The notes beneath the pieces were generated by a model that saw nothing but the letters and a program-made list of their open reading frames with translations, was not told where the DNA came from and searched no databases. This document shows, in pieces, positions 1 to 64,000 of a stretch of 64,000 bases of DNA. The position numbers and the translations under genes are program-made. This stretch comes from a phage. Numbering within the stretch: position 1 is the first letter of the stretch; each line of letters starts with the position of its first letter. Location: sequence record PZ229304.1, one strand, 5' to 3'.

Positions 1-2085
1 GTGGCAAGGAAACCTGTCAAACAATCTTTTGAAAATGTAGATATTGAAGTTAAAGCCCAACCTGGCAAACAAACACTAGCTATGGATCTTATGCCTGAAG
101 TAATGATTTATGGTGGTGCGGCAGGTTGTGTTTCAGCAGAAACAGAATACCTAACAAGAGACGGTTGGAAACAAATAAGTGAATATGATGGTGAGGATAT
201 TTATCAATACAATCCAAGAAATAAACGTCTTGAATTAGTTACACCATCTTTTGTAGAATATGATGCTAAAGATAATTTGTATTGTATCACAAACGGAGTA
301 GGTGTCTTCCAAGAATTAAGTATGGAACATCGCTTTGTTTTCTACAAGAAGAAAAAATCCAAAAAACATTTTGAAATTCTTGTTGGGGATCTTATTGCAC
401 TACAGCAAGCAGGACACCCATTACGAGGATATATTGAAAATCCTTTTGGTAAGCGTGTTCCGTTTAACATTCAAGGTAAACCTAGCACATACCTAAAAAT
501 TCATGAGGTAATGACAAGTGATGATAAGAAATATTGCTTTGAAACTCCAAGCAGTTATGTCGTGTTTAGACGTGGCGATCACATCTTCGTTACTGGGAAT
601 AGCGGCAAAAGCCGTCTGCTACTTCTAAAGGCACTTAAATACGCATATAAAGATCCACTGTTTGGTGGTATTCTTTTCCGTAAAAATACAACAGCTTTAC
701 GTAAATCTGGTGGTTTGTTTACTGAAGCTAAAAAACTTTATCTACCATTAAAGCCTCACGTAAGAGAACAGGCTATGGAGATGGAGTTCAGAGCCACAAA
801 AGGTGGTACACTTAAATTTGACCATCTTGAAAATGATAACGTAACTGCTGAAACTAACCATCAAGGTACACAATATTCGATGGTGGGGTTTGACGAACTT
901 ACACATTTTACACAATATGAAATGCTATATCTGTTAGGGCGTATGCGTTCTGAATCAGAAACGTCTTTTATGCTGTGTACTTGTAACCCTGATGCGGATA
1001 GTTGGGTGTTAAAGTGGGTACTTCCTTATTTGGATGAAGCTGGTTATCCACGAGAAGATATGTGTGGCAAACAGCTATACTTTCTTATTGTACAAGATGA
1101 ACCAGTATTTGCTGAAACAGCAGAAGAGTTGAAAGAAAAGTATCCTGAAAACTGTTTTATGCAAAACCCGAACACAGGTGAAACAGTGGTTATTGAACCA
1201 CAAACATTTGTGTTCATTGGTGGTACTATCTTTGATAACCCTGAACTAATAAGACTTAACCCTAAATACTTAGCTTCTTTGAAGGCTCAAACCGCCGTTA
1301 AGAGAGCACAGCTTTTAGATGGTTGTTGGTTTGCTCGTGCACAAGAAGAGAGTTTCTTTAACAGAGAATGGTTACACGTTATCAAGTTTAAAGATTTACC
1401 AAACAATCTTAAATATATGCGAGCGTGGGATAAAGCAGTATCTGTTCCAACAGAATCTTATCGTTATCCTGACTACACAACATCTGTTAAAATGGCTAAA
1501 GACTCTGATGGAAATTATTACATTTTTGGTGATTATGATTATGATGCTCACGATGAAGGTAGTAAAATTTTTGGTAGATTTAGAAGACTACCAGGTGACA
1601 GAGATAATTTAATTCTAAACCAATGTAAGATTGATGGAGATGAAGTTACAGTTGTATTGCCAAAAGATCCTTCTGGTGCTGGTTTGATTGAATATACAGA
1701 ATCAGCTAAAAAACTAATTGCTGAAGGGTTTGTTGTTAAACCAGATGCTATGCCTGGTAACAAGAAAAAATTACAACGCTTTATGCCATTTAGTAGTGCT
1801 TGTCAAAATGGTTTTGTTTATATTGTAGAAGAATCTTTCCCTAACAAAGAAACTCTTGATCATTTCTATAAAGAGATGGAGTCATTTAATGGAGAAAGAT
1901 CTACGGCAACATTAAAAGATGATATTCCAGATGCTGCTGCATCTTGCTTTAATACTTTGTCAAAAGAACAGATGTTTAAAGCAGTAGCAATACCTTCTGC
2001 AACAAATGCATTAACAGGGTACGGTAAGATGGGTGGAAGATCAAGAAACTCTTTATCTTCTCCATATAGTATCAGAGGAAGATAA
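1..2085 (+). CDS. terminase large subunit (ATPase + nuclease), interrupted by an in-frame mini-intein; 5' end may lie at or beyond the window edge
   Basis: 694-aa ORF beginning at position 1 with GTG. Walker A is split as IYGGAAG / SGKS around a 158-aa insert. Walker B-like MVGFDE follows. Gene sits directly upstream of the portal gene. Confidence 0.8.
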   Translation: MARKPVKQSFENVDIEVKAQPGKQTLAMDLMPEVMIYGGAAGCVSAETEYLTRDGWKQISEYDGEDIYQYNPRNKRLELVTPSFVEYDAKDNLYCITNGVGVFQELSMEHRFVFYKKKKSKKHFEILVGDLIALQQAGHPLRGYIENPFGKRVPFNIQGKPSTYLKIHEVMTSDDKKYCFETPSSYVVFRRGDHIFVTGNSGKSRLLLLKALKYAYKDPLFGGILFRKNTTALRKSGGLFTEAKKLYLPLKPHVREQAMEMEFRATKGGTLKFDHLENDNVTAETNHQGTQYSMVGFDELTHFTQYEMLYLLGRMRSESETSFMLCTCNPDADSWVLKWVLPYLDEAGYPREDMCGKQLYFLIVQDEPVFAETAEELKEKYPENCFMQNPNTGETVVIEPQTFVFIGGTIFDNPELIRLNPKYLASLKAQTAVKRAQLLDGCWFARAQEESFFNREWLHVIKFKDLPNNLKYMRAWDKAVSVPTESYRYPDYTTSVKMAKDSDGNYYIFGDYDYDAHDEGSKIFGRFRRLPGDRDNLILNQCKIDGDEVTVVLPKDPSGAGLIEYTESAKKLIAEGFVVKPDAMPGNKKKLQRFMPFSSACQNGFVYIVEESFPNKETLDHFYKEMESFNGERSTATLKDDIPDAAASCFNTLSKEQMFKAVAIPSATNALTGYGKMGGRSRNSLSSPYSIRGR
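127..600 (+). mobile_element. mini-intein (Hint domain, no homing-endonuclease domain) inserted in the terminase P-loop
   Basis: Insert starts CVSAETEYLTRDGW (intein block A, close to the DnaE-intein start CLSYETEILT). Internal SMEHRF resembles block B (TxxH). Insert ends ...DHIFVTGN followed by Ser as +1 residue. Removing codons 43-200 restores a canonical GGAAGSGKS Walker A. Confidence 0.7.
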
Positions 2086-2182
2086 ATCTTGACAAAACTA
2101 TTTAAAATATGTTAAAGTAGCATTATATGTCTACCCCTTCAATGGGGTAGAGTCATTTGTCCAGCATTAGCGGAGGTTCTGA

Positions 2183-3751
2183 GTGTCTACAGGTAAGCGT
2201 AAGTACACTAAAAGATCGGATTACTGGAACAAAGGCTCAACTGAAAAAGCTGCACTGTCTCCAACACAAAGTGCAACTAAAGAGAAGAACTTGGTACTTT
2301 CACCAGAAATAGGTACTATTGGTCTTAATTCGATTAAAGCCTTTACGAACTTCATGCAACCGTATGAAACTCGCTTCCCAGAAAACATCCGAACATACAA
2401 AGAAATGGGTGAAGACCCTGACGTAGCTACTGCTCTTGATGCTACGTACATCTTTGTAGATAGAGCATTCTTTGATTTTAAAATAAAATACAATGTTAGT
2501 TCAGCTAAGTCAAGACGTGCTGCAAAGTTTGTAGACTACACACTTCGCAACATGAATGCACCACTAAGACAGTATGTACGCTCCTTGCTAACATATAAGC
2601 AATTTGGGTTTGCATTTGCAGAGAAGGTGTATGAACTTGATGAAGATCCAAAAAGCCCGTATTTTGGTTATTACCGTCTTGTTAAATTGGCGTTTAGACC
2701 CCAGGATACAATTGATTTGGCACAACCTTTCACTTATTCTGATGACGGTCGCACTATTCTTACGGTAAACCAAAACATTACTAATGGAATGGTAAGCCCT
2801 GGTACTAACGCAAATCTAATAGGAAGAAAAGAAATTCCTATGGAGAAAGTTATTTACGTAGGGAGCAACATTACAGAGAATAATCCATTAGGTGTAAGTC
2901 CACTTCTTGCAGTATATAGAAGTTGGCGTGAAAAATCTCTGATTCAAGAATACGAAGTTGTTGGTGTTTCGAAAGACTTAGGCGGTATGCCAGTGTTGAT
3001 GGTTCCAAGTGATATTCTCAACAGGGCATCACTAAACCCAAGCGGGGATGAAGCACAATCTTTACGTGTTCTACAAGCAAATATCGCTAACTTACACGCA
3101 GGTGAACAATCTTATATGGTGTTACCTTCTGATGTTTACGAAGGTACTGTTATGCGCCAATATGATCTTGTATTCCAAGGTGTTGAGGGTAGTGGTAAGC
3201 AATTCGATACACAGGCTCTAATAAAACAACGTAAATTAGATATCTACAACAGATTTGGTGCAGGTGTTCTGATTATGGGTGATGGAGAAGGTGGTAGTTA
3301 TTCTTTGTCAGATAACAAACAAACTCTTCTTTCACATTTTATTGAGCGTGATGTAGATATTATTACAGAAGCACTAAATACTCAAGTAATTCCCCAACTT
3401 CTACGTTTGAATGGTATTTTCTTATCTCAAGAAGATATGCCTAAATTTGTTAGTGATGATATCGGTGATCCTGATATTGAAGTTAATGCTAAGGCAATCC
3501 AACAAATCGTAGCTGCTGGTGCAATACCATTAACGCCAGAAGTAATTAATGAATTCTTCGAACGTTTAGGTTTCAATTATAGAATACCTGATGATATTGT
3601 TGCTGATCCAGATAAGTTCCAAGAATTCCTTGAGACTTTTATGCCAGATAAGACTTCAAGATCTGGTGATGGTTTAGCGGCTGGTGCTGGTAATGGAACG
3701 TCAACATCTCCTGCTGCATTAGATACATCGGCAGCAAATTTGGCAAATTAA
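2183..3751 (+). CDS. portal protein
   Basis: 522-aa ORF directly after terminase; GTG start with GGAGG 7 nt upstream; size and position typical of portal. Confidence 0.55.
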   Translation: MSTGKRKYTKRSDYWNKGSTEKAALSPTQSATKEKNLVLSPEIGTIGLNSIKAFTNFMQPYETRFPENIRTYKEMGEDPDVATALDATYIFVDRAFFDFKIKYNVSSAKSRRAAKFVDYTLRNMNAPLRQYVRSLLTYKQFGFAFAEKVYELDEDPKSPYFGYYRLVKLAFRPQDTIDLAQPFTYSDDGRTILTVNQNITNGMVSPGTNANLIGRKEIPMEKVIYVGSNITENNPLGVSPLLAVYRSWREKSLIQEYEVVGVSKDLGGMPVLMVPSDILNRASLNPSGDEAQSLRVLQANIANLHAGEQSYMVLPSDVYEGTVMRQYDLVFQGVEGSGKQFDTQALIKQRKLDIYNRFGAGVLIMGDGEGGSYSLSDNKQTLLSHFIERDVDIITEALNTQVIPQLLRLNGIFLSQEDMPKFVSDDIGDPDIEVNAKAIQQIVAAGAIPLTPEVINEFFERLGFNYRIPDDIVADPDKFQEFLETFMPDKTSRSGDGLAAGAGNGTSTSPAALDTSAANLAN

Positions 3752-3835
3752 AAATATTTTTAAAAATTTTTTAATTTAGGTATTGACAAATAAGCAAATA
3801 TCCTGTAGACTAAGATTTATGGGATATTTGTTTTT

Positions 3836-4327
3836 ATGAGGAACCGTATGGAACTTAATAAAGACACGCTTTGGGAACTCTATAAAACGTTCAGTGGAAC
3901 GAAAGAGAAAAAGCAAACCCAACAAAATTCCACTCCAGAAGAAACACCTGCTACTATCGTCAAACAAAATAAATTTGACGAAGAAAAAATGCAAGTGATT
4001 GAAGTGATGTATTGTCCACCAGAACACGATGACCTCCACGGTGAACGTATGTCTGAAATTGAAATCAGAAAGATGGTTGACAACTTCAACGCAAATATTA
4101 CTAACGTAAGTGGTAATCTTGGTCATATCAAAAACACCGATAAATTTAAACCAGTTAAGGCTTGGGTTAATGAAGTCGATTGTTATATTGGTGACGAGTT
4201 TGTTGTTGAAGGAACACCACTCGTTAAAATTCAATTCTATGATCCTGAACTGTATGAAGCAAGAAAGAACGGCGTTCTTAAAGGTTTAAGTATTGGTGCA
4301 GTAGGATGTAAAGTGAAGAAGGATTAA
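3836..4327 (+). CDS. head morphogenesis protein (possibly prohead protease or core protein)
   Basis: 163-aa ORF between portal and scaffold; no diagnostic motif identified. Confidence 0.3.
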   Translation: MRNRMELNKDTLWELYKTFSGTKEKKQTQQNSTPEETPATIVKQNKFDEEKMQVIEVMYCPPEHDDLHGERMSEIEIRKMVDNFNANITNVSGNLGHIKNTDKFKPVKAWVNEVDCYIGDEFVVEGTPLVKIQFYDPELYEARKNGVLKGLSIGAVGCKVKKD

Positions 4328-4329
4328 TT

Positions 4330-5445
4330 GTGGCACATACATATCTAGCTGACGTAGACTTTTCGGGTAAAGCTACGGAAGATTCTTGCGGAGCACACAT
4401 TGCTTACACCTTCGATTTTCAAGGTGGTGCTGCTTCTGGCTTTAATACCCCTCTACTTTTTAAATCTGGCGACAACCCAGACATTAGCTTCACTAAGTTA
4501 GAAGCTCTAGAAAAAATGGGTGAAGACGTTACTGAATTACGTAAATCATATATGAACCAACTTATGGGATCATTATCTGATGCCGTTCGTGAAAAATACG
4601 AGTCTGGTTGGGATTGGGTTTATGTAGTCGATGCCGATTTTGATAATGGCATTGTTATTTTCTGTTCTGACTACGGAATGTTCTCTACTGATTTTACCAT
4701 TAACGGACTTCTTGTTGAAGTTGGTGATGTTGCAAAACCAGTAGTACAAACAACGGACTATGAAGTAGTAGACGGTGATGTTTTAGTTTCCCTGGATTTC
4801 TTTGATAACTTGATTGATGATGCTCTAGGTGATTTAGTTAAGAGCGCAATTAAGTTTGATCACGTAAAAGATTATTTAGTAAAAGCTCACGAAGCTCGTA
4901 CTAATAAAGACTCTGTGATTGCAGAGGATAATCCAGCAGATCTTGAATCTGCAAACACAACCGATATAAATAAAGGAGATACCCCTTTGGAAAATATTAA
5001 CAAAGAAGAATTCCTGAAATCTGCTGAGGTGCAAGACCTTATTAAAGCACAGATTGCAGAAGCGGTAGAAAAAGCTGCTGCTGAAGCTCGTGCAGAGGCA
5101 GAAGCTAAAGCACAGGAAGAAATCAACAAAGCTAAGGCAGAAGCCGAGGAACTTCGTAAAGCAGAAATTGCTCGTATCGAAGAAGACTATACCAATGTAA
5201 TTAAGTCTTATGGCTATGTTGAAGAAGACAAAGTTGAAGCACTTGTTAAATACCTAGTAGATAACAAAGAAATTGCTGAAACTGTTGTTACCGCATTTGA
5301 AAAAGCTCGCGAAGAAGTTGAAACAGTTAAGAAAGAATTTGGCAAAGAAGTAGGTGTTGATGTTGAAAACAAAGAACCTGTTGCTAAATCTGCTTCTGAA
5401 CTGATTCGTCAAAAAGCTGCTGAACTTAAAAAAGCCCAGAAATAA
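4330..5445 (+). CDS. scaffolding protein
   Basis: 371 aa; C-terminal half is Ala/Glu/Lys-rich predicted coiled coil (AEAVEKAAAEARAEAEAKAQEE...); located between portal and major capsid genes. Confidence 0.5.
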   Translation: MAHTYLADVDFSGKATEDSCGAHIAYTFDFQGGAASGFNTPLLFKSGDNPDISFTKLEALEKMGEDVTELRKSYMNQLMGSLSDAVREKYESGWDWVYVVDADFDNGIVIFCSDYGMFSTDFTINGLLVEVGDVAKPVVQTTDYEVVDGDVLVSLDFFDNLIDDALGDLVKSAIKFDHVKDYLVKAHEARTNKDSVIAEDNPADLESANTTDINKGDTPLENINKEEFLKSAEVQDLIKAQIAEAVEKAAAEARAEAEAKAQEEINKAKAEAEELRKAEIARIEEDYTNVIKSYGYVEEDKVEALVKYLVDNKEIAETVVTAFEKAREEVETVKKEFGKEVGVDVENKEPVAKSASELIRQKAAELKKAQK

Positions 5446-5463
5446 TCTAAGGAGATTTAATTA

Positions 5464-5856
5464 ATGGCAACTGGAATTTCTTTATCAAACTACCGCCAGG
5501 AATTTGGACACCTTGTTCTGGGTGGAGTATTTAGTTCTGACCTAGGTCACTGTGTTCGTGAAGTGAACCTGGTTAAAACTGCAACCATGAAAATTGGTTC
5601 TGTACTGAAAGCTGACAACACAGAAGCTACTGCTGCTGGTGAAGCTGTTAAAGTTCTGCTGTGGACTGACGCACTGTTCGGGATCGATGATGTTGCAGTA
5701 GGTGACACTTTCACCGCAGTTGTTGGTGTACGTGACCTGACTCTCAACCGCTATGCAGTTTACTACAAGAGTGGTGATCTGATTGATGACGCTGGCGTTG
5801 CAGCACTGGAAACTCACGATCTGAAACTGACTGAAAAAGTTGTTTTCACTTCTTAA
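5464..5856 (+). CDS. head decoration or minor capsid protein
   Basis: 130-aa ORF immediately upstream of the major capsid gene; shares its distinct high-expression codon usage. Confidence 0.35.
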   Translation: MATGISLSNYRQEFGHLVLGGVFSSDLGHCVREVNLVKTATMKIGSVLKADNTEATAAGEAVKVLLWTDALFGIDDVAVGDTFTAVVGVRDLTLNRYAVYYKSGDLIDDAGVAALETHDLKLTEKVVFTS

Positions 5857-5877
5857 TTTTTAATAGGAGATTTATAC

Positions 5878-6879
5878 ATGCCAGCTATTATCTTAGATCA
5901 GGTTGTTGACTTTAGCCCAATGATTGAGCTACAAGAAACTCCTGATACACTTATCGCAAGTCTGAACCTGTTTGATGTTCAGTATCATGCTACCACTGCT
6001 ATCGAAATTGGCAGACAGAAAAATGCAGATGGTCTGATCCCAGCACGTGAACGTGGTGGTGAGCGTAACTTCCTGACTATGGACGCTCCAAGCGTTAAAG
6101 TCTTCCGTATTCCGTTCTTCCCTCTGGATAAGAACATTAAGGCACAGGATATTCAATCCTTCCGTAGCTTCGCTATGGGTGGCATCAATGATAACCTGCG
6201 TACCGAAGCGGAAGTTGTTAACCGCTATATGACTCAAATCCTGCGTGATGTTGCAAAAACTAAAGAAAAAATCTTTGCAGAAGCAGTAATGGGTCGTGCA
6301 TACAATGGTGTTGGTGGTGCAGCTAACTCTGCATACAACTGGTACACCGAATGGGGTGCTACCCAGAAATCAGTATCTGTAGATTTCGCTTCTACTACTG
6401 TTTCTCCGGCTGCTACCATTGAGCAAGAAGCTCGTGCATACATCATCGATCAGAAACAAGACGGTTCTACCGCTACTCGTATCGTTGCTCTGTGCTCTCG
6501 TGAGTTCTTTGCTTCTCTGGTTAACTCTCCGTTTGTTCGCCAGGCTTATCAATACTTCCAAGGTACTCCGAACCTTCTGCGTGACCGCCTAAGCGGTAAT
6601 ATGGACGTTCAGGTATTCGAATGGAATGGTGTAACCTACATCGAAGATATCCACGGTAACATCCCTGCTGGTGAAGCGTTTGTTCTGCCAATGGGTATCC
6701 CAGATATGTTCCAGGCGCACTATGCTCCAGCGGATACTCCAGAACTGGCTAACACTGTTGCTCGTGATCTGTATACCTTTATGGTATCTGAACACCGCAC
6801 TGTACAGCTACAGTCTGAATTCTCCCTGCTGGCGGTTAACACCCGTCCAGAACTGGTAGTTAAACTGACTACTGCTTAA
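5878..6879 (+). CDS. major capsid protein
   Basis: 333-aa ORF after scaffold; strongly biased codon usage (CTG, CGT, GGT, AAC); followed by a strong intrinsic terminator. Confidence 0.65.
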   Translation: MPAIILDQVVDFSPMIELQETPDTLIASLNLFDVQYHATTAIEIGRQKNADGLIPARERGGERNFLTMDAPSVKVFRIPFFPLDKNIKAQDIQSFRSFAMGGINDNLRTEAEVVNRYMTQILRDVAKTKEKIFAEAVMGRAYNGVGGAANSAYNWYTEWGATQKSVSVDFASTTVSPAATIEQEARAYIIDQKQDGSTATRIVALCSREFFASLVNSPFVRQAYQYFQGTPNLLRDRLSGNMDVQVFEWNGVTYIEDIHGNIPAGEAFVLPMGIPDMFQAHYAPADTPELANTVARDLYTFMVSEHRTVQLQSEFSLLAVNTRPELVVKLTTA

Positions 6880-6900
6880 TCCTTAACGGGATTCTAAAAA

Positions 6901-6927
6901 GCCTGCCCCTTGCGGGTGGGCTTTTTT
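6901..6927 (+). terminator. rho-independent terminator after major capsid gene
   Basis: GCCTGCCC-CTTGC-GGGTGGGC stem-loop followed by TTTTTT. Confidence 0.7.
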
Positions 6928-6946
6928 ATTATGTGTCCCACTAACA

Positions 6947-7315
6947 ATGAGAGGAAACACGATTATGGGTAACGCTGTACTGAAAACATATTTTAGCTAC
7001 CATGAAATGATTATGGATTTTGCTTCACTATCTCCTGCATTAGATGCAGGTAAGACACTTAGTGTTGCTCCACCTATGTCATTCTATACTACAGATGGTA
7101 GAGTAGCCCTTGGCGGTAACTTTATTCACTTCTTAGTTCGTCTACGTGAAGAGACAGGAATTCAGGTTCATCCTTTCGGAAGTGAAGAACATCCTGGATA
7201 CTATCTCGTTAGCTATGAAGATTATGCACCAGTAGAATTAAAAACGCAAGATAAAATTGAAGTTAAAGCAGTAGACACACCAGCAAAGAAACGTGCACAG
7301 CGCACTAAAAAGTAA
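6947..7315 (+). CDS. head-tail connector / neck protein (hypothetical)
   Basis: 122-aa ORF in head-to-tail joining region; position only. Confidence 0.3.
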   Translation: MRGNTIMGNAVLKTYFSYHEMIMDFASLSPALDAGKTLSVAPPMSFYTTDGRVALGGNFIHFLVRLREETGIQVHPFGSEEHPGYYLVSYEDYAPVELKTQDKIEVKAVDTPAKKRAQRTKK

Positions 7316-7327
7316 TGGGAGGTTTAC

Positions 7328-7876
7328 ATGCTTGTAGCTAGTGACCTTGTACCTATGATCCGCATATTGGTATTTAACCCTTCACAAGAAACACTTCCTG
7401 ATGCAATGATTGAACAAATCATTCAAACGTGGATAGATGTGTTAGGGAATGATGATGCCAATAAATGTGCTGTACTGTGGAACAGTCTGATCTCTGTACT
7501 TGAATACTTGTGGAATACAGACGTACTAAATCATAATACACAAACAGGTGGTGCTCTCTCTAGAAAAGAGAAAGTTGGCGAAGTACAGGTTGAAGTAACC
7601 TTTGGTACTGGACAGACAGAATATATTTCACCTTGGGAAAATATCTATAAAGGATATCTTGATGGTGATATGATGATACCTGGTTGTACTTCTGGTAGAG
7701 GTGTAACGAGTAAAGTATTAGTTGGTGGTGTTGATGCTCGTGAAATTGATCGTGTCAACAGTGATCCTAATTCAGTAAATGGTTTAGGTGGTGTTGGTAG
7801 TGTAGATCGACATACGAGAAATACCAAATATGCCAGAAACTATGGCCCCATTGGTTACTACAGAAGGGATAAATAA
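7328..7876 (+). CDS. head completion / neck protein (hypothetical)
   Basis: 182-aa ORF; stop overlaps start of next gene (translational coupling); position only. Confidence 0.3.
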   Translation: MLVASDLVPMIRILVFNPSQETLPDAMIEQIIQTWIDVLGNDDANKCAVLWNSLISVLEYLWNTDVLNHNTQTGGALSRKEKVGEVQVEVTFGTGQTEYISPWENIYKGYLDGDMMIPGCTSGRGVTSKVLVGGVDAREIDRVNSDPNSVNGLGGVGSVDRHTRNTKYARNYGPIGYYRRDK

Positions 7877-8364
7877 TGAAATGTGAGATCACACGTGGCG
7901 ATGATATGTCGTTAGATGAATATTTTAGTAAAATGCTGGCTCTAGATAATATAGAAATAGATGCTGGTTTTCTTACTGCTGTTCGCCATCCAGAATCAGA
8001 TCTCACTATCCCTGCAATTGCTGCCATACAACAGTTTGGTAATGAAACAAACAATACTCCTGCACGTCCGTTTTTAACGGACGGTGCAGTCCACGCCAGT
8101 AAAGAAATACCTAAGCATTTTGATGAAGTGTTTAGAAATTATTTACTTCGTGGAAGGGGTTTAGCTGCCTTTGAACCTATTGCAAAAGTTTCACGAGAAT
8201 CTATTGCTAAAGCGATTGCTCTGCAACGTTATAGACCGTTATCTCCTGTGACTATTAAAATCCGTAGAGATAAAGGTAACTACTCTTCTCATATTCTTAT
8301 TGATACTGGACATTTAATTAACAGTATCGAATCAGAAATCAAGAAGGGTCGTTCTAAAAAATAA
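7876..8364 (+). CDS. neck / tail completion protein (hypothetical)
   Basis: 162-aa ORF; position only. Confidence 0.3.
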   Translation: MKCEITRGDDMSLDEYFSKMLALDNIEIDAGFLTAVRHPESDLTIPAIAAIQQFGNETNNTPARPFLTDGAVHASKEIPKHFDEVFRNYLLRGRGLAAFEPIAKVSRESIAKAIALQRYRPLSPVTIKIRRDKGNYSSHILIDTGHLINSIESEIKKGRSKK

Positions 8365-8365
8365 C

Positions 8366-8394
8366 TTGCAATAAGTCTGTTTTTGATGTATACT
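8366..8394 (+). promoter_or_regulatory. sigma70-like promoter
   Basis: TTGCAA - 17 nt - TATACT, followed by a GGAG Shine-Dalgarno and the ATG at 8409. Confidence 0.4.
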
Positions 8395-8408
8395 AAAAAG
8401 GAGATACA

Positions 8409-8825
8409 ATGCTATTAGACCAATTTACTCTCCTTGATCTAACAACGTATCAGGGTCGTAAAAGAACCTATGTTCAAGATCCTGATTCGCCAATTTCCAA
8501 TATGGGTAATACAGTAGCATACGAAGACTTTACAATAGAGGCTGCAAGTTTGCAACCAATATCAGGTAGAACACTTCAAGCACTGCCAGAAGGATACAGA
8601 TCTAAGGCACAATATAGCTTCTGGACAAAAACAGAAATCAGAGGCATCCAGCAAGGATCAGATCAATTATCTGACCAAATACTAATAGATGGACAATGGT
8701 TTTCCATTTATTCTTTGAAAGACTGGACAAGAACATCTTTCTTAATACACACACATTGTGTTGCTATTCTAGATGACCAGAATAACACCTATTCATATTC
8801 TGAGGAGGGTGGTAATTTTGGCTAA
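8409..8825 (+). CDS. structural protein (hypothetical, neck/tail terminator region)
   Basis: 138-aa ORF with good RBS; position only. Confidence 0.3.
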   Translation: MLLDQFTLLDLTTYQGRKRTYVQDPDSPISNMGNTVAYEDFTIEAASLQPISGRTLQALPEGYRSKAQYSFWTKTEIRGIQQGSDQLSDQILIDGQWFSIYSLKDWTRTSFLIHTHCVAILDDQNNTYSYSEEGGNFG

Positions 8826-9474
8826 TATCTATGAACAAATTGAATTGTATGAAAATACGATATTATTAAATATCGCTAAGTTCTTACAAAGACTAGTGGG
8901 GCTTCCGGTTTATGTTATGGATAAACCATTTGTTAAACCAACAACCCCATATCTGACATTACGTATTGTATCATCTGATGATTCAGGTGGTTGGTCACAA
9001 AAATATTCTTTTAGTGAAGATGCGTTTTCCTATCTAATGGACAATAAGTATGAAATAGAACTTATGGCTTTTAGAGGAAGACCCATGACACTTTTAAGTT
9101 ATGTTCTTGCGGCACTTCGTGGTGCAGATGAATTAAAATACCAGTATCTTTATTCCAAAGGTATTAGCTTCTTATCTGCAACAAATGTTGCACAGGCTAA
9201 CACTATTCTGGATGGAGATAAAACTGAACAAAGAGCGAGAATATTTCTTACATTCAATACTACGATGGTTATTGAGGATTTAGTAACTACCGAAATTGAA
9301 GCAATTAATATGAACATTCATTCGTTCAGAGATGATTACGATGATCCTACTCCAATAGATCTTCCTTTGGATAAGATTTACATTGTTGCTCACAGAAGTA
9401 AAACTTATTACTTTACGACGACTGATGATGGATCATTAATTAAGTATATCCCAACGGATAATTCATTGGAATAA
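8818..9474 (+). CDS. structural protein (hypothetical, tail completion / sheath initiator region)
   Basis: ORF track gives 8773..9474; a TTG at 8818 preceded by GAGGAGGGTGG fits better and overlaps the upstream stop by only 8 nt. Confidence 0.3.
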   Translation: MANIYEQIELYENTILLNIAKFLQRLVGLPVYVMDKPFVKPTTPYLTLRIVSSDDSGGWSQKYSFSEDAFSYLMDNKYEIELMAFRGRPMTLLSYVLAALRGADELKYQYLYSKGISFLSATNVAQANTILDGDKTEQRARIFLTFNTTMVIEDLVTTEIEAINMNIHSFRDDYDDPTPIDLPLDKIYIVAHRSKTYYFTTTDDGSLIKYIPTDNSLE

Positions 9475-9494
9475 AGTTTCTAACAGGAGCATAA

Positions 9495-18368: not shown

Positions 18369-21244
18369 TGTCAAGAATTAAGCACAGAATTGACAATGTT
18401 TTTCAACTGATCGATGGACATATTCAGTTCTTAGATCGTAATACAGGTTTAACTGTAGATCCTACAGTGCAACACTATGTATTAAACCCACAAAACGTTC
18501 TAGCTAATAACAGACACTTTATAAACTGGACTGCTCAAGAAGGGCAACCAAACGGGGATGCTACAACAGAAGGTCAATCCGTGCTTATTCTTGGTTGCGC
18601 TTATGCATACCTGGCTTCCGGCGATACAAAGTATTTAGACTCTGCTAAAAAATATTGGCAAGCCTATATAGATTACTTCTTTGGTGGTCAACCTATCCCA
18701 GATCCGCCAGCAAAGTATCGCCCTAACTGGATTATTAACGGTAAAGAACCACGTCTTGCACATTATCCTCTTACAGATGATGGCTACCCTACACACGGAG
18801 GTTTTAAGGGTAGCTTAATGACGTGGACTAACGGTAGAACAGTTATTCCTCATGGTGCTCCACATTGGGGAGAATACCTTGACAAAGCATGGTTTGCTTT
18901 TAATGGTAATCTAGGATGGAACTCTGTAAACGCTACAGTATATGCTGTTAATGCAGATGGTACAACAGATTGGTCTAAGAAGGGAGATCAATGGGATGTT
19001 GATTGGATCATTGATCGTCTAGGACGTAAAGTTGATTGGGATGGAAATATCTTAGAAGAAGGTTTTCCAACATCTCAATACGGAACAGTTCAACTAAAAA
19101 ATACTTCTGTAAATGGTACATATAAATTTAACTACGCGACTTGTAACCCTGTTGAACACGGTGGTTATTTAATGGAGCGTAACACTATGTGGCATAACAG
19201 ACCAGTTAACGTTCCGGTAGAAATGGGCTTTCAGGATAATGCGTCAGATGCTGAAACTTGGTGGTGTGATGCTAATTACCTGATGTACCAAATTACAGGA
19301 GAAAGAAAATATTGGCTATGCTGGCAGTCTTCACTGTTAGTGTGTCAAGATTACTCAAACATTGATATGTTTGATAAATTCTTCCGTAAGTCTACATATG
19401 CAACTATCCCGTTTACAGATGGCATCTCTTACGATTATTCGTATCCGTCTACAGCAATACCTAAATATTCAAGAGATACTTTAGGTTATATTGTTATTAG
19501 ACAAGATGTTGCTGCTCAAACAACATTAGAACAGCAAGCCATTTGGTTTAAAGTTGATCAGAACTCTAAGTTACGAGTTCAGTTTCAAGGTGTAGATGAC
19601 GCAGGACATGGTATTCTTTTCCGTCCAGAGTTGGAACTAAGTAAGACCAAAGATGAAAATAACACAGTAACTTACCGCTGTGGTTTACCACTGGGTACAG
19701 CTAATATGACAAGCATGGATATTCCATTATCCAGCTTTATGAGAAGCACCCCTCCAAGTGGTGGAACATATATTATCGCAGATCCGCGAATTATTGTTGA
19801 CTGGGGTGACAATACTGTGGTACAATATAAGTATGTAACAGGTATTGCTGGAACTAATAATGACCAGATTGTTACTGCATCAATGGATACGGATGGTGGT
19901 GTTACTGTTGGTTTTTGGTTAACTCCTACATCAAAAGCTAATGTTAAGTCTATTACATATAGAACATATGAAGATGACTTTAACATGACTATCACGGATG
20001 CTCAAGGTTGGAGATGGTGGGCTATGCTGCCTAAAACGCAAGGGGCATGGAGTACGAAGACTTTATCAGCCTCTGCTTTTAAGTTAAGTGCTTACCAGCC
20101 TAATCATCCAGAAACAGATCCTAAACCTTCAGCAATAAACCTTACTGCTGTAGATCAGGTAAATTTAGTTCTTGATACGGCTCCTGTCAATGGTTTAACA
20201 GGAACAATAGATTTCTATTGTATTAACGATGTACCTGAAAGATATTCGTCATCTTCTGGTGATGATTATACCATGTACTTCCGTATTACTGTACAGGCTT
20301 CAAGTCCTCATACTGCTAAGTTAGGTGATTGTACTATTATTGACTATAAGTTAAATAGTCTTAATTACACACCAGGAATAATTCCATTCTCTAATATCAG
20401 TGACCCAAACACTGCATTATACGATGGATGGCGTGGTATTCCATACCCAGGATACCAGTATCCTTCCTTATACTGTTTCGCAGGTAGGGATATTGATTGG
20501 ACACGTTTAAACAACAGTATTGATTTCTTGTATGATGCTCAAATGTGGTTTTATAACACGTTTGATCCTGTGATGCCTGGGCCTATGGCACAAGCATATG
20601 TGTGGGATCGTTGGGATGCAAGAAAATACGGTGAACCTAATACGTTTACAATGAAACACTGGAATGAAAAAGCGTGGGATGGTTATGAAGCTCGTGCATT
20701 CTACTGCGCTTGTCATGCTGTATACGAACTTGTACAAAGAGGAGAAACACCTCCTGAAAAACTGGTAACAGTTTGTAAAAATTGGATCAACTATCTTAAA
20801 TGGTTCCAAGATAATAATGATGGAAGAACACCAACTATCTTTAATCCAGATGGTACAGTTCTTGCACCTATAGATGACTTTACTAGTCATATGTCTGCAC
20901 TGTTTATGGCGGGTTGTTCAATCATGGGCTTGGCAGGTTATGATTCACAAATTCCAAACATTGGTATTGTAGCAGACAGATGTTTTGATCTGATTCAGCA
21001 AAACTATATTGTGCTTTCCCCTAACCATCCGATGAATGGTTCCTGGAGTGTTGCACCACGCCCAGATTCAGATAACGGAATGTTCTTTGGTTTCCATGCT
21101 GGAGAACTATTACGTGGTTTTGGTTTATATGCCTTGTATCGTAAACTAAACCCTCAAAACGCTTTACCAATTTTGGATAATAGTAACATACCAACACTAA
21201 CTGTTCTAACTATGAATGATATTAGTGTTGATGTAACCAAATAA
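18368..21244 (+). CDS. large virion-associated protein, putative tail fibre / polysaccharide-degrading protein
   Basis: 958 aa, Trp/Tyr-rich; N-terminal region (ILGCAYAYLASGDTKYLDSAKKYWQAYIDYFFGG) resembles alpha/alpha-toroid glycoside hydrolase-like folds; location in tail fibre block. Confidence 0.35.
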   Translation: MSRIKHRIDNVFQLIDGHIQFLDRNTGLTVDPTVQHYVLNPQNVLANNRHFINWTAQEGQPNGDATTEGQSVLILGCAYAYLASGDTKYLDSAKKYWQAYIDYFFGGQPIPDPPAKYRPNWIINGKEPRLAHYPLTDDGYPTHGGFKGSLMTWTNGRTVIPHGAPHWGEYLDKAWFAFNGNLGWNSVNATVYAVNADGTTDWSKKGDQWDVDWIIDRLGRKVDWDGNILEEGFPTSQYGTVQLKNTSVNGTYKFNYATCNPVEHGGYLMERNTMWHNRPVNVPVEMGFQDNASDAETWWCDANYLMYQITGERKYWLCWQSSLLVCQDYSNIDMFDKFFRKSTYATIPFTDGISYDYSYPSTAIPKYSRDTLGYIVIRQDVAAQTTLEQQAIWFKVDQNSKLRVQFQGVDDAGHGILFRPELELSKTKDENNTVTYRCGLPLGTANMTSMDIPLSSFMRSTPPSGGTYIIADPRIIVDWGDNTVVQYKYVTGIAGTNNDQIVTASMDTDGGVTVGFWLTPTSKANVKSITYRTYEDDFNMTITDAQGWRWWAMLPKTQGAWSTKTLSASAFKLSAYQPNHPETDPKPSAINLTAVDQVNLVLDTAPVNGLTGTIDFYCINDVPERYSSSSGDDYTMYFRITVQASSPHTAKLGDCTIIDYKLNSLNYTPGIIPFSNISDPNTALYDGWRGIPYPGYQYPSLYCFAGRDIDWTRLNNSIDFLYDAQMWFYNTFDPVMPGPMAQAYVWDRWDARKYGEPNTFTMKHWNEKAWDGYEARAFYCACHAVYELVQRGETPPEKLVTVCKNWINYLKWFQDNNDGRTPTIFNPDGTVLAPIDDFTSHMSALFMAGCSIMGLAGYDSQIPNIGIVADRCFDLIQQNYIVLSPNHPMNGSWSVAPRPDSDNGMFFGFHAGELLRGFGLYALYRKLNPQNALPILDNSNIPTLTVLTMNDISVDVTK

Positions 21245-21252
21245 GGAAAATA

Positions 21253-23412
21253 ATGAAACAGGCTATTTTTACTGTAACTCGAAATACGAGAGTAAATGCC
21301 AGTTCATTCAGCTATAAGACCGTCGATGGAACGGCGGTCGCTGGTAGAGATTATGTAGCTAAACAGGGAACAGTAACGTTCCCTTCTGATGCAGATTCTG
21401 CTACTGTAGTGGTTGATGTATATGAACGTCCGGCAAACTCTTTAGATCTTTATTTTACTCTTGAGATTACTAGCATAAGTCAAAATAACACGATGATCAA
21501 CGAAGAAATTCGTTGTGTTATTACGACTGATCAATCGAATACAACCCCGCTAACTTGGCCTGTTGTGAAGTCTAGAATGTTTGATCCTAAGTTTTGGACA
21601 ATAGATTCTCAAGCAACAGAAAGTTGTTCTATTATCTCTAATGGTGATTCTTTCACAGCAAGAATGGTTAATAGGACAGTGGCTGGTCTTGCTGGGATTA
21701 TTTGGTCAACTTACGATAAATATGATCACAAAGGATTAGGCTACCAAGAACATTCTGACTTAAGTAAAGAGAAACTTTGGTTTAAAATGGAACTTAGTCA
21801 AGGTGTTCCTGGATTAAAAGAAGAAAAATTATTGCCATCCTTAACAGTGACACTGAAGGATGAAACAGTTCATTATGTATCTCTAAACTTTTATGCAGAA
21901 GAAGTTTCAGAGGACGGTAAAACAGCAATAATCAAATTAGATTTCTCAAATTTAAAATCTGGGCCAGAAAATGATATTGTTGTTGACACTACACAGATAG
22001 ATAACATGTTCTTCTCCTTGATCTCAACGAGGTATCAAGAAATTGAAGATATTATTCCTGTGGACAATGTGGATCTTTCCTTTAAGTTTACCATACTGGA
22101 GCCTGATACTGGTTACAGTATGATGAATATGGGTAATTTAAATGTTCCAGCACACACCATAAGAATGTGTACATCTTATGATGATATGTATAACCTTACC
22201 CCAGAGCGAGTTATTTCTAACACCTATAGATTAGGTTATAGGGATATGATTAACCACTATAATGGTATGTCACATTATTATCAATTTAGTTGGGACGCTG
22301 GCTCTAATAAATGGGCTTTGAACAGAACAGAATATTTAAACCCAGCAACAGAAGCCTGGTTTGATAACTTCCACGCTAATGCAAAAGCTATGGGCTACAC
22401 AGTAATGAACTCCTTAAGTTTTGAACTTATGAGTACAGTGTGTCCTGTAGAATGGGTACAACATACTTGGAATGATGATCTGGCTGCTACAGGTTATAAG
22501 CCACCAAGTTATGTTTTATCTCCTTCAATTGATGAAGGGATGAATTATTTACAAGGTGTAATAAATAAGATAGCTTCTATATCCGCTGCTAATGATCTTC
22601 CGGTTATTATTCAGGTTGGTGAACCGTGGTGGTGGTATAACACAGCTACCAATCTACCGTGTATTTATGATTATACAACCAAAATTGCATTTAATAATGA
22701 AACTGGATTATATGCACAAGATGTTGGTACAGTTAAAAATTATAAAACTGGTACACCATATGATGAATATTATGCATTCCTCTCTAAAACATTAGGACTG
22801 CGTGTTGCTAAATTTGCAACAGATACCAGATTAGCATACCCTGGAGCGAAAGTTACATTGTTACCATTTGTACCATCCATCTTAGGTAATGGTATGATGG
22901 AGTTTGTTAACTTCCCTAAAGATTATTATATTCCAGAAAACTTTGACTTTTATTGTTCAGAATGTTATGACTGGTTGTTGGAAGGCAAGATGGAAAGATC
23001 TTTCGACGCTATCACAATACCTAATGAGCAACTAGGTTTTAGTTACGATAAGATACATTATCTTGCAGGGTTTGTTCCAGATGCAACTCTAGCACCATTA
23101 TATGGCTTTGATCCTGAATCAAACTATAGAACATATTTGTGGAAAATGATTATAGGCAATATTGTATTGAATGACCAGAAGTTTGTTGGTTTATATCAAT
23201 ACATATGGGCTTACCCACAAATAATGCATGATTCAATAACTGTTCTTAATTCAAAATCCCAAGTGTTTTATATGGGTAATGTGCCTTTGAATTGCTACTT
23301 GCAAGATATCACTCTTAAACAGGTAAATGTTGAGATTGCCACTATAAGTGGAATTACATTAGCCACTAAATCTGGAGAAGATTTAGTAACAACACAAAAA
23401 TTTTATATATAG
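21253..23412 (+). CDS. tail-associated protein with N-terminal Calx-beta-like domain
   Basis: 719 aa; N-terminus FSYKTVDGTAVAGRDYVAKQGTVTFPSDADSATVVVDV matches the Calx-beta signature (DGTA.AG.DY...G.h.F). Confidence 0.4.
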   Translation: MKQAIFTVTRNTRVNASSFSYKTVDGTAVAGRDYVAKQGTVTFPSDADSATVVVDVYERPANSLDLYFTLEITSISQNNTMINEEIRCVITTDQSNTTPLTWPVVKSRMFDPKFWTIDSQATESCSIISNGDSFTARMVNRTVAGLAGIIWSTYDKYDHKGLGYQEHSDLSKEKLWFKMELSQGVPGLKEEKLLPSLTVTLKDETVHYVSLNFYAEEVSEDGKTAIIKLDFSNLKSGPENDIVVDTTQIDNMFFSLISTRYQEIEDIIPVDNVDLSFKFTILEPDTGYSMMNMGNLNVPAHTIRMCTSYDDMYNLTPERVISNTYRLGYRDMINHYNGMSHYYQFSWDAGSNKWALNRTEYLNPATEAWFDNFHANAKAMGYTVMNSLSFELMSTVCPVEWVQHTWNDDLAATGYKPPSYVLSPSIDEGMNYLQGVINKIASISAANDLPVIIQVGEPWWWYNTATNLPCIYDYTTKIAFNNETGLYAQDVGTVKNYKTGTPYDEYYAFLSKTLGLRVAKFATDTRLAYPGAKVTLLPFVPSILGNGMMEFVNFPKDYYIPENFDFYCSECYDWLLEGKMERSFDAITIPNEQLGFSYDKIHYLAGFVPDATLAPLYGFDPESNYRTYLWKMIIGNIVLNDQKFVGLYQYIWAYPQIMHDSITVLNSKSQVFYMGNVPLNCYLQDITLKQVNVEIATISGITLATKSGEDLVTTQKFYI

Positions 23413-23420
23413 GAGTAAAA

Positions 23421-25805
23421 ATGTCAACTACAATTACTAATTTACCCGAAACATCAAAAGTTAATGGCTCTGATTACCTGGTTTTAGACCAACCTGATAA
23501 GACTGTTAAAAGCACAGTTTCCAACTTTCTTACTGACACTGGGGTGGTTTTAGCCACCCAGTTGAAAGATACAGGTGGAGCAGATTTAATACAATCCTCA
23601 AATGGTAATACTGTTCAGGAAGAGTTGAATAACAATCTTCTTAATGATCGTGAACAGTGGCGTCGTAGTCTTGCTGAAGCGGGGTTAACACTTGTTGATG
23701 GTAGCTTTGAAGAAGGCGCTACATTAAATAGTAAGACCGATGCTGTTTGGCACATTGCTGGTGGACAGTGTTATACATGGGATGGTGCTTTCCCTAAAGC
23801 TGTTCCTGCTGGGTCAACCCCAGATAGCACGGGTGAGGTTAAATTAGGGGCGTGGGTTAGCGTTGGCGATGCTTCACTAAGAACAAATCTTTCCAGTAAT
23901 AATGGTTCTTCATTGATTGGTTATAAGGATGGCACTGTATCAGACGTTCTTAAATATATAGTGACTCCTGAAATGTATGGAGCAGATCCAACAGGGGCTT
24001 CTGATAGCCTGGCAGCATTTGTTGCTGCTGAGGAAGACGCATTCAACAACGGCGGTGAACTTAAGGCCGATGGTACCTATCTTTTCAGTTCTGGCTTCAC
24101 CTGTCGTGTGCCGTTTGATTTCAGTAAGGCTACATTCCATATTTCATCCTCATGGAATGGTGCTACAAGTCGGTTTTTAGTGCACCTTACCGACCCAGGT
24201 AACACAACCGAAACACGCACGGTAACTGTTGCGACTAATGGTGTGTCTATACCCGCGCTCAGTTCTTATACGAACCACTGCGTGCATATACAGTCTGCAA
24301 CAGAGGTAGGTTATGTGCGTAGTGGGACTAATACGTATAAGCAGGAGGTATACCATATCATTAATGGTGTGGTGCAAGGCTTCCCTTCTAATATTGACTT
24401 TAGTAGTTCGTGTACAGTTAAGGCCACCCCTCTGGATGTAAACCCTATAAAGGTTTATTTACCACGTGTTGTATTTGACGCCATCCCAGCTACGCCTGTT
24501 AACCACGTATTCCGTATCGAGCGTGCTTTTGTTGATGTTATTGGCGGTTCATATAACACCCATGACCAGTCAGTATCAGCAAATCGTCAGGCGTTTAATG
24601 CATTCGTGAACCTGATGAGCACCTGTTATCGCGTCCGGGTAATAGGAGTTCAGGGATACGGATTCTTTAAGAACGCATCAGATGGATTCAGCTACACAGT
24701 TAACCTTTCTGGCTTGTACCCGGCAGCCATTGATTGCTGTGACCCGGAGAACTGGGGTCTTGTTGACGGAACTTTGTTTAAAGGCGGGCTTATTCAGCGG
24801 TGCCACGGCGCCAGAATGGGGGCGCATGAGGACGTTACTGACCTGACAATTGATGATTGCACGGCGTATACCAGGGGGTTCATGATTGGCTCCGGATACG
24901 GAACACTAACCATGCGTAACCCGGTGTTTTACATGACAACCGCGCAGAATATGCTGGAGTTCAGATATGATTACGGCAACTGCTGGAAAGGAGATATCGT
25001 AATTGAAAGTCCTACAGTTCACCTTTGCCCGAATATCCCGGCTTACACGGCGCTTGTTAAGTTCCAGGTAGCATTGTCTACCGGTATCTATCTGAGCAGC
25101 AGGGTTGTTGCGTATACTTGTAATACATTAACAATTCGCGACCCTAAAATAGTGTCACAAACGAATCAGACTAATGCTTATCAGATGTGGAACGTAGCTT
25201 CCGAATTCTCTCAACCTGTGTCTATGCCGGATAAAGTTATCATTGAAAACGTCACTACAATGGCACCAACTGCTACATACGTTAAAGTTGGCACATCCGG
25301 GGAGTATTTAAGTAGCAACTCTTTAATGATAGCCAAGACTACAGAGGTTATTGTCCGCGGCATGATTATTCACGACCCAGCCAATAATCCTCAGATTGTT
25401 TCCCGTATCGCAGATGCAAATAAAACGGGAATGCGTAACTCTTACCGATGGAGATTCAGTGATGTACGAGGTTTGGCGATAAACACCAGCTTACCTTCAG
25501 GTAACAGCATTGATATTGAGAACTCCACTATATACAGGTTAGATAACTCTTCAATACCAAGTATGACTGACCTGTCAACCATAAAGATTGATAACAGCAG
25601 CTTTACAGATACGATTCAATGCCGCACAAATGGCGGGACGATTGAGCTTTATAATTGTAAGTTTACTGTAGTTGGTGCAGTTGGATTGGGCGGCATTAAG
25701 AAAAGCATTGGCACTACGCTTCTGGCGGGAAGCACCATTACCGGACAGATTTCATTAACAGCATCATCGCTAATGTCATATAAAGATTCCACTTTATATG
25801 CGTAA
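23421..25805 (+). CDS. tailspike protein with pectate-lyase-like beta-helix domain (putative depolymerase)
   Basis: 794 aa; TPEMYGADPTGASDSLAAFVAAEED motif typical of pectate-lyase-superfamily tailspikes; central part is compositionally distinct (GC-rich); N-terminal anchor motif shared with the 32890 protein. Confidence 0.55.
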   Translation: MSTTITNLPETSKVNGSDYLVLDQPDKTVKSTVSNFLTDTGVVLATQLKDTGGADLIQSSNGNTVQEELNNNLLNDREQWRRSLAEAGLTLVDGSFEEGATLNSKTDAVWHIAGGQCYTWDGAFPKAVPAGSTPDSTGEVKLGAWVSVGDASLRTNLSSNNGSSLIGYKDGTVSDVLKYIVTPEMYGADPTGASDSLAAFVAAEEDAFNNGGELKADGTYLFSSGFTCRVPFDFSKATFHISSSWNGATSRFLVHLTDPGNTTETRTVTVATNGVSIPALSSYTNHCVHIQSATEVGYVRSGTNTYKQEVYHIINGVVQGFPSNIDFSSSCTVKATPLDVNPIKVYLPRVVFDAIPATPVNHVFRIERAFVDVIGGSYNTHDQSVSANRQAFNAFVNLMSTCYRVRVIGVQGYGFFKNASDGFSYTVNLSGLYPAAIDCCDPENWGLVDGTLFKGGLIQRCHGARMGAHEDVTDLTIDDCTAYTRGFMIGSGYGTLTMRNPVFYMTTAQNMLEFRYDYGNCWKGDIVIESPTVHLCPNIPAYTALVKFQVALSTGIYLSSRVVAYTCNTLTIRDPKIVSQTNQTNAYQMWNVASEFSQPVSMPDKVIIENVTTMAPTATYVKVGTSGEYLSSNSLMIAKTTEVIVRGMIIHDPANNPQIVSRIADANKTGMRNSYRWRFSDVRGLAINTSLPSGNSIDIENSTIYRLDNSSIPSMTDLSTIKIDNSSFTDTIQCRTNGGTIELYNCKFTVVGAVGLGGIKKSIGTTLLAGSTITGQISLTASSLMSYKDSTLYA

Positions 25806-25812
25806 TTGATAA

Positions 25813-25828
25813 CCCCGCTTCGGCGGGG
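25813..25828 (+). terminator. hairpin after tailspike gene
   Basis: CCCCGC-TTCG-GCGGGG stem-loop; weak U-tract. Confidence 0.35.
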
Positions 25829-25858
25829 CATTTAAAACTACAACATGAGGACTAACCC

Positions 25859-26164
25859 ATGAATAAGATGTTCACACAGCCCACTGGCCCAGTGGCTAAA
25901 CAGGTTAATAAACAAGCCATTGCCCGTAAGTTTGGTGTTAAGCAGAACGAAGTAGTCTACTGCGCTGTAGGTGCTGTACTAAGTGGATATAAGGTTATCT
26001 ATGATAAGGAGACGCAAAGGGCGTATTCCTTACCTGCTGATATTGCCCCAGGTACTACTGCTTTTAGTCTTAGTGCTGCTGTACTTGTGCATTCAGCGGG
26101 TTCTGTAGACCTTGGGGAATTAGCTGTATATCGTGATTTAAAAAGTAATGAGAACGCACCATGA
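25859..26164 (+). CDS. hypothetical protein
   Basis: 101-aa ORF with RBS; no motif. Confidence 0.3.
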   Translation: MNKMFTQPTGPVAKQVNKQAIARKFGVKQNEVVYCAVGAVLSGYKVIYDKETQRAYSLPADIAPGTTAFSLSAAVLVHSAGSVDLGELAVYRDLKSNENAP

Positions 26165-26406
26165 GAAAATTTTTAATAGGTATGTTTTGTACATATCCTG
26201 ATAATAAAGTCAGTTCTACTAAAGTTTGGAATGCTATTGGTATGATTGTTATGTCCAGTATGTTTATTTATTTGGGAATTGATAAAGAAATTCCTGAATG
26301 GATGGGCTGGGCTTTTGTTTTTATGATCACACCATCCAGACTAATGAAGAATTTAATAGATTTACGTTGGGGCAGATCACCTGCCCCTGATAAGGAGGAT
26401 AACTAA
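26161..26406 (+). CDS. small membrane protein (hypothetical)
   Basis: 81 aa with hydrophobic segments; overlapping stop/start with neighbours. Confidence 0.3.
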   Translation: MRKFLIGMFCTYPDNKVSSTKVWNAIGMIVMSSMFIYLGIDKEIPEWMGWAFVFMITPSRLMKNLIDLRWGRSPAPDKEDN

Positions 26407-27893
26407 TGGCAGATTATGGTTTAACAGATGCTGGTTTTGTCATTCCAACGTTTGATGATATTTTAAATAATTATATGACAGCATTGAAAAACACTTTCGG
26501 TGCAGATACAGCTACATCTGAAGATACTGTCTTTGGTCAACTGTTTCGTATTATTGCATATACAGATTACACTCTTTGGGAAGGTATGCAAGGTGTTTAC
26601 AATACCCAAACCTTAGATGGTGCAGAAGGTATTTACCTTGATGAAATTTTCTCTAAAAGAGGTTTTTATCGTAAGGCAGCTTCTGCTGGTAGTGGTTATG
26701 CTTATGTTAAATCTAACAATAAGGCAGCTTGGACTTATGAACTAAGCACCGATGTTTATTTTAATGCCGATAATGATTTGACATATTACGTCAGTGCACC
26801 AACAATGTTGAATGCTAAGATTGGAGCATATACCATTTCTAAAGCAAACGCAACAGCTTCTGGTGAAACTTCTATTACTTTCTACATTCAAAGTGCTATT
26901 GATGGTGGTCTTAACAGTAAAACACTAAGTCCTAGCAATACAAACTTTATTTTAGATCTCACGAATTTCATTAAAGCTAACGTATCAACAACAGATCGTG
27001 CTTTAGTATGGAATGATGCTAGTAATGTTTACATGGGTTATAATCCAGAAGATAATGTTAACCCAATAGGTCTAGTAACACCAGTGAAATTTTATGCATC
27101 TATTGCAATTGGTACAAAATGGAGTGAAATTCCAGTTACGTGTTCAGACGTTGGTTATAATCCAGTAGGTACAGAAAGTATCACAGGTATTTCTTCAACG
27201 TTTACAGGCTTTTTAGATACAGGTAACTTCTATCCATTCTCTCCAGGTACAGATGTTGAAACAGATGCAGAATTCCGTTCTCGTTTCAATGATAATATGG
27301 ATGAAGCTAATGCTGCTACTCGTGCTGCTATTGTTAAAGCTCTGCTACTGACAGATGGTGTGACAAAGGTTAAGATTTATGATAACCCTACACTACATGA
27401 TCAGGAACATGCTCCAGCTATGACATTCCAGACTATTGTGTATGGCGGTACAGCAGAAGAAGTTGCACAGGTTATTTATAATACTAAGCCTATTAACACC
27501 TTAACCTATGGTACAACAGCAATTACTATCGTAACAGAAGATGGCGGTCAAGAAGTAATTCGTTTTTCTCCTGGTGACAATGCTGAATATTCACTTAAAC
27601 TAGTATATCAAACTGGCAATGGTAGTGTGTTAAGTACAACAGAAAGAGAAAATATTGTTTCTGCTCTTTCAAATCTACAGGCTTATTTTGAGTTAGGGTC
27701 AACAGTAACTAACGATCAGATAAAAGGTGTAATTTATTCTGCACTTGCGTTCGGACGCTTGACTTCTCTCCGTGTTTATGTTAAACTTAATACTGAGGAT
27801 GACAGTAAATATAATGAGGGAGATATCACTCCAGCGTACAATGTTGTACCATCCTTTGACCTTGATAATATTTCCTACGAGTACGGAGTCTAA
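26406..27893 (+). CDS. baseplate protein (J / gp6-like, putative)
   Basis: 495 aa; position upstream of a gpI-like gene and tail fibre genes. Confidence 0.4.
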   Translation: MADYGLTDAGFVIPTFDDILNNYMTALKNTFGADTATSEDTVFGQLFRIIAYTDYTLWEGMQGVYNTQTLDGAEGIYLDEIFSKRGFYRKAASAGSGYAYVKSNNKAAWTYELSTDVYFNADNDLTYYVSAPTMLNAKIGAYTISKANATASGETSITFYIQSAIDGGLNSKTLSPSNTNFILDLTNFIKANVSTTDRALVWNDASNVYMGYNPEDNVNPIGLVTPVKFYASIAIGTKWSEIPVTCSDVGYNPVGTESITGISSTFTGFLDTGNFYPFSPGTDVETDAEFRSRFNDNMDEANAATRAAIVKALLLTDGVTKVKIYDNPTLHDQEHAPAMTFQTIVYGGTAEEVAQVIYNTKPINTLTYGTTAITIVTEDGGQEVIRFSPGDNAEYSLKLVYQTGNGSVLSTTERENIVSALSNLQAYFELGSTVTNDQIKGVIYSALAFGRLTSLRVYVKLNTEDDSKYNEGDITPAYNVVPSFDLDNISYEYGV

Positions 27894-27895
27894 AA

Positions 27896-28525
27896 ATGGC
27901 AGTGAGTGTTGACCATGTGACAACGTGGGATAGTATCAATGAAGATGTTAAAGACCTACTGATTGAAGATTTTAAATCTTCTCCGAACATTGTCAAACTA
28001 CTCTATATCATTTCTAGCGAAAAACAAAAGATAGATCAGGCAATGATCTATCTTGCCAAACACCGCTTAATCTCTACTGCAATTGGTAAGTATTTAGATC
28101 TTATTGGTGAAGAGATGGGGATGGAAAGAAATGGTGCTACAGATGAAGAGTATCGCACAATATTAAAAATCAGGGCTTATCGTGTTGCGTCTTCTGGTAC
28201 GCGAGATGATATCATTGATATGTTCGCTCGTTTTACAGGAACAGAAAAAGAAACGATCAATACATACGTTGGATTAAATAAAACATTCGACGTATTCTTT
28301 TATAATTTGTGTCTACAATCCGATCAGGCAGTAGCACAGTTACTTAACGTTTTCCCGATCCTAAGTAGTTATCGCTTAGGTGCGAAAGCGGGTTCAGCCT
28401 TTGGTTTCACTTCCTATTATGCCACAAATCCACCTCATGGTATAGGTGGTTTAGGTTCTCTTTACACAGAGGCTGAAGGAGATGATACAGGGCGAATGAC
28501 TATGCTGATAGCTCAAATAGAATAA
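27896..28525 (+). CDS. baseplate / tail protein (gpI-like, putative)
   Basis: 209 aa; position between J-like and tail fibre genes. Confidence 0.35.
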   Translation: MAVSVDHVTTWDSINEDVKDLLIEDFKSSPNIVKLLYIISSEKQKIDQAMIYLAKHRLISTAIGKYLDLIGEEMGMERNGATDEEYRTILKIRAYRVASSGTRDDIIDMFARFTGTEKETINTYVGLNKTFDVFFYNLCLQSDQAVAQLLNVFPILSSYRLGAKAGSAFGFTSYYATNPPHGIGGLGSLYTEAEGDDTGRMTMLIAQIE

Positions 28526-28538
28526 GGAGTTACTCTTA

Positions 28539-29519
28539 ATGGCAAAGCCACAATACTACCCTGACTGGGCGACACAAACAGTAACCCTCCCAGGAACGGG
28601 AAACACAAACAAAATTAGACCAAAAGAAACCATCCGTAATGTTGGTATGGACTTTGGTCAGATTATGACTTGTGAAGAAATGAACTGGATCTTAAACAAT
28701 ATTGGGTCTTGGATTCGCTATATGCAAGATGAATTCTTCCCAACATTACCTACTACATATCTTCCTATAGTCGGTACTAAAATTACAATGGCAGGTGATG
28801 CTACAGGTGAAGTTACATGGAATGGTAATGCTGCTGTAACATTATCTATTCAAGTCGTAGATAACAGCCATAATCACTTATCAGCTAATATTACAGACGC
28901 AACATCAAACCAAGTTGTAGGGAATGTCCTTGTTAAGCGTGATAATGGTGGTGCTATCTATGCAGGTGATATTTACACTTGTGGTACAGGTGCTACAGAT
29001 CCTGCAACATTATTTTTTAGAAACTATAATGGACAAACAGTAGGCAATATGTCTTCTGAACCAGGTGCAGGTGGTCAACTCTATATTTATAGAATAAATC
29101 CATCTACTGGAGGAACATCTTGTGGAGTTCGTTTGTATGATGCAGGTTATGTTTTAATAGACAATCCTCGTTCTAATTCTGGTCAAGATACTGGCAATGG
29201 TAATGCTCTTGTAAGATTAGATTATCTTAACTCAAGACTAAACTCATTGCAAAGTACACTGCAAAATAATATTAACAACGTTAATAGCAACTTGCAAGGC
29301 CAAATTAATAACATTAACAATAGAGTTTCTTCTGTTGTGTCTTCTATCCGTTTAGGTACACGTATTAAAGCTGGTGTATCTGAATCTCCTTTCTATGCTG
29401 GTCACGTGATCACAGGTTGGGGTTTTGGTGATAAGAAAGAACTTCGTGGTGCTTGGTATTGGTCTGCTCCGCTACAATATTACATTAATGGTAGGTGGAT
29501 AACAGTAACCAACGTTTAG
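28539..29519 (+). CDS. tail fibre protein
   Basis: 326 aa; Asn-rich coiled-coil-like segment (LNSRLNSLQSTLQNNINNVNSNLQGQINNINNRV) typical of fibre shafts. Confidence 0.45.
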   Translation: MAKPQYYPDWATQTVTLPGTGNTNKIRPKETIRNVGMDFGQIMTCEEMNWILNNIGSWIRYMQDEFFPTLPTTYLPIVGTKITMAGDATGEVTWNGNAAVTLSIQVVDNSHNHLSANITDATSNQVVGNVLVKRDNGGAIYAGDIYTCGTGATDPATLFFRNYNGQTVGNMSSEPGAGGQLYIYRINPSTGGTSCGVRLYDAGYVLIDNPRSNSGQDTGNGNALVRLDYLNSRLNSLQSTLQNNINNVNSNLQGQINNINNRVSSVVSSIRLGTRIKAGVSESPFYAGHVITGWGFGDKKELRGAWYWSAPLQYYINGRWITVTNV

Positions 29520-29531
29520 TAAGGAGAACAC

Positions 29532-30083
29532 ATGAAAAAAGATGTTATTTACACTGGCTTTGAACTATATCAACCAGAATTGACAGAAGAAAATGTCATC
29601 TATCTTTCAATAGGTGCTGGTTTTCTTAAAGATAAAGATGGTAATGATTGGTACGAAATTCAGAAATATTTATCCAAAAATTACCCTGATGCCTATTTCT
29701 TAACTCTAGATCACAACAATGTAGTTGTTGCAGCTACGAAAGATGTTTCTACATATTTTCCCGCTGGTCTTACTGTTCTTGTAACATACAATGTTCCAGA
29801 TAAAATAGAAGAAGAAAGCAACCTAGGGTCGTGGAGATATGACAATGGTAAGTTTATTTCTCATAATGGGTTTGCAATAGAAGATGCCAACCTTAAAATG
29901 GAAAAAGAATTAACTTGGGCCACAAATCAAATATCTGCAATTCAAGATTTAGAGGAATTACAAGGTTTATCTGAAGAACAAAAAGATTGGTTAGGAAAAG
30001 TTAAACTCTATCGTGCAACATTAATTCAAATTAACGTTGAAGATGCACCTAATATAACTTGGCCTACAAGACCTAAGAAATAG
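29532..30083 (+). CDS. tail fibre assembly / accessory protein (hypothetical)
   Basis: 183 aa directly downstream of a fibre gene. Confidence 0.3.
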   Translation: MKKDVIYTGFELYQPELTEENVIYLSIGAGFLKDKDGNDWYEIQKYLSKNYPDAYFLTLDHNNVVVAATKDVSTYFPAGLTVLVTYNVPDKIEEESNLGSWRYDNGKFISHNGFAIEDANLKMEKELTWATNQISAIQDLEELQGLSEEQKDWLGKVKLYRATLIQINVEDAPNITWPTRPKK

Positions 30084-30092
30084 GGGCAATGT

Positions 30093-30434
30093 ATGGAGCT
30101 AACAGAAGTATGGGATATCGCTAAAGAGGCGATTATCCCTCTTATTGGCGTAATCTGGGTGGTCTTCAAACAGAAGATAGATGATATGGCAAGTGATTTG
30201 GATAAAATGGAAGACAAATACCGCGAACTAGAAAAGAAGTTGGTGTTTGTTGAATCCACTTATGCTACCAAAGCAGAACTTGCTCAAATGCTTAACCAGA
30301 TCAATTCTACATTAATGGCAAATAATACTGCCTTAGAACAGAAGATTGAAAAAATAATGGATTTAAAAAATGCTCCTGTTCAATTAATGTTAGAGGAGAT
30401 TACGAAGCGCACACAAAGTAAGGACAAAAATTAA
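30093..30434 (+). CDS. small membrane-anchored coiled-coil protein (hypothetical)
   Basis: 113 aa; N-terminal hydrophobic segment IIPLIGVIWVVF then coiled coil. Confidence 0.3.
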   Translation: MELTEVWDIAKEAIIPLIGVIWVVFKQKIDDMASDLDKMEDKYRELEKKLVFVESTYATKAELAQMLNQINSTLMANNTALEQKIEKIMDLKNAPVQLMLEEITKRTQSKDKN

Positions 30435-32848
30435 TGGCGAATTTTCCAACATATCCTGCTACGACACTAGAACAAGGTGTTGATCTGGTTATATTCTCGT
30501 CTAACCAGATGCATGATGTTATTAATGGGGATGCTACAGCAACTGTAGAAACCGAAACAGGTTTAATACCTACACTGCGTAAAGCACTTGTTGATAACTT
30601 CTTCTTTAAGAGTCCTGTTGCTTGGTCAGCAGGATCAACTGAAACTGTATTTAACCAGTTACGTTATTTTGAAAACGGTATCTTGAGTGGGTACTATTAT
30701 GCCCCATCTGCCACTACTGCGAACCCTGTACCTATGCAGGGTACACCTGTAGGAGACAGTAACTGGACTCTGTACGCTCTTAAAACTGAACAGTTAGCTT
30801 CAGATGTGTATCCTTGGTATTTTAAAGGTGCTACAGGATATGAAACAGAAATCAGTCCTCCTTATATCTTTGATAATGCTATTGTCACCATTAACGGTGT
30901 AATTCAGATTCAAGGTGAAGCATTTACTATCAAAGATAGTAAAATTATTCTGGCAGAACCATTAGGTTTAGATCCGTCTACTGGTCTACCTAATAAATTG
31001 TTTGCTTTTATTGGTAAAACAACAGCCTCTACTTCTTACGTAGAGAAAAACCTTTTGTCATCTACCACTGGTGCAGCAATGGTTGGTCTTCCATCTGGAG
31101 GCAACCTGTTACAAGCTCAATACTTTGTAACGCCTGAGCAGTTTGGTGCAATTGGTGATGGAGTTACCGATGATACCCAAGCAATTTTAAAAACCATTAC
31201 TTTCGCTAACACGAATAACATTCAAGTACGTGCAGATAAGAATTATAGATTCACAAGCTCAATTGCTATGTCTGGTATTCGTTGGTATGGTGGTACATTC
31301 ACTGGTAACGGTGGAACAATGATTTCTACTGTGTCCTGTTGGATGGAAAACGTTCGCTTTGAAAAATGTTATGTTAAGATGTTAGGTGGTGATTGCCGAT
31401 TCTATCGTAATATTTTCTCCAACGCAACATCTACAGCAGCATTCTTAATGCAAGCAATGACAAGTGAAGGTACGTTGGACTTCAGTTACAACGAAATGTA
31501 TGGTTGTAAATATGCGATCCTGCAACAAGGTACTGGAGAAGTAATGACCTATGGGCGTTACTCTAACAACTATATTCACGATATCAAAGGTGATGCTATT
31601 GAACTTAACGTAGTTCAAAAACACTACACTGAAGGTTTGATTATCGAGAATAACCACATTGCTAACGTAGATGCTTCTGGACAAGGGGCAAACTGGGGTA
31701 TTGGTATTGGTGTAGCAGGTAGTGGCCCATATGGTGTTGATGTTCCTGATTCACAATATGTACGTAATTTCAGTATCATTGGGAATAGGGTTTACAATTG
31801 CCGTCAATGTTTACACGTTGAAATGGGTAAAAACTTCACAATACGTGATAATGAAGTTTATCCTAACACAGCAGTTTCAACAGGTACAGGTTTAACTACT
31901 TGTGGTGTTGCATTATACGGATGCCAAGATTTTGAAGTTGATGGTTTAACTGGTTATCTGCTTAATGATCCATCTGTTTCAACACGCATGGTCTTTATTG
32001 ACTGGGGTGTTAACAGCGGAAGATATGCGGGGCCACCAATTAACTTTACAATTAAGAATTTGGATATTCCAGAATCTTCAATTGAGATTGCAACGGCTGG
32101 ATCAGATGCTTGGGAAAACTCTACAATTGTTAGTAATATCAATTGTAATGTTTTTAAATGGCGTGGGCTACCATCTAGCTCTACCTTTAATAATATTCGT
32201 TGCCGTAGTATTGACTTTATTGGTCAACACGGAAGCGGAGAAGGAAGTGGTGGCGGTTTCTATACTCGCAGCCAATTCACGTATATGAAGTGGGTAGGAT
32301 GTACAGCACTTAGCGGAGATGAAACAACAGTTTCTTTTGCTAAAATCTACACTGATCGTTGCGATCAGGTTGGAAATAACTTTGGTGTTCCAACTGCTGT
32401 TGATGGTACAGGTCATCGTGGGCCAGTTTTAACTACTATTTCTGAACAATATTTTACAACTTATGATGAATTCCCAGGTGGGCGTGAATTCCCTACTGGA
32501 ACAGTTATTCATTGTGCAAGCGGTAAAAAACATGTTGTTACAGTAGGTGGTGCTTTCTTTAGTGCCAACGAGAAAATAAAAGCAACTGTTACAGGTCAAA
32601 CCTATCTACAGTCTAATGCTTTAAACTGGGCTAGTAATGGCTACGCTAAAGCAGCAGGTACTAAGATTGTTATTCCAGGTGCAGGTGCAAATGGCGGCGA
32701 TCTTGTGACAACTATAGCACGTGCTACATATGTGACAAATAGTTTGTACACAATAGATATTGCAGATCCAATTGTAACACCTACAGCAGAGAATACACAA
32801 ATTAAAGCTCTGAATCCTGTTACTTTTGTTACTGTCAACAATGCTTAA
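30434..32848 (+). CDS. tailspike protein with pectate-lyase/right-handed beta-helix domain (putative depolymerase)
   Basis: 804 aa; FVTPEQFGAIGDGVTDDTQAILKTITFAN is the classic pectate-lyase-type motif; Asn/Gly-rich beta-helix repeats. Confidence 0.65.
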   Translation: MANFPTYPATTLEQGVDLVIFSSNQMHDVINGDATATVETETGLIPTLRKALVDNFFFKSPVAWSAGSTETVFNQLRYFENGILSGYYYAPSATTANPVPMQGTPVGDSNWTLYALKTEQLASDVYPWYFKGATGYETEISPPYIFDNAIVTINGVIQIQGEAFTIKDSKIILAEPLGLDPSTGLPNKLFAFIGKTTASTSYVEKNLLSSTTGAAMVGLPSGGNLLQAQYFVTPEQFGAIGDGVTDDTQAILKTITFANTNNIQVRADKNYRFTSSIAMSGIRWYGGTFTGNGGTMISTVSCWMENVRFEKCYVKMLGGDCRFYRNIFSNATSTAAFLMQAMTSEGTLDFSYNEMYGCKYAILQQGTGEVMTYGRYSNNYIHDIKGDAIELNVVQKHYTEGLIIENNHIANVDASGQGANWGIGIGVAGSGPYGVDVPDSQYVRNFSIIGNRVYNCRQCLHVEMGKNFTIRDNEVYPNTAVSTGTGLTTCGVALYGCQDFEVDGLTGYLLNDPSVSTRMVFIDWGVNSGRYAGPPINFTIKNLDIPESSIEIATAGSDAWENSTIVSNINCNVFKWRGLPSSSTFNNIRCRSIDFIGQHGSGEGSGGGFYTRSQFTYMKWVGCTALSGDETTVSFAKIYTDRCDQVGNNFGVPTAVDGTGHRGPVLTTISEQYFTTYDEFPGGREFPTGTVIHCASGKKHVVTVGGAFFSANEKIKATVTGQTYLQSNALNWASNGYAKAAGTKIVIPGAGANGGDLVTTIARATYVTNSLYTIDIADPIVTPTAENTQIKALNPVTFVTVNNA

Positions 32849-32852
32849 TTAA

Positions 32853-32870
32853 AAAGGGGCGAAAGCCCCT
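32853..32870 (+). terminator. hairpin terminator after tailspike gene
   Basis: AAGGGGC-GAAA-GCCCCTT followed by TATAAAA. Confidence 0.45.
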
Positions 32871-32889
32871 TTATAAAAGGAGTAGTAAA

Positions 32890-34851
32890 GTGATTTTAAC
32901 ACGTCCAAATAGTGCCATTGCAGACATGGTAGAGTCTCGCTATAGAAAGCGTAGAAGTTTTGCAAGTGGTTTTACCTTAAGAGATGCTCGTGAAGCATTG
33001 CTCTTTGAAACTGACGGTAACTACTATCAGTGGAAAGGTTCTCTACCTAAAGTTGTACCTGCTAACTCTACTCCTACATCTACTGGAGGGATTTCAGATA
33101 CAGCTTGGAAAAATGTGGGTAATGCAGATGACATTGCTCAAATAGAATCAGAATTAGATGCTATTGAAGCTGAAATTGAAGATCTTAGAGAATCCATACC
33201 AGAAGCTGGTAAATCAGCTTACCAGATTGCCGTAGACAATGGTTTCCAAGGTACTGAGACACAGTGGTTGGCTTCTTTAAAAGGTGATCCAGGTGCTCCA
33301 TTAAAGCTACTAGGGACGCTATCTAATACCAACCAATTACCTACAACTGGAAACAATGCAGGGGATGCATGGATTGTAGGCGAGAATATGTATGCTTGGG
33401 ATGGTACTGCTTGGAGAAAAGTAAACTCACAGGGGCCAGAAGGTAAATCAGCTTATCAAGTTTGGCTTGCAGCAGGAAACCAAGGTACAGAACTAGACTA
33501 TCTTGCTGCGATTAAAGGTGATAAAGGGGAGCCTGGCCCAGAGGGGCCACAAGGTGTGCCAGGTAACAATGCTAATGGTTTTGATTACCAAGGTGCAGCT
33601 AATTCCGTTTCAGATCTTCCTTCTGCATCTCATGGAAACACATCTCAAGCATGGAGTGTTGGTACATATCTATACGTGTCAAACGGTGTAGAATGGATCA
33701 ATATGGGCGCTATAGTGGGGCCAAAAGGAGATAAAGGCGACAAAGGAGATAAGGGTAACACTGGTGATTCAGCTTATCAAGTTTGGTTAAATGCTGGTAA
33801 CGTTGGTACTATTGACGAATATATTGCCTCTCTGAAAGGAGAAAAAGGTGATAAGGGAGACAAGGGTGATCAAGGTGCGCAGGGTATACAAGGCTTGACG
33901 GGGCCAACTGGTGCAGGGTTGACCATTATTGACATTCTGACTAGCACTTCTGAACTGCCACAAACTGGGGAAGATGGTGATGGTTATCTGATCAATAGTG
34001 AACTTTGGGTCTGGTTGCAAGGAGCCACAGAGTGGACAAATGTTGGTCGTTTAGCTGGTACTCCAATCACTGCAAAAGGACACGTTGCGTCTGCAAGTGC
34101 GCTTCCTCCTACAGCCAATTACGGTGATGCTTATCTGACGGAAGATACAGGTCATCTTTACATTTACACCTATAATGAACAAACTCAAACTGCTGAATAT
34201 GTAGATATGGGTAGTTTGAAAGGTGATAAGGGTGAAAAAGGTGACGCTGGTACTAACGGTACAGACGGTGCAACTTGGATTGTTAAAACAACAGATCCAA
34301 TCTCTAGTGATGGTAAACAAGGTGATTATGCCTTTAATATCTCCACTGGCGAGGTGTTCTTAAAAACATCTGCAACTGTCTGGACTTCTCAAGGTACACT
34401 ACCTAGCATCACAGATGCACCTAGTGATGGTAAGACTTATGCTCGTAAAGATGGAGCATGGGAAGAACTCACTAGTTCTGTAGATGGTCAAGATATAGTT
34501 CCAACAAAAGTAACAACTAATTTTATAGAGGTTACAGCATATACCAACGATTCTGTTACAGGGGACTGGACACCTCCAGGAACACATAACATGAATGTGT
34601 TGAATCTTACTGGTAACTCTACTATAAAAGCATGGCCTGGTGTCGAAGATAGCACAAAACCTAAACCATTCTCTGCAATAGTTTATCTTATCCAAGATGC
34701 CACTGGAGGTCGTACTGTTACTTTAGATCCATCTTATAAAGTAATTGGTTCTAGTGATATTAATACAGATCCTAACGGAGTAACAATACTACAACTAACA
34801 TATTGTGGTGTTGGCAATTACGTGGATGCTATTGTTGCTAAACGCACATAA
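32890..34851 (+). CDS. tail fibre protein with collagen-like and phage-fibre repeats
   Basis: 653 aa; three copies of the SAYQ.AV..GFQGTE..WLASLKG repeat; collagen-like GDKGDKGDKG tracts; four copies of an LP.TG..GDAY...W.W.G..W..VG motif. Confidence 0.65.
   Translation: MILTRPNSAIADMVESRYRKRRSFASGFTLRDAREALLFETDGNYYQWKGSLPKVVPANSTPTSTGGISDTAWKNVGNADDIAQIESELDAIEAEIEDLRESIPEAGKSAYQIAVDNGFQGTETQWLASLKGDPGAPLKLLGTLSNTNQLPTTGNNAGDAWIVGENMYAWDGTAWRKVNSQGPEGKSAYQVWLAAGNQGTELDYLAAIKGDKGEPGPEGPQGVPGNNANGFDYQGAANSVSDLPSASHGNTSQAWSVGTYLYVSNGVEWINMGAIVGPKGDKGDKGDKGNTGDSAYQVWLNAGNVGTIDEYIASLKGEKGDKGDKGDQGAQGIQGLTGPTGAGLTIIDILTSTSELPQTGEDGDGYLINSELWVWLQGATEWTNVGRLAGTPITAKGHVASASALPPTANYGDAYLTEDTGHLYIYTYNEQTQTAEYVDMGSLKGDKGEKGDAGTNGTDGATWIVKTTDPISSDGKQGDYAFNISTGEVFLKTSATVWTSQGTLPSITDAPSDGKTYARKDGAWEELTSSVDGQDIVPTKVTTNFIEVTAYTNDSVTGDWTPPGTHNMNVLNLTGNSTIKAWPGVEDSTKPKPFSAIVYLIQDATGGRTVTLDPSYKVIGSSDINTDPNGVTILQLTYCGVGNYVDAIVAKRT
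33208..33850 (+). repeat. tandem coding repeats (phage tail fibre repeat interleaved with collagen-like Gly-X-Y triplets)
   Basis: Three DNA-level copies at about 33208-33296, 33441-33528 and 33763-33850; copies 2 and 3 share the identical core TCAGCTTATCAAGTTTGG. Confidence 0.6.
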
Positions 34852-34854
34852 TCA

Positions 34855-34872
34855 AAGCCCCTTCGGGGGCTT
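34855..34872 (+). terminator. hairpin terminator after fibre gene
   Basis: AAGCCCC-TTCG-GGGGCTT followed by ATTATTT. Confidence 0.45.
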
Positions 34873-34890
34873 ATTATTTAAGGAGATTAA

Positions 34891-37710
34891 ATGTATCCTA
34901 TTCCTTTATTTATGTCAACAACATCAGCTTCAGTAGTAACAGCTACATCTATAACCACTTCCTCTATTGGTATTGCAATAGTTGGTAGTAAAAAGCAACT
35001 GACATACACAGTTTCACCGGAAGATGGTGCGTTATTTGATATAGATTTTTCATCTTCAGATAATACCAAAATGGTTATAGATAATAATGGTATGATGGAG
35101 TTTGTTGCTGAAGGTGGTTTTGATGCAATAATGACAGCTAAAAATAATTTAGGTGCTGTCTTAACTGATCAATCTGGTGGTTATGCTTCAGAATTAAGTG
35201 TGTACACTGAAAGTCTATCTGCTATGGATGTAGGCACTACTCAACAGTTGGTTGCTACAATCAGTCCAGAAGGTGCTAAAGACCTTCCAGATATGGTAAT
35301 TACGTACACCACAACAGATCCAGAAGTGGCTACTGTAAGCCCTACAGGATTAATAACTGCTCTTAAAGATGGTAATTGCCGTATAGGTTGTACTGCAACG
35401 TATCAAGGAACAGTTGTGGCCTCTGATAGTTCTTATTTAGGTGTTAATGCTATTCCTGTTATTTCTAATGTAACAGCCGTGGCAAACAGCTATGGAGACG
35501 TTCGTGTTGCTTGGGATGTAGCTGATCCGCTAGATGGTGATACTTATACTGTAGAAGTATTAGATTTAAGTAATAATAGTGTTCAGTGGACTACAACAAC
35601 CACGAATACTCATGCTTACTTTGATATCTCTGACTCTATTCCTCTTTATGGGTTTGCTCCAACATACCTTAAAATTAGCGTTAAGAGCACCAAAGCAGCA
35701 GCCGTTATCTTTAATAACTCAATAGCTACAGATGATTCATTCATTAAAGAAGTTATTGTCTTTGCTGGACAAGATAACGTAAATGCACACTTTACAGAAC
35801 TATCTGGTGCAAATAAAGCAGCAATGAGTAGCACAACAGCCCGTAATGCATATGCTACGCAACGTGGTTTAGCAAATGCTGAAGTTCTTCCGTTAAATAC
35901 AGCTTCTGGATCATCAGCAGCAGATAAATATGCTGACGATAAAGCTGGAACAGGAACACCAGACAACTACTGGTATGATCTGGATAACACAGCAGATGGG
36001 CCATGCTTAACTAACTTTATCACTAAAGTCACACCTTATGCAAGTAAGGTTAAAGCCATTATTTGGGGACAAGGTGAAAATGATGCTGTATCAGCATCTT
36101 CAACTGTTGCAGGTAGATACAGTAACACTACACGTTACCATGATGCTACGATAGCTATCTTTGATAAGATGCGTACAATAGTTCCTGCTTCTCAAGCAAA
36201 AATTGTTTGGCAGATCCTAGGACGTTCTTATTTATATGGTGTAGAAGTCAATGGTGTGGATTGGCAGAAATACAGAAATGTACAAAGAGCCATCTCTACG
36301 GCACGTGATGATGTTATCATTGGTTCTTGGGTAGATGGTGCTGAACGTTACAGTGGTTACGTTTATGAAGAAGGTATTGATGGTCGTATCCATTATATTT
36401 CTTCTGTATACCAGACAGCAGCTACAAAACTTGCTAAATCAGCAGCAGACGGTACAGACCTAACATCAACGTCACCTGTTTGGGTTGATATGGCTGTTCC
36501 AACTGGAGCAACAGCTACTTCCCAACCTAATCAAGATACAATTTTAGCATGGGATGCTCAAGGCTATAGTAAACACTACTTCCGTAATATTAACGTCTTA
36601 ACCGCATCTGTATTAACTGAACAAACGCTTAATACGAACAGTTATACGTTTACCTATGCAGATCAAGTAGCACAATATGGTTTTGCAGCAGGAACTACTA
36701 TATTTGATGTTGCATATTATGACGAAGCAAATGATGTGTTATCTCCTTTAGTACGTTTTAATGTTAACGTTACAGCAGGAACCGAAGAAGATAAACCTGT
36801 CGTGATGGACTATGATTTGACGCAAGAAACTCTCCCATCAGATGTTAAGGTTAATGGTGGGAACTCTTTTGCTCGTGCTTCTGGAGATAAACTTGTAGCC
36901 ACTAACACCTTGGTTGCTCCGTTGGAGTATGTTGGTACTACCCCTGTAGGTAGACGTGTAACAGCTAACACAGCTACACAAATTTTTGTCAACAACGCCT
37001 TAACAAGTGCAAGCCCGTGGGTAAAGACCAACTTAACTGTTGCAGCTTCATCTGATAACTCTCCGGCTGGAACTACTGCTAATGTATTCAAATTAACTCC
37101 GACTACAACCTCTGGTAGTCATATCTTAACTGCAACATATACTAACGCGTACAACATAAATGCCGGACGTAACTGGTCTGCCTCTGTTTTCTTGAAAGCG
37201 AACGGGATTACTAAGGCTAAACTAAGATTAAAAGCAGGAACTGAAGTTAATGAGGGTACTTTTGATTTAGCAGCAGGTACATTCACAGGAAGTGAAGCTA
37301 ATATTATATCTATGGGCAACGGTTGGTATCGTGCTATTCTGCATAAAACAGGGATAGCCAAACAGTCCTTCATAAGTTTTGAAATAATTGCCTTGGATGC
37401 AACTGGTGCAGAGATTTTCGCTGGAAATGGTACTAGTAACCTTGCAGTTTGGTTGCCACAGCTTGAAGGTGCTTCTACAGGAGAAACATCAAAAGCTGGA
37501 TCGCCTTATGTCTGCACATATCCTGGAAATTTAGGAGGAGTATCCTTCACTATACCAAGGAACGGACATACTGGTGTGGATGTTTACTATTCCAACGGAG
37601 ACGTTGTTCGTGACGTATTCTCTGGTACGGCATCTACTTGGACAATAAACTACTCCAGCTTGTACGATTGGGGATCAGTCTTTATTACAGGTTTGAAATA
37701 TTACGACTAA
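34891..37710 (+). CDS. tail fibre protein with Ig-like (BIG2-type) domain and possible SASA/SGNH-like esterase domain
   Basis: 939 aa; BIG2-like segment (VGTTQQLVATISPEG...TYTTTDPEVATVSPTGLITALKDGNCRIGCTA); VIVFAGQDNVNAHF resembles the GQSN motif of sialate-O-acetylesterase-like domains; last gene of the plus-strand block. Confidence 0.45.
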   Translation: MYPIPLFMSTTSASVVTATSITTSSIGIAIVGSKKQLTYTVSPEDGALFDIDFSSSDNTKMVIDNNGMMEFVAEGGFDAIMTAKNNLGAVLTDQSGGYASELSVYTESLSAMDVGTTQQLVATISPEGAKDLPDMVITYTTTDPEVATVSPTGLITALKDGNCRIGCTATYQGTVVASDSSYLGVNAIPVISNVTAVANSYGDVRVAWDVADPLDGDTYTVEVLDLSNNSVQWTTTTTNTHAYFDISDSIPLYGFAPTYLKISVKSTKAAAVIFNNSIATDDSFIKEVIVFAGQDNVNAHFTELSGANKAAMSSTTARNAYATQRGLANAEVLPLNTASGSSAADKYADDKAGTGTPDNYWYDLDNTADGPCLTNFITKVTPYASKVKAIIWGQGENDAVSASSTVAGRYSNTTRYHDATIAIFDKMRTIVPASQAKIVWQILGRSYLYGVEVNGVDWQKYRNVQRAISTARDDVIIGSWVDGAERYSGYVYEEGIDGRIHYISSVYQTAATKLAKSAADGTDLTSTSPVWVDMAVPTGATATSQPNQDTILAWDAQGYSKHYFRNINVLTASVLTEQTLNTNSYTFTYADQVAQYGFAAGTTIFDVAYYDEANDVLSPLVRFNVNVTAGTEEDKPVVMDYDLTQETLPSDVKVNGGNSFARASGDKLVATNTLVAPLEYVGTTPVGRRVTANTATQIFVNNALTSASPWVKTNLTVAASSDNSPAGTTANVFKLTPTTTSGSHILTATYTNAYNINAGRNWSASVFLKANGITKAKLRLKAGTEVNEGTFDLAAGTFTGSEANIISMGNGWYRAILHKTGIAKQSFISFEIIALDATGAEIFAGNGTSNLAVWLPQLEGASTGETSKAGSPYVCTYPGNLGGVSFTIPRNGHTGVDVYYSNGDVVRDVFSGTASTWTINYSSLYDWGSVFITGLKYYD

Positions 37711-37715
37711 TAAAA

Positions 37716-37739
37716 AAGGAGCCATTAGGCTCCTTTTCT
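37716..37739. terminator. bidirectional terminator between convergent late (+) and replication (-) blocks
   Basis: AAGGAGCC-ATTA-GGCTCCTT hairpin flanked by an A-run upstream and a T-run downstream. Confidence 0.6.
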
Positions 37740-37745
37740 TTTATC

Positions 37746-38177
37746 TTAATCAGTGAAAATTACGCTTACATCTTCTTTAGAAAAGAGTTTATGATCTTCA
37801 CCTTTTGTCTCAAGAGTTTCATACAGGTTAAGAAGTTCTGAAACATCTTTCTCTACCAGTTTCTTCAATGTTGCAATTTTCTGTTTGCGATTCTTAATAC
37901 GTTCAGCTACAACCTTACGTTGGTATCCAGCAGTACGATAACCTGAGAAAGTTACACCAGTGAGACTTGCAGTTACAGGATCGTAATGACGTTCAATCTG
38001 AAATTTATTAAAAGGTACAGCGTCATCACGAATAATCTTCCCGCCATTACTTACTTGACGAAGACCAGTAACTTGTTCTAGTCGTGCCATAGAAATCTTT
38101 GGAGACAGACCAGAGTCCAAGTTCATACCATTGTTAATCAGTGCTTTCAGGGTGATTTTGCTGTTCAGTGTACTCAT
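37746..38177 (-). CDS. hypothetical protein
   Basis: 143-aa ORF; an internal Met at 38126 would avoid overlap with the methyltransferase gene. Confidence 0.3.
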   Translation of the reverse strand: MSTLNSKITLKALINNGMNLDSGLSPKISMARLEQVTGLRQVSNGGKIIRDDAVPFNKFQIERHYDPVTASLTGVTFSGYRTAGYQRKVVAERIKNRKQKIATLKKLVEKDVSELLNLYETLETKGEDHKLFSKEDVSVIFTD

Positions 38178-38865
38178 TTAGTCGTTCCTCCGCTTGCTTA
38201 AAAATATTTACATCGGCTTCACAGCCTAAGTATTCTCTACCTGTTAAAAGTGCCGCAACTTGTGTTGTTGCACTTCCAGAGAAGAAGTCTAAGACTACAT
38301 CTCCTTCGTTGGTGTGTATATTAATAAGGTCACAAAACAAAGTCAAGTGTTTTTGTGTTGGATGAAAACGATCTGCTCCTTGATAGATAGGATACTCAAA
38401 CACACCCTTATGGTAGGAAGCATTGAAGGTTGGCTTAGAACCTTTAACACAAACAATAGCCATTTCTTTAGCGTTACTAAGGTAGTTAACACCACTGTTG
38501 ATGGGTACAGGGTTTGTTTTAATCCATTCGATAGTACGGAACATACGAAAACCAAGCGGTTCAAGGATTTCACGTAGCTCCTGGATCTTCCAGATATCAT
38601 ACCAAACTATGCAAGTACCACCTTTTCTAAGCACCCTGTAGGCTTCTTTGAATACTTCTTTAAAGTAAGGAATATCTACAACATCCCAATCACCAAAGTT
38701 GTAAGATACACGGAATCTATCCGTATCTTTTCCAGTAGGCTCTCCAGACTGAAAATTTGTGTCACGAGAAATAGCATATGGTGGGTCAGTAAGAATCAAA
38801 TCTACACTATTGCTTTCGAGGGTTTGCAAGTAGTTTAATGCGGTGTTGTTTACAAATTCGCTCAT
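38134..38865 (-). CDS. DNA methyltransferase (beta-class, probably N6-adenine)
   Basis: DLILTDPPYA (motif IV) precedes VLDFFSGSATT (SAM-binding motif I); 243 aa; no adjacent restriction endonuclease. Confidence 0.7.
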   Translation of the reverse strand: MSEFVNNTALNYLQTLESNSVDLILTDPPYAISRDTNFQSGEPTGKDTDRFRVSYNFGDWDVVDIPYFKEVFKEAYRVLRKGGTCIVWYDIWKIQELREILEPLGFRMFRTIEWIKTNPVPINSGVNYLSNAKEMAIVCVKGSKPTFNASYHKGVFEYPIYQGADRFHPTQKHLTLFCDLINIHTNEGDVVLDFFSGSATTQVAALLTGREYLGCEADVNIFKQAEERLNEYTEQQNHPESTD

Positions 38866-38883
38866 TATATCTCCTTCAAAGAA

Positions 38884-38902
38884 AAGGAGCCGTTAGGCTC
38901 CT
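38884..38902 (-). terminator. terminator hairpin downstream of SSB-like gene
   Basis: AAGGAGCC-GTTA-GGCTCCTT, near-identical to the hairpin at 37716; A-run on plus strand gives a U-tract for the minus transcript. Confidence 0.5.
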
Positions 38903-38925
38903 TATATTCACACAATATTTAACTA

Positions 38926-39873
38926 TTAGAAACAGTGCAGGAAGTTTCGACCATACTGCAAACCAATAGGAGCAAATGGGATATCATCATCGAAATCTTG
39001 AACAACAGGTTCTGGTTCTTTCGGTGCTGGCTCTTTCTTCTCTACTTTTTTAGTTTCTTTCTTAACTTCTTGTACTGGGGCAGACATTCCACGGATAGCA
39101 GCAGCTACTTTATCAGACAAAGCAAGAACTTCACGAGCAGCTTCAATAATCTCTTCTGCCGTTACAGTCTTACCTGTATGATCACGACAAGCGTTAAGAA
39201 TTGCGTGTCCAACTGAAGCACCAAGATCATAGTCAGTCACATCAACGCCACGATCTTTAGCAATTTCTGCTTTCAGAGTAACAGTTGCAGATTGTACCAC
39301 ACCAGCCAAGTCGAAAGCATCGCCTTTCACACCAGCACGTAGAAGCTCCAGAGCGCCGTTTACAGCGTGTCCTGTTTCAATCCCTACGGTATCACGTTTT
39401 TTGTAGTTAGGCTTGCTACCTTCGTTATTAGATGGCTTATTTCCACCTTTTGAAGAAGATTGTGCTTGCTGAACACCTTCTGTTGAAAGAATAGTGATTT
39501 TACCTTTAGAGGAATTGTAGTATGTTTTGCCATTCCATTCAGAAGGTTTAACATCCATAGTTAGTTCTACACCTTTTTCGATAGTAACCCACTTGTCACC
39601 ATCTTTAACTTGCAGGTTTTCATGTTCTGGATGCAGTTTAACTTCACCTAGGCTAACCCAAACACCTTTATCATCAGCACCAGCACCTTTCTCTTTAATA
39701 AGCAGAGATGCTTTGTGAGTTGATTCAATTTTCTTATCTGGCTGACCTGCAACCTTAATATAAGAGACTTTCATTTCATCAAACTTATCTAGTTTGACAT
39801 ATTCAACGATACCTTCAGCCCAGAATGCTTCTTTTTTAGTACGACGGTCGATTTCAGAATTAATTACTGGCAT
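38926..39873 (-). CDS. ssDNA-binding protein-like, carrying an SSB-type acidic DFDDDIPF motif
   Basis: 315 aa; low-complexity Gly/Ser/Asn/Lys linker; Lys/Glu/Pro-rich segment followed by DFDDDIPF (identical to the E. coli SSB C-terminal tip) 15 residues before the C-terminus. Confidence 0.45.
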   Translation of the reverse strand: MPVINSEIDRRTKKEAFWAEGIVEYVKLDKFDEMKVSYIKVAGQPDKKIESTHKASLLIKEKGAGADDKGVWVSLGEVKLHPEHENLQVKDGDKWVTIEKGVELTMDVKPSEWNGKTYYNSSKGKITILSTEGVQQAQSSSKGGNKPSNNEGSKPNYKKRDTVGIETGHAVNGALELLRAGVKGDAFDLAGVVQSATVTLKAEIAKDRGVDVTDYDLGASVGHAILNACRDHTGKTVTAEEIIEAAREVLALSDKVAAAIRGMSAPVQEVKKETKKVEKKEPAPKEPEPVVQDFDDDIPFAPIGLQYGRNFLHCF

Positions 39874-39889
39874 AAATTCTCCTCTATAA

Positions 39890-40288
39890 TTACATTACTT
39901 TAACACAAAACTCTCGTAAAAGAGTAGCGTCAGTTTCTTCCAACAGGTATTTACCAAGACCAATACCAAATCCTATTTCACCACTTTCAAAATGGAGAAT
40001 TTGTATCTTTTCTCCACCAAGGTTGATTACTTTTGCTTTTCCAGGATTATCCAAAACATCTCGTATTGTATCCTGTAGTAGCATTAGTTCACGTTTTGTG
40101 ATAGTGGTTTCAGATATCTCTTTGTTTTCTACTCTCACTGTTAAACGATTGTATCCACCAAAGAGACATAGTATTTGAATAAAAAAGGTATTATCTTGAG
40201 GTTCAACATCTTTTTTAGTTAGCTCAAGACGATTAGTTTCTCTACTGTAGAACGTCTCGACTAAGATTTTAGAACGATTATCTGTCAT
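39890..40288 (-). CDS. hypothetical protein
   Basis: 132-aa ORF; no motif. Confidence 0.3.
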   Translation of the reverse strand: MTDNRSKILVETFYSRETNRLELTKKDVEPQDNTFFIQILCLFGGYNRLTVRVENKEISETTITKRELMLLQDTIRDVLDNPGKAKVINLGGEKIQILHFESGEIGFGIGLGKYLLEETDATLLREFCVKVM

Positions 40289-40331
40289 TCAAGTCCTCAT
40301 AATAACACATAATTATAATGTTTGTCAACAC

Positions 40332-40946
40332 TTAAATCTTAAATTCTTCGTTGTTAAATGAATCCAGTGTACGTACTTCTGGTTCTTTGGGAATGAAAAC
40401 GTCTTTTACAAAGCGGAACATAGGGAAACGTTCTGCCATTTTACGGACGTGTGCTTCTTTACCTGTGTATCGGTGATTAATAGTACAAATATTAGTTTTC
40501 AGTGCAAATTCAAAATCTGGATGATATACATAATTTTGACCATCCCAGTAACACAAGCAAATAGCTACATCAAAGTTCCATACGATTTCACTGCGTACAC
40601 CTTCTTCCATGATCATAAAGTTAAACTTAAGATCTTTATAGTATGCTTCAAATACCCATTTCAAATGTGGTAGTTCGGCATAAGTGTGTTCTGTTTGCTT
40701 AGTAAGTTGTTTAACATTACGTGCACCAACACCCAACATCAAAAACTTCTCTACTAGCACGAGTGTATTGTGGTTAGGCATACGCAAGTAAATGTCAATG
40801 TCTTGTGCAGGTTTCTCTAATCGCCAATCACGTACAGCGCCGCCAGCTACAATTGCAAACGGATCTACCAGTTGGCACATACGTAATACTTCTAAAGCTC
40901 GTACTTTTTGATCTTCAATATTCATATTTTCTCCTATCGTGTCCAC
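40332..40946 (-). CDS. minimal Pol-beta-superfamily nucleotidyltransferase (CCA-adding / poly(A) polymerase head-domain-like)
   Basis: 204 aa; IVAGGAVRDWRLEKPAQDIDIY matches the GGAVRD...DxD signature of the CCA/poly(A) polymerase head domain. Confidence 0.45.
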   Translation of the reverse strand: MDTIGENMNIEDQKVRALEVLRMCQLVDPFAIVAGGAVRDWRLEKPAQDIDIYLRMPNHNTLVLVEKFLMLGVGARNVKQLTKQTEHTYAELPHLKWVFEAYYKDLKFNFMIMEEGVRSEIVWNFDVAICLCYWDGQNYVYHPDFEFALKTNICTINHRYTGKEAHVRKMAERFPMFRFVKDVFIPKEPEVRTLDSFNNEEFKI

Positions 40947-41530
40947 TCTTTGTGTTGTTCTACATGCTCAAGCATTTCATTATATAGTGCTTTAAGATGT
41001 GGAACAACTCTTTCATCTTCAGTCTCAAAGAATTTTGTAAGCTGTTCTGCCTTAGCCTTCAACCAACAAAGATGCGCTTCAATTTCAGTATTAAAACGTC
41101 CCAGTGTTATAACACGTCCATCACGTTGAATATGGGCTTTATACTTTTTACGATCTTTTTCGTAACTACATCCTACCATAGTCCCATGAGATCTTTTACT
41201 TACTCTATAAGCTAAGAACTTGTTAAGATCTCCTGTTACTAAAAGACAGGTATCGGGAGAGTAAACTCTCCCTCCTATAATATCTTTATCAAGTTCTAAG
41301 TTTTCCCAGTTATCCCAAGTTTGCAACCAAGAGTAGAAATTGGAGAACAGTTTCCATTCTTCACAAACCGTCACCCCATTATAACAAGGATCACGTTCTT
41401 GTTGACAAGGGGAGTAACACCTCCCCAACATAGCCATCCATTTCATATAATGCGGCGTTAGTTTCTTACTACCAGGTAGCGTACTCTCGCCTTCCAAATC
41501 ATTAATACCTTCACCATATACGGTAAGCAT
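40934..41530 (-). CDS. AP2-domain protein, putative homing-endonuclease-like DNA-binding protein
   Basis: 198 aa; C-terminal YKAHIQRDGRVITLGRFNTEIEAHLCW fits the AP2 fold signature; sits next to the DNA polymerase gene; no catalytic HNH/GIY-YIG motif seen. Confidence 0.4.
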   Translation of the reverse strand: MLTVYGEGINDLEGESTLPGSKKLTPHYMKWMAMLGRCYSPCQQERDPCYNGVTVCEEWKLFSNFYSWLQTWDNWENLELDKDIIGGRVYSPDTCLLVTGDLNKFLAYRVSKRSHGTMVGCSYEKDRKKYKAHIQRDGRVITLGRFNTEIEAHLCWLKAKAEQLTKFFETEDERVVPHLKALYNEMLEHVEQHKEWTR

Positions 41531-41557
41531 AAAAACTCCTTTAAAATCAAAGAGATG

Positions 41558-44137
41558 TCAGTGACAAGACGCCCATGAGTTACCAACATCGTAACCAGCA
41601 GTTAGAGGTACATTAAGATTGTAATACTCACCAGCTTTATTAACAGCGATAGATGCTAATTCTCCAGCACGACTGTAGGCTGTAAACCAACCACCTTTAG
41701 GAGATTCATGTACGTTAGCCCAAATCTTGCCAGTACGTTTCTCTTCCTCTTCTTTCCAGGCGTTAACTTTATCCAAACATTCTTTATCAATTTTCTTTTG
41801 TTCTTCTGGATCATCAACTTGAGTCCAACCTAAAGATTCTTTAGAGAACCATTTAAAATGCACCAGATCACGAGTTACTTCAAGCTGCGCTTCATCGTGA
41901 TATGCAATCATTTGTTGAACGAATGACTTATTTTTCCAGTCATCAACAAAAAAGTCAACAGCTAATCCTTCTTCTTCGATAAGATCATCGTAGATAACCA
42001 TTGCTCTTTTTGCACAAATAACACCACCACTCTGGAACAGAGAGTTAAGTATTGCGTGTGCAGATCGTGTAGGTACTTTCCTACCATCAATACCAAGAAT
42101 GTATTTCTTACCTGTTTTAACCCAAAAATCATGCAGACGTTCTTTAAGAAGCGCAAGAGGTTTTGCAGCTTCCCAGAAAGCATCGTATACAAGCTGTCCT
42201 GTATACATATCACTACCAATGGTTTTTGCTACTTTTGCAGCTTGAGCACCATAAGTAATACCATACTTAACAGATTTAGCAGGGCTTCGTTCAAACTTAC
42301 GACCAATAGTATCAGAAATACGTCGAGCCATCATTGTATGAACATCATTAGGTTTTTCCAACAACAGAGCATTACAATATTCGTGTGGTTCCTGCTCGTA
42401 CCGCCAACAGTAGTGTGATTCTATTTTTGCCTCAAGAGAATCAAAGTCATAACCAATTTGGAAGTATTTTGGAACTTCTACACCAAATAAGTTACGCATT
42501 TCATATCCGTACAGAGATGTTACACGTGGGATATTTGCTACTAACCTATGTTTCATACGAGACGTAGCTGCATCACACGTTGCAGCAGGAGTTGGTATAC
42601 GACCATCAGCCCTTACTGCCGCCAGATAACCTTTATCGTAATCCTCTTCATCTTCTTCCCAATCAGCACCACCACCTAGAATAGAGTTTCTACGATGTTT
42701 ATACGTAAGATACTGCACAATCTGCGTAGCATAAGGAAACTTTTCACCTAGTGCTTCCAAGTTAGGACAAATATCCTTCTCTTGCCCTTTTGTAAAGGAA
42801 GGGTTAGTAAGCACTTTAACACCACGACCTTTAGCTTTAGCAATACGATCTCTTAGTTTCCATTCCAAAGTTTCTGGTGTGCACTCCAGATGATCACATC
42901 TATCCTGGCAGAAGTTAGATGCTAATGTTTGATCAACATAGTCACGAATAGCTTTCTCCATTTGTGCTTCATCTTTCTTAATCTTAGTGCCAGATTTAAG
43001 AGTGATATCTTTATCTTTATATTCAGATGGACTCCAACCTAAACCAACTAACCAATTTTTAATATGTGTCGTGTCGTCTAAAGTAGCAGGTACTGTAGGA
43101 TCACAAATAGGTTCTTCTGCTGGAATAGGGAGTTTAAACTCTTTACCTAATGCAAATAACCACCAACCATCTTCTTTTTGTACAAGTTCACCAGAATGTT
43201 TCTCTGCAAACTTTATCATGTTACTTGAAGGTTCACCATTCTTTTTAAACTGTAGTTTAGGTGGAATGAATGATTTCAAATAACCTTTAGTAGCAGGTTT
43301 AGGAGGTAGTACAGGTTCTGCCTCTAAACGACATGCTTCCATTCGAGCATCCAGATCACGAATATTATCTTCTGCTTGTTTCATATTGAAAGCAAAGCCA
43401 CGGTGCTCTTGACGTGTAATAATATCAGCTACACGTTGTTCTAAGTTAAATGGTTCAGACCACTTACTATAATCGCCCCACTCTTCCATCAAATAACGGA
43501 ACACTGCGGTGTTAGCTTTGTTATCGTAAATACAGTAATACAGCATATCTGCTGCAAATGTTCTAAATCTTTCAGTTTCAGGAATGTTTTTTCTGAAATC
43601 AATTTTAACATCCCCTCCAGCTTTCTTAGATAACTCTGCCAGACTATGACCACCGAAGCGATCAGGGTTTAGTGTCTTACTTAAGATCATAGTATCACAA
43701 ATTTCAATGTTACTATTACCCCAAGTATTGTACTTAATACTGTAGTTGAGTTTAAAAAATAATTTAATTGCCAGTAAGTCGAAGTTAATGATGTTGTGTC
43801 CAACTACTTTGGTAATTTTATAGTTTGAATTACCTTTAAATTTACCTGTTCCATTTACAAAATCAGGAAAATCTTTAAGAGGGAAATGGGTATATTCTAA
43901 ATGCTCATATTCCTCCAGTCGGTATTCATACTTTCCGTCAGTCTCAACATATGGACGACCATCGAAAAGATATTTATCACCATCATGGAAAGCAATAATC
44001 TCTCCAGTATCATGACTTTCGCACACAATACAGTGCATTGCAAAACTATCTTTTAAACGATATGGACTTGCCAAGTAATCTACACTTTCGTCATTAAGCA
44101 AGTTGTTACTTTCAATGTCGAAAGTAAAAGCTCCCAT
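41558..44137 (-). CDS. DNA polymerase, family A, with 3'-5' exonuclease domain
   Basis: 859 aa; N-terminal FDIESNN (Exo I, DxE); motif B-like RSPAKSVKYGITYGAQA; motif C-like IAYHDEAQLEV. Confidence 0.8.
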   Translation of the reverse strand: MGAFTFDIESNNLLNDESVDYLASPYRLKDSFAMHCIVCESHDTGEIIAFHDGDKYLFDGRPYVETDGKYEYRLEEYEHLEYTHFPLKDFPDFVNGTGKFKGNSNYKITKVVGHNIINFDLLAIKLFFKLNYSIKYNTWGNSNIEICDTMILSKTLNPDRFGGHSLAELSKKAGGDVKIDFRKNIPETERFRTFAADMLYYCIYDNKANTAVFRYLMEEWGDYSKWSEPFNLEQRVADIITRQEHRGFAFNMKQAEDNIRDLDARMEACRLEAEPVLPPKPATKGYLKSFIPPKLQFKKNGEPSSNMIKFAEKHSGELVQKEDGWWLFALGKEFKLPIPAEEPICDPTVPATLDDTTHIKNWLVGLGWSPSEYKDKDITLKSGTKIKKDEAQMEKAIRDYVDQTLASNFCQDRCDHLECTPETLEWKLRDRIAKAKGRGVKVLTNPSFTKGQEKDICPNLEALGEKFPYATQIVQYLTYKHRRNSILGGGADWEEDEEDYDKGYLAAVRADGRIPTPAATCDAATSRMKHRLVANIPRVTSLYGYEMRNLFGVEVPKYFQIGYDFDSLEAKIESHYCWRYEQEPHEYCNALLLEKPNDVHTMMARRISDTIGRKFERSPAKSVKYGITYGAQAAKVAKTIGSDMYTGQLVYDAFWEAAKPLALLKERLHDFWVKTGKKYILGIDGRKVPTRSAHAILNSLFQSGGVICAKRAMVIYDDLIEEEGLAVDFFVDDWKNKSFVQQMIAYHDEAQLEVTRDLVHFKWFSKESLGWTQVDDPEEQKKIDKECLDKVNAWKEEEEKRTGKIWANVHESPKGGWFTAYSRAGELASIAVNKAGEYYNLNVPLTAGYDVGNSWASCH

Positions 44138-44205
44138 TCTCCCTCCTTAAAATATTTCTAAAGTCTTAATTTGTTAATACTGTACCATAAATTAATTGTT
44201 TTGTA

Positions 44206-44224
44206 AAGGGGCTTTCGCCCCTTC
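44206..44224. terminator. hairpin in polymerase upstream intergenic region
   Basis: AAGGGGC-TTTC-GCCCCTT with T-rich flank. Confidence 0.35.
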
Positions 44225-44227
44225 TTG

Positions 44228-44623
44228 TTATTTATTGTCAGCACTTAATTGTACTTTAATAAGGCAATTAGGGACACCATTGGTATTTCTCAAGCCTACA
44301 CGGTCAATTTTAACTGTCCCTGTTAAGCCACTAAAAGTGGAAACAATGTTATTAATGTTTTCATCCTTACTAGCGATATCAAGAACAACTTTATCACTAA
44401 CATTTTTCAGCATACGATCTACAAGCTCTCCCACAAAACCACTGGTAGTTTGAATGAGAAGGTATAGGCAACCATCCTCAAACCACAAATGTTCACCATA
44501 AGCATAACCGTATGGTTCTAACTCCGATCCATCTTGAAATTTAAACTTAGCAACAGTTTTTGTATAATCATACCCTAACGCAGAAGGGGATACTCCATAA
44601 AGGATATTTTCGTTGTCTTTCAT
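44228..44623 (-). CDS. hypothetical protein
   Basis: 131-aa ORF between primase-helicase and polymerase. Confidence 0.3.
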   Translation of the reverse strand: MKDNENILYGVSPSALGYDYTKTVAKFKFQDGSELEPYGYAYGEHLWFEDGCLYLLIQTTSGFVGELVDRMLKNVSDKVVLDIASKDENINNIVSTFSGLTGTVKIDRVGLRNTNGVPNCLIKVQLSADNK

Positions 44624-44632
44624 ATTTTCTCC

Positions 44633-46405
44633 TTAATAAGAACCAGCAGGAATATTCTCTGGGTTACTTGTGTATTGATCGTAATCGTGAAGTGTAGCTG
44701 TTTTAATCTCATAGAAGAAACTACCTGCTGCACCAGTCTCTGAGAACTCACGGTTCTTTAGAATGTAGCAATATGTGCGGTTACGCTCCATAGGATCTTC
44801 AGCTTGTTTATCACGCTCCAGCGCAATTGTGATACCAGCACCTTTAGCAAGGAAGCTACTACCCATTGCATCATCTTCTACAATATGCTCATTACTATTG
44901 TTAGAAGACTTTTTAACGTGTGAAATTACAACAATGGTGATTGCGTACTCTTTCATAATGCGTTTGAGCCACGTCGCAAGTTCCTCTTGTTGTGACACGT
45001 CCATACCAGAAAGCAAATCAGAATAAGGGTCGATAACAAGAATGGTTACTCCGAAATAAATAATCATTTCCAGAACCTTCTCTTTAATCACATCTACGTT
45101 AGCTCCACGATCATCACAAACATAGAAACGTGGTGTTCCATCTTCCCGTTCGTAAAAATCACGAATCTTTTCTTCATTATCTTTTAAAATCTTTTCCTTC
45201 TCTTCCTTTGTCTTACGGTGAAGAGGGATATGCAAGAATGAAGACAGTAAGTTACGAGAATACTTCTTATACGTTGCCTCCAAAGATAAAATACCAAGAG
45301 TATGTTCTGGGTGTGCAAGAATAATGTGCTTCGTAATCTCGTTAACCAACAGTGTCTTACCAATACTTGTTTTTGCAAGTATAACAGTAATTTCTTCTTC
45401 TACCAAGCCTCCACCTAACATATTAGAAGCAACACGCATGAATGGAGGAAGTGTGATCATTTTAGCTTCCAAGCATTCCAGGGCTGCTTCATACAGTACG
45501 TTAGAAGCATAAACACCAGCAGGTGTGTACAGTTTAGCTTTGAAAAAGCGATCAATAAAATGATCAATTTTTCCTTCTACTAACGCCTGGTTAGGATCTT
45601 TAACATCCGTTAGCTCCATCACGTAAACTTTATTACGTGGTAAGATTTTAACACATTTCTCAACCGCTGCACGTCCAGCTTCATCATTATCCATACACAG
45701 AACAATCTTTTTAAATTGATCTAAGAATTTATAACGATGTTGAAGCTGTTTATGTAGAGATGTTTCGCCACAAGTACCAGATACTACAGCAGGAACAGGA
45801 TATTTACCACCCTTGTTATAATCTTTTAGCATCTGTGTTGCAGCCAGCATATCGTGTTCACCACCAACGATTAGAATAGTACCGCTGTGGTTACGATATT
45901 TAAACTCACCAAAAAGATCACAATCCTTTCCTGTTTCACCAATAGGATGCGAAAAATCTTTTGGATCAATACGTTGTTTATACCCAGCAATATTGTAATC
46001 TTTAGTTGTAGGGTATAGTGTTGAAATTACTTCGCCAGTGGCTTCATCGTACATATAGCGTACACCGAAAGGTTTAGAGATATCTTCACGAATACCACGA
46101 TAACCTTTTGGATTAGTTCCAGTGCTGGCTTTTAGCTTATCATGCACTTCTGGATTAAACTCACTACCCAAGATATCCTCCTCTTCAATTTCTTCGCCGT
46201 GTGCATTTAACCATTTTTGATCAGGGATAGTAAAGCCACAAGAAAAACAATGTGCGCCTCGATGGTCTTCATCGGCATCTAAGCCATATACCATTAAATT
46301 GTTTTGTGATCGATCACGTCCTCCTTTCATACAACGAGGACACCCAGTATGTCCTTCTTGACTTAGATCAATGTTATACCCATATTTATTTACAACATAA
46401 GACAC
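44633..46405 (-). CDS. DNA primase-helicase (zinc ribbon + TOPRIM + P-loop helicase)
   Basis: 590 aa; N-terminal CPRC...CFSCGF zinc ribbon; TOPRIM-like LCMDNDEAGRAA; Walker A TSIGKT; Walker B-like ILVIDPYSD. Confidence 0.7.
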   Translation of the reverse strand: MSYVVNKYGYNIDLSQEGHTGCPRCMKGGRDRSQNNLMVYGLDADEDHRGAHCFSCGFTIPDQKWLNAHGEEIEEEDILGSEFNPEVHDKLKASTGTNPKGYRGIREDISKPFGVRYMYDEATGEVISTLYPTTKDYNIAGYKQRIDPKDFSHPIGETGKDCDLFGEFKYRNHSGTILIVGGEHDMLAATQMLKDYNKGGKYPVPAVVSGTCGETSLHKQLQHRYKFLDQFKKIVLCMDNDEAGRAAVEKCVKILPRNKVYVMELTDVKDPNQALVEGKIDHFIDRFFKAKLYTPAGVYASNVLYEAALECLEAKMITLPPFMRVASNMLGGGLVEEEITVILAKTSIGKTLLVNEITKHIILAHPEHTLGILSLEATYKKYSRNLLSSFLHIPLHRKTKEEKEKILKDNEEKIRDFYEREDGTPRFYVCDDRGANVDVIKEKVLEMIIYFGVTILVIDPYSDLLSGMDVSQQEELATWLKRIMKEYAITIVVISHVKKSSNNSNEHIVEDDAMGSSFLAKGAGITIALERDKQAEDPMERNRTYCYILKNREFSETGAAGSFFYEIKTATLHDYDQYTSNPENIPAGSY

Positions 46406-46417
46406 ATGATTCTCCTA

Positions 46418-46687
46418 CTAAAATGATTCGTTTGTCTCCATAATATATTGCATTTCCAAATCTTCCATATGTTTCTTAAATTGGTAAACAATTTCCGATG
46501 GGGAAATATCTATATCAAAAAGTTCTTTTGTACCAGAATAAAACCTAATACCATCAACAATAAGACCACCATAATAATCCCAATCACTTTCTCGTGAGAA
46601 AGGATTAGGTTCTTCATAATAGTAATCTACTTCAACAATAATAGGTTCTTTATTATCTTGTTTATACTCAAAATCAAAAGTGTTCAT
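46418..46687 (-). CDS. hypothetical protein
   Basis: 89-aa acidic ORF. Confidence 0.3.
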   Translation of the reverse strand: MNTFDFEYKQDNKEPIIVEVDYYYEEPNPFSRESDWDYYGGLIVDGIRFYSGTKELFDIDISPSEIVYQFKKHMEDLEMQYIMETNESF

Positions 46688-47631
46688 TATAAATCCTCGA
46701 TAAGCAGTCTGCGGGTTTCATTTAAATCATCAATATTGTAGTTATCTCTTACATACTTAGCAAGAGCTAATCCTTTCTCAATACAAACATCAGGAGATTC
46801 GATTAAGTATTCTACAATATCTTTCCACTCTTTAACTGAATCAGCAAAGAAGATTAGATCTTTAAATTCTTCAGTATAATAGTTCTCCCGTGGTGAACAA
46901 ACGAGTGGCAAACCTTTAGCACCAGCTTCAAGAATTTTTAAATTACTTTTGGCATTATTAAAATGATTATTTACTAATGGAGCTATGGAGATTTGATGAC
47001 CATCGTATGCTTCCATATAACACTCATAAGGACGAATACCTTCATAAACACAATCTGGTTGAATATCTTCTTTAATTTGCAACCATTGAGCACTACTTAA
47101 CTCTTCATGATCTCTACGAAATCCACATAAAGTTAAATCTTTACCAAAACTAGGAAGAATAGCTAAATCATGTTTATGTGTTTCACTTCCCGCCCAAACC
47201 AGTGGACTTTTAGAATAACGATCTTTCGTAAGAACAAACTGTCCTTCATCAAAAGGTAGTCCATTAGGCACAATATGTACATTATCATTGTATTGGCTTA
47301 ATTCAACCTTTAATGCTGGAGTTGTTGTAGTTACAAGATCGCTTCTTTCAAGGAACCATTTTAGATCATCTCGGATTTGATTTTCAAATAATCCTTCAAG
47401 CATATGTCCTTCAGGGATAATTAAAGAATCATCCAGATCCATTACCAATTTAAACCCAAGTTGTTTAAGAGCCAGGAAACCTGGCTTTCCACGGGTTGGT
47501 ACTCCATTGAACACAAAAATATTATGCTTAGGATTGATGGTCAGTTTGCGTTTATATGGCAAAATGATTCTATGAAAATCACATACACTATACTTTTCAT
47601 TTCCGCGTGTGTCAAGAATAATATTAGGCAT
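46687..47631 (-). CDS. glycosyltransferase (GT-B-like), paralogue A
   Basis: 314 aa; C-terminal NAKSNLKILEAGAKGLPLVCSP resembles the GT1/GT4 donor-binding motif; clear paralogue of the adjacent gene. Confidence 0.45.
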   Translation of the reverse strand: MPNIILDTRGNEKYSVCDFHRIILPYKRKLTINPKHNIFVFNGVPTRGKPGFLALKQLGFKLVMDLDDSLIIPEGHMLEGLFENQIRDDLKWFLERSDLVTTTTPALKVELSQYNDNVHIVPNGLPFDEGQFVLTKDRYSKSPLVWAGSETHKHDLAILPSFGKDLTLCGFRRDHEELSSAQWLQIKEDIQPDCVYEGIRPYECYMEAYDGHQISIAPLVNNHFNNAKSNLKILEAGAKGLPLVCSPRENYYTEEFKDLIFFADSVKEWKDIVEYLIESPDVCIEKGLALAKYVRDNYNIDDLNETRRLLIEDL

Positions 47632-47642
47632 ATCGCTCCTTA

Positions 47643-48617
47643 TTAAAGACTTTCAATAACTTGACGACGCAGTTCATTGGCATCTGCAAGATTATAATTA
47701 AGACGAACGTGTTCTGCAAGCATCATACCACGATCTTCTGTGTATCTAGGGTTTCTCATTAGCTTCACAACTTCATAATGCCAAGATGCTTTAGAGTCTG
47801 CATAGATAACAGCCTTTGCATCTACCGGATTGAAGTACGGCAGCACAGGAGAACAGATAATAGGAAGACCCTTTGCACCTGCTTCCAAAATCTTCAAATT
47901 GCTTTTACAGTTGTTGAAGTCATTATCTACCAGAGGAGCAATTGCAATACTGTGACCGTCATACACAGACATATACTCACCTAAATTTTTAATAGCTGGT
48001 TTATACTGTGCATTTGGAATTTTACGTTTTACTTTAACCCACTCCGCAGTAGTTAGATACTGACTATTATTTCCAACAGGTGCAGAAGGATACACTTCAT
48101 ACCCTGCAATTGTCAATAGTGTATCATCAAATGTATTAGCTACAAGAGATAAATCAGGTTCATGGCTTGCTCCTCCAGCCCAAATAATAGGCGTGTCAGA
48201 ATAACGGTCTTTTGTCAAAGTAAATTGACCTTCGTCGTAAGGTAGTGCGTTTCTAATAACGACAACATTACGATTTAAATGACGAATTTTGTAAGCTAGG
48301 TATTCTGTTGTTACTGTAACAACATCTGCTAACTTAACCATTTCTACAATAGTCTTTGAATGATTAGTAAATACGCCAGCCATATAATGTTCAGGATTAA
48401 GTGAATAAAAGTCATCTAAATCAACAATAATCTTAACACCTTGTGCCTTCAGGCGTTTAACTTCGTCTGCTCCATGAGAATACACTCTATTAAAAACTAA
48501 AACGTCTTTCTTAGGTTTAAACGTATTTCCAGCAAATGGCATTACAATACGATGGTAATCACAACCACTGCCTAACTTATTATCACACTTAAGTACAGGA
48601 GTATTAGGATTTACCAT
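47643..48617 (-). CDS. glycosyltransferase (GT-B-like), paralogue B
   Basis: C-terminal NCKSNLKILEAGAKGLPIICSP. ORF track starts at 48656; the Met at 48617 has a GAGGAGG RBS and minimal overlap with the upstream gene. Confidence 0.45.
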   Translation of the reverse strand: MVNPNTPVLKCDNKLGSGCDYHRIVMPFAGNTFKPKKDVLVFNRVYSHGADEVKRLKAQGVKIIVDLDDFYSLNPEHYMAGVFTNHSKTIVEMVKLADVVTVTTEYLAYKIRHLNRNVVVIRNALPYDEGQFTLTKDRYSDTPIIWAGGASHEPDLSLVANTFDDTLLTIAGYEVYPSAPVGNNSQYLTTAEWVKVKRKIPNAQYKPAIKNLGEYMSVYDGHSIAIAPLVDNDFNNCKSNLKILEAGAKGLPIICSPVLPYFNPVDAKAVIYADSKASWHYEVVKLMRNPRYTEDRGMMLAEHVRLNYNLADANELRRQVIESL

Positions 48618-49290
48618 ATTTTTGAGCCTCCTCATAAGAGATAAAAGTTTTACCATTGCGAAGATCCTCCAGTGATTGTTTATATTGTTCCCAGTTTACA
48701 CCAATCCCCTGTTCTTTCTCTTCTTTTGACAGATTCGCAAAAGGTAAAGGATTGTCTCCAAACACATCGTCAGGATGGATAAACGCCATAATTCGAATAG
48801 GACATGGTACGCCTGGAATACCTCGGTTCAAACCTGCCAGCGGAACGCGCTGAATCCACTCTGCATCTTCATATCCATAACCGTGGGTGTATGAGCGGAA
48901 ATAGCCAGCTTTCTCAATAACTGCACGGGAATACATACCAAACTGGCACATCCCTAGTTCCCAAATAACCACTTCCCCTTCAATACCTTTTACTTTATCT
49001 TTAAAGTATTCAGGCATACCAAAGAAATCCCAACCATTTTCCTTCGCCTGTTTTACAAAATATGTTTCCCAACCTTGAACAACAGGATAACAATCATCAT
49101 CAAAAATAAACCAGTAATCATACCCTTCATCATAAAACTTTTTCATCAGTTCATTACGAGCATATGCAACACCTTTTCGTTCCCGATCATACTGTACAAC
49201 AAAAGTAGCATTAGGATCAGTCACAAGATAGTCTTTAAGAGGACGCTTACCTACAGTAATAACACCAACACCAATTTTTGTATTTTCCAA
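48604..49290 (-). CDS. putative glycosyltransferase (GT-A-like, DxD)
   Basis: 228 aa; WFIFDDDCYP acidic DxD-type motif; same operon as the GT-B pair. Confidence 0.35.
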   Translation of the reverse strand: MENTKIGVGVITVGKRPLKDYLVTDPNATFVVQYDRERKGVAYARNELMKKFYDEGYDYWFIFDDDCYPVVQGWETYFVKQAKENGWDFFGMPEYFKDKVKGIEGEVVIWELGMCQFGMYSRAVIEKAGYFRSYTHGYGYEDAEWIQRVPLAGLNRGIPGVPCPIRIMAFIHPDDVFGDNPLPFANLSKEEKEQGIGVNWEQYKQSLEDLRNGKTFISYEEAQKYGKS

Positions 49291-49299
49291 AATAACTCC

Positions 49300-49863
49300 T
49301 TAAATAATTTTATTCATGTCTTGACAATGTAAAAGGTGTGAAACAGCTTTTCTAGGATCATCGTTACCTAAACGGTAGGTGTGAAATAAATATAACCCAC
49401 GTAGTAAACCTAGCCTTTTATTGTTAGCGTGTAATGCTTTAGAGAAAATTATATCAAACTGTATTGATCTTTCCTCAAAAGGGATTTCATTCCACAGACT
49501 CTTACGAAAGAGAAGAAAGAATCCTGCTAAGATAGCATCTGTAGGTACTTCCTCTATTGAGTTTCCCCATTCTAGATGTGCTCTTTTTGCAATCTCAATG
49601 TGGTGTAATATATTTGGATCTTCACTTCTTTCATTATTAAATAATTGATATGTTGATCCCAATCTATTACAAGATGCACCAAGAACATCAAAATCAGGAT
49701 TTGAACGAACTATTGATTCCAGCCAAGCAGGTTGTTCTGGAAGAAGAAACATTGTATCAATGTCTCTTAGGCAAATCCAACTATCTTCTGGTAAGACACT
49801 TATTGTGTCATTGATACCTTTTCCAATATCTCCAGAAAGATAGGGAGTTATGTGAAATATCAT
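49300..49863 (-). CDS. hypothetical protein, possibly nucleotide-sugar transferase-like
   Basis: 187 aa; CLRDIDTMF DxD-like motif; first gene of the glycosyltransferase block. Confidence 0.25.
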   Translation of the reverse strand: MIFHITPYLSGDIGKGINDTISVLPEDSWICLRDIDTMFLLPEQPAWLESIVRSNPDFDVLGASCNRLGSTYQLFNNERSEDPNILHHIEIAKRAHLEWGNSIEEVPTDAILAGFFLLFRKSLWNEIPFEERSIQFDIIFSKALHANNKRLGLLRGLYLFHTYRLGNDDPRKAVSHLLHCQDMNKII

Positions 49864-49920
49864 ACTCCCTCCGTATTATTACTTTAGCATTTTTAGACTA
49901 AAAAGTCCAAATGGTTTTAC

Positions 49921-50115
49921 CTATTGATTACGTTTTGCGAGTTCCATTTGGATAGCTAAACTGTGATCTCGTGCTTCCATATACTCTTTATATGTTTCAT
50001 TAAGATGATCACGACAAACATCACGCAGTTTAATCAGTTTATCTGTAGGGATACCACTAAGATCATCCCAAGATTTTACAACTTCACCAGTATCATTGAT
50101 CCCAATGGTTTTCAT
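49921..50115 (-). CDS. hypothetical small protein
   Basis: 64-aa ORF. Confidence 0.25.
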   Translation of the reverse strand: MKTIGINDTGEVVKSWDDLSGIPTDKLIKLRDVCRDHLNETYKEYMEARDHSLAIQMELAKRNQ

Positions 50116-50371
50116 CTACAACCTCCTTAATTGCTACAGCACAGTTTTTGCAGATACACTGCCCTTTACCTTTAGAAATCTGGATGTAAGGTTCATTTTC
50201 ATTTTCGCCCTTACGTGAGTCATATATTACAGAATTGAAGCACACAACGCAAATATTTTTTAAGATTGTATACTTATCAACTTTCTTTTTTGTTTTAAAG
50301 TTAACTTCAATAACATCAGCCATCAGTGTAACACTCCCAGTATGTTGTTTTGTGACATAACCATAGAACAT
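50093..50371 (-). CDS. small zinc-ribbon protein (hypothetical)
   Basis: 92 aa; CVVCF ... CICKNC cysteine pairs. Confidence 0.3.
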   Translation of the reverse strand: MFYGYVTKQHTGSVTLMADVIEVNFKTKKKVDKYTILKNICVVCFNSVIYDSRKGENENEPYIQISKGKGQCICKNCAVAIKEVVDENHWDQ

Positions 50372-50601
50372 TCAACATTATCGTGACTACGTGAAAAACG
50401 TTCCCAAACATCTTCATCGACTCGTAAAGCTATACAAGGATAGACGTTATCATTGATCATTTCAATTGAATAAACATCCACATTGTCTTCGTCTTCGATG
50501 AACATCATTGCAAACTGTTCTAAATGTTTCCTAATGTAATGTACATCCTCTTCTGTAAGACCAATAACAAGATAACTTGCAACGATAACGCCATCTTTCA
50601 T
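50323..50601 (-). CDS. hypothetical small protein
   Basis: 92-aa ORF. Confidence 0.25.
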   Translation of the reverse strand: MKDGVIVASYLVIGLTEEDVHYIRKHLEQFAMMFIEDEDNVDVYSIEMINDNVYPCIALRVDEDVWERFSRSHDNVECSMVMSQNNILGVLH

Positions 50602-50611
50602 CTATATCTCC

Positions 50612-51121
50612 TTAGCGATAGAATTGATGTTCTTTGTAGCGGTACACTAGAACCATATCTTTTTCCCAGTGTGCTCTTATTGTAGATTTTTTAAAGTATA
50701 ATGCTCCTTTTGTAATATCTAATGCAATTCGTAATTCTGGAAAATGCGTATCGAGATAAAGTAGACGTTCTGCTATAGCCTTAGCTTCCTTCCACTTATC
50801 ACGTTCCATAACGTTGAATGTCTTTGTGTAAGAGAATTGTCCTTTTTGAAACAAAACTTCTTTTATAGTATCAGGGAAATATGAATCTCTAGCCCTATTC
50901 AATACTACATTACCAACAGCAGACATACCGCGCTTTCCTTGATTACGACTTTCTGCATAGATTGCACAAGCTAATAGATTTTCTTTACTATCACGCTTTG
51001 TACACTTGTGAACTACTTTAGCAGTTTTTACGTTTGCAGCTTCGGCTTGCGCCACAACAGGTGTAAATGTAAAAGCAGTTAAGGATAGTAACGCAATTGC
51101 GACAAAGGTTTTTATTGACAA
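50612..51121 (-). CDS. secreted SleB-like cell-wall hydrolase (candidate endolysin)
   Basis: 169 aa; N-terminal signal peptide MSIKTFVAIALLSLTAFTFTPVVAQA; AIYAESRNQ...GMSAVGNVVLNRARD matches the SleB / Hydrolase_2 family. Confidence 0.5.
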   Translation of the reverse strand: MSIKTFVAIALLSLTAFTFTPVVAQAEAANVKTAKVVHKCTKRDSKENLLACAIYAESRNQGKRGMSAVGNVVLNRARDSYFPDTIKEVLFQKGQFSYTKTFNVMERDKWKEAKAIAERLLYLDTHFPELRIALDITKGALYFKKSTIRAHWEKDMVLVYRYKEHQFYR

Positions 51122-51213
51122 ACTTGCCTCCTATTTTGTTAAACGAACTTTTATTGTAACACAGAAGAGGCTGTTTTGCAAGTGGAGGGGGATAATCCCC
51201 CTCTTAGACTCTG

Positions 51214-51816
51214 TTAGATATTGTAAACCTTTGTATGAGTTACTACACCATTTTCTACAAAATCAATACGTTCTTGATCCGTAACTAGTGCAGACAACAC
51301 TTTAAATTTAATTTTTACACGTTCAAAAGCTGGTTGACCATCTTTAAGATAATTATGTTCGGTTGTCACTGTCTTGTTTACAAAATCAACTTTTGCTTTA
51401 CCGTTTTCGCGTAGGTGGAATGTTTTTCCTGCTTTGTACACAATTTCAACATTACCTTCGAGAGTAATTCCTTCAAAAAGTTCACCCTCTTCTTCATTTT
51501 CTTCACTTTTGAACAGACGACGAAACTCTTCCATATCAAGATAAACAACATCTTCAGAATAACTATCAGTAAGATATGTCTTACCCTCCATCAACCCGAA
51601 ATATTGCCAGATTGCCGAATAAACATCACTAGATGATCCAAGGGTTTCTCTGAGTTTAGTTCCACGGATTACTTCATAAACTTCAAAATTGAAACCAGAC
51701 TGCAAAGCATCAAACAGCACATCACTAACTTCTAAAGCATAATCTTCATTGTTGTCAATATCTACAAGAAAATTGCCGCTACGAATAAGTTTTTGACCTT
51801 CTAAAGTAATACTCAT
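51214..51816 (-). CDS. hypothetical protein
   Basis: 200-aa acidic ORF. Confidence 0.3.
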   Translation of the reverse strand: MSITLEGQKLIRSGNFLVDIDNNEDYALEVSDVLFDALQSGFNFEVYEVIRGTKLRETLGSSSDVYSAIWQYFGLMEGKTYLTDSYSEDVVYLDMEEFRRLFKSEENEEEGELFEGITLEGNVEIVYKAGKTFHLRENGKAKVDFVNKTVTTEHNYLKDGQPAFERVKIKFKVLSALVTDQERIDFVENGVVTHTKVYNI

Positions 51817-51843
51817 TGTTTTCTCCTCTTTTATTTCAAATAT

Positions 51844-51859
51844 GCGCCCCGAAGGGCGC
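51844..51859 (-). terminator. hairpin downstream of TerD-like gene
   Basis: GCGCCC-CGAA-GGGCGC stem-loop with AT-rich flanks. Confidence 0.35.
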
Positions 51860-51880
51860 TATGATTTATTACTTGACGTA

Positions 51881-52477
51881 TTACTCGAACCAATCGTCGC
51901 CAGCGCCAAACGCTTTAACTACATCGTAAATGTCAAGCCCAGCTTTACCTACACCATATGCTTTCAGTTTCCATTCGCTATCTTCTCGCACCAGGGAGGC
52001 AACGTGGCAAATGGTGTTACCTGCAAGTTCTGGAGCCAAGAAGTCAAAGTCCAGCAGTTCAACATTACGTTCATCATCGAAGATTTTAAGGAAACCTTCG
52101 GTAGCGTGACCAAGGCGTTTCTTACCCGTTTCGTCATCAATAGTAATTACGAATGCAATTTCCTGTGCTTCAGCAGAGATATTATCCAGTGTAACATCAA
52201 TCTGCTCCATCTGTCCTACACCATCACGAACATCTTCACCTGCAAAAGTAGAACGTTCAGGATCAAATTTCTGCGCGTAGCACACCAGGTGACGAGGAGA
52301 CAACAGTTCCGGCAGACCAGATGCATTGTGTCGGCAAATCAGAGCACTAACATCCAGATCCAGTTTTTCGTTAGATTTCCAAGAGAATTCCAGACGAATG
52401 CGTTTCAGTGCTGGTGCGATCTTTTTCAGAGAAACTTTTTCGCTAGAACCTTTTTTCAGGGAAATTTTCTGAGTCAT
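51881..52477 (-). CDS. terD: TerD-family protein (tellurite-resistance / stress-response family)
   Basis: 198 aa; N-terminal MTQKISLKKGSSEKVSLKK is the typical TerD start; acidic Ca-binding-like segments (FAGEDVRDG, ITIDDETG). Confidence 0.6.
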   Translation of the reverse strand: MTQKISLKKGSSEKVSLKKIAPALKRIRLEFSWKSNEKLDLDVSALICRHNASGLPELLSPRHLVCYAQKFDPERSTFAGEDVRDGVGQMEQIDVTLDNISAEAQEIAFVITIDDETGKKRLGHATEGFLKIFDDERNVELLDFDFLAPELAGNTICHVASLVREDSEWKLKAYGVGKAGLDIYDVVKAFGAGDDWFE

Positions 52478-52549
52478 AATTTATTATCTCCTTTGTTGTT
52501 AATTTACGTTGTCTATTTTACTAATCTTTTCTACAAAGTCAAGCGTTTT

Positions 52550-53344
52550 TTACGCTTTTGCTCCGAATTTTTTAACCCACTCACCAAACTCTTCGGATAG
52601 CAGTTTATCGTAAAGTTCTTCGTCAGACAAGGACAAATCTGCAATACCGATAAAATCAACATTATCGTATTCTTTTGCCAAGTCTTTCAAGAATTTAAAG
52701 TTTGCATTACCTACACCAACCATAAACCAGTAAACAGGAGTGTTGCGGTGTTTGTTCAGCAAACTACGTACTGCTGAAGTATCCATGTTCTCCCCGTCAG
52801 TTTGGAAGAAAATCATTGCAGGAGTACGATCAACTTGTGCATCAGTATCTACAACCTGCTCTACAACAGTACGTGTTACTTCTACAAGTTCTTTTTTACC
52901 AGTTAGTTTAGCAAGGAAACCTTTAGCCGGAACTTCTTCATACTCAACGACTTCGCGTGTAATATTTTTCATAGGTACACTACCGAAGTATGTATCATAG
53001 ATCTCTTGCATTACTGGAGCATAGGCTGTACCACCGTTGATGCAAACATTAGACATGCAAGAGCCGACATAATCATCATACACATCAGCCGTTGCAGGAG
53101 GCAGTTCAAAAGAAGAACTATTGAAAGCCCACATGTCAATCTGTGCATTATCATCAAACTTCATACCAAACGGCAGCAGTTTACCTACAAAATCACTAAC
53201 AGTGCCATCACGATATAGCTCACACATACTACCCGAAATATCTAAGGCGCTACCGACACGAAGAACAACATCGTTAATCTTTTTCTTACGCAGAGATACA
53301 GTAAGAGTTTCTTGACGTTTTTTAAGACTGATTTTATTGGACAT
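52550..53344 (-). CDS. vWA-domain protein with TerD-like N-terminal tag (TerY-like)
   Basis: 264 aa; N-terminal SNKISLKK; MIDAS-like LDISGSM and downstream TDGEN motifs. Confidence 0.55.
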   Translation of the reverse strand: MSNKISLKKRQETLTVSLRKKKINDVVLRVGSALDISGSMCELYRDGTVSDFVGKLLPFGMKFDDNAQIDMWAFNSSSFELPPATADVYDDYVGSCMSNVCINGGTAYAPVMQEIYDTYFGSVPMKNITREVVEYEEVPAKGFLAKLTGKKELVEVTRTVVEQVVDTDAQVDRTPAMIFFQTDGENMDTSAVRSLLNKHRNTPVYWFMVGVGNANFKFLKDLAKEYDNVDFIGIADLSLSDEELYDKLLSEEFGEWVKKFGAKA

Positions 53345-53345
53345 A

Positions 53346-53615
53346 TTATTTCTCCTTTCTGACTATAATGTTAGTAACTTCTAAATCCACTTCTACCACT
53401 TCTGTATCATATAAAATACAGTTAAGTTGACCTCTTTGTGAACCGTTCAGACACATTGCTTGGTTTGTATTAACCTTAATAAACACTAAGTTTATGAACG
53501 TATCTAAACCAGAATCTTGATAGGCAACATAATATACGAATGTATCACCTGCGTCAAGTTCTCCAAAACATTTAGGTTCATCTGATTTGTCGTCTTTGAT
53601 GTTAAATTTAAGCAC
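53346..53615 (-). CDS. hypothetical protein within Ter-like module
   Basis: 89-aa ORF in operon context. Confidence 0.3.
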   Translation of the reverse strand: MLKFNIKDDKSDEPKCFGELDAGDTFVYYVAYQDSGLDTFINLVFIKVNTNQAMCLNGSQRGQLNCILYDTEVVEVDLEVTNIIVRKEK

Positions 53616-54171
53616 TGTCTTCTCCTTTACCTGCTCTCAAGCCTAAATAGAAAGCCTCTCTGGTGATCTTTTGCAACTCGTTTAAAGCGATAGTTACAAC
53701 TAAATCATCTTCAATTTCTAGCTTTGAGTCTTCTTCTGTCTCAATGCAAGTATTATGCACTTTGTGGTAAGGATTGTCAACACGTTTAAATTTATTATTT
53801 TCAGTGCTGAAGAAGCAATCTGGATCTTCTTCCCCATCACCCAAACCCTGGTTAGGATCTTCTTCAGATCTTTCTGTTGGGATCTCACCTGTAAAGTGCT
53901 CTTCTAATACCAGAGCAATCCCATCTCCAAGATCGGAAGAGAACATCAAATTACAAACTTCTTCCCAAGGCATAGACCACTTAAATCTTTTACGATTACC
54001 ATGTTTATCTTCTTCGTTAGAGAAAACACTACCATAGCTATCATAATTCCCATACATCTCTTCGACAACCTTACCACCTTTCAAAAGAAATAGGTAGCAA
54101 GGAGAGCCATCGAAAGAGGTAGAAAGAGCAGCATTACCAGACTCTTTGCACAAGAAACTAAAACACCCCAT
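53608..54171 (-). CDS. hypothetical protein within Ter-like module
   Basis: 187-aa acidic ORF. Confidence 0.3.
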   Translation of the reverse strand: MGCFSFLCKESGNAALSTSFDGSPCYLFLLKGGKVVEEMYGNYDSYGSVFSNEEDKHGNRKRFKWSMPWEEVCNLMFSSDLGDGIALVLEEHFTGEIPTERSEEDPNQGLGDGEEDPDCFFSTENNKFKRVDNPYHKVHNTCIETEEDSKLEIEDDLVVTIALNELQKITREAFYLGLRAGKGEDSA

Positions 54172-54371
54172 TATACACCAGCCTTAAGATCAATTAAAGC
54201 CAAAGTTGTTTCAGAGTGTGTTTGCTCGTCTACAGGTGCAGTCATATGATAATACAAAAAATCTTCGGCATCATACCAATCTGACTCTTGACCTTGTTTC
54301 CAACCATCAATGAAAGCATCTTCCATAATTGTTTGTAACTCTTCACGAGTTAAGTGAATATCTTTACTCAT
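54171..54371 (-). CDS. hypothetical small protein
   Basis: 66-aa ORF with stop/start overlap to neighbours. Confidence 0.3.
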   Translation of the reverse strand: MSKDIHLTREELQTIMEDAFIDGWKQGQESDWYDAEDFLYYHMTAPVDEQTHSETTLALIDLKAGV

Positions 54372-54604
54372 TACACATTCTCCTCTTTTACCAATTCCAT
54401 CGTTGAACTATCAAAACCATCTTTAGAAGAATAGGTATAGACAGAACGTAGTTCGCGCAGGACAGTGAATACATTAGGATCATCTAACCAAGCATCCTGG
54501 AGGAGAACATAACGATCTTCATTGTCGTACTGGACAGCAATCATAGAACCAGACAGTTTGTAAATTTTAATATTCATAATATATTTCTCCTTAAAGTAGA
54601 CCAC
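54371..54604 (-). CDS. hypothetical small protein
   Basis: 77-aa ORF with stop/start overlap to neighbours. Confidence 0.3.
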   Translation of the reverse strand: MVYFKEKYIMNIKIYKLSGSMIAVQYDNEDRYVLLQDAWLDDPNVFTVLRELRSVYTYSSKDGFDSSTMELVKEENV

Positions 54605-55694
54605 GTTTAACAGTTTGAATCATGCCATCTTCAAGAGATTGCACTTCTTGAATGTAATCAATACGAGCAGCACGGGCTTCAGTGTTGATTCGGTTAGTTT
54701 CTTCCAACATTTTAACTAAGTTTTCTTGATCACGACGTAATGTTTCAATATCCAACACTTGACGATTAGCAAGTTGTGTAGCTTCAATTTGGTTTTGTGC
54801 AGCAAGATCACTACCCATTGCAATAGCAGCATTAAATTCATTCAGTACATTGTTCTGTGTATCGGCTGCTTTCTTCTGGCGTAGACTTTCAATATACATA
54901 GAAAAGTTTGCAGAGTAAGCAGGAATAACATTATTCACAATATTACGGGCTGATCGCATCAAACTTGCAGATACTTTCTGCATACTTTGTACACGTGGCC
55001 CCATCTGAACACACAGTAAGCGTAGGGCTTTCAGGTCTGCAATACGAATTTCAAGCAGATCCATAGTATCACGAGTACGTTGACGCTCTTCTACCTCATT
55101 TTCAGGCAGTGTATTAAGGCGAACTTCTTCTTTTTCATAAGTAGCTGTTAGAAGCTCTATATCTCTGTTTAAGCTAAGAGCATATTTGGCAATAGCCTCT
55201 TCTAAACGTTGCAGATATCGTAAAGAATCTTCTTCTTTTTTCAAGTCTGTTTGGAGTGTCTTTACCAAACCTTCAATACGATTATTGATGGTGTCAAATT
55301 CTCCAAACAAATCTTCTTTCATACCTAATACTTTCTTAACTAACTTACCTAAACCTTTAGATTGTTTAATAGAATTAGGATCAAGTTGCTTTGCTTGCTT
55401 AATAAGTGCAGTTAAACGTTCACTCATTTCATCTCCCTGAGATGAACGCTGGTGTTTAAGCACTTCAGCATTAAGGTTACGAAGAGTAAGTCCTGCATCA
55501 GCACCAACCTGTTCAATCTCTTCACGAGACATTGGAGGCAGCATTTGTACAGGTCGTGCAACAGCAGGGGCATATACAGGACTTGCATCCATAGCAGTTG
55601 GAGCAAACAAAGACTTACTTTTTTCTGTTGTTGCCGTGAATACACTCATTTCAGACGGTTTGCTTTTTACGGCACTGATAAAAGGACTGGACAT
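54591..55694 (-). CDS. TelA-like (toxic anion resistance / KlaA-like) protein, putative
   Basis: 367 aa, predominantly helical coiled coil; size and operon context with TerD/TerC; no discrete motif verified. Confidence 0.4.
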   Translation of the reverse strand: MSSPFISAVKSKPSEMSVFTATTEKSKSLFAPTAMDASPVYAPAVARPVQMLPPMSREEIEQVGADAGLTLRNLNAEVLKHQRSSQGDEMSERLTALIKQAKQLDPNSIKQSKGLGKLVKKVLGMKEDLFGEFDTINNRIEGLVKTLQTDLKKEEDSLRYLQRLEEAIAKYALSLNRDIELLTATYEKEEVRLNTLPENEVEERQRTRDTMDLLEIRIADLKALRLLCVQMGPRVQSMQKVSASLMRSARNIVNNVIPAYSANFSMYIESLRQKKAADTQNNVLNEFNAAIAMGSDLAAQNQIEATQLANRQVLDIETLRRDQENLVKMLEETNRINTEARAARIDYIQEVQSLEDGMIQTVKRGLL

Positions 55695-55762
55695 TCAATT
55701 TCCTCCATATTCTTTAGTAGATGGTGATACCTCTGTACCACCATCATAACACAAATTAAGTA

Positions 55763-56614
55763 TTAAACAAACATATCTAAATAATTTGTAGTAATAAACG
55801 CCCCATCTGCTTCCAGATTAACATAACCAGTAGCATTAGTGGTTAAGAAATCCAGATCGAAGGACTCTTTAACACCCCGTACCTCAACACGAGAGATATC
55901 GAATACAGGTAGTGTAACAGCCTCTTCGTGCAATACCGTACCTTTGTAGGTTGCCTTAATGATAAACTTGATATTACCCGTTCCAGCATCATACAAAACA
56001 CTTTCAAACCCTTTGAGAGTATATTTATCACCAGAAGTGAAGTGCAAAGTTGCTTTGTTTACAGTACGTTTTTTACGAGGAGTTCCTTTCACACGTTTAT
56101 GATCACTACGTTTTTTGTATTTAGGAATGAATACAAACGATACACTCTCAAGAAAGGTATCAACATCAAGGATTTTAATATCCTCTGTTGCAGCAAATTT
56201 TGAAGTCGTTGCATCAAAATGCTTTTCCCTGCGATCATACATAAAGATATCAAACCGATCTTCTAAATCAAACAAATTATGTATTTTAATTTCAGAATGC
56301 TTGCGCATTGCAGCAACCTTGAACTCTTCAAAACGTGGGTGTTCTACAAGTTCTTCAAGTTTTACACCAAAGACAGTATATTGCTTCGGAGTTTTTTCTG
56401 GTGTTGGCATTACAGAAGCATAATCCCCGATTGCGCTCTTAAAGCAAAATTGTTCTTGACCTGTATTTTTACCAACGAATTTACAGTATTCGTCATCGTG
56501 CATACTTTCCTGGGTAGTACCAACAAACTCAAAACCATCTTTATTCTTCTCAAGAATTTCTTGATTAAAGATCCAACCTTCCAGGCGATACACTTTACCA
56601 ACTTCTAGTTTCAT
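55763..56614 (-). CDS. hypothetical protein within Ter-like module
   Basis: 283-aa ORF. Confidence 0.3.
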   Translation of the reverse strand: MKLEVGKVYRLEGWIFNQEILEKNKDGFEFVGTTQESMHDDEYCKFVGKNTGQEQFCFKSAIGDYASVMPTPEKTPKQYTVFGVKLEELVEHPRFEEFKVAAMRKHSEIKIHNLFDLEDRFDIFMYDRREKHFDATTSKFAATEDIKILDVDTFLESVSFVFIPKYKKRSDHKRVKGTPRKKRTVNKATLHFTSGDKYTLKGFESVLYDAGTGNIKFIIKATYKGTVLHEEAVTLPVFDISRVEVRGVKESFDLDFLTTNATGYVNLEADGAFITTNYLDMFV

Positions 56615-56649
56615 CTGTTTCTCCTTCTTATTTAATCTGTATTAAATTA

Positions 56650-57255
56650 TTAACGACGACGTGAGCTACTAAAACTACGTTTCGACGAAGAATAACTTTT
56701 CGAAGACTTACTATAAGAGCTAATAGGACTTGAGTAAGACTTACGAGCAGAGTAATCACTATTCACTTTTGTTGTTGATGGGCGTGAATACGTTTGTACA
56801 CTTTGCTGCTTAATTGTGTTTTGTTTAGTTGTTGTATATGTATTCCCTTGTTTATCATAAAAACTATGCTTTTGTGTTGTATATGCTTTACTATTAGTTG
56901 CAGGAGCAGCATTGTTATTAATAATGGTTGTATTGCTACCACCATCTCTATAACCACCACCGCCACTATTACCACTCAACATATGACCAAGAAGCATACC
57001 TGTAGCAAAGTCACCTACACCAGAAGAACCACTGCCGCCTCCTTGAACAACAACTGTTGAAGGTTGTGCAGGTGCTGCTTGAACAACTTGAGGTGCAGGT
57101 TGATTTACATATTGTTCATCTACCATCTGATTTGGTGTTTGTTGGTAACGTTGATTTTGTACATTTTCAGAATCATCACAACCTACCAGCAATGCACTAC
57201 CTAAAACAACTGCAACAATAAAAGATTTAATGTTTTTCATTTGTAACCCTCTCAT
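56650..57255 (-). CDS. lipoprotein with glycine-zipper region
   Basis: Likely start at the MKNIKSF Met; lipobox LLVGC; Gly-rich GGGSGSSGVGDFATGMLLGHMLSGNSGGGG; Ser/Asn/Gln-rich C-terminus. Confidence 0.5.
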   Translation of the reverse strand: MRGLQMKNIKSFIVAVVLGSALLVGCDDSENVQNQRYQQTPNQMVDEQYVNQPAPQVVQAAPAQPSTVVVQGGGSGSSGVGDFATGMLLGHMLSGNSGGGGYRDGGSNTTIINNNAAPATNSKAYTTQKHSFYDKQGNTYTTTKQNTIKQQSVQTYSRPSTTKVNSDYSARKSYSSPISSYSKSSKSYSSSKRSFSSSRRR

Positions 57256-57433
57256 TTAAAGTCTCAACACAATTTTTAAAATCCCTAGAGAAACAATACA
57301 TCTGCTCTCCGTTCCTGTTGATAGTAATTGTATGGTTATCAATATATGTTGTCAAGATAAAAATTAAACAAAACAACCCTAAAGCAAAACAAATATTTTC
57401 AAACAGAATCCAAAGAACACGTAAAACCACCAT
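57227..57433 (-). CDS. small membrane protein (hypothetical)
   Basis: 68 aa with one strongly hydrophobic helix. Confidence 0.3.
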   Translation of the reverse strand: MVVLRVLWILFENICFALGLFCLIFILTTYIDNHTITINRNGEQMYCFSRDFKNCVETLNERVTNEKH

Positions 57434-57448
57434 CAGATCACCTCAATA

Positions 57449-57466
57449 AAGCCCCCGAAGGGGCTT
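57449..57466 (-). terminator. terminator hairpin downstream of TerC-like gene
   Basis: AAGCCCC-CGAA-GGGGCTT; plus-strand A-run gives a U-tract for the minus transcript. Confidence 0.5.
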
Positions 57467-57472
57467 AATGAA

Positions 57473-58450
57473 TTAAGCAACAGCCTGGTCTTCTTTTTCA
57501 GGGAAGATTAAACTTGCAAGAACACCCAGCCCAAGAGTACCTAACACAATATACATACTGATCGTCGGGTCAATGTGTGCTGGCAGGAAACTCATTTTTG
57601 CGTGCAGAGTTTCTGCAAACGGATGATACATCAGTTTTACACCCACAAATACCAGGACTACGATAACTGCTTTCTCCAGATGAACCAAATATTTCAGTGC
57701 AACACTAAGAACAAAGAACAGAGCACGTAAACCTAAGATTGCACAGAGCATCGAAGAGAACACCAGCAGAGGTTCTTGTGTCACTGCAATTACTGCTGGA
57801 ACAGAGTCTACTGCAAAGATTACGTCAACCATTTCCATTACAAACACACAAACCAGAGCCGGAGTTGCTACACGAACACCATTTTTGATTGTGAAGAACT
57901 TCTCACCATCCATCTGATCAGATACAGGGAACAGCTTACGAACAATGCGAGTAGCCCAGTGTTTAGAGTAATCAACTTCTGCATCATTATCTCCAGCGAA
58001 TACCATTTTAGCCGCACAGAAAAGGATGACAGCACCGAAGAAGATATTAACATACCAGCCCAAACTCAACAAGTAAGTACCTACTGCTACAAACACACCT
58101 CGGAAGACAATCGCACCTGCAATACCCCAAAGTAGAATCTTGTGTTGCAAGTGTGTGCTTTTAATACCAAAACTTGCGAATACTGCCACAAATACTACTA
58201 AGTTATCTACAGAAAGAGATTTCTCCAACACATACCCACTCAAAAACAAGCTCGCAAAATCAGCACCGTGTTGGAAGTATACAAAACCATAGTAGGCTAA
58301 TGATACCCCAATCCAGAAAATTGACCAACCAATTGCAGATTTAAATGAAATTTCTTTGTTTTCTCTGTGTCCAAAGAAATCAATACAAATCGACAACACT
58401 AAAATACCCACTAAAACAACCACATCAATAATTGGGAAACCCAGTTGCAT
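57473..58450 (-). CDS. terC: TerC-family integral membrane protein
   Basis: 325 aa, multi-pass hydrophobic; duplicated signature SLSVDNLVVFVAVF and FAVDSVPAVIAV typical of TerC. Confidence 0.75.
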   Translation of the reverse strand: MQLGFPIIDVVVLVGILVLSICIDFFGHRENKEISFKSAIGWSIFWIGVSLAYYGFVYFQHGADFASLFLSGYVLEKSLSVDNLVVFVAVFASFGIKSTHLQHKILLWGIAGAIVFRGVFVAVGTYLLSLGWYVNIFFGAVILFCAAKMVFAGDNDAEVDYSKHWATRIVRKLFPVSDQMDGEKFFTIKNGVRVATPALVCVFVMEMVDVIFAVDSVPAVIAVTQEPLLVFSSMLCAILGLRALFFVLSVALKYLVHLEKAVIVVLVFVGVKLMYHPFAETLHAKMSFLPAHIDPTISMYIVLGTLGLGVLASLIFPEKEDQAVA

Positions 58451-58527
58451 TCTTTCCTCCTCTTTAATGCGGAGGACAATCCTCCGCTCTATGTCTTATA
58501 CTATAAACTGTTTTTAAAGAAAGTCAA

Positions 58528-58776
58528 CTAGTTCAGTTCTGTAATTTTAAGTTTATCTTCTTTGTTAATGATAGGGAAAGCTACAGCATCACCTACATCA
58601 TCAATAAAGCAAATAGCAAGACCACCTTCCACTTTGCTAACCTGACCGTTAAAGGCATGATACGGGGCAGGAACTTCATCCCCATCTTCAATGAGAATAG
58701 CCTCGTAAACCTTGCCGATAGTACAATCACGGGTGTTTATAAATTTTTCAAGCACTTCAACATTTACTTTACGCAT
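58528..58776 (-). CDS. hypothetical protein
   Basis: 82-aa ORF. Confidence 0.3.
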   Translation of the reverse strand: MRKVNVEVLEKFINTRDCTIGKVYEAILIEDGDEVPAPYHAFNGQVSKVEGGLAICFIDDVGDAVAFPIINKEDKLKITELN

Positions 58777-58790
58777 ATAAAGATCCTCTC

Positions 58791-58997
58791 TTATTTGTTA
58801 GATTGAAAGATACCACGAAGTACCGCAAGAATGAACGTCACACAGACTACACTCCAAAACGTTACAGGAACATGATGCCAGTCTAAGCCGATAATGTCAA
58901 TCATATAGTTGTATGCTAAAAGCAGTAACCAACTAGGGATTAACACAATCAAGAACACAACAATAAAACAACCTAATACTGCTAAAACACCTGCCAT
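58791..58997 (-). CDS. small membrane protein (hypothetical)
   Basis: 68 aa, two hydrophobic helices. Confidence 0.3.
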   Translation of the reverse strand: MAGVLAVLGCFIVVFLIVLIPSWLLLLAYNYMIDIIGLDWHHVPVTFWSVVCVTFILAVLRGIFQSNK

Positions 58998-59006
58998 ACT
59001 TTCTCC

Positions 59007-59722
59007 TTATTTCAGTTTGTAAACAATTACATTTAAACCTTTGTTCACTAGAGTTTCTTCGATCATAAGTTTTACAATATTCCAAGAACCTCCAGCCAAA
59101 CCACAACCAAGCATTGGTAAACCTACAATTTTACCGCCTGAAGATACAACATCGTCTCCCATACTATCTAACGCATTGTAGATAGCTTCATAATCCAGGT
59201 CACGCTTACCTTCCTCACGACGACTATAACCATATTGTCCATATAAATTATAAATTGTCAAATTGTTTTCTGTATACTTAGTAAACGTACCTAATTTTTT
59301 ATAATCACCACGTTTAGTGGCACAATCTGCTTTAAACGCACCAGGCCACTTGCTTTTAATTTTTGGTGCAATACCACTACCCATAGTGCAAAAACAGTTA
59401 CAGCAGTGTGCTATAGCGTCTATATCGCCTCTCTCGGCTGCTGCTAAAAGATCACCGTATACCTCAATGATACCTGCTGGATAACTTGTTACAATTTCAT
59501 CTTCCCAATACATTTTCTCTACACCACCGATCAGTGCAAAGTTTTGTGTAATGCGATCATCAATATAGTTAAGACCTGAAACATACACAGCATATTCATC
59601 CTGTGCTGTAATGCCTTGTACACGAATTCTTAAGACACCATCTTTATCTGTTGCTACGCGCCCAAAATCTTTTTCTGTAATATTGGTGATAGGATCTCCG
59701 AAAGTCATTACTTTATTAGACA
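59007..59722 (-). CDS. macro-domain-like protein (ADP-ribose binding / processing), putative
   Basis: Probable start is the MSNKVMTF Met. DAIAHCCNCFCTMGSGIAPKI and IVGLPMLGCGLAGGSW resemble the two Gly-rich macro-domain motifs. Confidence 0.4.
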
Positions 59723-60573
59723 TAATAATCCCCTTTAACATTAGATTTGTTGATAATGTTGCTTTCAAAAAATTGACGCAGGAAATCAAAGTTCTCTTTG
59801 TATTTTTCAATATTATTGTAACCTTCTGCAAGGCAACCAAAGAACAGTTGTTCTACATAATACAAAGGAAGTTGTGAAAGTGCAATTTTAAAATCAACTT
59901 CGCTTTGACTCATTAGATACTTAATAGGACGAACCAAACATTTAGCATCAGTTTCTTGCTTAATCATTTTAATAAAAGCTGCCAGGTTATTGATATAGTT
60001 GAAGTTAAGTGCAGCTTCGGTGTTGGCTTCTGTACCTTCATACTTTGCAAAGTACAGGAAAAACGTATCGTTTTCAACACCTTCTTTGTCTAAAATTTCA
60101 ATAAGTTTTTCTTCGTGTGTTCCTGTAATATTAACATCATCAATGAAAATCAGAGTTTTATTACCCCAGAAATCACGATTGATAGAGAAAGTGTCACCAT
60201 CGATCAAAGCCTTACGATCTTCTTTGCTAAGAAATCCATAATCATTGATATAACTCACTTTACGATGAACGATATCCCACTCCACTGCTTTACCTCCTTT
60301 GATAGAGATTAGGTAGTTGAGGTGATCTACAAAATGCTCAGATAACACTGTAGCTGCATTTTTCACATAATTATATGGAGATGGAATAACAACAAAACTT
60401 TCATTTACTAGTCGTTCTTCATATTTAGAAAAGAAACTTTCAGCCAGAATGCGTCCCATTCTTTTTGCTGCCTGGTTACTGCCAAACTTTAGTTTGGAAT
60501 AATCTGCAATGTTAAATTTTGCTTCCTTCAGGTTAGTAAAAGTATTAGCAAAATGTTGAATTTGATTACGCAT
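59716..60573 (-). CDS. phosphoribosyltransferase (type I PRTase fold)
   Basis: 285 aa; LIFIDDVNITGTH matches the PRPP-binding motif (hydrophobic-DD-x-x-TG-x-T). Confidence 0.55.
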   Translation of the reverse strand: MRNQIQHFANTFTNLKEAKFNIADYSKLKFGSNQAAKRMGRILAESFFSKYEERLVNESFVVIPSPYNYVKNAATVLSEHFVDHLNYLISIKGGKAVEWDIVHRKVSYINDYGFLSKEDRKALIDGDTFSINRDFWGNKTLIFIDDVNITGTHEEKLIEILDKEGVENDTFFLYFAKYEGTEANTEAALNFNYINNLAAFIKMIKQETDAKCLVRPIKYLMSQSEVDFKIALSQLPLYYVEQLFFGCLAEGYNNIEKYKENFDFLRQFFESNIINKSNVKGDYYV

Positions 60574-61222
60574 TAATAAGTTCCTCTTTTTTAAGTTTAG
60601 CCAACAAGTCTTCTGGATTAATAATATGACAGAACTTCATCCCTATGTCAACAGCTTTTCCATCATAAATCAAACTATCTCCAACGTGTAAAATCTCCTC
60701 TGGTGCGAGATCAAACGTTACCATTTCATCAAAAGAGAGTTTAAAAAACCTAGGATCTGGTTTACACAAGCAAAACTCGTCAGAAAAATGCATAAAGTCG
60801 AATGGTAATTTTGTTAAACCAGAATATACAGCTAAGAAACTACCTGGTACAAAATTAGTATTACTCTTAATACTCAAAGAGTAGGTTGAACTTAGCTCTT
60901 CCAACTTCTTGCAAAGTTCAGGATTCAATGTTGGAGGATGTTTTATAAACATTGCTAAACAGTCTCTTTTTAACCCATCCACTTTATCAAGATCAATATT
61001 CAAATGAGTAGAAAGTGTTTCCCAAGCATTCCTAGACGTTCCACAAATTCCTTTTTCTGCTTTTAAATCCAGGAGAGTTTTTACCTCTTTATATACGGTA
61101 GCTGCTTCTGCTTCAGAACAAGAGGCATACTCGGCAATAACCTTGTTGCGTTCTTCTGCATACAAAGGATTAGCAGTAATAAGAGTATTCCATACATCAA
61201 AAGAAATATGCTTAACAGTCAT
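60566..61222 (-). CDS. HAD-superfamily hydrolase (phosphatase-like)
   Basis: Motif I-like ISFDVWNTLI near N-terminus and motif IV-like VGDSLIYD; likely start at the MTVKHISF Met with GGAGG RBS. Confidence 0.5.
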   Translation of the reverse strand: MTVKHISFDVWNTLITANPLYAEERNKVIAEYASCSEAEAATVYKEVKTLLDLKAEKGICGTSRNAWETLSTHLNIDLDKVDGLKRDCLAMFIKHPPTLNPELCKKLEELSSTYSLSIKSNTNFVPGSFLAVYSGLTKLPFDFMHFSDEFCLCKPDPRFFKLSFDEMVTFDLAPEEILHVGDSLIYDGKAVDIGMKFCHIINPEDLLAKLKKEELINA

Positions 61223-61391
61223 TTTTAATCCTCCGTCCAAAAGAATATCATCTGCTTAATTTTATTGATCTCTTGATGTAGTAACTTTCCAGCATGTGAT
61301 TGATCTTTAATATTGACAGCAAGAATTTCAAGCTCCGTTAGTTTTTCCTGGATAGCTTTATATTCATCATCTGTAAGCATTTTCTTCCCCT

Positions 61392-61595
61392 TTAGAATGG
61401 TAATCTTTGTATGTCACTTATACCCACACCAAGAAGTCTAGCAATATCCTTATCTAAAAGCAACTCTTTTTGTTCTAAAATGTTAATCAGATCTCCTAAT
61501 ACTTCTTTAATATCACGATCATTTTTAGCAACGTGACCACCTGCGGTATCAACTTTATCTTTAAAAACAAAATAATGATCCATAATACCCTCCAT
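61392..61595 (-). CDS. hypothetical small protein
   Basis: 67-aa ORF. Confidence 0.3.
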   Translation of the reverse strand: MEGIMDHYFVFKDKVDTAGGHVAKNDRDIKEVLGDLINILEQKELLLDKDIARLLGVGISDIQRLPF

Positions 61596-61603
61596 ATAAA
61601 TAA

Positions 61604-61622
61604 AGGAGGCTTTCGCCTCCTT
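61604..61622. terminator. bidirectional hairpin terminator
   Basis: AAGGAGGC-TTTC-GCCTCCTT flanked by an A-run and a T-run. Confidence 0.5.
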
Positions 61623-61629
61623 TTATCAC

Positions 61630-62790
61630 TTAGTAAGAACGACCACCAAACACATACTCTGTGTAGTTTTTACGTTCTTTGTTTTTAATAACAACTTCAA
61701 TGTTGTTGCCTTTATCATCGGTGAACACAAAGTGATAACCGTCACCACCCATTGTACGGATGTGTTTTTCATCATACGTCAGCAAGATACGGTCTACACC
61801 CCAGTAGTAGTCACCTTCTTCGTCTTTATCTTCTACGGTAACTACTCCTTCCATTTCAGGAAGATGCTCTTCTCCTGACTTATGATCTACAGCTACAACA
61901 TAACGATTACCGCTAAACAAACCTTGTGCTGTCATACCGTCAATATCTGTATCTGACGAAACATCTCCTGTACGATCTACACCGTTAACTTTCAGAAGTT
62001 TAACTTCTTTTGCAGCATAGCGGTGTTCAGTGATACTGATACCCATTAATGCAAGTGCATCAGAGAATTTGTCATTAGGGTAACGGTTAAGTTCTTCTAC
62101 TAAGGACTGAACAATATCAAAGTTCAAATCCACGGAAAGATTATAAAGCGTTTCAAAATCTGGTAAAAAGGCTTTGTTCTCCAGATTTTTAGCCAGATAG
62201 TCATCCATAGTAGCTTTAGGTAGTTTCTTATAGCTAAAGCTGTAGAAAATACGGCTAGGACGATTACGCAAAAATTCTGATACATAACCATCATTTTTAG
62301 TCAATACAAACAGCTTGTCGTAGCCACCTACACCATCCAGCAGGGTAAGCAAACCATCTTGTGCATCTTTTTCAGCATACAGTTTATCAAATTCATCGAT
62401 CATAATCATCACAGGCTGTGTGATTTTAGACATAAAATTGATAAAGCCTTCACCATTAAAAGCACTACCGATAGAAATAGTAGGAATACCCATTTCACGA
62501 AGAGCAGAAGACAGCATTTTAGCTTGCAAAGTTTTACCGCTACCTTTCGTACCCTCAAGGAGAACGCCTGTGTTTTTACCTTTGCGGCTAAGGAACGTCT
62601 TGATAATACGTTCTGATTTATCATCAGTATCACCGTATGTTACTGAAGGGACTTCCATATCGTTTTTAGGATACAGGAAGAACTCGCCACTTTGAGTAAC
62701 ACCTACACCAAAAGTTCCTGCTGGAATTTCTTCAATATCTGTACCAGATTTCTGACGCAGGAAGATTTGATTGCCGAATACTGTAAACAT
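61630..62790 (-). CDS. P-loop ATPase (AAA-like) of unknown role
   Basis: 386 aa; Walker A GTKGSGKT; Walker B MIMIDEFDKL. Confidence 0.5.
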   Translation of the reverse strand: MFTVFGNQIFLRQKSGTDIEEIPAGTFGVGVTQSGEFFLYPKNDMEVPSVTYGDTDDKSERIIKTFLSRKGKNTGVLLEGTKGSGKTLQAKMLSSALREMGIPTISIGSAFNGEGFINFMSKITQPVMIMIDEFDKLYAEKDAQDGLLTLLDGVGGYDKLFVLTKNDGYVSEFLRNRPSRIFYSFSYKKLPKATMDDYLAKNLENKAFLPDFETLYNLSVDLNFDIVQSLVEELNRYPNDKFSDALALMGISITEHRYAAKEVKLLKVNGVDRTGDVSSDTDIDGMTAQGLFSGNRYVVAVDHKSGEEHLPEMEGVVTVEDKDEEGDYYWGVDRILLTYDEKHIRTMGGDGYHFVFTDDKGNNIEVVIKNKERKNYTEYVFGGRSY

Positions 62791-62810
62791 AGTTTTCTCC
62801 TCTATTTAAT

Positions 62811-63281
62811 TTAGTCAGATTCCCAAATGTTGTCTTTCTTAACCCACATTCGTTGATTATCTGAACCTCTATAACGTTTCGTTGTTGGTTGATTCATATC
62901 ATACTTACCATCTATCACTATGTCAACCAGTTTTTTAATTTTCTCTGGAATTTCTTCAAAAAGATATCCTGTATATAAGACAATATCTTTTTTGTTTCCA
63001 AAACAATCTCTTACCTTCTCAAGAACATACTCTACAGTGTCAATGTTCTCTTTGTCAAGAGGTTCACCACCTAAAACTGTTAATCCTTTAATGAAAGGTC
63101 GAGATAAATCTTCCAAGATAAGATCTAATGTTTCAGCAGTGAACTCTTGTCCGTAGTTATACGACCAGGCTTTCTGGTTAAAGCAGCCACGGCAACCGTG
63201 GCTACAACCGCTCACCCACAAAGAGCATCTTACACCGTCACCGTTGAGCATGTCAACAGGTTCATATCCGGCGTAATTCAA
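62811..63281 (-). CDS. nrdG: anaerobic ribonucleotide reductase activating protein (radical SAM)
   Basis: 156 aa; DGVRCSLWVSGCSHGCRGCFN carries the radical-SAM cysteine cluster; immediately downstream of nrdD. Confidence 0.7.
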   Translation of the reverse strand: MNYAGYEPVDMLNGDGVRCSLWVSGCSHGCRGCFNQKAWSYNYGQEFTAETLDLILEDLSRPFIKGLTVLGGEPLDKENIDTVEYVLEKVRDCFGNKKDIVLYTGYLFEEIPEKIKKLVDIVIDGKYDMNQPTTKRYRGSDNQRMWVKKDNIWESD

Positions 63282-64000
63282 AAGTGTTTCTCCCTTTCTA
63301 GTACCTCTTGCATTTTACCTTTATTATAAGGGCGAGAATTAGGGGCAGAAAGGTATCCTGACACTCTTCTGATTACAGATATGGATTCTTCTTCATGATT
63401 ACCGCAACTTGGACACTCGAAGCCTTTAGCTGTTGCCTTAAATTCACCATGAAAACCACATTTGAAACACTGATCTACAGGTTGGTTCACGCCAAAATAA
63501 GGAATTTTGTTGTAGGCATAATCTACAAGAGTTTCCAGTGCTTGCAAGTTATTTTTAAGGTTTGGTGTTTCTACATAACCTATGTTCCCACCATTACTAA
63601 TTTGTGCAAAACCTTCCTCATAATCCCACTTTTGGAACGGGGTAGTGTGCATCCACACAGGTTGATGGAAAGAGTTTGTCAAGTAGTCACGATCAATAGA
63701 ACCAGGATAGCGATCATTTAATGCTTTGGCAAATTTATAGCACAAGGATTCTGCTGGTGTTCCATACAAACTAAAAGCTAAACCAGAACGTTCTTTAAAT
63801 GTGCAACAGATATCCTTCATATATTGAAGGATGTTTTTACCCATTGCTTTTGGATTGGTGTTATTTGGGTATAAAATCTCCATAGCTTCTGCTAAACCTA
63901 CATAACCGATACTAATAGAGGCATAACCACCTTCAAATAGTTTACCAATCTCTTCATTAGCTTCTAGTCGAGCTAAAGCCCCTTCCATAAACAATGTAGG
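63278..64000 (-). CDS. nrdD: anaerobic ribonucleoside-triphosphate reductase (class III), C-terminal part; N-terminus beyond window
   Basis: C-terminal zinc ribbon CFKCGF...CPSCGN followed by glycyl-radical motif RRVSGYL; ORF open to the window edge. Confidence 0.75.
   Translation of the reverse strand, partial: PTLFMEGALARLEANEEIGKLFEGGYASISIGYVGLAEAMEILYPNNTNPKAMGKNILQYMKDICCTFKERSGLAFSLYGTPAESLCYKFAKALNDRYPGSIDRDYLTNSFHQPVWMHTTPFQKWDYEEGFAQISNGGNIGYVETPNLKNNLQALETLVDYAYNKIPYFGVNQPVDQCFKCGFHGEFKATAKGFECPSCGNHEEESISVIRRVSGYLSAPNSRPYNKGKMQEVLEREKHF

What the first reader, a model, noticed from the sequence alone, without database searches (positions are those of the whole stretch)
51881..61222. 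Phage-borne tellurite-resistance-like (Ter) stress module: TerD, vWA/TerY-like, TelA-like and TerC with linked macro/PRTase/HAD genes
A contiguous minus-strand block in an otherwise lytic-looking genome encodes TerD (51881-52477), a vWA protein with a TerD-like N-terminal tag (52550-53344), a TelA-like coiled-coil protein (54591-55694), TerC (57473-58450) and a phosphoribosyltransferase plus HAD phosphatase (59716-61222). These families co-occur in bacterial Ter-dependent stress/defence operons that have been proposed to make a nucleoside-like metabolite. Carried by a phage, the block could act as a membrane-stress or anti-defence system, or in superinfection exclusion. This is the strongest candidate for a poorly described system in the window.
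Basis: partly seen in the sequence, partly recalled or inferred. Interest (0 to 1): 0.8.

Follow-up and report, generated by a model that had tools for sequence, protein, structure and literature searches.

The report
Phage-borne Ter membrane-stress gene module
A virulent phi92-like E. coli phage carries a well-conserved set of 'tellurite-resistance' (Ter) membrane-stress genes plus a two-enzyme nucleotide-making cassette, but the same block is already annotated in over a hundred related phages and discussed in the literature, and its role in infection is still untested.

Summary
On the minus strand, 51881-61222 encodes TerD, a vWA-TerF-like protein, TelA, a TerC/Alx membrane protein, a macro-domain protein, a PRTase_3 (ComF-like) phosphoribosyltransferase and a HAD hydrolase. 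All pass the Pfam cut-offs. All are under strong purifying selection (dN/dS about 0.05).

The window is a Justusliebigvirus (phi92-like myophage). The block is 98-99% identical in at least 55 phage records, and its genes occur in about 132 Stephanstirmvirinae genomes. Phage Ter modules of this composition were described by Iyer et al. 2021 and noted for phi92, phiPsa374 and phiKp34, with the same superinfection-exclusion idea. This is therefore a known kind of system whose function has not been tested.

What I add:
- HAD and PRTase_3 form an adjacent pair in all 20 lineages examined, and 15 of the 20 also carry Ter genes.
- This HAD family has an invariant Trp where phosphatases carry the Asp+2 general acid.
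- The macro domain is TARG1/DarG-like, occurs in 2935 phage records, and is probably not part of the system.
- The 'TerD-like tag' on vWA is a family feature that bacterial TerF also has.
- TerB is absent, and the TerD calcium loop is degenerate.

The most likely role is an inner-membrane conditioning or exclusion complex. This is inferred, not shown.

The parts
51881..52477 (-). TerD-domain protein (198 aa); its calcium-binding loop is degenerate
   Evidence: Pfam TerD, E 5e-28. PDB 2KXT and 3IBZ match at E 1e-14 and 3e-13. The loop reads GEDVRDGVGQMEQ, where other phage and bacterial TerDs have GDNxTGxGxGDDE. dN/dS 0-0.05.
52515..52542 (-). sigma70-like promoter match (TTGACT-16-TAAAAT) in the vWA-TerD intergenic gap
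   Evidence: Consensus scan only. Conservation was not tested.
52550..53344 (-). vWA-TerF-like protein (264 aa) with an intact MIDAS DxSxS motif and an N-terminal ISLKK..VSLRK hairpin motif
   Evidence: Pfam PF10138, E 1e-38. The motif DISGS and the conserved N-terminal segment appear in all phage homologues aligned. The protein aligns to TerF residues 184-400 of a bacterial plasmid.
53346..54577 (-). Four small or medium ORFs of unknown function (89, 187, 66 and 68 aa) lying between vWA and TelA
   Evidence: Only PHROGs of unknown function match. No Pfam match. The 187-aa ORF is deleted in phage PD06, so it is dispensable.
54591..55694 (-). TelA-like protein (367 aa); all-helical and soluble
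   Evidence: Pfam TelA, E 5e-34. No transmembrane segment predicted. The AF2 model is all-alpha with long helices but has low confidence. dN/dS 0.01-0.04.
55763..56614 (-). 283-aa protein of unknown function, restricted to Stephanstirmvirinae
   Evidence: phrog_27504 only. No Pfam or NCBIfam match. Homologues occur only in close relatives.
56650..57240 (-). Predicted inner-membrane lipoprotein (lipobox LVGC followed by Asp-Asp) with a G/S/Q/T-rich low-complexity body
   Evidence: Sequence and hydropathy analysis. PHROG of unknown function.
57227..57433 (-). 68-aa protein with a single transmembrane segment
   Evidence: Hydropathy analysis. PHROG of unknown function.
57473..58450 (-). TerC/Alx-family polytopic inner-membrane protein (325 aa)
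   Evidence: Pfam TerC, E 1e-38. NCBIfam TIGR03718, 323 bits against a cut-off of 246. About 8-9 hydrophobic segments. 48% identical to plasmid TerC proteins.
58469..58527 (-). sigma70-like promoter (TTGACT-16-TATAGT, 58527-58500), then a GC stem-loop (58487-58469) directly before the terC ribosome-binding site
   Evidence: The -35 element is invariant, and the stem is kept by compensatory changes in phAPEC8 and in a third lineage. phAPEC8 annotates a host-dependent promoter at the same place.
58528..58997 (-). Two small ORFs: an 82-aa soluble protein and a 68-aa protein with two transmembrane segments (labelled 'holin' in phage BME3)
59007..59723 (-). Macro-domain protein (238 aa): an 84-aa N-terminal extension followed by a TARG1/DarG-class macro domain. 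Probably not part of the Ter system
   Evidence: Pfam Macro, E 3e-7. DarG models match at E 2e-13 and 7e-13, far below their cut-offs. PDB 5E3B, 2FG1 and OARD1 match at 1e-15 to 1e-10. Homologues occur in 2935 phage records.
59716..60573 (-). PRTase_3 (ComF-like) phosphoribosyltransferase (285 aa) with an intact PRPP loop (FIDDVNITGTHE)
   Evidence: Pfam PF15610, E 1e-41. D145, D146, T150, G151 and H153 are invariant across 44 homologues. No PDB relative by sequence.
60566..61222 (-). HAD-superfamily hydrolase (218 aa) whose reading frame overlaps the PRTase gene by 8 nt. The nucleophile Asp is present, but Asp+2 is replaced by an invariant Trp
   Evidence: Pfam PF00702, E 4e-6. The motif reads D-[VFLI]-W-x-T in 26 of 26 distinct homologues, and motifs II-IV are intact. 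The nearest PDB entry is 2OM6, which has the same FDVWNTL motif.
61225..61595 (-). Two small ORFs (51 and 67 aa) between the upstream terminator and the HAD gene
   Evidence: No informative family match for the 67-aa ORF; the 51-aa ORF was not scanned against any family library.
61602..61623 (-). Intrinsic terminator (AAAGGAGGC-GAAA-GCCTCCTTT followed by a T-rich tail) after the AAA ATPase gene. It marks the upstream boundary of the block
51844..51859 (-). GC hairpin (GCGCCC-TTCG-GGGCGC) 21 nt after the TerD stop codon. It marks the downstream boundary of the block

Best explanation
The block is a virus-encoded version of the bacterial Ter 'functional hub'.

Proposed components:
- TerC/Alx is a polytopic inner-membrane ion or metal transporter.
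- Three soluble partners sit at the cytoplasmic face of the membrane. TerD is a beta-sandwich ligand or Ca2+ binder. The vWA-TerF-like protein is a MIDAS metal-dependent adaptor. TelA is a long helical protein.
- HAD-PRTase_3 is a dedicated two-enzyme cassette. The PRTase would join an unknown base to PRPP, and the HAD enzyme would process the product into a nucleoside-like small molecule that the complex uses or senses.

Proposed role: at least part of the block appears to be transcribed from host-type promoters. In the infected cell it conditions the inner membrane so that it stays intact and closed. This would exclude DNA entry by superinfecting phages and resist pore-forming colicins and other membrane insults until the phage's own lysis. 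Those are the phage-inhibition and colicin-resistance phenotypes already known for bacterial ter operons.

What is shown: gene identities, intact catalytic and binding motifs, purifying selection, and the genomic linkage of HAD-PRTase_3 with Ter genes.

What is inferred: that a complex forms, what the metabolite is, when the genes are expressed, and the exclusion or protection phenotype.

The macro protein is most likely a separate, generic phage ADP-ribose hydrolase.
For: Family assignments.

Purifying selection: dN/dS 0-0.18 for the seven assigned family genes and 0.054-0.075 pooled over the block.

The core set recurs in unrelated phage lineages.
- TelA-vWA-TerC/DUF475-TerD is found in CcrColossus, RHph_TM61 and XaC1.
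- It is also found in IMG/VR and metagenome contigs.

HAD-PRTase_3 is linked to Ter genes.
- HAD lies immediately upstream of PRTase_3 in all 20 non-redundant lineages examined.
- Ter genes lie within 10 kb in 12 of the 20, and elsewhere in the same genome in 3 more.
- A bacterial Hymenobacter plasmid places the pair next to a TerD/vWA/kinase/phosphatase/DUF475 cluster.

Motifs are intact: the PRPP loop, the MIDAS motif, and the HAD nucleophile with motifs II-IV.

The neighbourhood is rich in envelope proteins: TerC, two small transmembrane proteins and an inner-membrane lipoprotein.

A conserved sigma70-like promoter precedes terC, and phAPEC8 annotates one at the same place.

Bacterial ter operons give the proposed phenotypes.
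- They confer phage inhibition and colicin resistance, and both phenotypes need terC, terD and terZ (Whelan 1995, as quoted).
- A K. pneumoniae terC deletion gives larger plaques (PMC12054061).

The same hypothesis was published for phage Ter systems (PMC7824862).
Against: - No experiment on any phage Ter gene was found.
- PADLOC has no model that matches the Ter proteins.
- TerB is a membrane-associated component of the classical ter operon, and no ORF of the block scanned against Pfam matches it; only the 51-aa ORF at 61225-61380 was not scanned.
- The TerD calcium loop is degenerate in this lineage.
- The HAD enzyme lacks the Asp+2 general acid expected of a nucleotide phosphatase, so the proposed chemistry may be wrong.
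- The TelA fold could not be modelled with confidence. Mean pLDDT was 57.7 and there were no significant structural matches.
- The promoter scan is not enriched over shuffled sequence (49 sites against 42.9 +/- 5.8).
- The reported bacterial anti-phage effect of terC is mild.
Confidence: 0.4

Rival explanations
1. The block is a metal-homeostasis auxiliary function. TerC/Alx would export or deliver Mn2+, Zn2+ or Ca2+ across the inner membrane of the infected cell. TerD, vWA and TelA would act as metal-sensing regulators. The purpose would be to keep cytosolic metal levels right for phage enzymes such as the adjacent NrdD/NrdG, or to metalate periplasmic proteins.
For: - TerC passes the curated TerC/Alx 'metal homeostasis membrane protein' model.
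- K. pneumoniae terC contributes to Zn(II) and Mn(II) resistance, and Zn induces the operon.
- TerD domains bind Ca2+ (PDB 2KXT family), and the vWA protein has a metal-dependent MIDAS site.
- The block lies next to the anaerobic ribonucleotide reductase genes.
- From my own knowledge, E. coli Alx and B. subtilis MeeF/MeeY act in Mn export and in metalation of secreted proteins.
Against: - No yybP-ykoY or other riboswitch lies upstream of terC, unlike bacterial alx.
- The TerD acidic Ca2+ loop is degenerate here.
- This view does not explain the obligatory HAD-PRTase_3 partner or TelA.
- No metal-dependent secreted phage enzyme is evident nearby. The neighbouring SleB-like hydrolase is not known to need a metal.
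Confidence: 0.2
2. The block is a counter-defence. The Ter complex would stabilise or reseal the inner membrane against host abortive-infection effectors that kill by membrane depolarisation or pore formation. This would let the phage finish its cycle on hosts armed with such systems.
For: - It rests on the same membrane-directed gene set and the same colicin-resistance phenotype of bacterial ter operons.
- The block lies in an early or middle-looking region rich in accessory genes.
- phi92-like phages have broad host ranges (PMC11984140 abstract).
Against: - There is no direct evidence.
- None of the proteins matches a known anti-defence family.
- The module is a conserved core of the whole subfamily and is not variable, which is unlike most anti-defence genes.
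Confidence: 0.15
3. The block is not one system. Only TerC, TerD, vWA and TelA would form a unit. HAD-PRTase_3 and macro would be ordinary nucleotide-salvage or ADP-ribose housekeeping genes that happen to lie beside NrdDG.
For: - In RHph_TM61, XaC1 and the L009 group, the HAD-PRTase_3 pair sits among nucleotide-metabolism genes such as DHFR, NMN adenylyltransferase/NUDIX, PurA-like, thymidine kinase and NT5C.
- It is 28-165 kb from the Ter genes in three complete genomes.
- It stands alone on Rhizobium plasmid pRL10.
- Macro homologues occur in 2935 phage records, most of them without Ter genes.
Against: - For HAD-PRTase_3, 15 of 20 lineages carry Ter genes in the same locus or genome, although Ter genes are rare among phages (about 150-250 of 50,697 records).
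- A bacterial Ter locus carries the same pair.
- For the macro gene, this rival view is probably correct.
Confidence: 0.15
4. The block gives literal tellurite (toxic anion) resistance to the infected host.
For: Only the family names and database annotations support this.
Against: - The classical determinant needs TerB plus several TerD paralogues (terZABCDE), and these are absent here.
- A virulent phage kills its host within one cycle.
- Authors of related phage papers also doubt this role.
Confidence: 0.03

Closest known systems
Phage-encoded Ter systems described by Iyer, Anantharaman, Krishnan, Burroughs & Aravind 2021 (jumbo phages: Acinetobacter phage ME3; Caulobacter CcrColossus group)
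   Same: Same components: TerD, TerC, TerF-type vWA and TelA, with or without PRTase plus HAD. Same proposed role, competition with superinfecting phages. CcrColossus carries TelA-vWA-DUF475-TerD and the HAD-PRTase_3 pair.
   Different: This genome is about 146 kb, not a jumbo phage. All parts sit in one 9.7-kb block. TerC is of the TerC/Alx type, not DUF475. The TerD calcium loop is degenerate. That paper's text does mention 'certain other related smaller tailed phages'.
phi92 / phAPEC8 (Stephanstirmvirinae) orthologous block
   Same: Essentially the same block. It is 98-99% identical in Justusliebigvirus, and protein identities in Phapecoctavirus are 50-81% with the same gene set. phi92 gp172, gp173 and gp178 were flagged as Ter proteins in 2015.
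   Different: Phapecoctavirus has a shorter macro protein (157 aa), lacks the AAA ATPase upstream, and carries extra small ORFs.
Bacterial terZABCDEF locus with its divergent biosynthetic module (IncHI2 R478, E. coli O157, Klebsiella and Pantoea plasmids)
   Same: TerC is 48% identical. The TerD domain, the TerF-type vWA with the same pre-vWA hairpin motif, and an associated PRTase-containing biosynthetic module are all shared.
   Different: There is no TerB and only one TerD paralogue, against TerZ, A, D, E and F. TelA is present here, whereas none is annotated in the Pantoea ter locus examined. The PRTase is PRTase_3, a family not detected on enterobacterial plasmids, and no ATP-grasp enzyme is present.
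Bacillus subtilis yceCDEFGH operon (three TerD genes, TerC/MeeF, YceG, TelA/YceH)
   Same: It combines TerD, TerC and TelA without TerB. It is an envelope-stress regulon, and its TerC acts in Mn export and metalation (from my own knowledge).
   Different: It has no vWA protein and no HAD-PRTase cassette. It is a host regulon and not a viral one. It was not examined with tools here.
DarG antitoxin and TARG1/OARD1 macrodomains
   Same: The macro domain matches DarG models (E 2e-13 and 7e-13) and OARD1, SCO6735 and BT1257 structures.
   Different: The score of 48.6 bits is far below the 250-bit DarG cut-off. Only the macro half of the model (positions 4-147 of 338) is matched. There is no DarT neighbour. 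The protein belongs to a macro family present in 2935 phage records.

Membership tests
Ter-dependent stress-response system (Anantharaman, Iyer & Aravind 2012; phage version in Iyer et al. 2021) | TerD-domain protein | tested here: met
   Pfam TerD, E 5e-28. PDB TerD structures match at E 1e-14.
Ter-dependent stress-response system (Anantharaman, Iyer & Aravind 2012; phage version in Iyer et al. 2021) | TerC-family integral membrane protein | tested here: met
   Pfam TerC, E 1e-38. TIGR03718 scores 323 bits against a cut-off of 246. Multiple transmembrane segments.
Ter-dependent stress-response system (Anantharaman, Iyer & Aravind 2012; phage version in Iyer et al. 2021) | Sub-membrane components TelA and TerF-type vWA | tested here: met
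   TelA, E 5e-34, and vWA-TerF-like, E 1e-38. MIDAS motif intact.
Ter-dependent stress-response system (Anantharaman, Iyer & Aravind 2012; phage version in Iyer et al. 2021) | Linked nucleoside/nucleotide biosynthesis enzymes (PRTase plus HAD) | tested here: met
   PRTase_3, E 1e-41, and HAD, E 4e-6, with overlapping genes. The pair is linked to Ter genes in 15 of 20 lineages.
Ter-dependent stress-response system (Anantharaman, Iyer & Aravind 2012; phage version in Iyer et al. 2021) | TerB ligand-binding protein | tested here: not met
   No ORF of the block scanned against Pfam matches TerB; the 51-aa ORF at 61225-61380 was not scanned. Iyer et al. list TerB as one optional sensor among several, so its absence does not exclude membership.
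Ter-dependent stress-response system (Anantharaman, Iyer & Aravind 2012; phage version in Iyer et al. 2021) | Phenotype: resistance to phage, colicin or xenobiotics | not testable with these tools
   Needs deletion mutants and infection assays.
Classical terZABCDEF tellurite-resistance operon | Several TerD paralogues (TerZ, A, D, E) plus TerB and TerC in one operon | tested here: not met
   There is a single TerD, no TerB, and no Ter paralogue elsewhere in the window. Compare the Pantoea plasmid locus.
HAD-superfamily phosphatase | Motif I nucleophile Asp; motifs II (S/T), III (K) and IV (acidic pair) | tested here: met
   D9, T13, S120, K154, D182 and D187 are invariant in the 10-sequence alignment. 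Across 26 distinct sequences only the motif II Ser varies, to Cys in two.
HAD-superfamily phosphatase | Asp at nucleophile+2 acting as general acid/base (DxD) | tested here: not met
   The position is Trp in 26 of 26 distinct homologues (D-[VFLI]-W-x-T). The same motif occurs in PDB 2OM6, whose function is unknown. The role of Asp+2 is established knowledge of the superfamily (from my own knowledge).
Type I phosphoribosyltransferase (PRTase_3 / ComF-like) | PRPP-binding loop: a hydrophobic run, then DD, then xxTGxT | tested here: met
   The loop reads LIFIDDVNITGTHE. D145, D146, T150 and G151 are invariant in 44 sequences. Pfam scores 143 bits against a cut-off of 28.7. Enzyme activity and base specificity cannot be tested here.
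DarG (DarTG antitoxin) | Full-length DarG (macro domain plus C-terminal DarT-binding domain) with an adjacent DarT | tested here: not met
   The score is 48.6 bits against a 250-bit cut-off. Only model positions 4-147 of 338 are matched. No DarT-like neighbour is present.
TerC/Alx riboswitch-controlled transporters | yybP-ykoY Mn2+ riboswitch in the 5' leader | tested here: not met
   No Rfam family reaches its gathering score anywhere in the window. The leader is about 45 nt with a simple hairpin.

The most novel reading that the evidence does not exclude
The phage module is a self-contained viral small-molecule circuit. The HAD(Trp)-PRTase_3 pair would make a non-canonical nucleotide-like compound. 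It would not be a simple nucleoside, because the HAD enzyme lacks the phosphatase general acid. TerD or vWA would sense this compound at TerC and switch inner-membrane permeability. The result would be a virus-made 'membrane lock' that blocks genome entry by rival phages and blunts pore-forming abortive-infection effectors. If so, the compact phage version would be the first tractable system in which to identify the long-postulated Ter metabolite.
Probability: 0.15. Interest if true: 0.65.

Novelty: already known. Interest (0 to 1): 0.3.

Why it matters
The biochemical function of Ter systems has been unresolved for about 30 years, although they are present on thousands of enterobacterial plasmids (2662 PLSDB records carry a TerC homologue). 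A lytic phage that keeps a minimal and strongly conserved version is a convenient genetic handle on that question. This version has one TerD, one vWA, TelA, TerC and a two-gene metabolite cassette.

The observation itself is not new. Its value lies in the testable details added here:
- HAD and PRTase_3 form an obligate pair.
- The HAD active site is atypical.
- The macro gene can be separated from the system.

For phage-therapy genomics, these 'tellurite resistance' annotations in phi92-like therapeutic phages should not be read as transferable resistance genes.

Tried and rejected
1. TelA fold. An AF2 model built from a 22-sequence alignment had mean pLDDT 57.7. A Foldseek search of the PDB gave no match at E <= 0.001, only generic long-helix bundles such as AhlC, ClyA and BAR domains at TM 0.2-0.35. 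No structural inference was drawn.

2. Riboswitch or other RNA upstream of terC. No Rfam family matched anywhere in the window.

3. Known defence-system membership. PADLOC has no match for TerD, vWA, TelA, TerC, PRTase or HAD. The Cas12g and mad8 hits at E about 1e-3 were dismissed as noise.

4. A fifth conserved Ter-linked protein. ORFs of about 310-335 aa flank TerD in at least four other phage lineages. Profile-profile comparison shows no homology among them or with the window's 283-aa ORF, apart from one marginal pair at 62% probability. None has a Pfam match.

5. PRTase_3 on IncHI2-type ter plasmids. It was not found. Only Rhizobium, Sinorhizobium and Hymenobacter plasmids carry it, so a recent capture from the host's ter island is rejected. 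TerD shows only distant similarity to K. pneumoniae TerD (E 1e-14).

6. The PRTase has no solved relative by sequence.

7. Small ORFs of the block have no informative Pfam or PHROG assignment.

8. Anantharaman et al. 2012 could not be read because it is not held in the library. Its content is cited only through papers that quote it.

Full report
**What the window is.** Megablast of 51881-61222 against GenBank phages finds 122 records. In 55 of them the whole 9.3-kb block is covered, and 57 records match at 95-99% identity. They include phi92, BME3, muut, alia and JohannJBalmer. The best-annotated hit is classified as Stephanstirmvirinae; Justusliebigvirus. The window is therefore a virulent, phi92-like E. 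coli myophage of about 146 kb.

**Checking the observation.**
  - TerD, E 5e-28.
  - vWA-TerF-like, E 1e-38.
  - TelA, E 5e-34.
  - TerC, E 1e-38.
  - Macro, E 3e-7.
  - PRTase_3, E 1e-41.
  - HAD, E 4e-6.
- TerC also passes NCBI's curated TerC/Alx model, at 323 bits against a cut-off of 246.
- Corrected start codons, taken from the annotation of relatives, give macro 59007-59723 and HAD 60566-61222. HAD overlaps PRTase by 8 nt, and PRTase overlaps macro by 8 nt.
- The genes are functional. Against three relatives, pooled dN/dS is 0.054-0.075, and the seven assigned family genes range from 0 to 0.18.
- The remaining ORFs of the block match only PHROGs of unknown function. These are ORFs of 89, 187, 66, 68, 283, 68 and 82 aa, a 68-aa membrane protein, and a 196-aa lipoprotein. 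Several are membrane proteins.
- An intrinsic terminator at 61623-61602 and a GC hairpin at 51859-51844 bracket the block.
- A sigma70-like promoter followed by a stem-loop lies directly upstream of terC. Its -35 element is invariant, and its stem is kept by compensatory changes in two other lineages. phAPEC8 annotates a host-dependent promoter at the same place.

**Anatomy in more detail.**
- TerD. It aligns over its full length to the solved TerD structures. The acidic loop is GDNxTGxGxGDDE in K. pneumoniae TerD and in other phage TerDs. In Stephanstirmvirinae it is shortened to GEDVRDGVGQMEQ. At least one calcium site is therefore probably lost; this is an inference.
- vWA.
  - It keeps the MIDAS DxSxS motif.
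  - This segment is conserved in every phage vWA-TerF-like protein aligned.
  - It aligns to residues 184-204 of a bacterial TerF, between its TerD domain and its vWA domain.
  - It is therefore a family feature and not a peculiarity of this phage.
- PRTase_3. It has an intact PRPP loop and many invariant residues across 44 homologues. No solved relative exists by sequence.
- HAD. It keeps the nucleophile Asp and motifs II-IV. The residue two positions after the nucleophile is Trp in 26 of 26 distinct homologues. In HAD phosphatases this position is the Asp general acid/base (established knowledge). The nearest structure, 2OM6, has the same FDVWNTL motif and no known function. Calling this enzyme a 'phosphatase' is therefore an assumption.
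- Macro. It belongs to the TARG1/OARD1/SCO6735/DarG class. In Justusliebigvirus alone it carries an 84-aa N-terminal extension.

**What belongs together.**
- I collected loci encoding PRTase_3 relatives from several sources:
  - GenBank phages.
  - The protein collection.
  - Plasmids.
  - IMG/VR.
- I then searched these loci with the window's proteins.
- In all 20 non-redundant lineages, a HAD of this Trp type lies immediately upstream of PRTase_3, usually overlapping it.
- In 12 of the 20, Ter genes (TerD, TerC/DUF475, vWA, TelA) lie within 10 kb. One of these is a bacterial Hymenobacter plasmid, where the pair faces three TerD genes, two vWA genes, a kinase, a PP2C phosphatase and DUF475.
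- In three complete phage genomes the pair lies far from any Ter gene. A contiguous Ter cluster is still present in each:
  - RHph_TM61, 87 kb away.
  - CcrColossus, 28 kb away.
  - XaC1, 165 kb away.
- Ter genes are rare in phages. TerD was found in 148, TelA in 246 and PRTase_3 in 157 of 50,697 records. The association is therefore far beyond chance.
- Macro homologues occur in 2935 phage records of many families. They abut PRTase_3 only in Stephanstirmvirinae. Macro is best treated as an unrelated neighbour.
- The AAA ATPase at 61630-62790 lies upstream of the terminator and is absent from Phapecoctavirus. It is not part of the block.

**Comparison with the known.**
- The literature already covers this.
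  - Iyer et al. 2021 describe phage Ter systems made of PRTase and HAD (signal synthesis), TerD/TerB (sensors), TerC (membrane) and TelA/TerF-vWA (sub-membrane). [quoted passage not shown] They propose a role in competition with superinfecting phages.
  - The same four-gene subset is noted in phiKp34, in phiPsa374 and in P. syringae phages. All of these papers state that the function is unknown.
  - phi92 gp172, gp173 and gp178 were flagged as Ter proteins in a 2015 cocktail metagenome.
  - No functional test of a phage Ter gene was found.
- Relative to the classical enterobacterial terZABCDEF locus, the phage version differs as follows:
  - It has a TerC that is 48% identical.
  - It has one TerD where the bacterial locus has five TerD-domain proteins.
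  - It has no TerB.
  - It has TelA, which is not annotated in that locus.
  - It has PRTase_3, where the bacterial locus has a different PRTase with ATP-grasp partners.
- PRTase_3 was not found on enterobacterial plasmids. The module is therefore an old phage lineage of the Ter hub and not a recent capture from the host.

**Mechanism.**
- The best-supported reading (confidence about 0.4) is the one already in the literature, sharpened here.
  - TerC, TerD, vWA and TelA would form a complex at the inner membrane.
  - The product of the HAD-PRTase_3 cassette would serve this complex.
  - The complex would keep the infected cell's membrane closed to rival phages, pore-forming colicins and similar insults.
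- The support is indirect.
  - Bacterial ter operons confer phage inhibition and colicin resistance, and both phenotypes require terC, terD and terZ (Whelan 1995, quoted).
  - A K. pneumoniae terC deletion enlarges plaques and sensitises cells to Zn and Mn.
- Three rivals remain:
  - A metal-homeostasis role, about 0.2.
  - A counter-defence role against membrane-targeting abortive infection, about 0.15.
  - A non-unitary reading in which HAD-PRTase_3 is plain nucleotide metabolism, about 0.15. The co-occurrence data argue against this one.
- Literal tellurite resistance is very unlikely.

**Dead ends.** The TelA model had low confidence, and fold search gave nothing significant. No riboswitch was found. 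PADLOC gave no match for the Ter proteins. No fifth conserved protein family was found next to TerD.

**Verdict.** The block is a common, already described feature of phi92-like phages and belongs to a known kind of system. Its function in phages is an open but not new question. The modest additions here are the obligate HAD-PRTase_3 pair with an atypical HAD active site, the separation of macro from the system, the origin of the vWA 'tag', the degenerate TerD loop and the conserved terC promoter-hairpin.

Noticed in passing
GenBank MG065639, MG065689, MG065645, MG065650 (hits H32, H91, H133, H115): Records labelled 'Campylobacter phage' (A150, A110a, A145, B15 and others) encode TerD, TelA and PRTase proteins identical or near-identical (99.7-100%) to those of this window or of other E. 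coli Justusliebig- and Phapecoctaviruses. The host label looks wrong, or the lysates were contaminated.
   Followed up: no
window 58469-58527 (-): A sigma70-like promoter is followed, inside the short terC leader, by a GC stem-loop. The stem is kept by compensatory substitutions in phAPEC8 and in a third lineage. It may be a 5' stabiliser or an attenuator.
   Followed up: partly
window 56650-57240 (-): A predicted lipoprotein has the lipobox LVGC followed by Asp-Asp, the classical inner-membrane retention signal. Its body is long, glycine/serine/glutamine-rich and low in complexity. A weak homologue lies about 4 kb from the Ter genes in another phage contig (L020).
   Followed up: partly
window 50612-51121 (-): A SleB/Hydrolase_2-type cell-wall hydrolase with an N-terminal signal peptide lies just downstream of the block and is annotated as an endolysin in phAPEC8. 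A homologue also lies near the Ter genes in contig L020.
   Followed up: no
window 53608-54171 (-); L013: The 187-aa ORF inside the block is highly conserved between the two genera (E 5e-94). It is cleanly deleted in phage vB_vPM_PD06.
   Followed up: partly
window 59472-59723 (-): The macro protein has an 84-aa N-terminal extension with no detectable family. The extension is absent from the 157-aa Phapecoctavirus orthologue.
   Followed up: no
window 61630-62790 (-): A 386-aa AAA+ ATPase lies between nrdG and the block. It has weak STAND/AAA matches. It is present in Justusliebigvirus and in one related contig but not in Phapecoctavirus, which has a 201-aa 'hydrolase' at that position.
   Followed up: no
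L004 10176-11426; L009 16-612; L010 423-1640: Adenylosuccinate-synthetase (PurA/PurZ-like) genes lie within about 5-8 kb of the HAD-PRTase_3 pair in Rhizobium phage RHph_TM61 and in an unrelated metagenomic phage. This could indicate 2-aminoadenine genomes.
   Followed up: no
L037 8730-9740; L036 9321-10325; L006 7094-8029; L007 1574-2557; L022 11515-12465: An unannotated ORF of about 310-335 aa sits next to TerD in at least four other phage lineages. They have no Pfam match and no demonstrable homology to one another, except one marginal pair.
   Followed up: yes
window 47643-49863 (-): Three consecutive glycosyltransferase-like genes lie downstream of the block, as annotated in BME3 and phAPEC8.
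   Followed up: no
window about 38000: GC skew switches sign near 38 kb, which coincides with the change from plus-strand to minus-strand genes.
   Followed up: no

Follow-up and report, generated by a model that had tools for sequence, protein, structure and literature searches.

The seven open reading frames (ORFs) that lie between the vWA gene and TerC are, on balance, probably lineage-specific accessory genes of phi92/phAPEC8-type phages, set between the core Ter genes and making up a mixed set rather than one machine. The window (the whole 64,000-nt stretch of record PZ229304.1 that was analysed) belongs to a phi92-like Escherichia coli myophage of the genus Justusliebigvirus, with 98–99% identity to published genomes. 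By identity with the phi92 genes the seven ORFs are gp174–gp177 and gp179–gp181. All seven proteins were previously catalogued as hypothetical proteins, and they are not new as genes. A membrane action is put forward, with modest confidence, for gp180 and gp181 only, and the roles discussed below are proposals drawn from sequence.

Gene order and transcription of the locus

All seven ORFs were found on the minus strand at the coordinates given in the preliminary description. The starts placed at 54604 (gp177) and 57255 (the lipoprotein, gp180) are probably over-extended. That description had left out a gene from the middle of the interval, TelA (54591..55694, minus strand; phi92 gp178), which is a core Ter gene (Pfam TelA E = 5e-34; phrog_5890, tellurite resistance). 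The first gene of the unit is TerC (57473..58450, minus strand; phi92 gp182), assigned from annotation and 94% identical in Phapecoctavirus. The vWA-TerF-like gene (52550..53344, minus strand; phi92 gp173; Pfam E = 1e-38) is the last ahead of the TerD promoter, an intergenic element at 52542-52515 on the same strand that serves TerD itself (51881..52477, minus strand; phi92 gp172; Pfam TerD E = 5e-28). Genes with PRTase_3, HAD and macro domains lie upstream of the Ter genes.

Upstream of TerC is a sigma70-like promoter, TTGACT-N16-TATAGT (58498..58527, minus strand); the minus-strand block from 44 to 64 kb has just one other intergenic match. The −35 sequence of this promoter, GTTGAC, is unchanged across four genera. 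Downstream of it and ahead of the TerC ribosome binding site (RBS), the 5′-UTR contains a stem-loop, GCGGAGGA-TTG-TCCTCCGC (58469..58487, minus strand), the stem of which covaries, with compensatory changes in relatives preserving the pairing. A terminator-like hairpin (GCGCCC-TTCG-GGGCGC; 51844-51859) follows TerD, and no intergenic promoter match other than that of TerD was found between the TerC promoter and this hairpin. The tight stop/start packing reported earlier is confirmed, with gene spacings from TerC to vWA of −14 to +68 nt. The proposal of one operon with the Ter genes also holds, because the co-oriented ORFs sit between the conserved TerC promoter and the post-TerD hairpin. Transcription of the seven ORFs together with the Ter genes, by host RNA polymerase from the sigma70-type TerC promoter, is probable.

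No recognisable motif had been seen in these ORFs, and profile searches agree. Searches of Pfam, NCBIfam and PADLOC gave no above-threshold match for any of the seven, and none matched an annotated PHROG family; their PHROG matches are all of 'unknown function'. Lack of both conservation in related phages and expression, or clear homology to ordinary structural proteins, had been named in advance as refuting the earlier proposal. The ORFs are syntenic at the protein level in at least three genera, and none is recorded as a structural protein. The synteny of the seven-ORF region extends across the Stephanstirmvirinae; it is seen in Justusliebigvirus, Phapecoctavirus, a Klebsiella relative and two metagenomic relatives. 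Values of pN/pS are 0–0.3 for gp175, gp176, gp177, gp179, gp180 and gp181, from small numbers of substitutions. Given this synteny and the mostly low pN/pS, the comparative data identify the ORFs as genuine genes and not chance reading frames. It is extremely improbable that some of the short ORFs are spurious or decaying frames. The chief candidate is gp174 (53346..53615, minus strand; 89 aa), which is less constrained against close relatives (pN/pS 0.36–1.0, few substitutions) and is missing in Klebsiella phage KP13-26. Yet gp174 is 49–61% identical at the protein level in Phapecoctavirus, has paralogues, is preceded by a good AGGAG RBS and has an HMM match (4e-10) adjoining vWA in the divergent locus L055, and pN/pS does not exceed 0.3 in any of the other six.

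The predicted membrane proteins gp180 and gp181

With its start at 57240, as annotated, gp180 (56650..57240, minus strand) is a predicted lipoprotein of 196 aa. It has a positive n-region, a hydrophobic h-region (mean hydropathy of the core 2.5) and a lipobox of the form [LVI][ASTVI][GAS]C within the first ~35 residues, the features by which lipoproteins were recognized here, and no other ORF of the 64-kb window has a lipobox. The lipobox noted earlier is therefore real; it reads MKNIKSFIVAVVLGSALLVG followed directly by a cysteine that is invariant in 20 family members. After this residue (Cys21) the chain continues with Asp-Asp, a Q/P-rich linker, the segment SGVGDFATGMLLGHMLS (GxxxGxxxS), TTIINNN and a basic Ser/Tyr/Lys-rich tail that terminates in RRR. 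In the alignment of the 20 members C21, G74, G76, G81, G85 and S89 are invariant, and D22, D23 (at least 90%) and the C-terminal RRR are near-invariant.

The glycine zipper that had been claimed is present in minimal form as G81-MLL-G85-HML-S89, all three positions being invariant in the 20 members. This matches the motif GxxxGxxx(G/S/T), which together with (G/A/S)xxxGxxxG, in a hydrophobic segment, was taken to define such a zipper. The Gly-rich segment is weakly hydrophobic (estimated hydropathy ~0.5 against a threshold of 1.6), and by our own estimate is too polar for a transmembrane (TM) helix. No consistent Pfam family was found among the 20 members, and no glycine-zipper family for any; assignment of gp180 to DUF2076 was rejected, its 16.3 bits lying below the gathering score of 38. 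The family is unannotated in all of its 28 clusters, and its longest contigs are phage-sized (~140–155 kb). gp180 is conserved in the related loci L054 and L055, and is missing in phage phiWec190.

Lipoproteins of E. coli avoid the Lol system when Asp occupies position +2, an effect strengthened by Asp, Glu, Gln or Asn at +3. The lipobox cysteine is followed by these residues as CDD in the window and L055 and as CDS in L054, and the ESCO13 homologue is an exception (CED, with Glu instead of Asp at +2). From the near-invariant Asp at +2/+3, gp180 is predicted to be retained in the inner membrane.

The gene for gp181 (57227..57433, minus strand; 68 aa) overlaps the start of gp180 by 14 nt at its 3′ end. 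Its product has one N-terminal TM helix, containing a conserved FENICFAxGLF, and a tail of ~35 aa with two invariant cysteines. It occurs in 132 phage records, all of the phi92/phAPEC8 type, and adjoins TerC on the downstream side, directly or one small ORF away, in L002-L004 and L055. A match to DUF6693 was not accepted, as its 21.5 bits fall short of the cutoff of 31 and only one of four orthologues matches.

Novel membrane or envelope-acting components had been suggested for the ORFs as a group. The sequences restrict this to gp180 and gp181, which alone of the seven have hydrophobic or signal segments and are the only predicted envelope proteins; gp174, gp175, gp176, gp177 and gp179 are acidic (pI 4.2–6.3), with no hydrophobic segment or targeting signal. 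gp181 would be bitopic with an N-in, C-out topology and a short tail bearing the two cysteines. gp180 would be held in the outer leaflet of the inner membrane by Asp +2/+3, presenting its GxxxGxxxS segment and long basic Ser/Tyr/Lys tail on the periplasmic face. The two may thus form an inner-membrane pair beside TerC. Their most likely role would be, together with TerC and TelA, to modify or shield the host's inner membrane during infection, for example by barring entry of a second phage or a colicin, or by resisting envelope damage. Superinfection exclusion or envelope remodelling, as first suggested for the whole set, is a reasonable guess for these two proteins only.

The arrangement of gp181 and gp180 resembles that of the Rz/Rz1 'overlapped' spanins, since a gene for a small protein with an N-terminal TM helix shares 14 nt with the beginning of a lipoprotein gene, and a SleB-like hydrolase is encoded ~5 kb downstream. 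They could accordingly be read as an i-spanin and an o-spanin disrupting the outer membrane at lysis. An o-spanin has to reach the outer membrane and carries no Lol-avoidance signal, however, and the role is incompatible with gp180 because its near-invariant Asp +2/+3 predicts retention in the inner membrane. An i-spanin, for its part, spans the distance to the o-spanin with a periplasmic coiled-coil domain, and gp181 is too short for this, having no coiled coil and only ~35 residues outside the membrane (the curated i-spanins of phi92 and phAPEC8 have 143 and 130 aa, respectively; PMC6139136), phiWec190 has gp181 but not gp180, and the genes lie in a Ter operon instead of a lysis cassette. 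According to Kongari et al. (2018), the overlapped spanins of phi92 are located at 55669-56101 and 56006-56336 in that genome (PMC6139136, supplementary file 5), far from gp181/gp180 at phi92 112–113 kb. On location, Asp +2/+3 and the size of gp181 a spanin function is largely refuted, and we consider it very improbable.

The predicted soluble proteins

gp179 (55763..56614, minus strand; 283 aa) is a soluble, modular protein comprising a putative Tudor/SH3-like barrel (1–70), an alpha/beta domain (80–162), a basic KKRxKG linker (164–180) and a beta-sandwich (185–283). Its gene is always upstream of TelA, at times with an SprT-like gene in between. The N-terminus gave Tudor-like matches and was compared with the RNA-polymerase-interacting Tudor-like domains of CarD, CdnL and Mfd; no Pfam sequence-profile match to CarD_CdnL_TRCF RID was obtained. 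gp179 might act as a cytoplasmic modular adaptor beside TelA.

gp175 (53608..54171, minus strand; 187 aa) has a conserved N-terminal domain of ~140 aa with the signature MGCFSFLC...GNYDSYG...DDPNQGWG...PxH, followed by a variable C-terminal helix. The domain was found in 43 viral loci; in 41 of these loci, set among blocks of small unannotated genes, Ter genes are lacking over the surrounding 10 kb. Plasmids and cellular genomes are almost devoid of the domain, which on this distribution is virus-restricted as well as strongly conserved. A confident structure model revealed no fold relative. Because many polar residues are invariant, including Cys3, Cys8 and His136, gp175 may be a small enzyme or metal-binding module; it would be an independent domain and a mere passenger in the Ter operon. 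A bolder proposal, which we hold to be doubtful, is that this domain represents a new enzyme or metal-binding fold of many uncultured phages and that, separately, gp181, gp180 and gp179 form a new inner-membrane effector arm. Were this true, the arm would turn the phage-borne Ter system into a barrier to superinfection or colicins.

The remaining proteins are small, acidic and soluble. For gp177 (54371..54577, minus strand; 68 aa), directly downstream of TelA, the start is probably the ATG at 54577, preceded by AAGGAG, and the GTG at 54604, which has no Shine-Dalgarno sequence, is unlikely; the 68-aa form is that of the PHROG, phi92 and PATM annotations, and the PHROG match begins at residue 10. 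Homologues with 29–36% identity follow TelA in KP13-26, ESCO13 and L054. gp176 (54171..54371, minus strand; 66 aa; pN/pS 0–0.08) has a conserved LTRxELxTIxEDAFIDGW motif, and its profile weakly resembles that of the gp175 C-terminal tail (P = 9e-4). In Phapecoctavirus and L055, a paralogue of the beta-rich gp174 (phrog_11278, unknown function) lies in the gap separating vWA from TerD. Encoded next to vWA or TelA and predicted to be cytoplasmic, these three are probably binding partners or regulators.

Comparison with other Ter loci and known systems

In a divergent metagenomic relative, with TelA 47% identical, the order is TerC-x-gp181-Band_7-gp180-gp179-TelA...vWA-gp174-TerD, so that gp181, gp180 and gp179 remain by TerC and TelA. 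Other slots vary; gp175 and gp174 are missing in KP13-26, gp175, gp176 and gp177 in L055, and unrelated SprT-like protease and Band_7 genes fill the same slots in relatives, a pattern typical of accessory 'filler' genes. Otagovirus and Caulobacter phages have compact Ter loci in which the four core genes are contiguous and all seven ORFs are absent; HMMs of gp174, gp176, gp177, gp179, gp180 and gp181 found nothing there. No homologues of gp179 or gp180 were found outside Ter-carrying contigs, while the search for gp181 covered only the phage-genome collection and these Ter loci. The Ter linkage of gp181, gp180 and gp179 is seen in one phage lineage only, with no recurrence in the independent Otagovirus and Caulobacter phage loci. 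Synteny in the subfamily takes in the entire region, so that co-inheritance with Ter is weak functional evidence.

The varying slots, the compact Ter loci elsewhere and the gp175 domain, Ter-free in 41 of 43 loci among small unannotated genes, would also fit unrelated accessory or 'moron' genes (e.g. for host takeover or anti-defence) occupying permissive early-operon slots with no link to Ter. This is possible, although we think it rather unlikely, for gp181, gp180 and gp179 keep their exact positions by TerC and TelA despite the 47% identity of TelA, homologues of gp180 and gp179 were found only on Ter-carrying contigs, and the two predicted inner-membrane proteins lie beside the membrane protein TerC. 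At the other extreme, the common transcription unit and the stable neighbour pairs gp179-TelA, gp181-TerC and gp174-vWA could mark all seven as dedicated Ter subunits, distant equivalents of TerB, TerA, TerZ and similar. None of the seven matched a Pfam Ter family (TerB, TerC, TerD, TelA, vWA-TerF) at E up to 1, however, comparison of the gp179 family with the TerD profile (hhalign) was negative (probability 0.1%), and both the empty HMM searches and the occurrence of the gp175 domain mostly away from Ter genes tell against this improbable reading. Functional membership of all seven in the Ter system is thus not sustained, and a mixed set of accessory genes is preferred.

Bacterial Ter systems were reportedly described by Anantharaman, Iyer and Aravind in 2012. 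Phage Ter modules of TerC, TelA, vWA-TerF and TerD with PRTase and HAD were described by Iyer et al. (2021; PMC7824862), who proposed that they act against superinfection, and plasmid ter operons are reported to inhibit phages and to make cells resistant to colicins (Whelan 1995, as cited in PMC8386662). The window resembles the phage modules in having TerD, vWA-TerF-like, TelA and TerC genes with PRTase_3 and HAD, and the same role, in superinfection or envelope stress, is proposed. It differs from the Otagovirus and Caulobacter phage loci in that its core genes are split by at least seven lineage-specific genes without counterparts there.

Membrane proteins and lipoproteins for superinfection exclusion include T5 Llp, phi80/N15 Cor, and Imm and Sp of T4. 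gp180 and gp181 are likewise small envelope proteins, lipid-anchored or bitopic, of a lytic phage with an early-type promoter, but resemble no annotated family in sequence. Llp and Cor act by blocking a receptor, as lipoproteins of the outer membrane, whereas gp180 is predicted to lie in the inner membrane and has a long low-complexity tail. Glycine-zipper lipoproteins of Gram-negative envelopes are typified by the SlyB/PCP 'glycine zipper 2TM' family. These share with gp180 the lipid anchor and a conserved GxxxGxxx(G/S) segment, but have a hairpin in place of one short zipper, and reside in the outer membrane rather than the predicted inner membrane location of gp180.

Gene map, constraint and transcription

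Between 51.8 and 58.5 kb the window shares 98–99% identity with over 50 published phi92-like myophages of E. coli (Justusliebigvirus, Stephanstirmvirinae). Mapped against the phi92 reference record, the minus strand carries in order TerC (gp182, 57473–58450), gp181 (57227–57433), gp180 (56650–57240), gp179 (55763–56614), TelA (gp178, 54591–55694), gp177 (54371–54577), gp176 (54171–54371), gp175 (53608–54171) and gp174 (53346–53615). The seven ORFs embedded among these Ter genes are all present on this strand as a preliminary description had reported, with two starts that look over-extended. The GTG of gp177 at 54604 lacks a Shine–Dalgarno sequence, whereas the ATG at 54577 is preceded by AAGGAG and gives the 68-aa form used by the PHROG profile and curated annotations; for gp180 the annotated start is the second ATG (57240), which gives a protein of 196 aa. 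TelA lies within the same interval (53346–57433), yet was missing from that description. All seven are 'hypothetical protein' in the phi92-like records, and the phi92 record itself already marks a signal peptide in gp180. Four 'Campylobacter phage' records (MG065645, MG065689, MG065656 and MG065650, host C. jejuni) share 97–99% identity with this lineage of E. coli phages; probably their hosts are mislabelled, or they are contaminants.

Judged from their sequences, all seven ORFs are genes. In comparisons with three close relatives, pN/pS comes to 0.14–0.18 for gp175, 0–0.08 for gp176, 0–0.07 for gp177, 0.10–0.19 for gp179, 0.05–0.29 for gp180 and 0–0.12 for gp181; gp174 is less constrained (0.36–1.0, with very few changes). 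At the protein level homologues lie in the same positions in Phapecoctavirus and a Klebsiella relative with 29–75% identity, below the 67–81% of the core Ter proteins. The earlier statement that six of the ORFs have no recognizable motif holds: Pfam, NCBIfam and PADLOC scans of all seven gave no family above threshold, and every PHROG match was to 'unknown function'. Matches to DUF2076, YjbE, DUF6693 and Cas12g in the family scans were sub-threshold noise. PDB sequence searches with the gp175 and gp179 profiles, and with gp180 and gp174, found nothing, and a literature search found no paper describing experimental work on phage Ter accessory genes.

By hydropathy gp174 to gp177 and gp179 are soluble, and all five are acidic (pI 4.2–6.3), with gp174, gp176 and gp177 being small. 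Paralogues exist for gp174, and profile comparisons of gp179 with TerD and of gp174 with gp179 were negative.

The embedded genes are co-located with the Ter genes and probably co-transcribed with them. Between TerC and the vWA gene, neighbouring genes are –14 to +68 nt apart. Across the 44–64 kb block of minus-strand genes, the only two sigma70-like promoter matches in intergenic DNA are upstream of TerC (TTGACT-N16-TATAGT, 58527–58498) and upstream of TerD (52542–52515). The –35 GTTGAC of the TerC promoter is invariant in four genera, including the equivalents in the loci L002–L004 and L051. It is followed by a 5′-UTR stem-loop (58469–58487, minus strand) whose pairing is kept by compensatory substitutions, and just 3′ of TerD there is a GC-rich hairpin with a tetraloop, with ATATTT after it. 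The promoter upstream of TerC, the conserved stem-loop and the hairpin after TerD make a single operon, as originally proposed, the best reading of the sequence. That argument is based on promoter position and conservation and not on the number of sites, since the total of 43 promoter-like sites is not above the chance expectation of 36 ± 6. An Rfam scan of 50–64 kb gave nothing significant. With its TCCTCC sequence, the 3′ arm of the stem-loop is the complement of the ribosome-binding site GGAGGA further downstream, so translational control is a possibility.

The lipoprotein gp180 and the membrane protein gp181

Hydrophobic segments occur only in gp180 and gp181. The suggestion that the embedded ORFs encode envelope-acting components applies to these two, a lipoprotein and a transmembrane protein, but not for the five acidic, soluble proteins. 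On present predictions two proteins with inner-membrane signatures are encoded beside TerC.

gp180 is the only ORF with a lipobox in the 64-kb window. Its family comprises 28 clusters, none of them annotated, and the longest contigs are phage-sized (~140–155 kb). The lipobox cysteine is invariant and the aspartates at +2 and +3 are nearly so; the G74/G76/G81/G85/S89 pattern (SGVGDFATGMLLGHMLS) is also invariant, and the family keeps TTIINNN, a Ser/Tyr/Lys-rich tail and a terminal RRR. The glycine-zipper families of Pfam matched none of 20 family members. Aspartate at +2 is the Lol-avoidance signal of E. coli, so gp180 is predicted to remain in the inner membrane. gp181 has a single transmembrane helix, whose FENICFAxGLF core is conserved, and two cysteines in its short tail are invariant. 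Its weak match to DUF6693 is not common to its orthologues.

An overlapping pair of genes for a transmembrane protein and a lipoprotein recalls Rz/Rz1, and gp181 and gp180 might be taken for a spanin pair. This reading is rejected: Asp at +2 contradicts outer-membrane sorting of gp180, gp181 is too short, and phiWec190 has gp181 and lacks gp180. Moreover, the curated phi92 spanins are located elsewhere, at 55.7–56.3 kb of the phi92 genome (Kongari et al., PMC6139136).

In Escherichia phage ESCO13 (L004, about 8240–8689) the annotated gp180 homologue is a fragment of 102 aa that begins at a non-ATG codon. Its frame runs on further upstream and includes a lipobox (LTAC|EDE), so the annotation as published is cut short.

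The gp175 domain

The first ~140 residues of gp175 form a domain with 132 homologues (45–65% identity) and 31 invariant positions, including G2, C3, F4, S5, C8, GNYDSYG, DPNQG and P134/H136. The AlphaFold model is confident (pLDDT 86.8), and as modelled gp175 appears to be a fold orphan, without a known fold relative. Ter genes lie within 10 kb of the domain in 2 of the 43 IMG/VR loci that carry it, both from Stephanstirmvirinae. A search of 72,556 plasmids found it in one, and a search of 185,579 species genomes found it on three MAG contigs. This distribution indicates that the domain is virus-restricted and not specific to Ter. DUF932, DUF3846 and DUF2958 neighbours of gp175-domain genes had prompted the idea of a plasmid leading-region or anti-defence gene, for which this scarcity in plasmids and MAGs gives no support.

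In 20 of the 41 loci without Ter genes, the gene for the gp175 domain has ~1 kb upstream of it a gene for a protein of ~125 aa (MGLDMYA...HYWRKHPNLHGWM), which may be a conserved partner. The C-terminal helix of gp175 (LNELQKITREAFYLGLRAG, window 53608–53700) resembles the N-terminus of gp176 (REELQTIMEDAFIDGWKQG, 54290–54371), a weak motif (hhalign P = 9e-4). The phiWec190 homologue of gp176 carries an additional, fused N-terminal domain of 70 aa.

Companions, passengers and the Ter module

The Ter module of this phage is complete (TerD, vWA-TerF-like, TelA and TerC). It is preceded upstream of TerC (59007–61240, minus strand) by a macro-domain protein (DarG-like ADP-ribosyl glycohydrolase match, E = 1e-12), a Ter-type PRTase_3 (E = 1e-41) and a HAD hydrolase. 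This trio is the 'nucleoside-like metabolite' arm of Ter systems, and the macro domain suggests an ADP-ribose-linked step. Downstream of TerD, in the same gene block and separated from it by one ORF (51214–51816), is a SleB-like cell-wall hydrolase (50612–51121, minus strand) with a signal-peptide-like N-terminal segment, far from the curated spanin locus. The same neighbour (Hydrolase_2) also comes after TerD in L055, a divergent metagenomic relative.

Content varies among relatives. gp174 and gp175 are missing from Klebsiella phage KP13-26. A SprT-like zinc protease (HEIAH motif, Pfam E = 2e-9), absent from the genus of this phage, lies between the gp179 homologue and TelA in Phapecoctavirus, KP13-26 and a metagenomic relative (L002 9844–10434, L003 9345–9923, L004 9319–9891 and L054 1764–2345). 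In L055, whose TelA and TerD are 47 and 52% identical to those here, the order is TerC-x-gp181-Band_7-gp180-gp179-TelA-x-vWA-gp174-TerD; its gp180 homologue keeps the lipobox, CDD, the Gly motif and the RRR end, and gp175, gp176 and gp177 are lacking. The Band_7/SPFH gene (stomatin-like membrane scaffold, 4332–5213) is a further membrane-organizing protein in the same slot. Since L055 retains gp181, gp180 and gp179, these three are the companions that persist beside TerC and TelA, and gp175 is a passenger in the Ter operon. That all seven are mere passengers fits gp175 well, and fits gp181, gp180 and gp179 less well.

The favoured description is a composite one, judged slightly more likely than not. 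gp181 and gp180 would act on the periplasmic side of the inner membrane, working with TerC and TelA, gp179 and the small acidic proteins would be cytoplasmic adaptors, and gp175 would have an independent role, possibly enzymatic or metal-binding. The membrane pair may alter the infected cell's membrane or protect it, for instance by keeping out superinfecting phage DNA or colicins; this specific exclusion function is rather unlikely. Ter systems occur widely and have been tied to resistance against phages and colicins. Since 2012 the seven genes have been recorded as hypothetical in more than 130 genomes, and current understanding is so far unchanged. A lytic phage with a complete Ter module, a lineage-specific predicted inner-membrane lipoprotein/transmembrane pair and a tractable E. 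coli host offers a simple place for testing how TerC and TelA act at the membrane. Worth following are this pair and the fold-orphan gp175 domain, which as a conserved, virus-only domain with a confident predicted structure is a reasonable structural and biochemical target.

Membrane protection by gp181 and gp180 would be consistent with the phage inhibition and colicin resistance attributed to plasmid ter operons (Whelan 1995, as cited in PMC8386662). Phage Ter modules of this kind have been described, and proposed to counter superinfection (PMC7824862; PMC8386662). That the embedded proteins are universal Ter subunits is not supported: they lack Pfam matches, the comparison of gp179 with TerD was negative, and the HMMs of gp174, gp176, gp177 and gp179 to gp181 matched nothing in the Ter loci of Otagovirus and Caulobacter phages. 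The four core Ter genes lie side by side in the Pseudomonas phages of Otagovirus and in Caulobacter phages, whereas here they are interrupted; with the absence of HMM matches, this argues that the embedded genes are lineage-specific insertions. As a set, the seven elaborate a phage module of known kind in a lineage-specific way, and all had been catalogued before as hypothetical proteins.

Follow-up and report, generated by a model that had tools for sequence, protein, structure and literature searches.

A Ter-linked HAD-phosphoribosyltransferase pair beside a candidate AdfM-type macrodomain in a phi92-like phage

The window analysed here (the whole 64,000-nucleotide stretch of phage DNA, sequence record PZ229304.1) is approximately 98% identical to published genomes of phi92-like E. 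coli phages (Justusliebigvirus). Its minus strand carries three co-directional, translationally coupled ORFs that encode a HAD hydrolase, a phosphoribosyltransferase (PRTase) and a macrodomain (macro) protein. The HAD gene (bp 60566-61222, 218 aa) has an ATG start and a GGAGG ribosome-binding site and overlaps the PRTase gene (bp 59716-60573, 285 aa) by 8 nt (ATGCGTAA). The PRTase gene in turn overlaps the macro gene (bp 59007-59723, 238 aa from its ATG) by 8 nt (ATGTCTAA). A longer ORF that starts with TTG and extends up to bp 59840 was rejected as the macro gene in favour of the ATG start. The three adjacent, co-directional genes of the original prediction were confirmed at exactly the same coordinates, and the trio is also annotated in phi92 (as gp187, gp186 and gp185, the orthologues of the HAD, PRTase and macro genes, respectively), in Paula and in the BASEL phages.

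The trio is part of a hairpin-bounded transcription unit with the order gp189-gp188-HAD-PRTase-macro-gp184-gp183. A terminator-like hairpin on the minus strand (bp 61602-61623) forms the upstream edge, coinciding with a terminator annotated in Paula. The downstream edge is probably a palindromic GC-rich hairpin (bp 58469-58487) between the gp183-like gene and TerC, where Paula again has an annotated terminator. Starting 9 nt downstream of the macro gene is a gene for a small two-helix membrane protein (bp 58791-58997, minus strand; phrog_16065, E-value: 9e-42), whose position beside macro is conserved in each of the three Stephanstirmvirinae clades (L014, bp 10530-10748; L015, bp 5076-5279; L017, bp 11325-11546). 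Four Ter genes follow on the PRTase strand, about 1.3-8.7 kb downstream. These encode a TerC-family integral membrane protein (bp 57473-58450; Pfam TerC, E-value: 1e-38), which has its own promoter-like site (bp 58527-58500), a TelA-like protein (bp 54591-55694; Pfam TelA, E-value: 5e-34), a vWA-TerF-like protein (bp 52550-53344; PF10138, E-value: 1e-38) and a TerD-domain protein (bp 51881-52477; Pfam TerD, E-value: 5e-28). TerB was not found among the proteins scanned.

In a Pfam scan, the PRTase matched PRTase_3 (PF15610) alone, scoring 143.5 bits against a cut-off of 28.7 (E-value: 1e-41) over profile positions 14-264 of 264. Residues 141-153 (LIFIDDVNITGTH) include an intact PRPP loop, D145-D146-V-N-I-T150-G151-T-H153. 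This acidic pair and T-G loop, together with a ComF-like type I fold, identify the protein as a member of the family. It carries an extra C-terminal helical region (residues ~185-280), and the family has 42 invariant positions of its own.

The HAD protein scores 27.9 bits against the Pfam Hydrolase model (cut-off 26.4). Its NCBIfam matches are headed by the REG-2-like family of the HAD-IA group, it is assigned to phrog_14393, and the best solved relative of the family profile in the PDB is 2om6 (E-value: 1e-20). The HAD-IA catalytic motifs are present: motif I (FDVWNTL) supplies the nucleophile Asp9, motif II is S120-N121, motif III is K154 and motif IV is G181-D182...D187, with D9, S120, K154, D182 and D187 invariant across 26 cassette HADs. 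The general acid/base at Asp+2 of motif I (DxDxT) is absent, the sequence here being D-V-W-N-T. Trp11 at this position is nearly invariant among the cassette HADs (26-30 compared), with one Tyr exception. As Trp11 replaces the canonical general acid, simple phosphatase chemistry is not assured.

To place this pair, 49 PRTase loci from phages, plasmids and bacteria were grouped into 23 clusters at 70% identity. A HAD gene lies directly upstream of the PRTase in 22 of the 23 clusters. Ter genes (TerD, TerC, TelA or vWA-TerF) are located within 10 kb of the PRTase in 12 of them, including the bacterial loci L011, L048 and L049, and the cassette is found inside a Ter cluster in the independent phage loci L006, L020, L022, L024 and L025. 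The 144 phage records that contain TerD span almost the same taxa as those with the PRTase. The genome-collection scan relied on a single stringent peptide pattern and recovered only 15 loci, mostly from Rhizobiaceae and outside the enterobacterial ter islands, which leaves thin statistics for bacteria. Roughly half of the PRTase lineages have no Ter gene within 10 kb, and the cassette may thus also work without Ter proteins.

Published descriptions of Ter systems assign the production of a nucleoside or nucleotide derivative to their PRTase and HAD enzymes, and mention a relatively complete system in some phages (PMC7824862; PMC8115787). This biosynthetic module was predicted in 2012 (Anantharaman, Iyer & Aravind, as cited in PMC7824862, PMC5512222 and PMC8115787). 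Phage-borne versions were noted in 2021 for Acinetobacter phage ME3 "and certain other related smaller tailed phages" (PMC7824862), and in that year the nucleoside-like product was still described as a prediction (PMC8115787). A literature search found no dedicated study of PF15610/PRTase_3, nor of phi92 with these domains. The HAD-PRTase pair of the window is this known, predicted "nucleoside-like metabolite" arm of Ter systems and is nothing new in kind. The originally suggested role as metabolite arm of a Ter-like module fits the PRTase and HAD: PF15610 is a Ter-associated family, and Ter genes lie near the pair in 12 of 23 lineages.

Residues ~88-238 of the third protein form a macro domain of the TARG1/DarG class and the T4 Tk.4/AdfM type. 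The Pfam Macro model (PF01661) is matched at 31.2 bits (cut-off 22), and the best PDB matches are SCO6735 (5e3b) and BT1257 (2fg1), both at an E-value of 6e-15, with TARG1 at 4e-10. Both Gly-rich motifs are present (TMGSGIA and LGCGLAGGSW) and, through TMGSGIA and LGCGLAGG, align to the ADP-ribose-binding loops of solved macro structures. The family and fold calls of the original prediction (a macro-like protein with two Gly-rich motifs, a type I PRTase and a HAD hydrolase) are all borne out, by Pfam matches well above chance for the three proteins and by PDB matches for the macro and HAD proteins. Residues 88-236 are recognised by the DarG models of NCBIfam and PADLOC with E-values of ~1e-13, while the match of T4 Tk.4 itself to the DarG model is weaker (2.5e-7). 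When the Ter, PRTase, HAD and macro proteins were run through PADLOC, only the macrodomain was matched (as DarG). By BLASTP the macro protein is 30% identical to T4 Tk.4 (E-value: 4e-18), with which it shares family phrog_335; in T-even phages, the gene matched is tk.4, which lies between vs and tk. In this homology and in its active-site pattern, as an orphan macrodomain of a virulent phage, the protein corresponds to AdfM.

Knockout of tk.4 makes T4 sensitive to DarTG2 (bioRxiv 10.1101/2025.11.20.689424), and the AdfM of chimalliviruses strips the ADP-ribose added by DarT2 off DNA (PMC13309987). The phi92-like BASEL phages Bas60-62 carry a validated NADAR anti-DarTG1 factor (PMC11825919; PMC8594841), which makes a complementary anti-DarTG2 factor in phi92-like phages plausible. 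Judging from homology, the macrodomain is likely to be such a candidate anti-DarTG2 factor of the AdfM type. A role in countering ADP-ribosylating immunity, one of those originally proposed for the three genes, would accordingly fall to the macrodomain on its own.

The N-terminal extension of the macro gene (bp 59469-59723, minus strand; residues 1 to ~85) was found solely in Justusliebigvirus. Its homologue is the N-terminal half of a 188-aa protein encoded by a gene of its own (BLASTP E-value: 9e-6; L014, bp 9505-10071), in which this N-domain is combined with a MazG-like domain. That gene is placed between PRTase and macro in related phages (L014 and L015). The C-terminal half of the L014 protein matches phrog_1247, a MazG-like pyrophosphatase (E-value: 1.9e-21), an assignment for which PHROGs is the sole support, as Pfam and the PDB gave nothing. 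From this comparison, the N-terminal 85 residues are the remnant of a recent deletion that fused the macro gene to its MazG-like neighbour. This deletion-fusion accounts for the tight coupling of the PRTase and macro genes in the window.

It was originally proposed that the three genes form one ADP-ribose/NAD-linked pathway, in which the macrodomain would bind or hydrolyse a ribosyl or ADP-ribosyl compound made or dismantled by the PRTase and HAD. The 8-nt overlaps that join all three genes in one hairpin-bounded unit are in keeping with this proposal. So are the proximity of PRTase and macro in three Stephanstirmvirinae clades (Justusliebigvirus, Phapecoctavirus and a third one) and the presence among macro-class relatives of ADP-ribose-1''-phosphate phosphatase and O-acetyl-ADP-ribose deacetylase. 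However, we consider a single pathway unlikely for four reasons. First, the macrodomain adjoins the PRTase in only 2 of the 23 clusters, both from the one subfamily Stephanstirmvirinae, and in no bacterial or plasmid locus. When all 49 loci were scanned with an iterative local HMM, macrodomains turned up next to the PRTase in Stephanstirmvirinae and at a distance of 7-8 kb in L009 and L016, and nowhere else. In Rhizobium, Caulobacter and metagenomic phages, a Pfam search of the flanking genes found no macrodomain by the PRTase, only Nudix and a weak DSPc match. Second, the macrodomain is ~18-fold more common in phage records than the PRTase (2,907 versus 157) and occurs without it in about 2,750 or more. 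Third, its closest relatives outside the subfamily are in PAK_P1-like phages (45% identity), a group absent from the taxa listed for the PRTase matches. Fourth, the overlap of the two genes in the window dates, on the above comparison, from the deletion-fusion, and the third clade has two unrelated genes between them. The three-gene pathway of the original prediction is not supported.

Based on these results, we predict (with a probability of roughly 60%) that the locus consists of two known functional units side by side, a Ter-linked HAD-PRTase_3 pair and a stand-alone AdfM-type macrodomain, that are co-transcribed in this phage lineage. The PRTase would couple PRPP to some base or amine to give a ribosyl-5'-phosphate, from which the HAD would then remove the 5'-phosphate to release a nucleoside-like riboside. 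This riboside would act with the phage TerD, vWA-TerF, TelA and TerC proteins, and may shift the membrane or ionic state of the infected cell or shut out competing phages. The macrodomain would be a separate unit of the T4 Tk.4/AdfM type, placed after the PRTase by shared ancestry within Stephanstirmvirinae. Identification of the cassette product would help to explain the presence of Ter proteins in virulent phages, and a probable anti-DarTG2 macrodomain would complement the NADAR factor shown in phi92-like phages.

The PRTase might instead act on nucleic acid or on the DNA-precursor pool (for example, in the handling or modification of ssDNA) rather than on a free signalling riboside. Its closest solved structure is ComF, of the DNA-uptake machinery, and an interaction with ssDNA has been proposed for the PRTase domains found in mobile elements (PMC5512222). 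The cassette also usually lies in nucleotide-metabolism surroundings, with NrdD/G genes present in the window and PurZ-like, TK, Nudix and RNA ligase genes elsewhere. Against this, the PRTase is strictly paired with a HAD-IA enzyme of small-molecule type, its PRPP loop is intact and the cassette is embedded in Ter clusters. Protective DNA modification in particular is unlikely, given the high sensitivity of phi92-like phages to restriction-modification in the BASEL data (PMC8594841). We regard an activity on nucleic acid as doubtful.

Since the genes are coupled within one hairpin-bounded unit and three clades have kept the PRTase-macro neighbourhood, there is room for a functional link specific to this lineage. 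In Stephanstirmvirinae, the Ter HAD-PRTase operon could have taken in an AdfM-type macrodomain, which would act on the riboside or ribotide of the cassette, for instance by cleaving off a phosphate or an acyl group carried by a ribose-derived signal. If true, a phage pathway of three enzymes would control a small molecule linked to Ter. Without such recruitment, the cassette alone might make a conserved, undescribed phage metabolite, which would fit the T4-like, jumbo, Rhizobium and Caulobacter phages in which the two-gene cassette occurs without nearby Ter genes. We think it rather improbable that either version applies.

Ordinary nucleotide salvage, with a purine or pyrimidine PRTase and a 5'-nucleotidase adjusting host pools, is suggested by the label "putative orotate phosphoribosyltransferase" in several GenBank records, by structural neighbours that include HGXPRT, OPRT and UPRT and by a weak NCBIfam similarity of the HAD to the YjjG pyrimidine nucleotidase. 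The GenBank label is a misnomer for a Ter-family PRTase. No NCBIfam salvage equivalog was matched at an E-value ≤ 0.01, no PDB sequence was matched with an E-value better than 0.086, and identity to solved salvage enzymes was at most 17%, with TM scores of ~0.3-0.4. A plain salvage enzyme was rejected on the NCBIfam and PDB sequence results. The protein belongs to a distinct family with its own C-terminal region and invariant positions, and salvage would leave the Ter linkage unexplained; it appears quite improbable as the role of the pair. The rebuilding of NAD+ or the countering of NADase defences, with the PRTase making NMN or a related pyridine nucleotide, the macrodomain recycling ADP-ribose and the HAD tuning the pool, has a precedent in phage NAD-synthesis systems in which phosphoribosyltransferases take part (PMC7824862), but is very improbable here: the PRTase is a ComF-like type I enzyme of PF15610 and not of the nicotinamide (Nampt) type, no adenylyltransferase was found beside it in the loci examined, a 5'-phosphatase would oppose NAD synthesis by degrading NMN, and the cassette goes with Ter genes rather than NAD genes.

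Among known macro proteins, DarG2 of T. aquaticus and M. tuberculosis (PDB 5m31 and 5m3i), the chimallivirus AdfM (PhiKZ gp104) and the window protein are of the same class. The T. aquaticus DarG sequence was recovered via a true DarT-DarG pair from Meiothermus; a plasmid search for named DarG gave mostly generic macro proteins. Of the DarG2 active-site residues Asn22 and Lys80 (T. aquaticus numbering, PMC13309987), the window protein keeps the Asn (N109), whereas the catalytic Lys is replaced by Gln163. T4 Tk.4 likewise keeps the Asn and has a Gln at the position of DarG2 K80 and TARG1 K84. The two phage proteins also have in common the pattern AHxCNCFxTMGSG, NLY(G/T)Q and P-x-x-G-x-G, the window protein differing in its additional 85-residue N-terminal segment, which is of separate origin. 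Unlike DarG2, the window protein ends with the macro domain and lacks the C-terminal DarT-binding domain. DarG2 adjoins darT, whereas the window gene has no DarT partner annotated nearby, and the annotations of the orthologous region in phi92 and Paula include no DarT/DUF4433. Its score against the DarG equivalog (48.6 bits) is far under the 250-bit cut-off, which sets it apart from the DarG2 antitoxins. The catalytic pair K84/D125 of TARG1/OARD1 corresponds to Gln163/Ala210, so the protein is not of the TARG1 type in its active site. The GQ(H/Y)G and GCGLAGG motifs of the window protein also occur in SCO6735 and BT1257; these two and TARG1/OARD1 are cellular proteins with no link to phage counter-defence.

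For the HAD, the nearest known enzymes are 2om6 of Pyrococcus horikoshii and human HDHD3 (3k1z), REG-2-like HAD-IA enzymes of the same subgroup. Motif I of 2om6 is identical to that of the window HAD (FDVWNTL). Unlike the window HAD, both enzymes lack a PRTase partner and a Ter context. With the Ter biosynthetic module, the locus shares the Pfam family and ComF-like type I fold of the PRTase, the adjacent HAD and the neighbouring TerD, vWA-TerF, TelA and TerC genes, differing in that its HAD has Trp in place of the Asp+2 general acid. The Klebsiella ter locus has a 14-gene putative biosynthetic set (PMC8115787), whereas the window has only the two-gene core. The phage HAD-PRTase_3 pair is a minimal and highly conserved form of this module.

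Around the HAD hydrolase, phosphoribosyltransferase (PRTase) and macrodomain genes, a 5-kb segment aligns end to end with phiWec187, Paula, phi92 and approximately 50 further phi92-like myoviruses of E. coli (Justusliebigvirus, subfamily Stephanstirmvirinae), at 98.0-98.7% identity. The minus strand is the coding strand in this half of the window (examined from ~41.5 to 64 kb), and the sign of the GC skew switches at ~36000-38000, from positive to negative, in agreement with this orientation. The HAD (60566-61222), PRTase (59716-60573) and macro (59007-59723) genes, all on the minus strand, are counterparts of phi92 gp187 (hydrolase), gp186 (annotated as 'putative orotate phosphoribosyltransferase') and gp185 ('phosphatase; potential Tk.4-like'), and BASEL records already label them HAD-like, phosphoribosyltransferase and macrodomain proteins. 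Each has an ATG start and a Shine-Dalgarno sequence, and 8 nt are shared at both the HAD/PRTase and PRTase/macro junctions. Within the transcription unit, the trio is flanked by two small genes on each side; terminator-like hairpins at 61623-61602 (minus strand) and 58469-58487 mark the edges of the unit, at sites where phage Paula has annotated terminators. Pfam Macro, PRTase_3 (PF15610, E-value: 1e-41) and Hydrolase each score above the gathering cut-off in their respective proteins; the macro domain matches solved macrodomains (E-value: 6e-15), and a profile built from related HADs matches PDB 2om6 (E-value: 1e-20). These domain assignments are secure. Because the ORF, Pfam and solved-structure checks agree, the original prediction described the trio correctly, including the LIFIDDVNITGTH motif of the PRTase and the two Gly-rich loops of the macro protein. 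Every component is from a described family, and dozens of GenBank records already contain identical genes.

The same prediction had proposed the trio as a candidate ADP-ribose/NAD-linked pathway that might counter NAD-depleting or ADP-ribosylating host immunity, or serve as the metabolite arm of the nearby tellurite-resistance-type (Ter) genes. We collected 49 loci with a PRTase relative (L001-L049) from annotated phages, plasmids, metagenome contigs, IMG/VR and bacterial genomes, scanned every ORF with iteratively built HMMs and clustered the PRTases at 70% identity into 23 lineages. A HAD gene lies immediately upstream of the PRTase in 22 of the 23 lineages, mostly overlapping it, and 12 lineages have one or more Ter genes within 10 kb; a macrodomain adjoins the PRTase in only two, both from Stephanstirmvirinae. 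The HAD-PRTase pair is found inside a contiguous Ter cluster in three independent phage loci (L006, L020 and L025), directly adjoins TerD in two others (L016 and L022), is near TerD paralogues in Bacteroidota (L011, L048 and L049, with TerC also in L011 and L049) and stands alone in Rhizobiaceae. Among phage database records, the PRTase (157) and TerD (144) have nearly identical taxon lists, while the macro domain occurs in 2,907, including T-even, Felixounavirus, PAK_P1-like, Vibrio, Acinetobacter and Bacillus phages. The nearest kin of the macrodomain beyond Stephanstirmvirinae are in PAK_P1-like phages (45% identity), none of which is among the taxa listed for PRTase matches. Based on these lineage counts and this database spread, the conserved unit is HAD-PRTase, with the macrodomain a widespread independent gene that happens to adjoin it in one subfamily. 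The Ter-arm and anti-ADP-ribosylation ideas are retained, but their fusion into one pathway finds no support in the comparative evidence.

The sole PRTase_3 lineage without a detectable upstream HAD gene (L031 and L032:9941-10789) comes from a viral contig of high GC content, and its PRTase is divergent (33% identity). In several phages without nearby Ter genes, a PurZ-like (adenylosuccinate synthetase) gene lies a few kb from the pair (L004:10623-11873, L007:16-612 and L008:423-1640), a hint of 2-aminoadenine genomes that may be coincidence. Two unannotated 'Campylobacter phage' records of ~146 kb (MG065656.1 and MG065645.1) encode a PRTase and TerD 100% identical to those of E. coli phi92-like phages, and are probably contaminants or carry the wrong host label; MG065644.1 and MG065659.1, labelled likewise, have only distant macro matches (~32% identity).

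The macro gene itself points to how the trio may have become contiguous. In Phapecoctavirus, it encodes 157 aa, the macro domain alone, and starts 13 nt after the PRTase gene. In a third clade (L014 and L015), genes of 127 aa and 188 aa separate the two. The 188-aa protein (L014:9505-10071; L015:4024-4590) has a MazG-like C-terminal half (phrog_1247, E-value: 1.9e-21) and an N-terminal half homologous to residues 11-106 of the window macro protein (E-value: 9e-6). Given this homology, the best explanation for the N-terminal 85-residue extension of the macro protein (59469-59723, minus strand), unique to Justusliebigvirus, is an in-frame deletion in which the MazG-like half was lost and the remainder fused to the macrodomain. 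The same deletion would have created the PRTase/macro overlap. On this account, the translational coupling that gives the trio its single-pathway appearance is recent and specific to the Justusliebigvirus lineage. A lineage-specific functional tie between macrodomain and HAD-PRTase cassette is possible, at long odds. The next gene downstream of the macro gene encodes 68 aa with two hydrophobic helices (phrog_16065; 58791-58997, minus strand). It keeps this place in each of the three Stephanstirmvirinae clades (L014:10530-10748, L015:5076-5279, L017:11325-11546), a neighbourhood at least as conserved as PRTase-macro. In one GenBank record, a feature named 'Zot-like toxin' overlaps the macro-gene match and may be this gene.

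The window Ter genes lie on the same (minus) strand as the trio: TerC (57473-58450), TelA (54591-55694), vWA-TerF (52550-53344) and TerD (51881-52477). Ter systems are said to include PRTases and HAD phosphoesterases producing a nucleoside or nucleotide derivative, and some phages carry relatively complete versions (PMC7824862; PMC5512222; PMC8115787). Interleaved with the Ter genes are unannotated gp175-, gp179- and gp180-like genes (53608-54171, 55763-56614 and 56650-57255, minus strand), which keep their positions in Phapecoctavirus and may encode lineage-specific Ter partners; the gp180-like product begins with a signal-peptide-like segment and ends in a Ser-rich tail. Further along (46687-49863, minus strand) are four consecutive genes, at least three with weak glycosyltransferase matches (GT-B-type, and a weak match to a TET-associated family); the fourth has no Pfam match, although the phi92 annotation names its orthologue a glycosyltransferase. 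The phi92-like phages have putative dTDP-glycosylation machinery, yet are very restriction-sensitive (PMC8594841).

PRTase identity between very different phages is unusually high (45-50%), with 42 invariant columns among 55 sequences, including the DD...TG.H PRPP loop. A PRTase role directed at nucleic acids, suggested by ComF similarity (Pfam labels PF15610 ComF-like), is conceivable, but agrees poorly with the pairing to HAD and with the Ter surroundings. Plain nucleotide salvage is unlikely because the PRTase matches no curated salvage family and has an additional C-terminal helical region. NAD salvage is likewise unlikely: the PRTase is of the wrong class, none of the PRTase neighbourhoods examined shows an adenylyltransferase and the phosphatase would act in the wrong direction. 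Most economically, the PRTase would join PRPP to a base or amine to form a ribotide, and the HAD enzyme would then remove the 5'-phosphate to yield a riboside. Such chemistry would fit the nucleoside-like metabolite predicted for Ter systems, and the product may be linked to TerD/TerC/TelA function. HAD phosphatases normally carry an Asp+2 general acid in motif I. The window enzyme retains the nucleophile Asp9, S120, K154 and the GD...D metal site, but its motif I (61174-61200, minus strand; residues 8-14) is D-x-W-x-T, with Trp in place of that acid. Nearly all cassette HADs in the 49 loci share this Trp (one has Tyr), and the FDVWNTL motif I of 2om6, an archaeal structural-genomics protein, is identical to that of the window HAD. 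The motif may be the signature of a HAD-IA subgroup whose chemistry is atypical, and is a caution on the proposed phosphatase step. The compact phage cassette would offer a convenient route to the product.

The macro protein is of the TARG1/DarG class. NCBIfam and PADLOC DarG models cover residues 88-236 (E-value: ~1e-13), and its top solved relatives are SCO6735, BT1257 and TARG1. In T-even phages, tblastn matches land on tk.4 (T4 Tk.4 alignment, E-value: 4e-18), the single gene required by T4 on DarTG2 hosts and named adfM (bioRxiv 10.1101/2025.11.20.689424). A chimallivirus AdfM strips DarT2 ADP-ribose off DNA, and the DarG2 active-site residues are N22 and K80 (PMC13309987). In an alignment including T. 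aquaticus DarG (obtained via a Meiothermus DarT-DarG pair), the active-site Asn is invariant (N109 in the window protein), while Gln occupies the Lys80 column in the window protein (Q163), its Stephanstirmvirinae relatives and Tk.4. Since TARG1 K84 and D125 correspond to Q163 and A210, the protein departs from the catalytic residues of both DarG2 and TARG1; in contrast, its active-site pattern is exactly that of the genetically validated Tk.4. In the phi92-like phages Bas60-62, a NADAR protein (AdfN of Bas60) counters DarTG1 (PMC11825919; PMC8594841). Judging from these residues and relatives, the window macrodomain is probably an anti-DarTG2 factor that would complement NADAR, and the presence of both in phi92-like phages would mirror the situation in T4.

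Follow-up and report, generated by a model that had tools for sequence, protein, structure and literature searches.

Between nrdG and a Ter-type gene module, the phage sequence PZ229304.1 carries a gene for a P-loop ATPase, and the question this locus raises is what such a protein does for the phage. The window, i.e. the whole stretch of 64,000 nucleotides that was analyzed, is that of a phi92-like coliphage (Justusliebigvirus), and the list of open reading frames places the gene on the minus strand at positions 61630..62790, with 386 codons plus stop. As its product matches PHROG 2376 with an E value of 2.3e-104 and Pfam AAA (PF00004) with 29.4 bits vs a cut-off of 21.2, and as an identical protein is recorded from 53 contigs, the ORF is real far beyond chance. 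Based on these assignments and on the 98-100% identity of the protein among phi92-like phages, the CDS was annotated as an AAA+ ATPase orthologous to Phi92_gp190, whose existing annotation is already "ATPase" (PHROG 2376). In the phi92-like phage Bas61 of the BASEL collection, the gene is bas61_0073. The earlier note had described a P-loop ATPase of 386 residues, and its Walker A (GTKGSGKT, residues 80-87) and Walker B (MIMIDEFDKL, residues 128-137) motifs are indeed intact. We consider the gene to be real and intact and to encode a ring-type AAA+ ATPase, which probably serves as a protein-unfolding or protein-remodelling motor. Literature searches yielded no functional study of phi92 gp190, of PHROG 2376, of phage AAA+ unfoldases or of anti-defence AAA+ proteins.

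Conservation of individual residues was scored over 57 diverse representatives of the family, and the domain limits were taken from an AF2 model of the monomer; all features given here are encoded on the minus strand. The protein starts with a beta-rich domain (residues 1-55; 62626..62790), which is modeled with five strands in residues 2-41 (pLDDT 86-96) and harbors a conserved LPAG(T/N)Y motif, the residues P23 and Y27 being nearly invariant across the family. This domain is presumed to bind the substrate or an adaptor; a search of PDB sequences with its profile returned no relative but noise only (E >= 0.7). The AAA+ alpha/beta ATPase core follows (residues 56-187; 62230..62625), together with an N-linker, YG(D/E), at residues 52-54. 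Within the core, G80, G83, G85 and K86 of Walker A (62530..62553) are invariant, as are D132, E133, F134 and K136 in the region of Walker B (VMIMIDE, residues 127-133; 62392..62412). Between the strand 104-107 and the helix 114-121 of the model, alignment and model place pore loop 1, A-F-N-G (residues 110-113; 62452..62463), which conforms to the family motif [PA]-[WFY]-x-G, fits the aromatic-x-Gly position and is matched in the alignment by KWVG, the pore loop of fidgetin-like 1; an aromatic residue is found at the position of F111 in 52 of the 57 representatives, and glycine at that of G113 in 41. Sensor-1 and the second region of homology read T164-K-N166...N-R177-P-S-R180 (62251..62301), with N166, R177, P178 and R180 invariant, and R177-P-S-R180 corresponds in the alignment to RPGR, the arginine-finger segment of Cdc48/p97. 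The alpha-helical lid (residues 188-250; 62041..62229; helices 192-248 in the model) contains the motifs (N/S)-F-D and VEELNRY, in which F224, D225, E233 and N235 vary little or not at all; (N/S)-F224-D225 occupies the place expected for a GAD-type motif, an equivalence drawn by eye. The variable C-terminal domain (residues 251-374; 61669..62040) is again beta-rich, with strands in residues 261-370 (pLDDT mostly 61-92), is poorly conserved in sequence and is missing from a crAss-like homolog of 259 residues. The fold with all three domains recurs among phage proteins of BFVD, with TM scores of 0.6-0.7 over about 400 columns. The protein ends in a tail predicted to be disordered (residues 375-386, ...NYTEYVFGGRSY; 61633..61668; pLDDT below 50 at residues 375-379 and 382-386) with an aromatic end motif. 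In nearly all homologs a motif of the form hydrophobic-x-x-hydrophobic-[FWY] is located 0-5 residues from the C-terminus: the gp190 ortholog ends in ...GGRSY and homologs of an environmental lineage in ...Y-x-Y-[WYF]-D-A-F, and the tails across the family read ...DAF, ...SVF, ...RVW or ...MFDGK. The ORF and the motifs with their conservation are, thus, established.

Comparison with characterized AAA+ proteins places the protein at the level of a clade. The best fold and sequence matches were Bcs1, Cdc48/p97, NVL, Trip13 and FtsH, coverage being limited to the ATPase module, and 33 of 33 aligned family members match PF00004 (best E 1.3e-10). In sequence-profile searches the best matches were Cdc48/p97/VAT, Rix7/NVL, AFG2 and Pex1 (E 3e-12 to 1e-6). 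With the Cdc48-type AAA proteins the gp190 ortholog has in common Walker A and B, the LLxxxDG helix, the sensor-1 asparagine, the RPxR fingers and the aromatic pore loop 1. In contrast to proteins of the Cdc48/p97 type, in which AAA modules occur in tandem and the N domain is large (double-psi barrel), it possesses a single module, an N domain of 55 residues and a shortened pore-loop-2 region. The database name 'ATPase or Zn metalloprotease' derives from the AAA module of FtsH. Pfam families matching at E<=1 include no M41 peptidase model, the sequence contains no HExxH, and in the model no transmembrane segment is evident and the C-terminal part is beta-rich. An FtsH-like Zn metalloprotease was rejected for lack of a peptidase domain, and the label 'Zn metalloprotease' is unsupported. 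Trip13/Pch2, the HORMA remodeller of type III CBASS, is only 14% identical, and its link to the gp190 ortholog is the generic AAA fold only, with no HORMA or CdnC context. Judged by its sequence, the gp190 ortholog is a phage-specific ATPase of the classical AAA+ clade, and both the similarity at clade level and the restriction to phages are established.

The family to which the protein belongs is large, comprising about 3,240 clusters at 50% identity, and occurs almost only in big virulent phages, among them coliphages, jumbo phages, Herelleviridae, crAss-like phages and many environmental phages. Phi92-like phages encode a second paralog, gp221, outside the window; within the window, tblastn and a family-profile scan of the six-frame ORFs detected the gene itself and no paralog. 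The designation as an orphan is, therefore, not tenable. No informative domain fusions were found in the longest homologs examined. The genes next to the homologs vary from phage to phage: in some, they are replication modules, and in many environmental phages genes for NAD+ salvage (Nampt/Nmnat), macro-domain genes and rIIA/rIIB.

In the window, the order of genes is established and, as judged by Pfam, agrees with the position assigned before, between nrdG (62811-63281, Fer4_12/Radical_SAM) and the Ter-type module with HAD, PRTase_3, Macro and TerC. The ATPase gene follows nrdD-nrdG after a gap of 20 nt, the sole content of which is a ribosome-binding site, GAGGAG (62798..62803, minus strand, read from the sequence), 7 nt before the ATG. 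After the stop codon, a terminator scan and RNAfold identified an intrinsic terminator hairpin on the minus strand (61602..61623), consisting, from 61623 to 61602, of AAAGGAGGC-GAAA-GCCTCCTTT and a U-rich tail, with about -17 to -20 kcal/mol (RNAfold). In the annotation of phage Paula, the hairpin downstream of the ATPase gene corresponds to terminators 025/026, and because A-rich and T-rich runs flank it, it may work bidirectionally. Terminator-like hairpins had been claimed for both sides of the gene. While the one on the 3' side is convincing, the upstream side offers only the gap with the ribosome-binding site and an imperfect hairpin without U-run inside nrdG (62864..62815, -12.8 kcal/mol), the nearest one in this direction. 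The gene is not enclosed by terminators on both sides and is probably co-transcribed with nrdD-nrdG rather than independently expressed as proposed. An additional internal promoter is possible: the promoter scan revealed a candidate sigma-70-like match, TTGACA-17-TATGAT, inside nrdG (62898..62926, minus strand), with 11 of 12 matching positions and 108 nt 5' of the ATPase ATG, in a region where promoter-like sites are not enriched over shuffled sequences (28 found, 22.2 +/- 3.6 expected). The ATPase gene is part of a block of genes of the same direction that further comprises a UvrD-like helicase, nrdDG, a T7-like primase/helicase and a PolA polymerase. The statement that the gene lacks a replication context, hence, holds locally but not for this co-directional block. 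A functional tie to nrdD/nrdG was rejected, since the pair is absent beside the ATPase gene in Klebsiella-phage relatives with 74% identity; these relatives retain HAD, PRTase_3, Macro and TerC.

We lean towards the view that the protein is an unfoldase or remodeller of the classical AAA clade that is specific to phages, for which we infer ring formation and threading. The ATPase would assemble into a ring, probably a hexamer, and would hydrolyze ATP at the subunit interfaces by means of two conserved arginines. The conserved aromatic pore loop would grip a protein substrate and pull on it until it enters or traverses the central channel, and the target protein or complex would thereby be unfolded, extracted or taken apart. 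The small N-terminal beta domain might select the substrate or an adaptor, and the variable C-terminal domain with the aromatic tail might serve to attach the ring to a partner or to stabilize it. Expression would probably occur with the early or middle block of nucleotide-metabolism and replication genes, with transcripts reading through from nrdD-nrdG and possibly also starting at the internal promoter, and transcription would stop at the hairpin just downstream of the gene.

Several other readings have to be weighed against an unfoldase or remodeller of this kind. Homology to a clamp loader or helicase loader had been named as the finding that would speak against an accessory ATPase, and none that was clear emerged from searches of Pfam, NCBIfam and PHROG. 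Phage clamp loaders and DnaC/DnaI have the AAA+ P-loop fold in common with the gp190 ortholog but belong to a different AAA+ clade, and a further likeness is that some homologs reside in replication modules. However, 0 of 33 family members match the clamp-loader, DnaC/IstB or DnaA models of Pfam, NCBIfam PRK08116 scores 16.5 bits vs a cut-off of 189, and the match to the PHROG clamp loader (PHROG 168, T4 gp44 type) has an E value of 4e-5 vs 2e-104 for the protein's own family. The sensor-1/SRH region reads TKN...NRPSR, which is of the classical AAA type, and the SRC motif is absent. The phi92-like replisome consists of a T7-like primase/helicase plus PolA, and the annotation of the phi92-like phage Paula lists no sliding clamp from position 1 to 117,000. 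A role as clamp loader or replicative helicase loader is, on these scores, motifs and the lack of an annotated clamp gene, ruled out as far as such evidence goes, and we regard it as most improbable. Classical-clade AAA proteins work on proteins and not on nucleic acid, which makes a direct loader role unlikely. The protein might instead be a remodeller that loads, recycles or strips proteins at the phage replisome or DNA, similar to p97 or FIGNL1 acting on chromatin-bound proteins. This would be in line with its transcription in the direction of the replication genes named above and with the location of homologs elsewhere: in the crAss-like cr273_1 the homolog is flanked by primase and exonuclease, in Staphylococcus phage CF9 it comes after genes for helicase, primase, RNase H and RecJ, and in Acinetobacter phage YMC13/03/R2096 it immediately follows primase/helicase and PolA. 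All three homologs were confirmed as family members. The C-terminal aromatic tail presumably resembles the docking tails of replication proteins as well. Yet many lineages have no replication context around the homolog, and the nrdDG neighborhood is lost in the Klebsiella-phage relatives; we deem a replication role unlikely. For jumbo-phage 'BCS1 orthologs', Iyer et al. are said to have proposed in 2021 a role as translocase or chaperone in virion assembly, and the gp190 ortholog might similarly act on folded proteins during this process. Bcs1, the mitochondrial AAA translocase of the folded Rieske protein, is only 15-20% identical to it and is absent among the best 60 sequence-profile matches. 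No Bcs1 N-terminal-domain model occurs among the Pfam families at E<=1 and there is no sign of a membrane anchor; unlike that of Bcs1, the N-terminal part is modeled as a soluble domain, and the family carries, in addition, a beta domain and a tail at the C-terminus. Orthology to Bcs1 is, by the missing N-terminal-domain and profile matches, unsupported, and a Bcs1-like function in virion assembly appears improbable.

A role in defence or anti-defence had also been suggested for the ATPase. The motor might unfold or disassemble a host immune or stress complex, such as an oligomeric NAD+-depleting or ADP-ribosylating effector, alongside NAD+-salvage, macro-domain and rII genes of the phage. This reading draws on the context of 80 IMG/VR loci, which correspond to 34 ATPase clusters after dereplication at 70% identity. 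In at least 8 of the 80 loci, Nampt is located directly upstream of the ATPase gene in the same direction, at a distance of 74-94 nt, and within 6 kb Nampt occurs in 9 of the 34 clusters, a macro-domain gene in 10, rIIA/rIIB in 7-8 and any of these in 17; the flanks of these loci differ from one another. Nampt/Nmnat (NARP2), macro-domain, rIIA/rIIB and Acb1 genes, all known from counter-defence, recur beside the homolog in other phages. Nampt plus Nmnat constitute the NARP2 counter-defence pathway (bioRxiv 10.1101/2024.02.11.579819). Similar neighbors are present in Salmonella phage 7-11 (ribose-phosphate pyrophosphokinase and a Nampt-like gene 3-5 kb from the homolog), on a jumbo-phage contig (NAPRTase and Acb1 upstream) and in Microbacterium phage Pumpernickel (tRNAs, ADP-ribosyltransferase and RtcB), and in the window HAD, PRTase_3, Macro and TerC come after the ATPase gene. 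However, this is circumstantial guilt by association: a single broad environmental lineage accounts for most of the IMG/VR loci (pairwise ATPase identity 51-100%), large phages crowd many unrelated accessory genes together, and the crAss-like, Staphylococcus and Acinetobacter phages have the homolog in replication modules instead. The defence models of PADLOC-DB gave no significant match, the best being mad8 (E 0.0014, 16 bits) and SspF (E 0.012), both of which reflect generic P-loop similarity, and the terms 'ATPase' and 'AAA' are absent from the NARP1/NARP2 preprint and the NARP3 paper. Thus, counter-defence or host takeover is conceivable for this protein, though doubtful. That the family as a whole represents a counter-immunity AAA+ unfoldase which dismantles oligomeric host immune effectors and is linked to the Nampt/Nmnat, macro-domain and rII genes seems distinctly unlikely. 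Finally, the ATPase might be the unfoldase partner of the phage proteasome/HslV-like peptidase Phi92_gp058, forming an ATP-dependent protease by docking via its C-terminal tail. Classical-clade AAA rings are the usual activators of proteasomes, and rings of this sort dock by elements like the disordered tail with its conserved aromatic motif. HslU and the proteasomal ATPases (PAN/Mpa/Rpt) bind peptidase rings via C-terminal tails, which the flexible gp190 tail with its conserved hydrophobic/aromatic residues resembles, but the gp190 ortholog has neither the I-domain of HslU nor the coiled-coil/OB domain of PAN/Mpa. All Stephanstirmvirinae possess the peptidase (PF00227, E 1.6e-5) together with two ATPase paralogs, and in an earlier study of phage proteasome homologs no AAA+ partner was found (Fuchs et al. 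2021, PMC8665760). Against this stands that in phage Paula the ATPase and peptidase genes are about 53 kb apart, the peptidase being located outside the window, and that the tail is not of the HbYX type, as it ends in R-S-Y with the tyrosine last rather than penultimate; other family tails are aromatic without an HbYX match. Moreover, the ATPase family occurs without a detectable peptidase in Lactobacillus, Lactococcus, Bacillus, Staphylococcus, crAss-like and jumbo phages, and Aeromonas phage 4L372D encodes two peptidases of the HslV family while lacking any member of the ATPase family, its 'ATPase' 078 being AAA_5/MoxR-like. A general partnership with HslV/proteasome-like peptidases was rejected, as the distributions overlap only in the Stephanstirmvirinae and are decoupled in 4L372D. 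Pairing with Phi92_gp058 is very improbable, and we keep it as a lineage-specific idea of low probability in which the gp190 ortholog or its paralog gp221 may be the missing AAA+ partner of the phage proteasome homologs.

Only few protein-remodelling motors encoded by phages have been characterized, and the family of the gp190 ortholog is among the larger phage protein families without a studied member. If the protein were a general housekeeping chaperone, the finding would be ordinary. The recurrent adjacency to NAD+-salvage, macro-domain and rII genes, in turn, provides a concrete hypothesis that is testable in an available model phage, Bas61, and if a role in counter-immunity were true, the family would be the first type of anti-defence protein that acts as an ATP-driven 'disassemblase'. 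The identity of the substrate would reveal what large virulent phages unfold or dismantle, be it a host protein, an immune complex or an intermediate of replication or assembly.

The window shares 98-99% identity with phi92-like coliphages, among them phiWec187, Paula and Nernie, which belong to the genus Justusliebigvirus within the subfamily Stephanstirmvirinae. The ORF at 61630..62790 on the minus strand encodes a protein of 386 residues, an exact copy of a phiWec187 protein present on 53 contigs and the ortholog of Phi92_gp190, which databases name 'ATPase', 'AAA family ATPase' or 'putative ATPase or Zn metalloprotease'. The protein is matched by PHROG 2376 'ATPase' (E 2.3e-104) and, above threshold, by Pfam AAA (PF00004), and the Walker A (GTKGSGKT) and Walker B (MIMIDEFDKL) motifs claimed by an earlier note were located at residues 80-87 and 128-137, respectively. 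The gene is real; already known are its annotation as an ATPase and the catalogued family, PHROG 2376, which has no studied member. The designation 'Zn metalloprotease' in database records was rejected, because neither Pfam nor the structure model yields a peptidase domain. Four records labelled 'Campylobacter phage' with C. jejuni as host (MG065639, MG065645, MG065656 and MG065689; hits H8-H11) are ~98% identical over the region to this E. coli phi92-like phage and may be mislabelled or contaminated.

A first alignment comprised 33 homologs with 28-75% identity to the window protein and a later one 57 representatives; among the invariant residues are G53, K86, D132, E133, F134, K136, D152, G153, N166, R177, P178, R180, Y183, D225 and N235. 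The family motifs, namely Y-G-(D/E) in the N-linker, GxxGxGKT, hhhhDE, the LLTLLDG helix and the sensor-1 T-x-N, are, as judged from sequence, those of a classical AAA protein. In alignment, the N-R-P-(S/G)-R segment falls on the RPGR arginine fingers of Cdc48/p97, and the loop joining strand 2 to helix 2, [PA]-[WFY]-x-G (aromatic in 52 and glycine in 41 of the 57 representatives), falls on the KWVG pore loop of fidgetin-like 1. The lid carries (N/S)-F-D at what appears, by eye, to be the site of the sensor-2 arginine of other clades. The family profile matches Cdc48/p97/VAT, Rix7/NVL, AFG2 and Pex1 (E 3e-12 to 1e-6), the likeness to these proteins and to fidgetin-like 1 being limited to the ATPase module of ~200-250 residues.

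Structural modeling predicted five parts: an N-terminal beta domain of five strands that includes a conserved LPAG(T/N)Y (residues 1-55), the AAA core, a lid made of helices, a C-terminal domain rich in beta structure whose sequence varies by lineage (residues ~251-374), and a low-confidence tail at the C-terminal end. The C-terminal sequences of the homologs barely align, and the model is matched by BFVD phage-protein models (TM 0.6-0.7 over ~400 columns) from Erwinia, Salmonella, Proteus, Agrobacterium, Lactobacillus and uncultured phages; the predicted three-domain build is therefore a family trait. In the phi92-like Escherichia phage JLBYU50 (OK272470.1, hit H28) the alignment covers only residues 1-310 (99.7% identity); this copy may carry a C-terminal truncation or frameshift, which would hint that growth in culture can do without the C-terminal domain or without the gene altogether, the alternative being a sequencing error. 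Nearly every homolog has a hydrophobic-x-x-hydrophobic-aromatic motif 0-5 residues from the C-terminus: the window protein ends in ...YVFGGRSY, others in ...SSVF, ...FRVW or ...TMFDGK, and a large environmental lineage ends exactly in ...Y-x-Y-[WYF]-D-A-F. An aromatic terminus of this kind, conserved and carried on a flexible tail, suggests that it serves as a docking peptide. It does not fit the HbYX pattern of proteasomal ATPases.

On the minus strand, nrdD and nrdG are followed by the ATPase gene, two small ORFs, genes for a HAD hydrolase, PRTase_3 (ComF-like) and a macro-domain protein, two further small ORFs (68 and 82 residues) and TerC, beyond which lie more Ter-type genes. Only 20 nt separate the nrdG stop from the ATPase start, their sole content being a GAGGAG ribosome-binding site, and the sole nearby hairpin on the 5' side, within nrdG, is an imperfect one (-12.8 kcal/mol) without a U-run. 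Directly 3' of the ATPase stop codon, a strong, GC-rich terminator hairpin with a U-rich tail is located at 61623..61602 (AAAGGAGGC-GAAA-GCCTCCTTT). Thus, the gene is closed on its 3' side only, and not, as the earlier note had it, by terminator-like hairpins on both sides; it is therefore probably co-transcribed with nrdD-nrdG. As one flank of the hairpin is A-rich and the other T-rich, and Paula's record annotates a terminator here on both strands, antisense transcription may also be stopped. A promoter-like match inside nrdG (TTGACA-17-TATGAT, 62926..62898) could provide extra independent expression, such matches being no more frequent in the region than in shuffled sequence. The two small minus-strand ORFs between terminator and HAD gene, at 61392-61595 (67 residues) and 61225-61380 (51 residues), have no Pfam match; the former (Phi92_gp189) is annotated in Paula as 'putative gene/transcriptional regulator'. 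The genes from HAD to TerC, two small ORFs included (57473-61240, minus strand), correspond to a phage-borne 'nucleoside-like metabolite' arm of Ter systems. The mechanical ORF of the macro-domain gene (59007-59840, minus strand) has a TTG start and runs ~125 nt into the end of the PRTase_3 gene; since the gene is shorter in annotated records (717-735 nt), its true start is probably an internal codon.

Among 1.84 billion representative proteins, the family comprises 3,240 clusters at E<=1e-30 and 7,066 at E<=1e-3, and in the phage collection it occurs in about 300-400 records. Its carriers include Stephanstirmvirinae, Eneladusvirus-type and GAP32 jumbo phages, Salmonella 7-11 and Aeromonas LAh_8; phages of Acinetobacter, Proteus, Bacillus, Enterococcus, Staphylococcus, Lactococcus and Lactobacillus; and crAss-like phages and Microbacterium phage Pumpernickel. 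Cellular genomes (one per species, 185,579 bacterial and archaeal species) hold only 18 loci, nearly all on metagenome-assembled contigs; the family is thus essentially phage-restricted. A second paralog outside the window, Phi92_gp221 (375 residues, tail ...ATLASVF; Paula LR865361.1 42035-43162, L006), adjoins a CapR/T5orf172-domain endonuclease and is the copy common to phi92-likes and phAPEC8-like phages.

No single conserved partner gene accompanies the homologs. The nrdDG adjacency of the window is not conserved: Klebsiella-phage relatives (74% identity) have no nrdDG beside the ATPase gene and keep HAD, PRTase_3, Macro and TerC. On a Logan contig (SRR25685058_68648, L012), a distant homolog (42% identity over the best-aligned stretch) precedes radical-SAM genes, TerC and TerB. 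Hence the ATPase-Ter arrangement is seen again beyond the phi92 group, possibly from shared ancestry of large myoviruses. For 80 IMG/VR loci, ORFs were called, neighbours clustered and the commonest clusters annotated, which yielded rIIA/rIIB (16-17 loci), a macro-domain protein (14), Nampt (14) and Nmnat-Nudix (9), with smaller groups of WYL_2, GDSL, CMD and Band-7/SPFH. In 16 loci rIIA-rIIB pairs flank the homolog. Nampt often lies immediately 5' and co-directional with a gap of 74-94 nt and differing outer flanks (Nampt upstream in L035, L039-L041, L069, L072, L080, L084, L086, L088 and L092), usually together with Nmnat-Nudix and often with a macro-domain gene. Comparable neighbours are a pyrophosphokinase and a Nampt-like gene 3-5 kb from the homolog in Salmonella 7-11, NAPRTase and Acb1 on a jumbo-phage contig, Nmnat 5' and rIIA 3' on an Eubacteriales-binned contig, and a tRNA cluster, ADP-ribosyltransferase and RtcB in Pumpernickel. 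Nampt and Nmnat form the NARP2 counter-defence pathway (10.1101/2024.02.11.579819); the terms 'ATPase' and 'AAA' are absent from that preprint and from the NARP3 paper. After dereplication of the IMG/VR ATPases at 70% identity (34 clusters), Nampt is found <=6 kb away in 9, a macro-domain gene in 10 and rII genes in 7-8 clusters, at least one of the three in 17. The association with counter-defence genes is suggestive but not proof, because most of these loci represent one broad lineage (ATPase identity 51-100%) and accessory genes of large phages cluster anyway.

We consider it rather probable that the ATPase is a generic protein unfoldase or remodeller. The gene order, the spread of the family, its fold class and its motifs are documented here; together with what is established for the classical AAA clade, they fit, as the most likely mechanism, a ring-forming AAA+ motor. 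ATP would be hydrolysed where subunits meet, by means of R177 and R180, the N domain would pick a protein substrate to be threaded by the F111 pore loop, and the C-terminal domain with its tail would either hold a partner in place or stabilise the ring. The protein would be produced along with the early/middle genes, because it is co-oriented with replication and nucleotide-metabolism genes and opposite to structural genes. Within the unfoldase reading, a role in counter-defence or host takeover is a tentative possibility, and a replisome-associated role is somewhat less likely still; confirmed family members lie within the replication modules of cr273_1 (crAss-like), Staphylococcus phage CF9 and Acinetobacter phage YMC13/03/R2096. 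A Bcs1-like assembly chaperone, the role proposed by Iyer et al. for jumbo-phage 'BCS1 orthologs' (PMC7824862), appears improbable.

For the proteasome homologs of phages, Fuchs et al. identified no AAA+ partner (PMC8665760), and a classical AAA ring with a docking tail would be a natural candidate, all Stephanstirmvirinae encoding a proteasome/HslV-like peptidase (PF00227) of the Phi92_gp058 type (Paula LR865361.1 4237-4890, L006, outside the window). However, the distributions speak against the two being partners in general. The peptidase was found in 172 records (Stephanstirmvirinae, Aeromonas, Vibrio, Shewanella, Caulobacter) and the ATPase in 303, which include many Gram-positive, crAss-like or jumbo phages without detectable peptidase. 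In Aeromonas phage 4L372D, two such peptidases are encoded but no ATPase-family member in any frame, its annotated 'ATPase' being AAA_5-type. Co-occurrence is lineage-specific only, and even a lineage-specific partnership is very unlikely. Least credible is a clamp or helicase loader: clear homology of this kind, which the earlier note had named as evidence against its proposal, is absent, since all 33 members match Pfam AAA and none matches the DnaC/IstB, DnaA or clamp-loader Pfam models, and the NCBIfam and PHROG loader matches are weak and generic.

The earlier observation thus largely holds apart from its double terminator, and the accessory ATPase it proposed, possibly active in anti-defence, is plausible, if unproven. 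The protein is of interest because its family is large, its tail motif is conserved and counter-defence genes recur in its neighbourhood; each of these points can be tested in an available model phage, the phi92-like Bas61.
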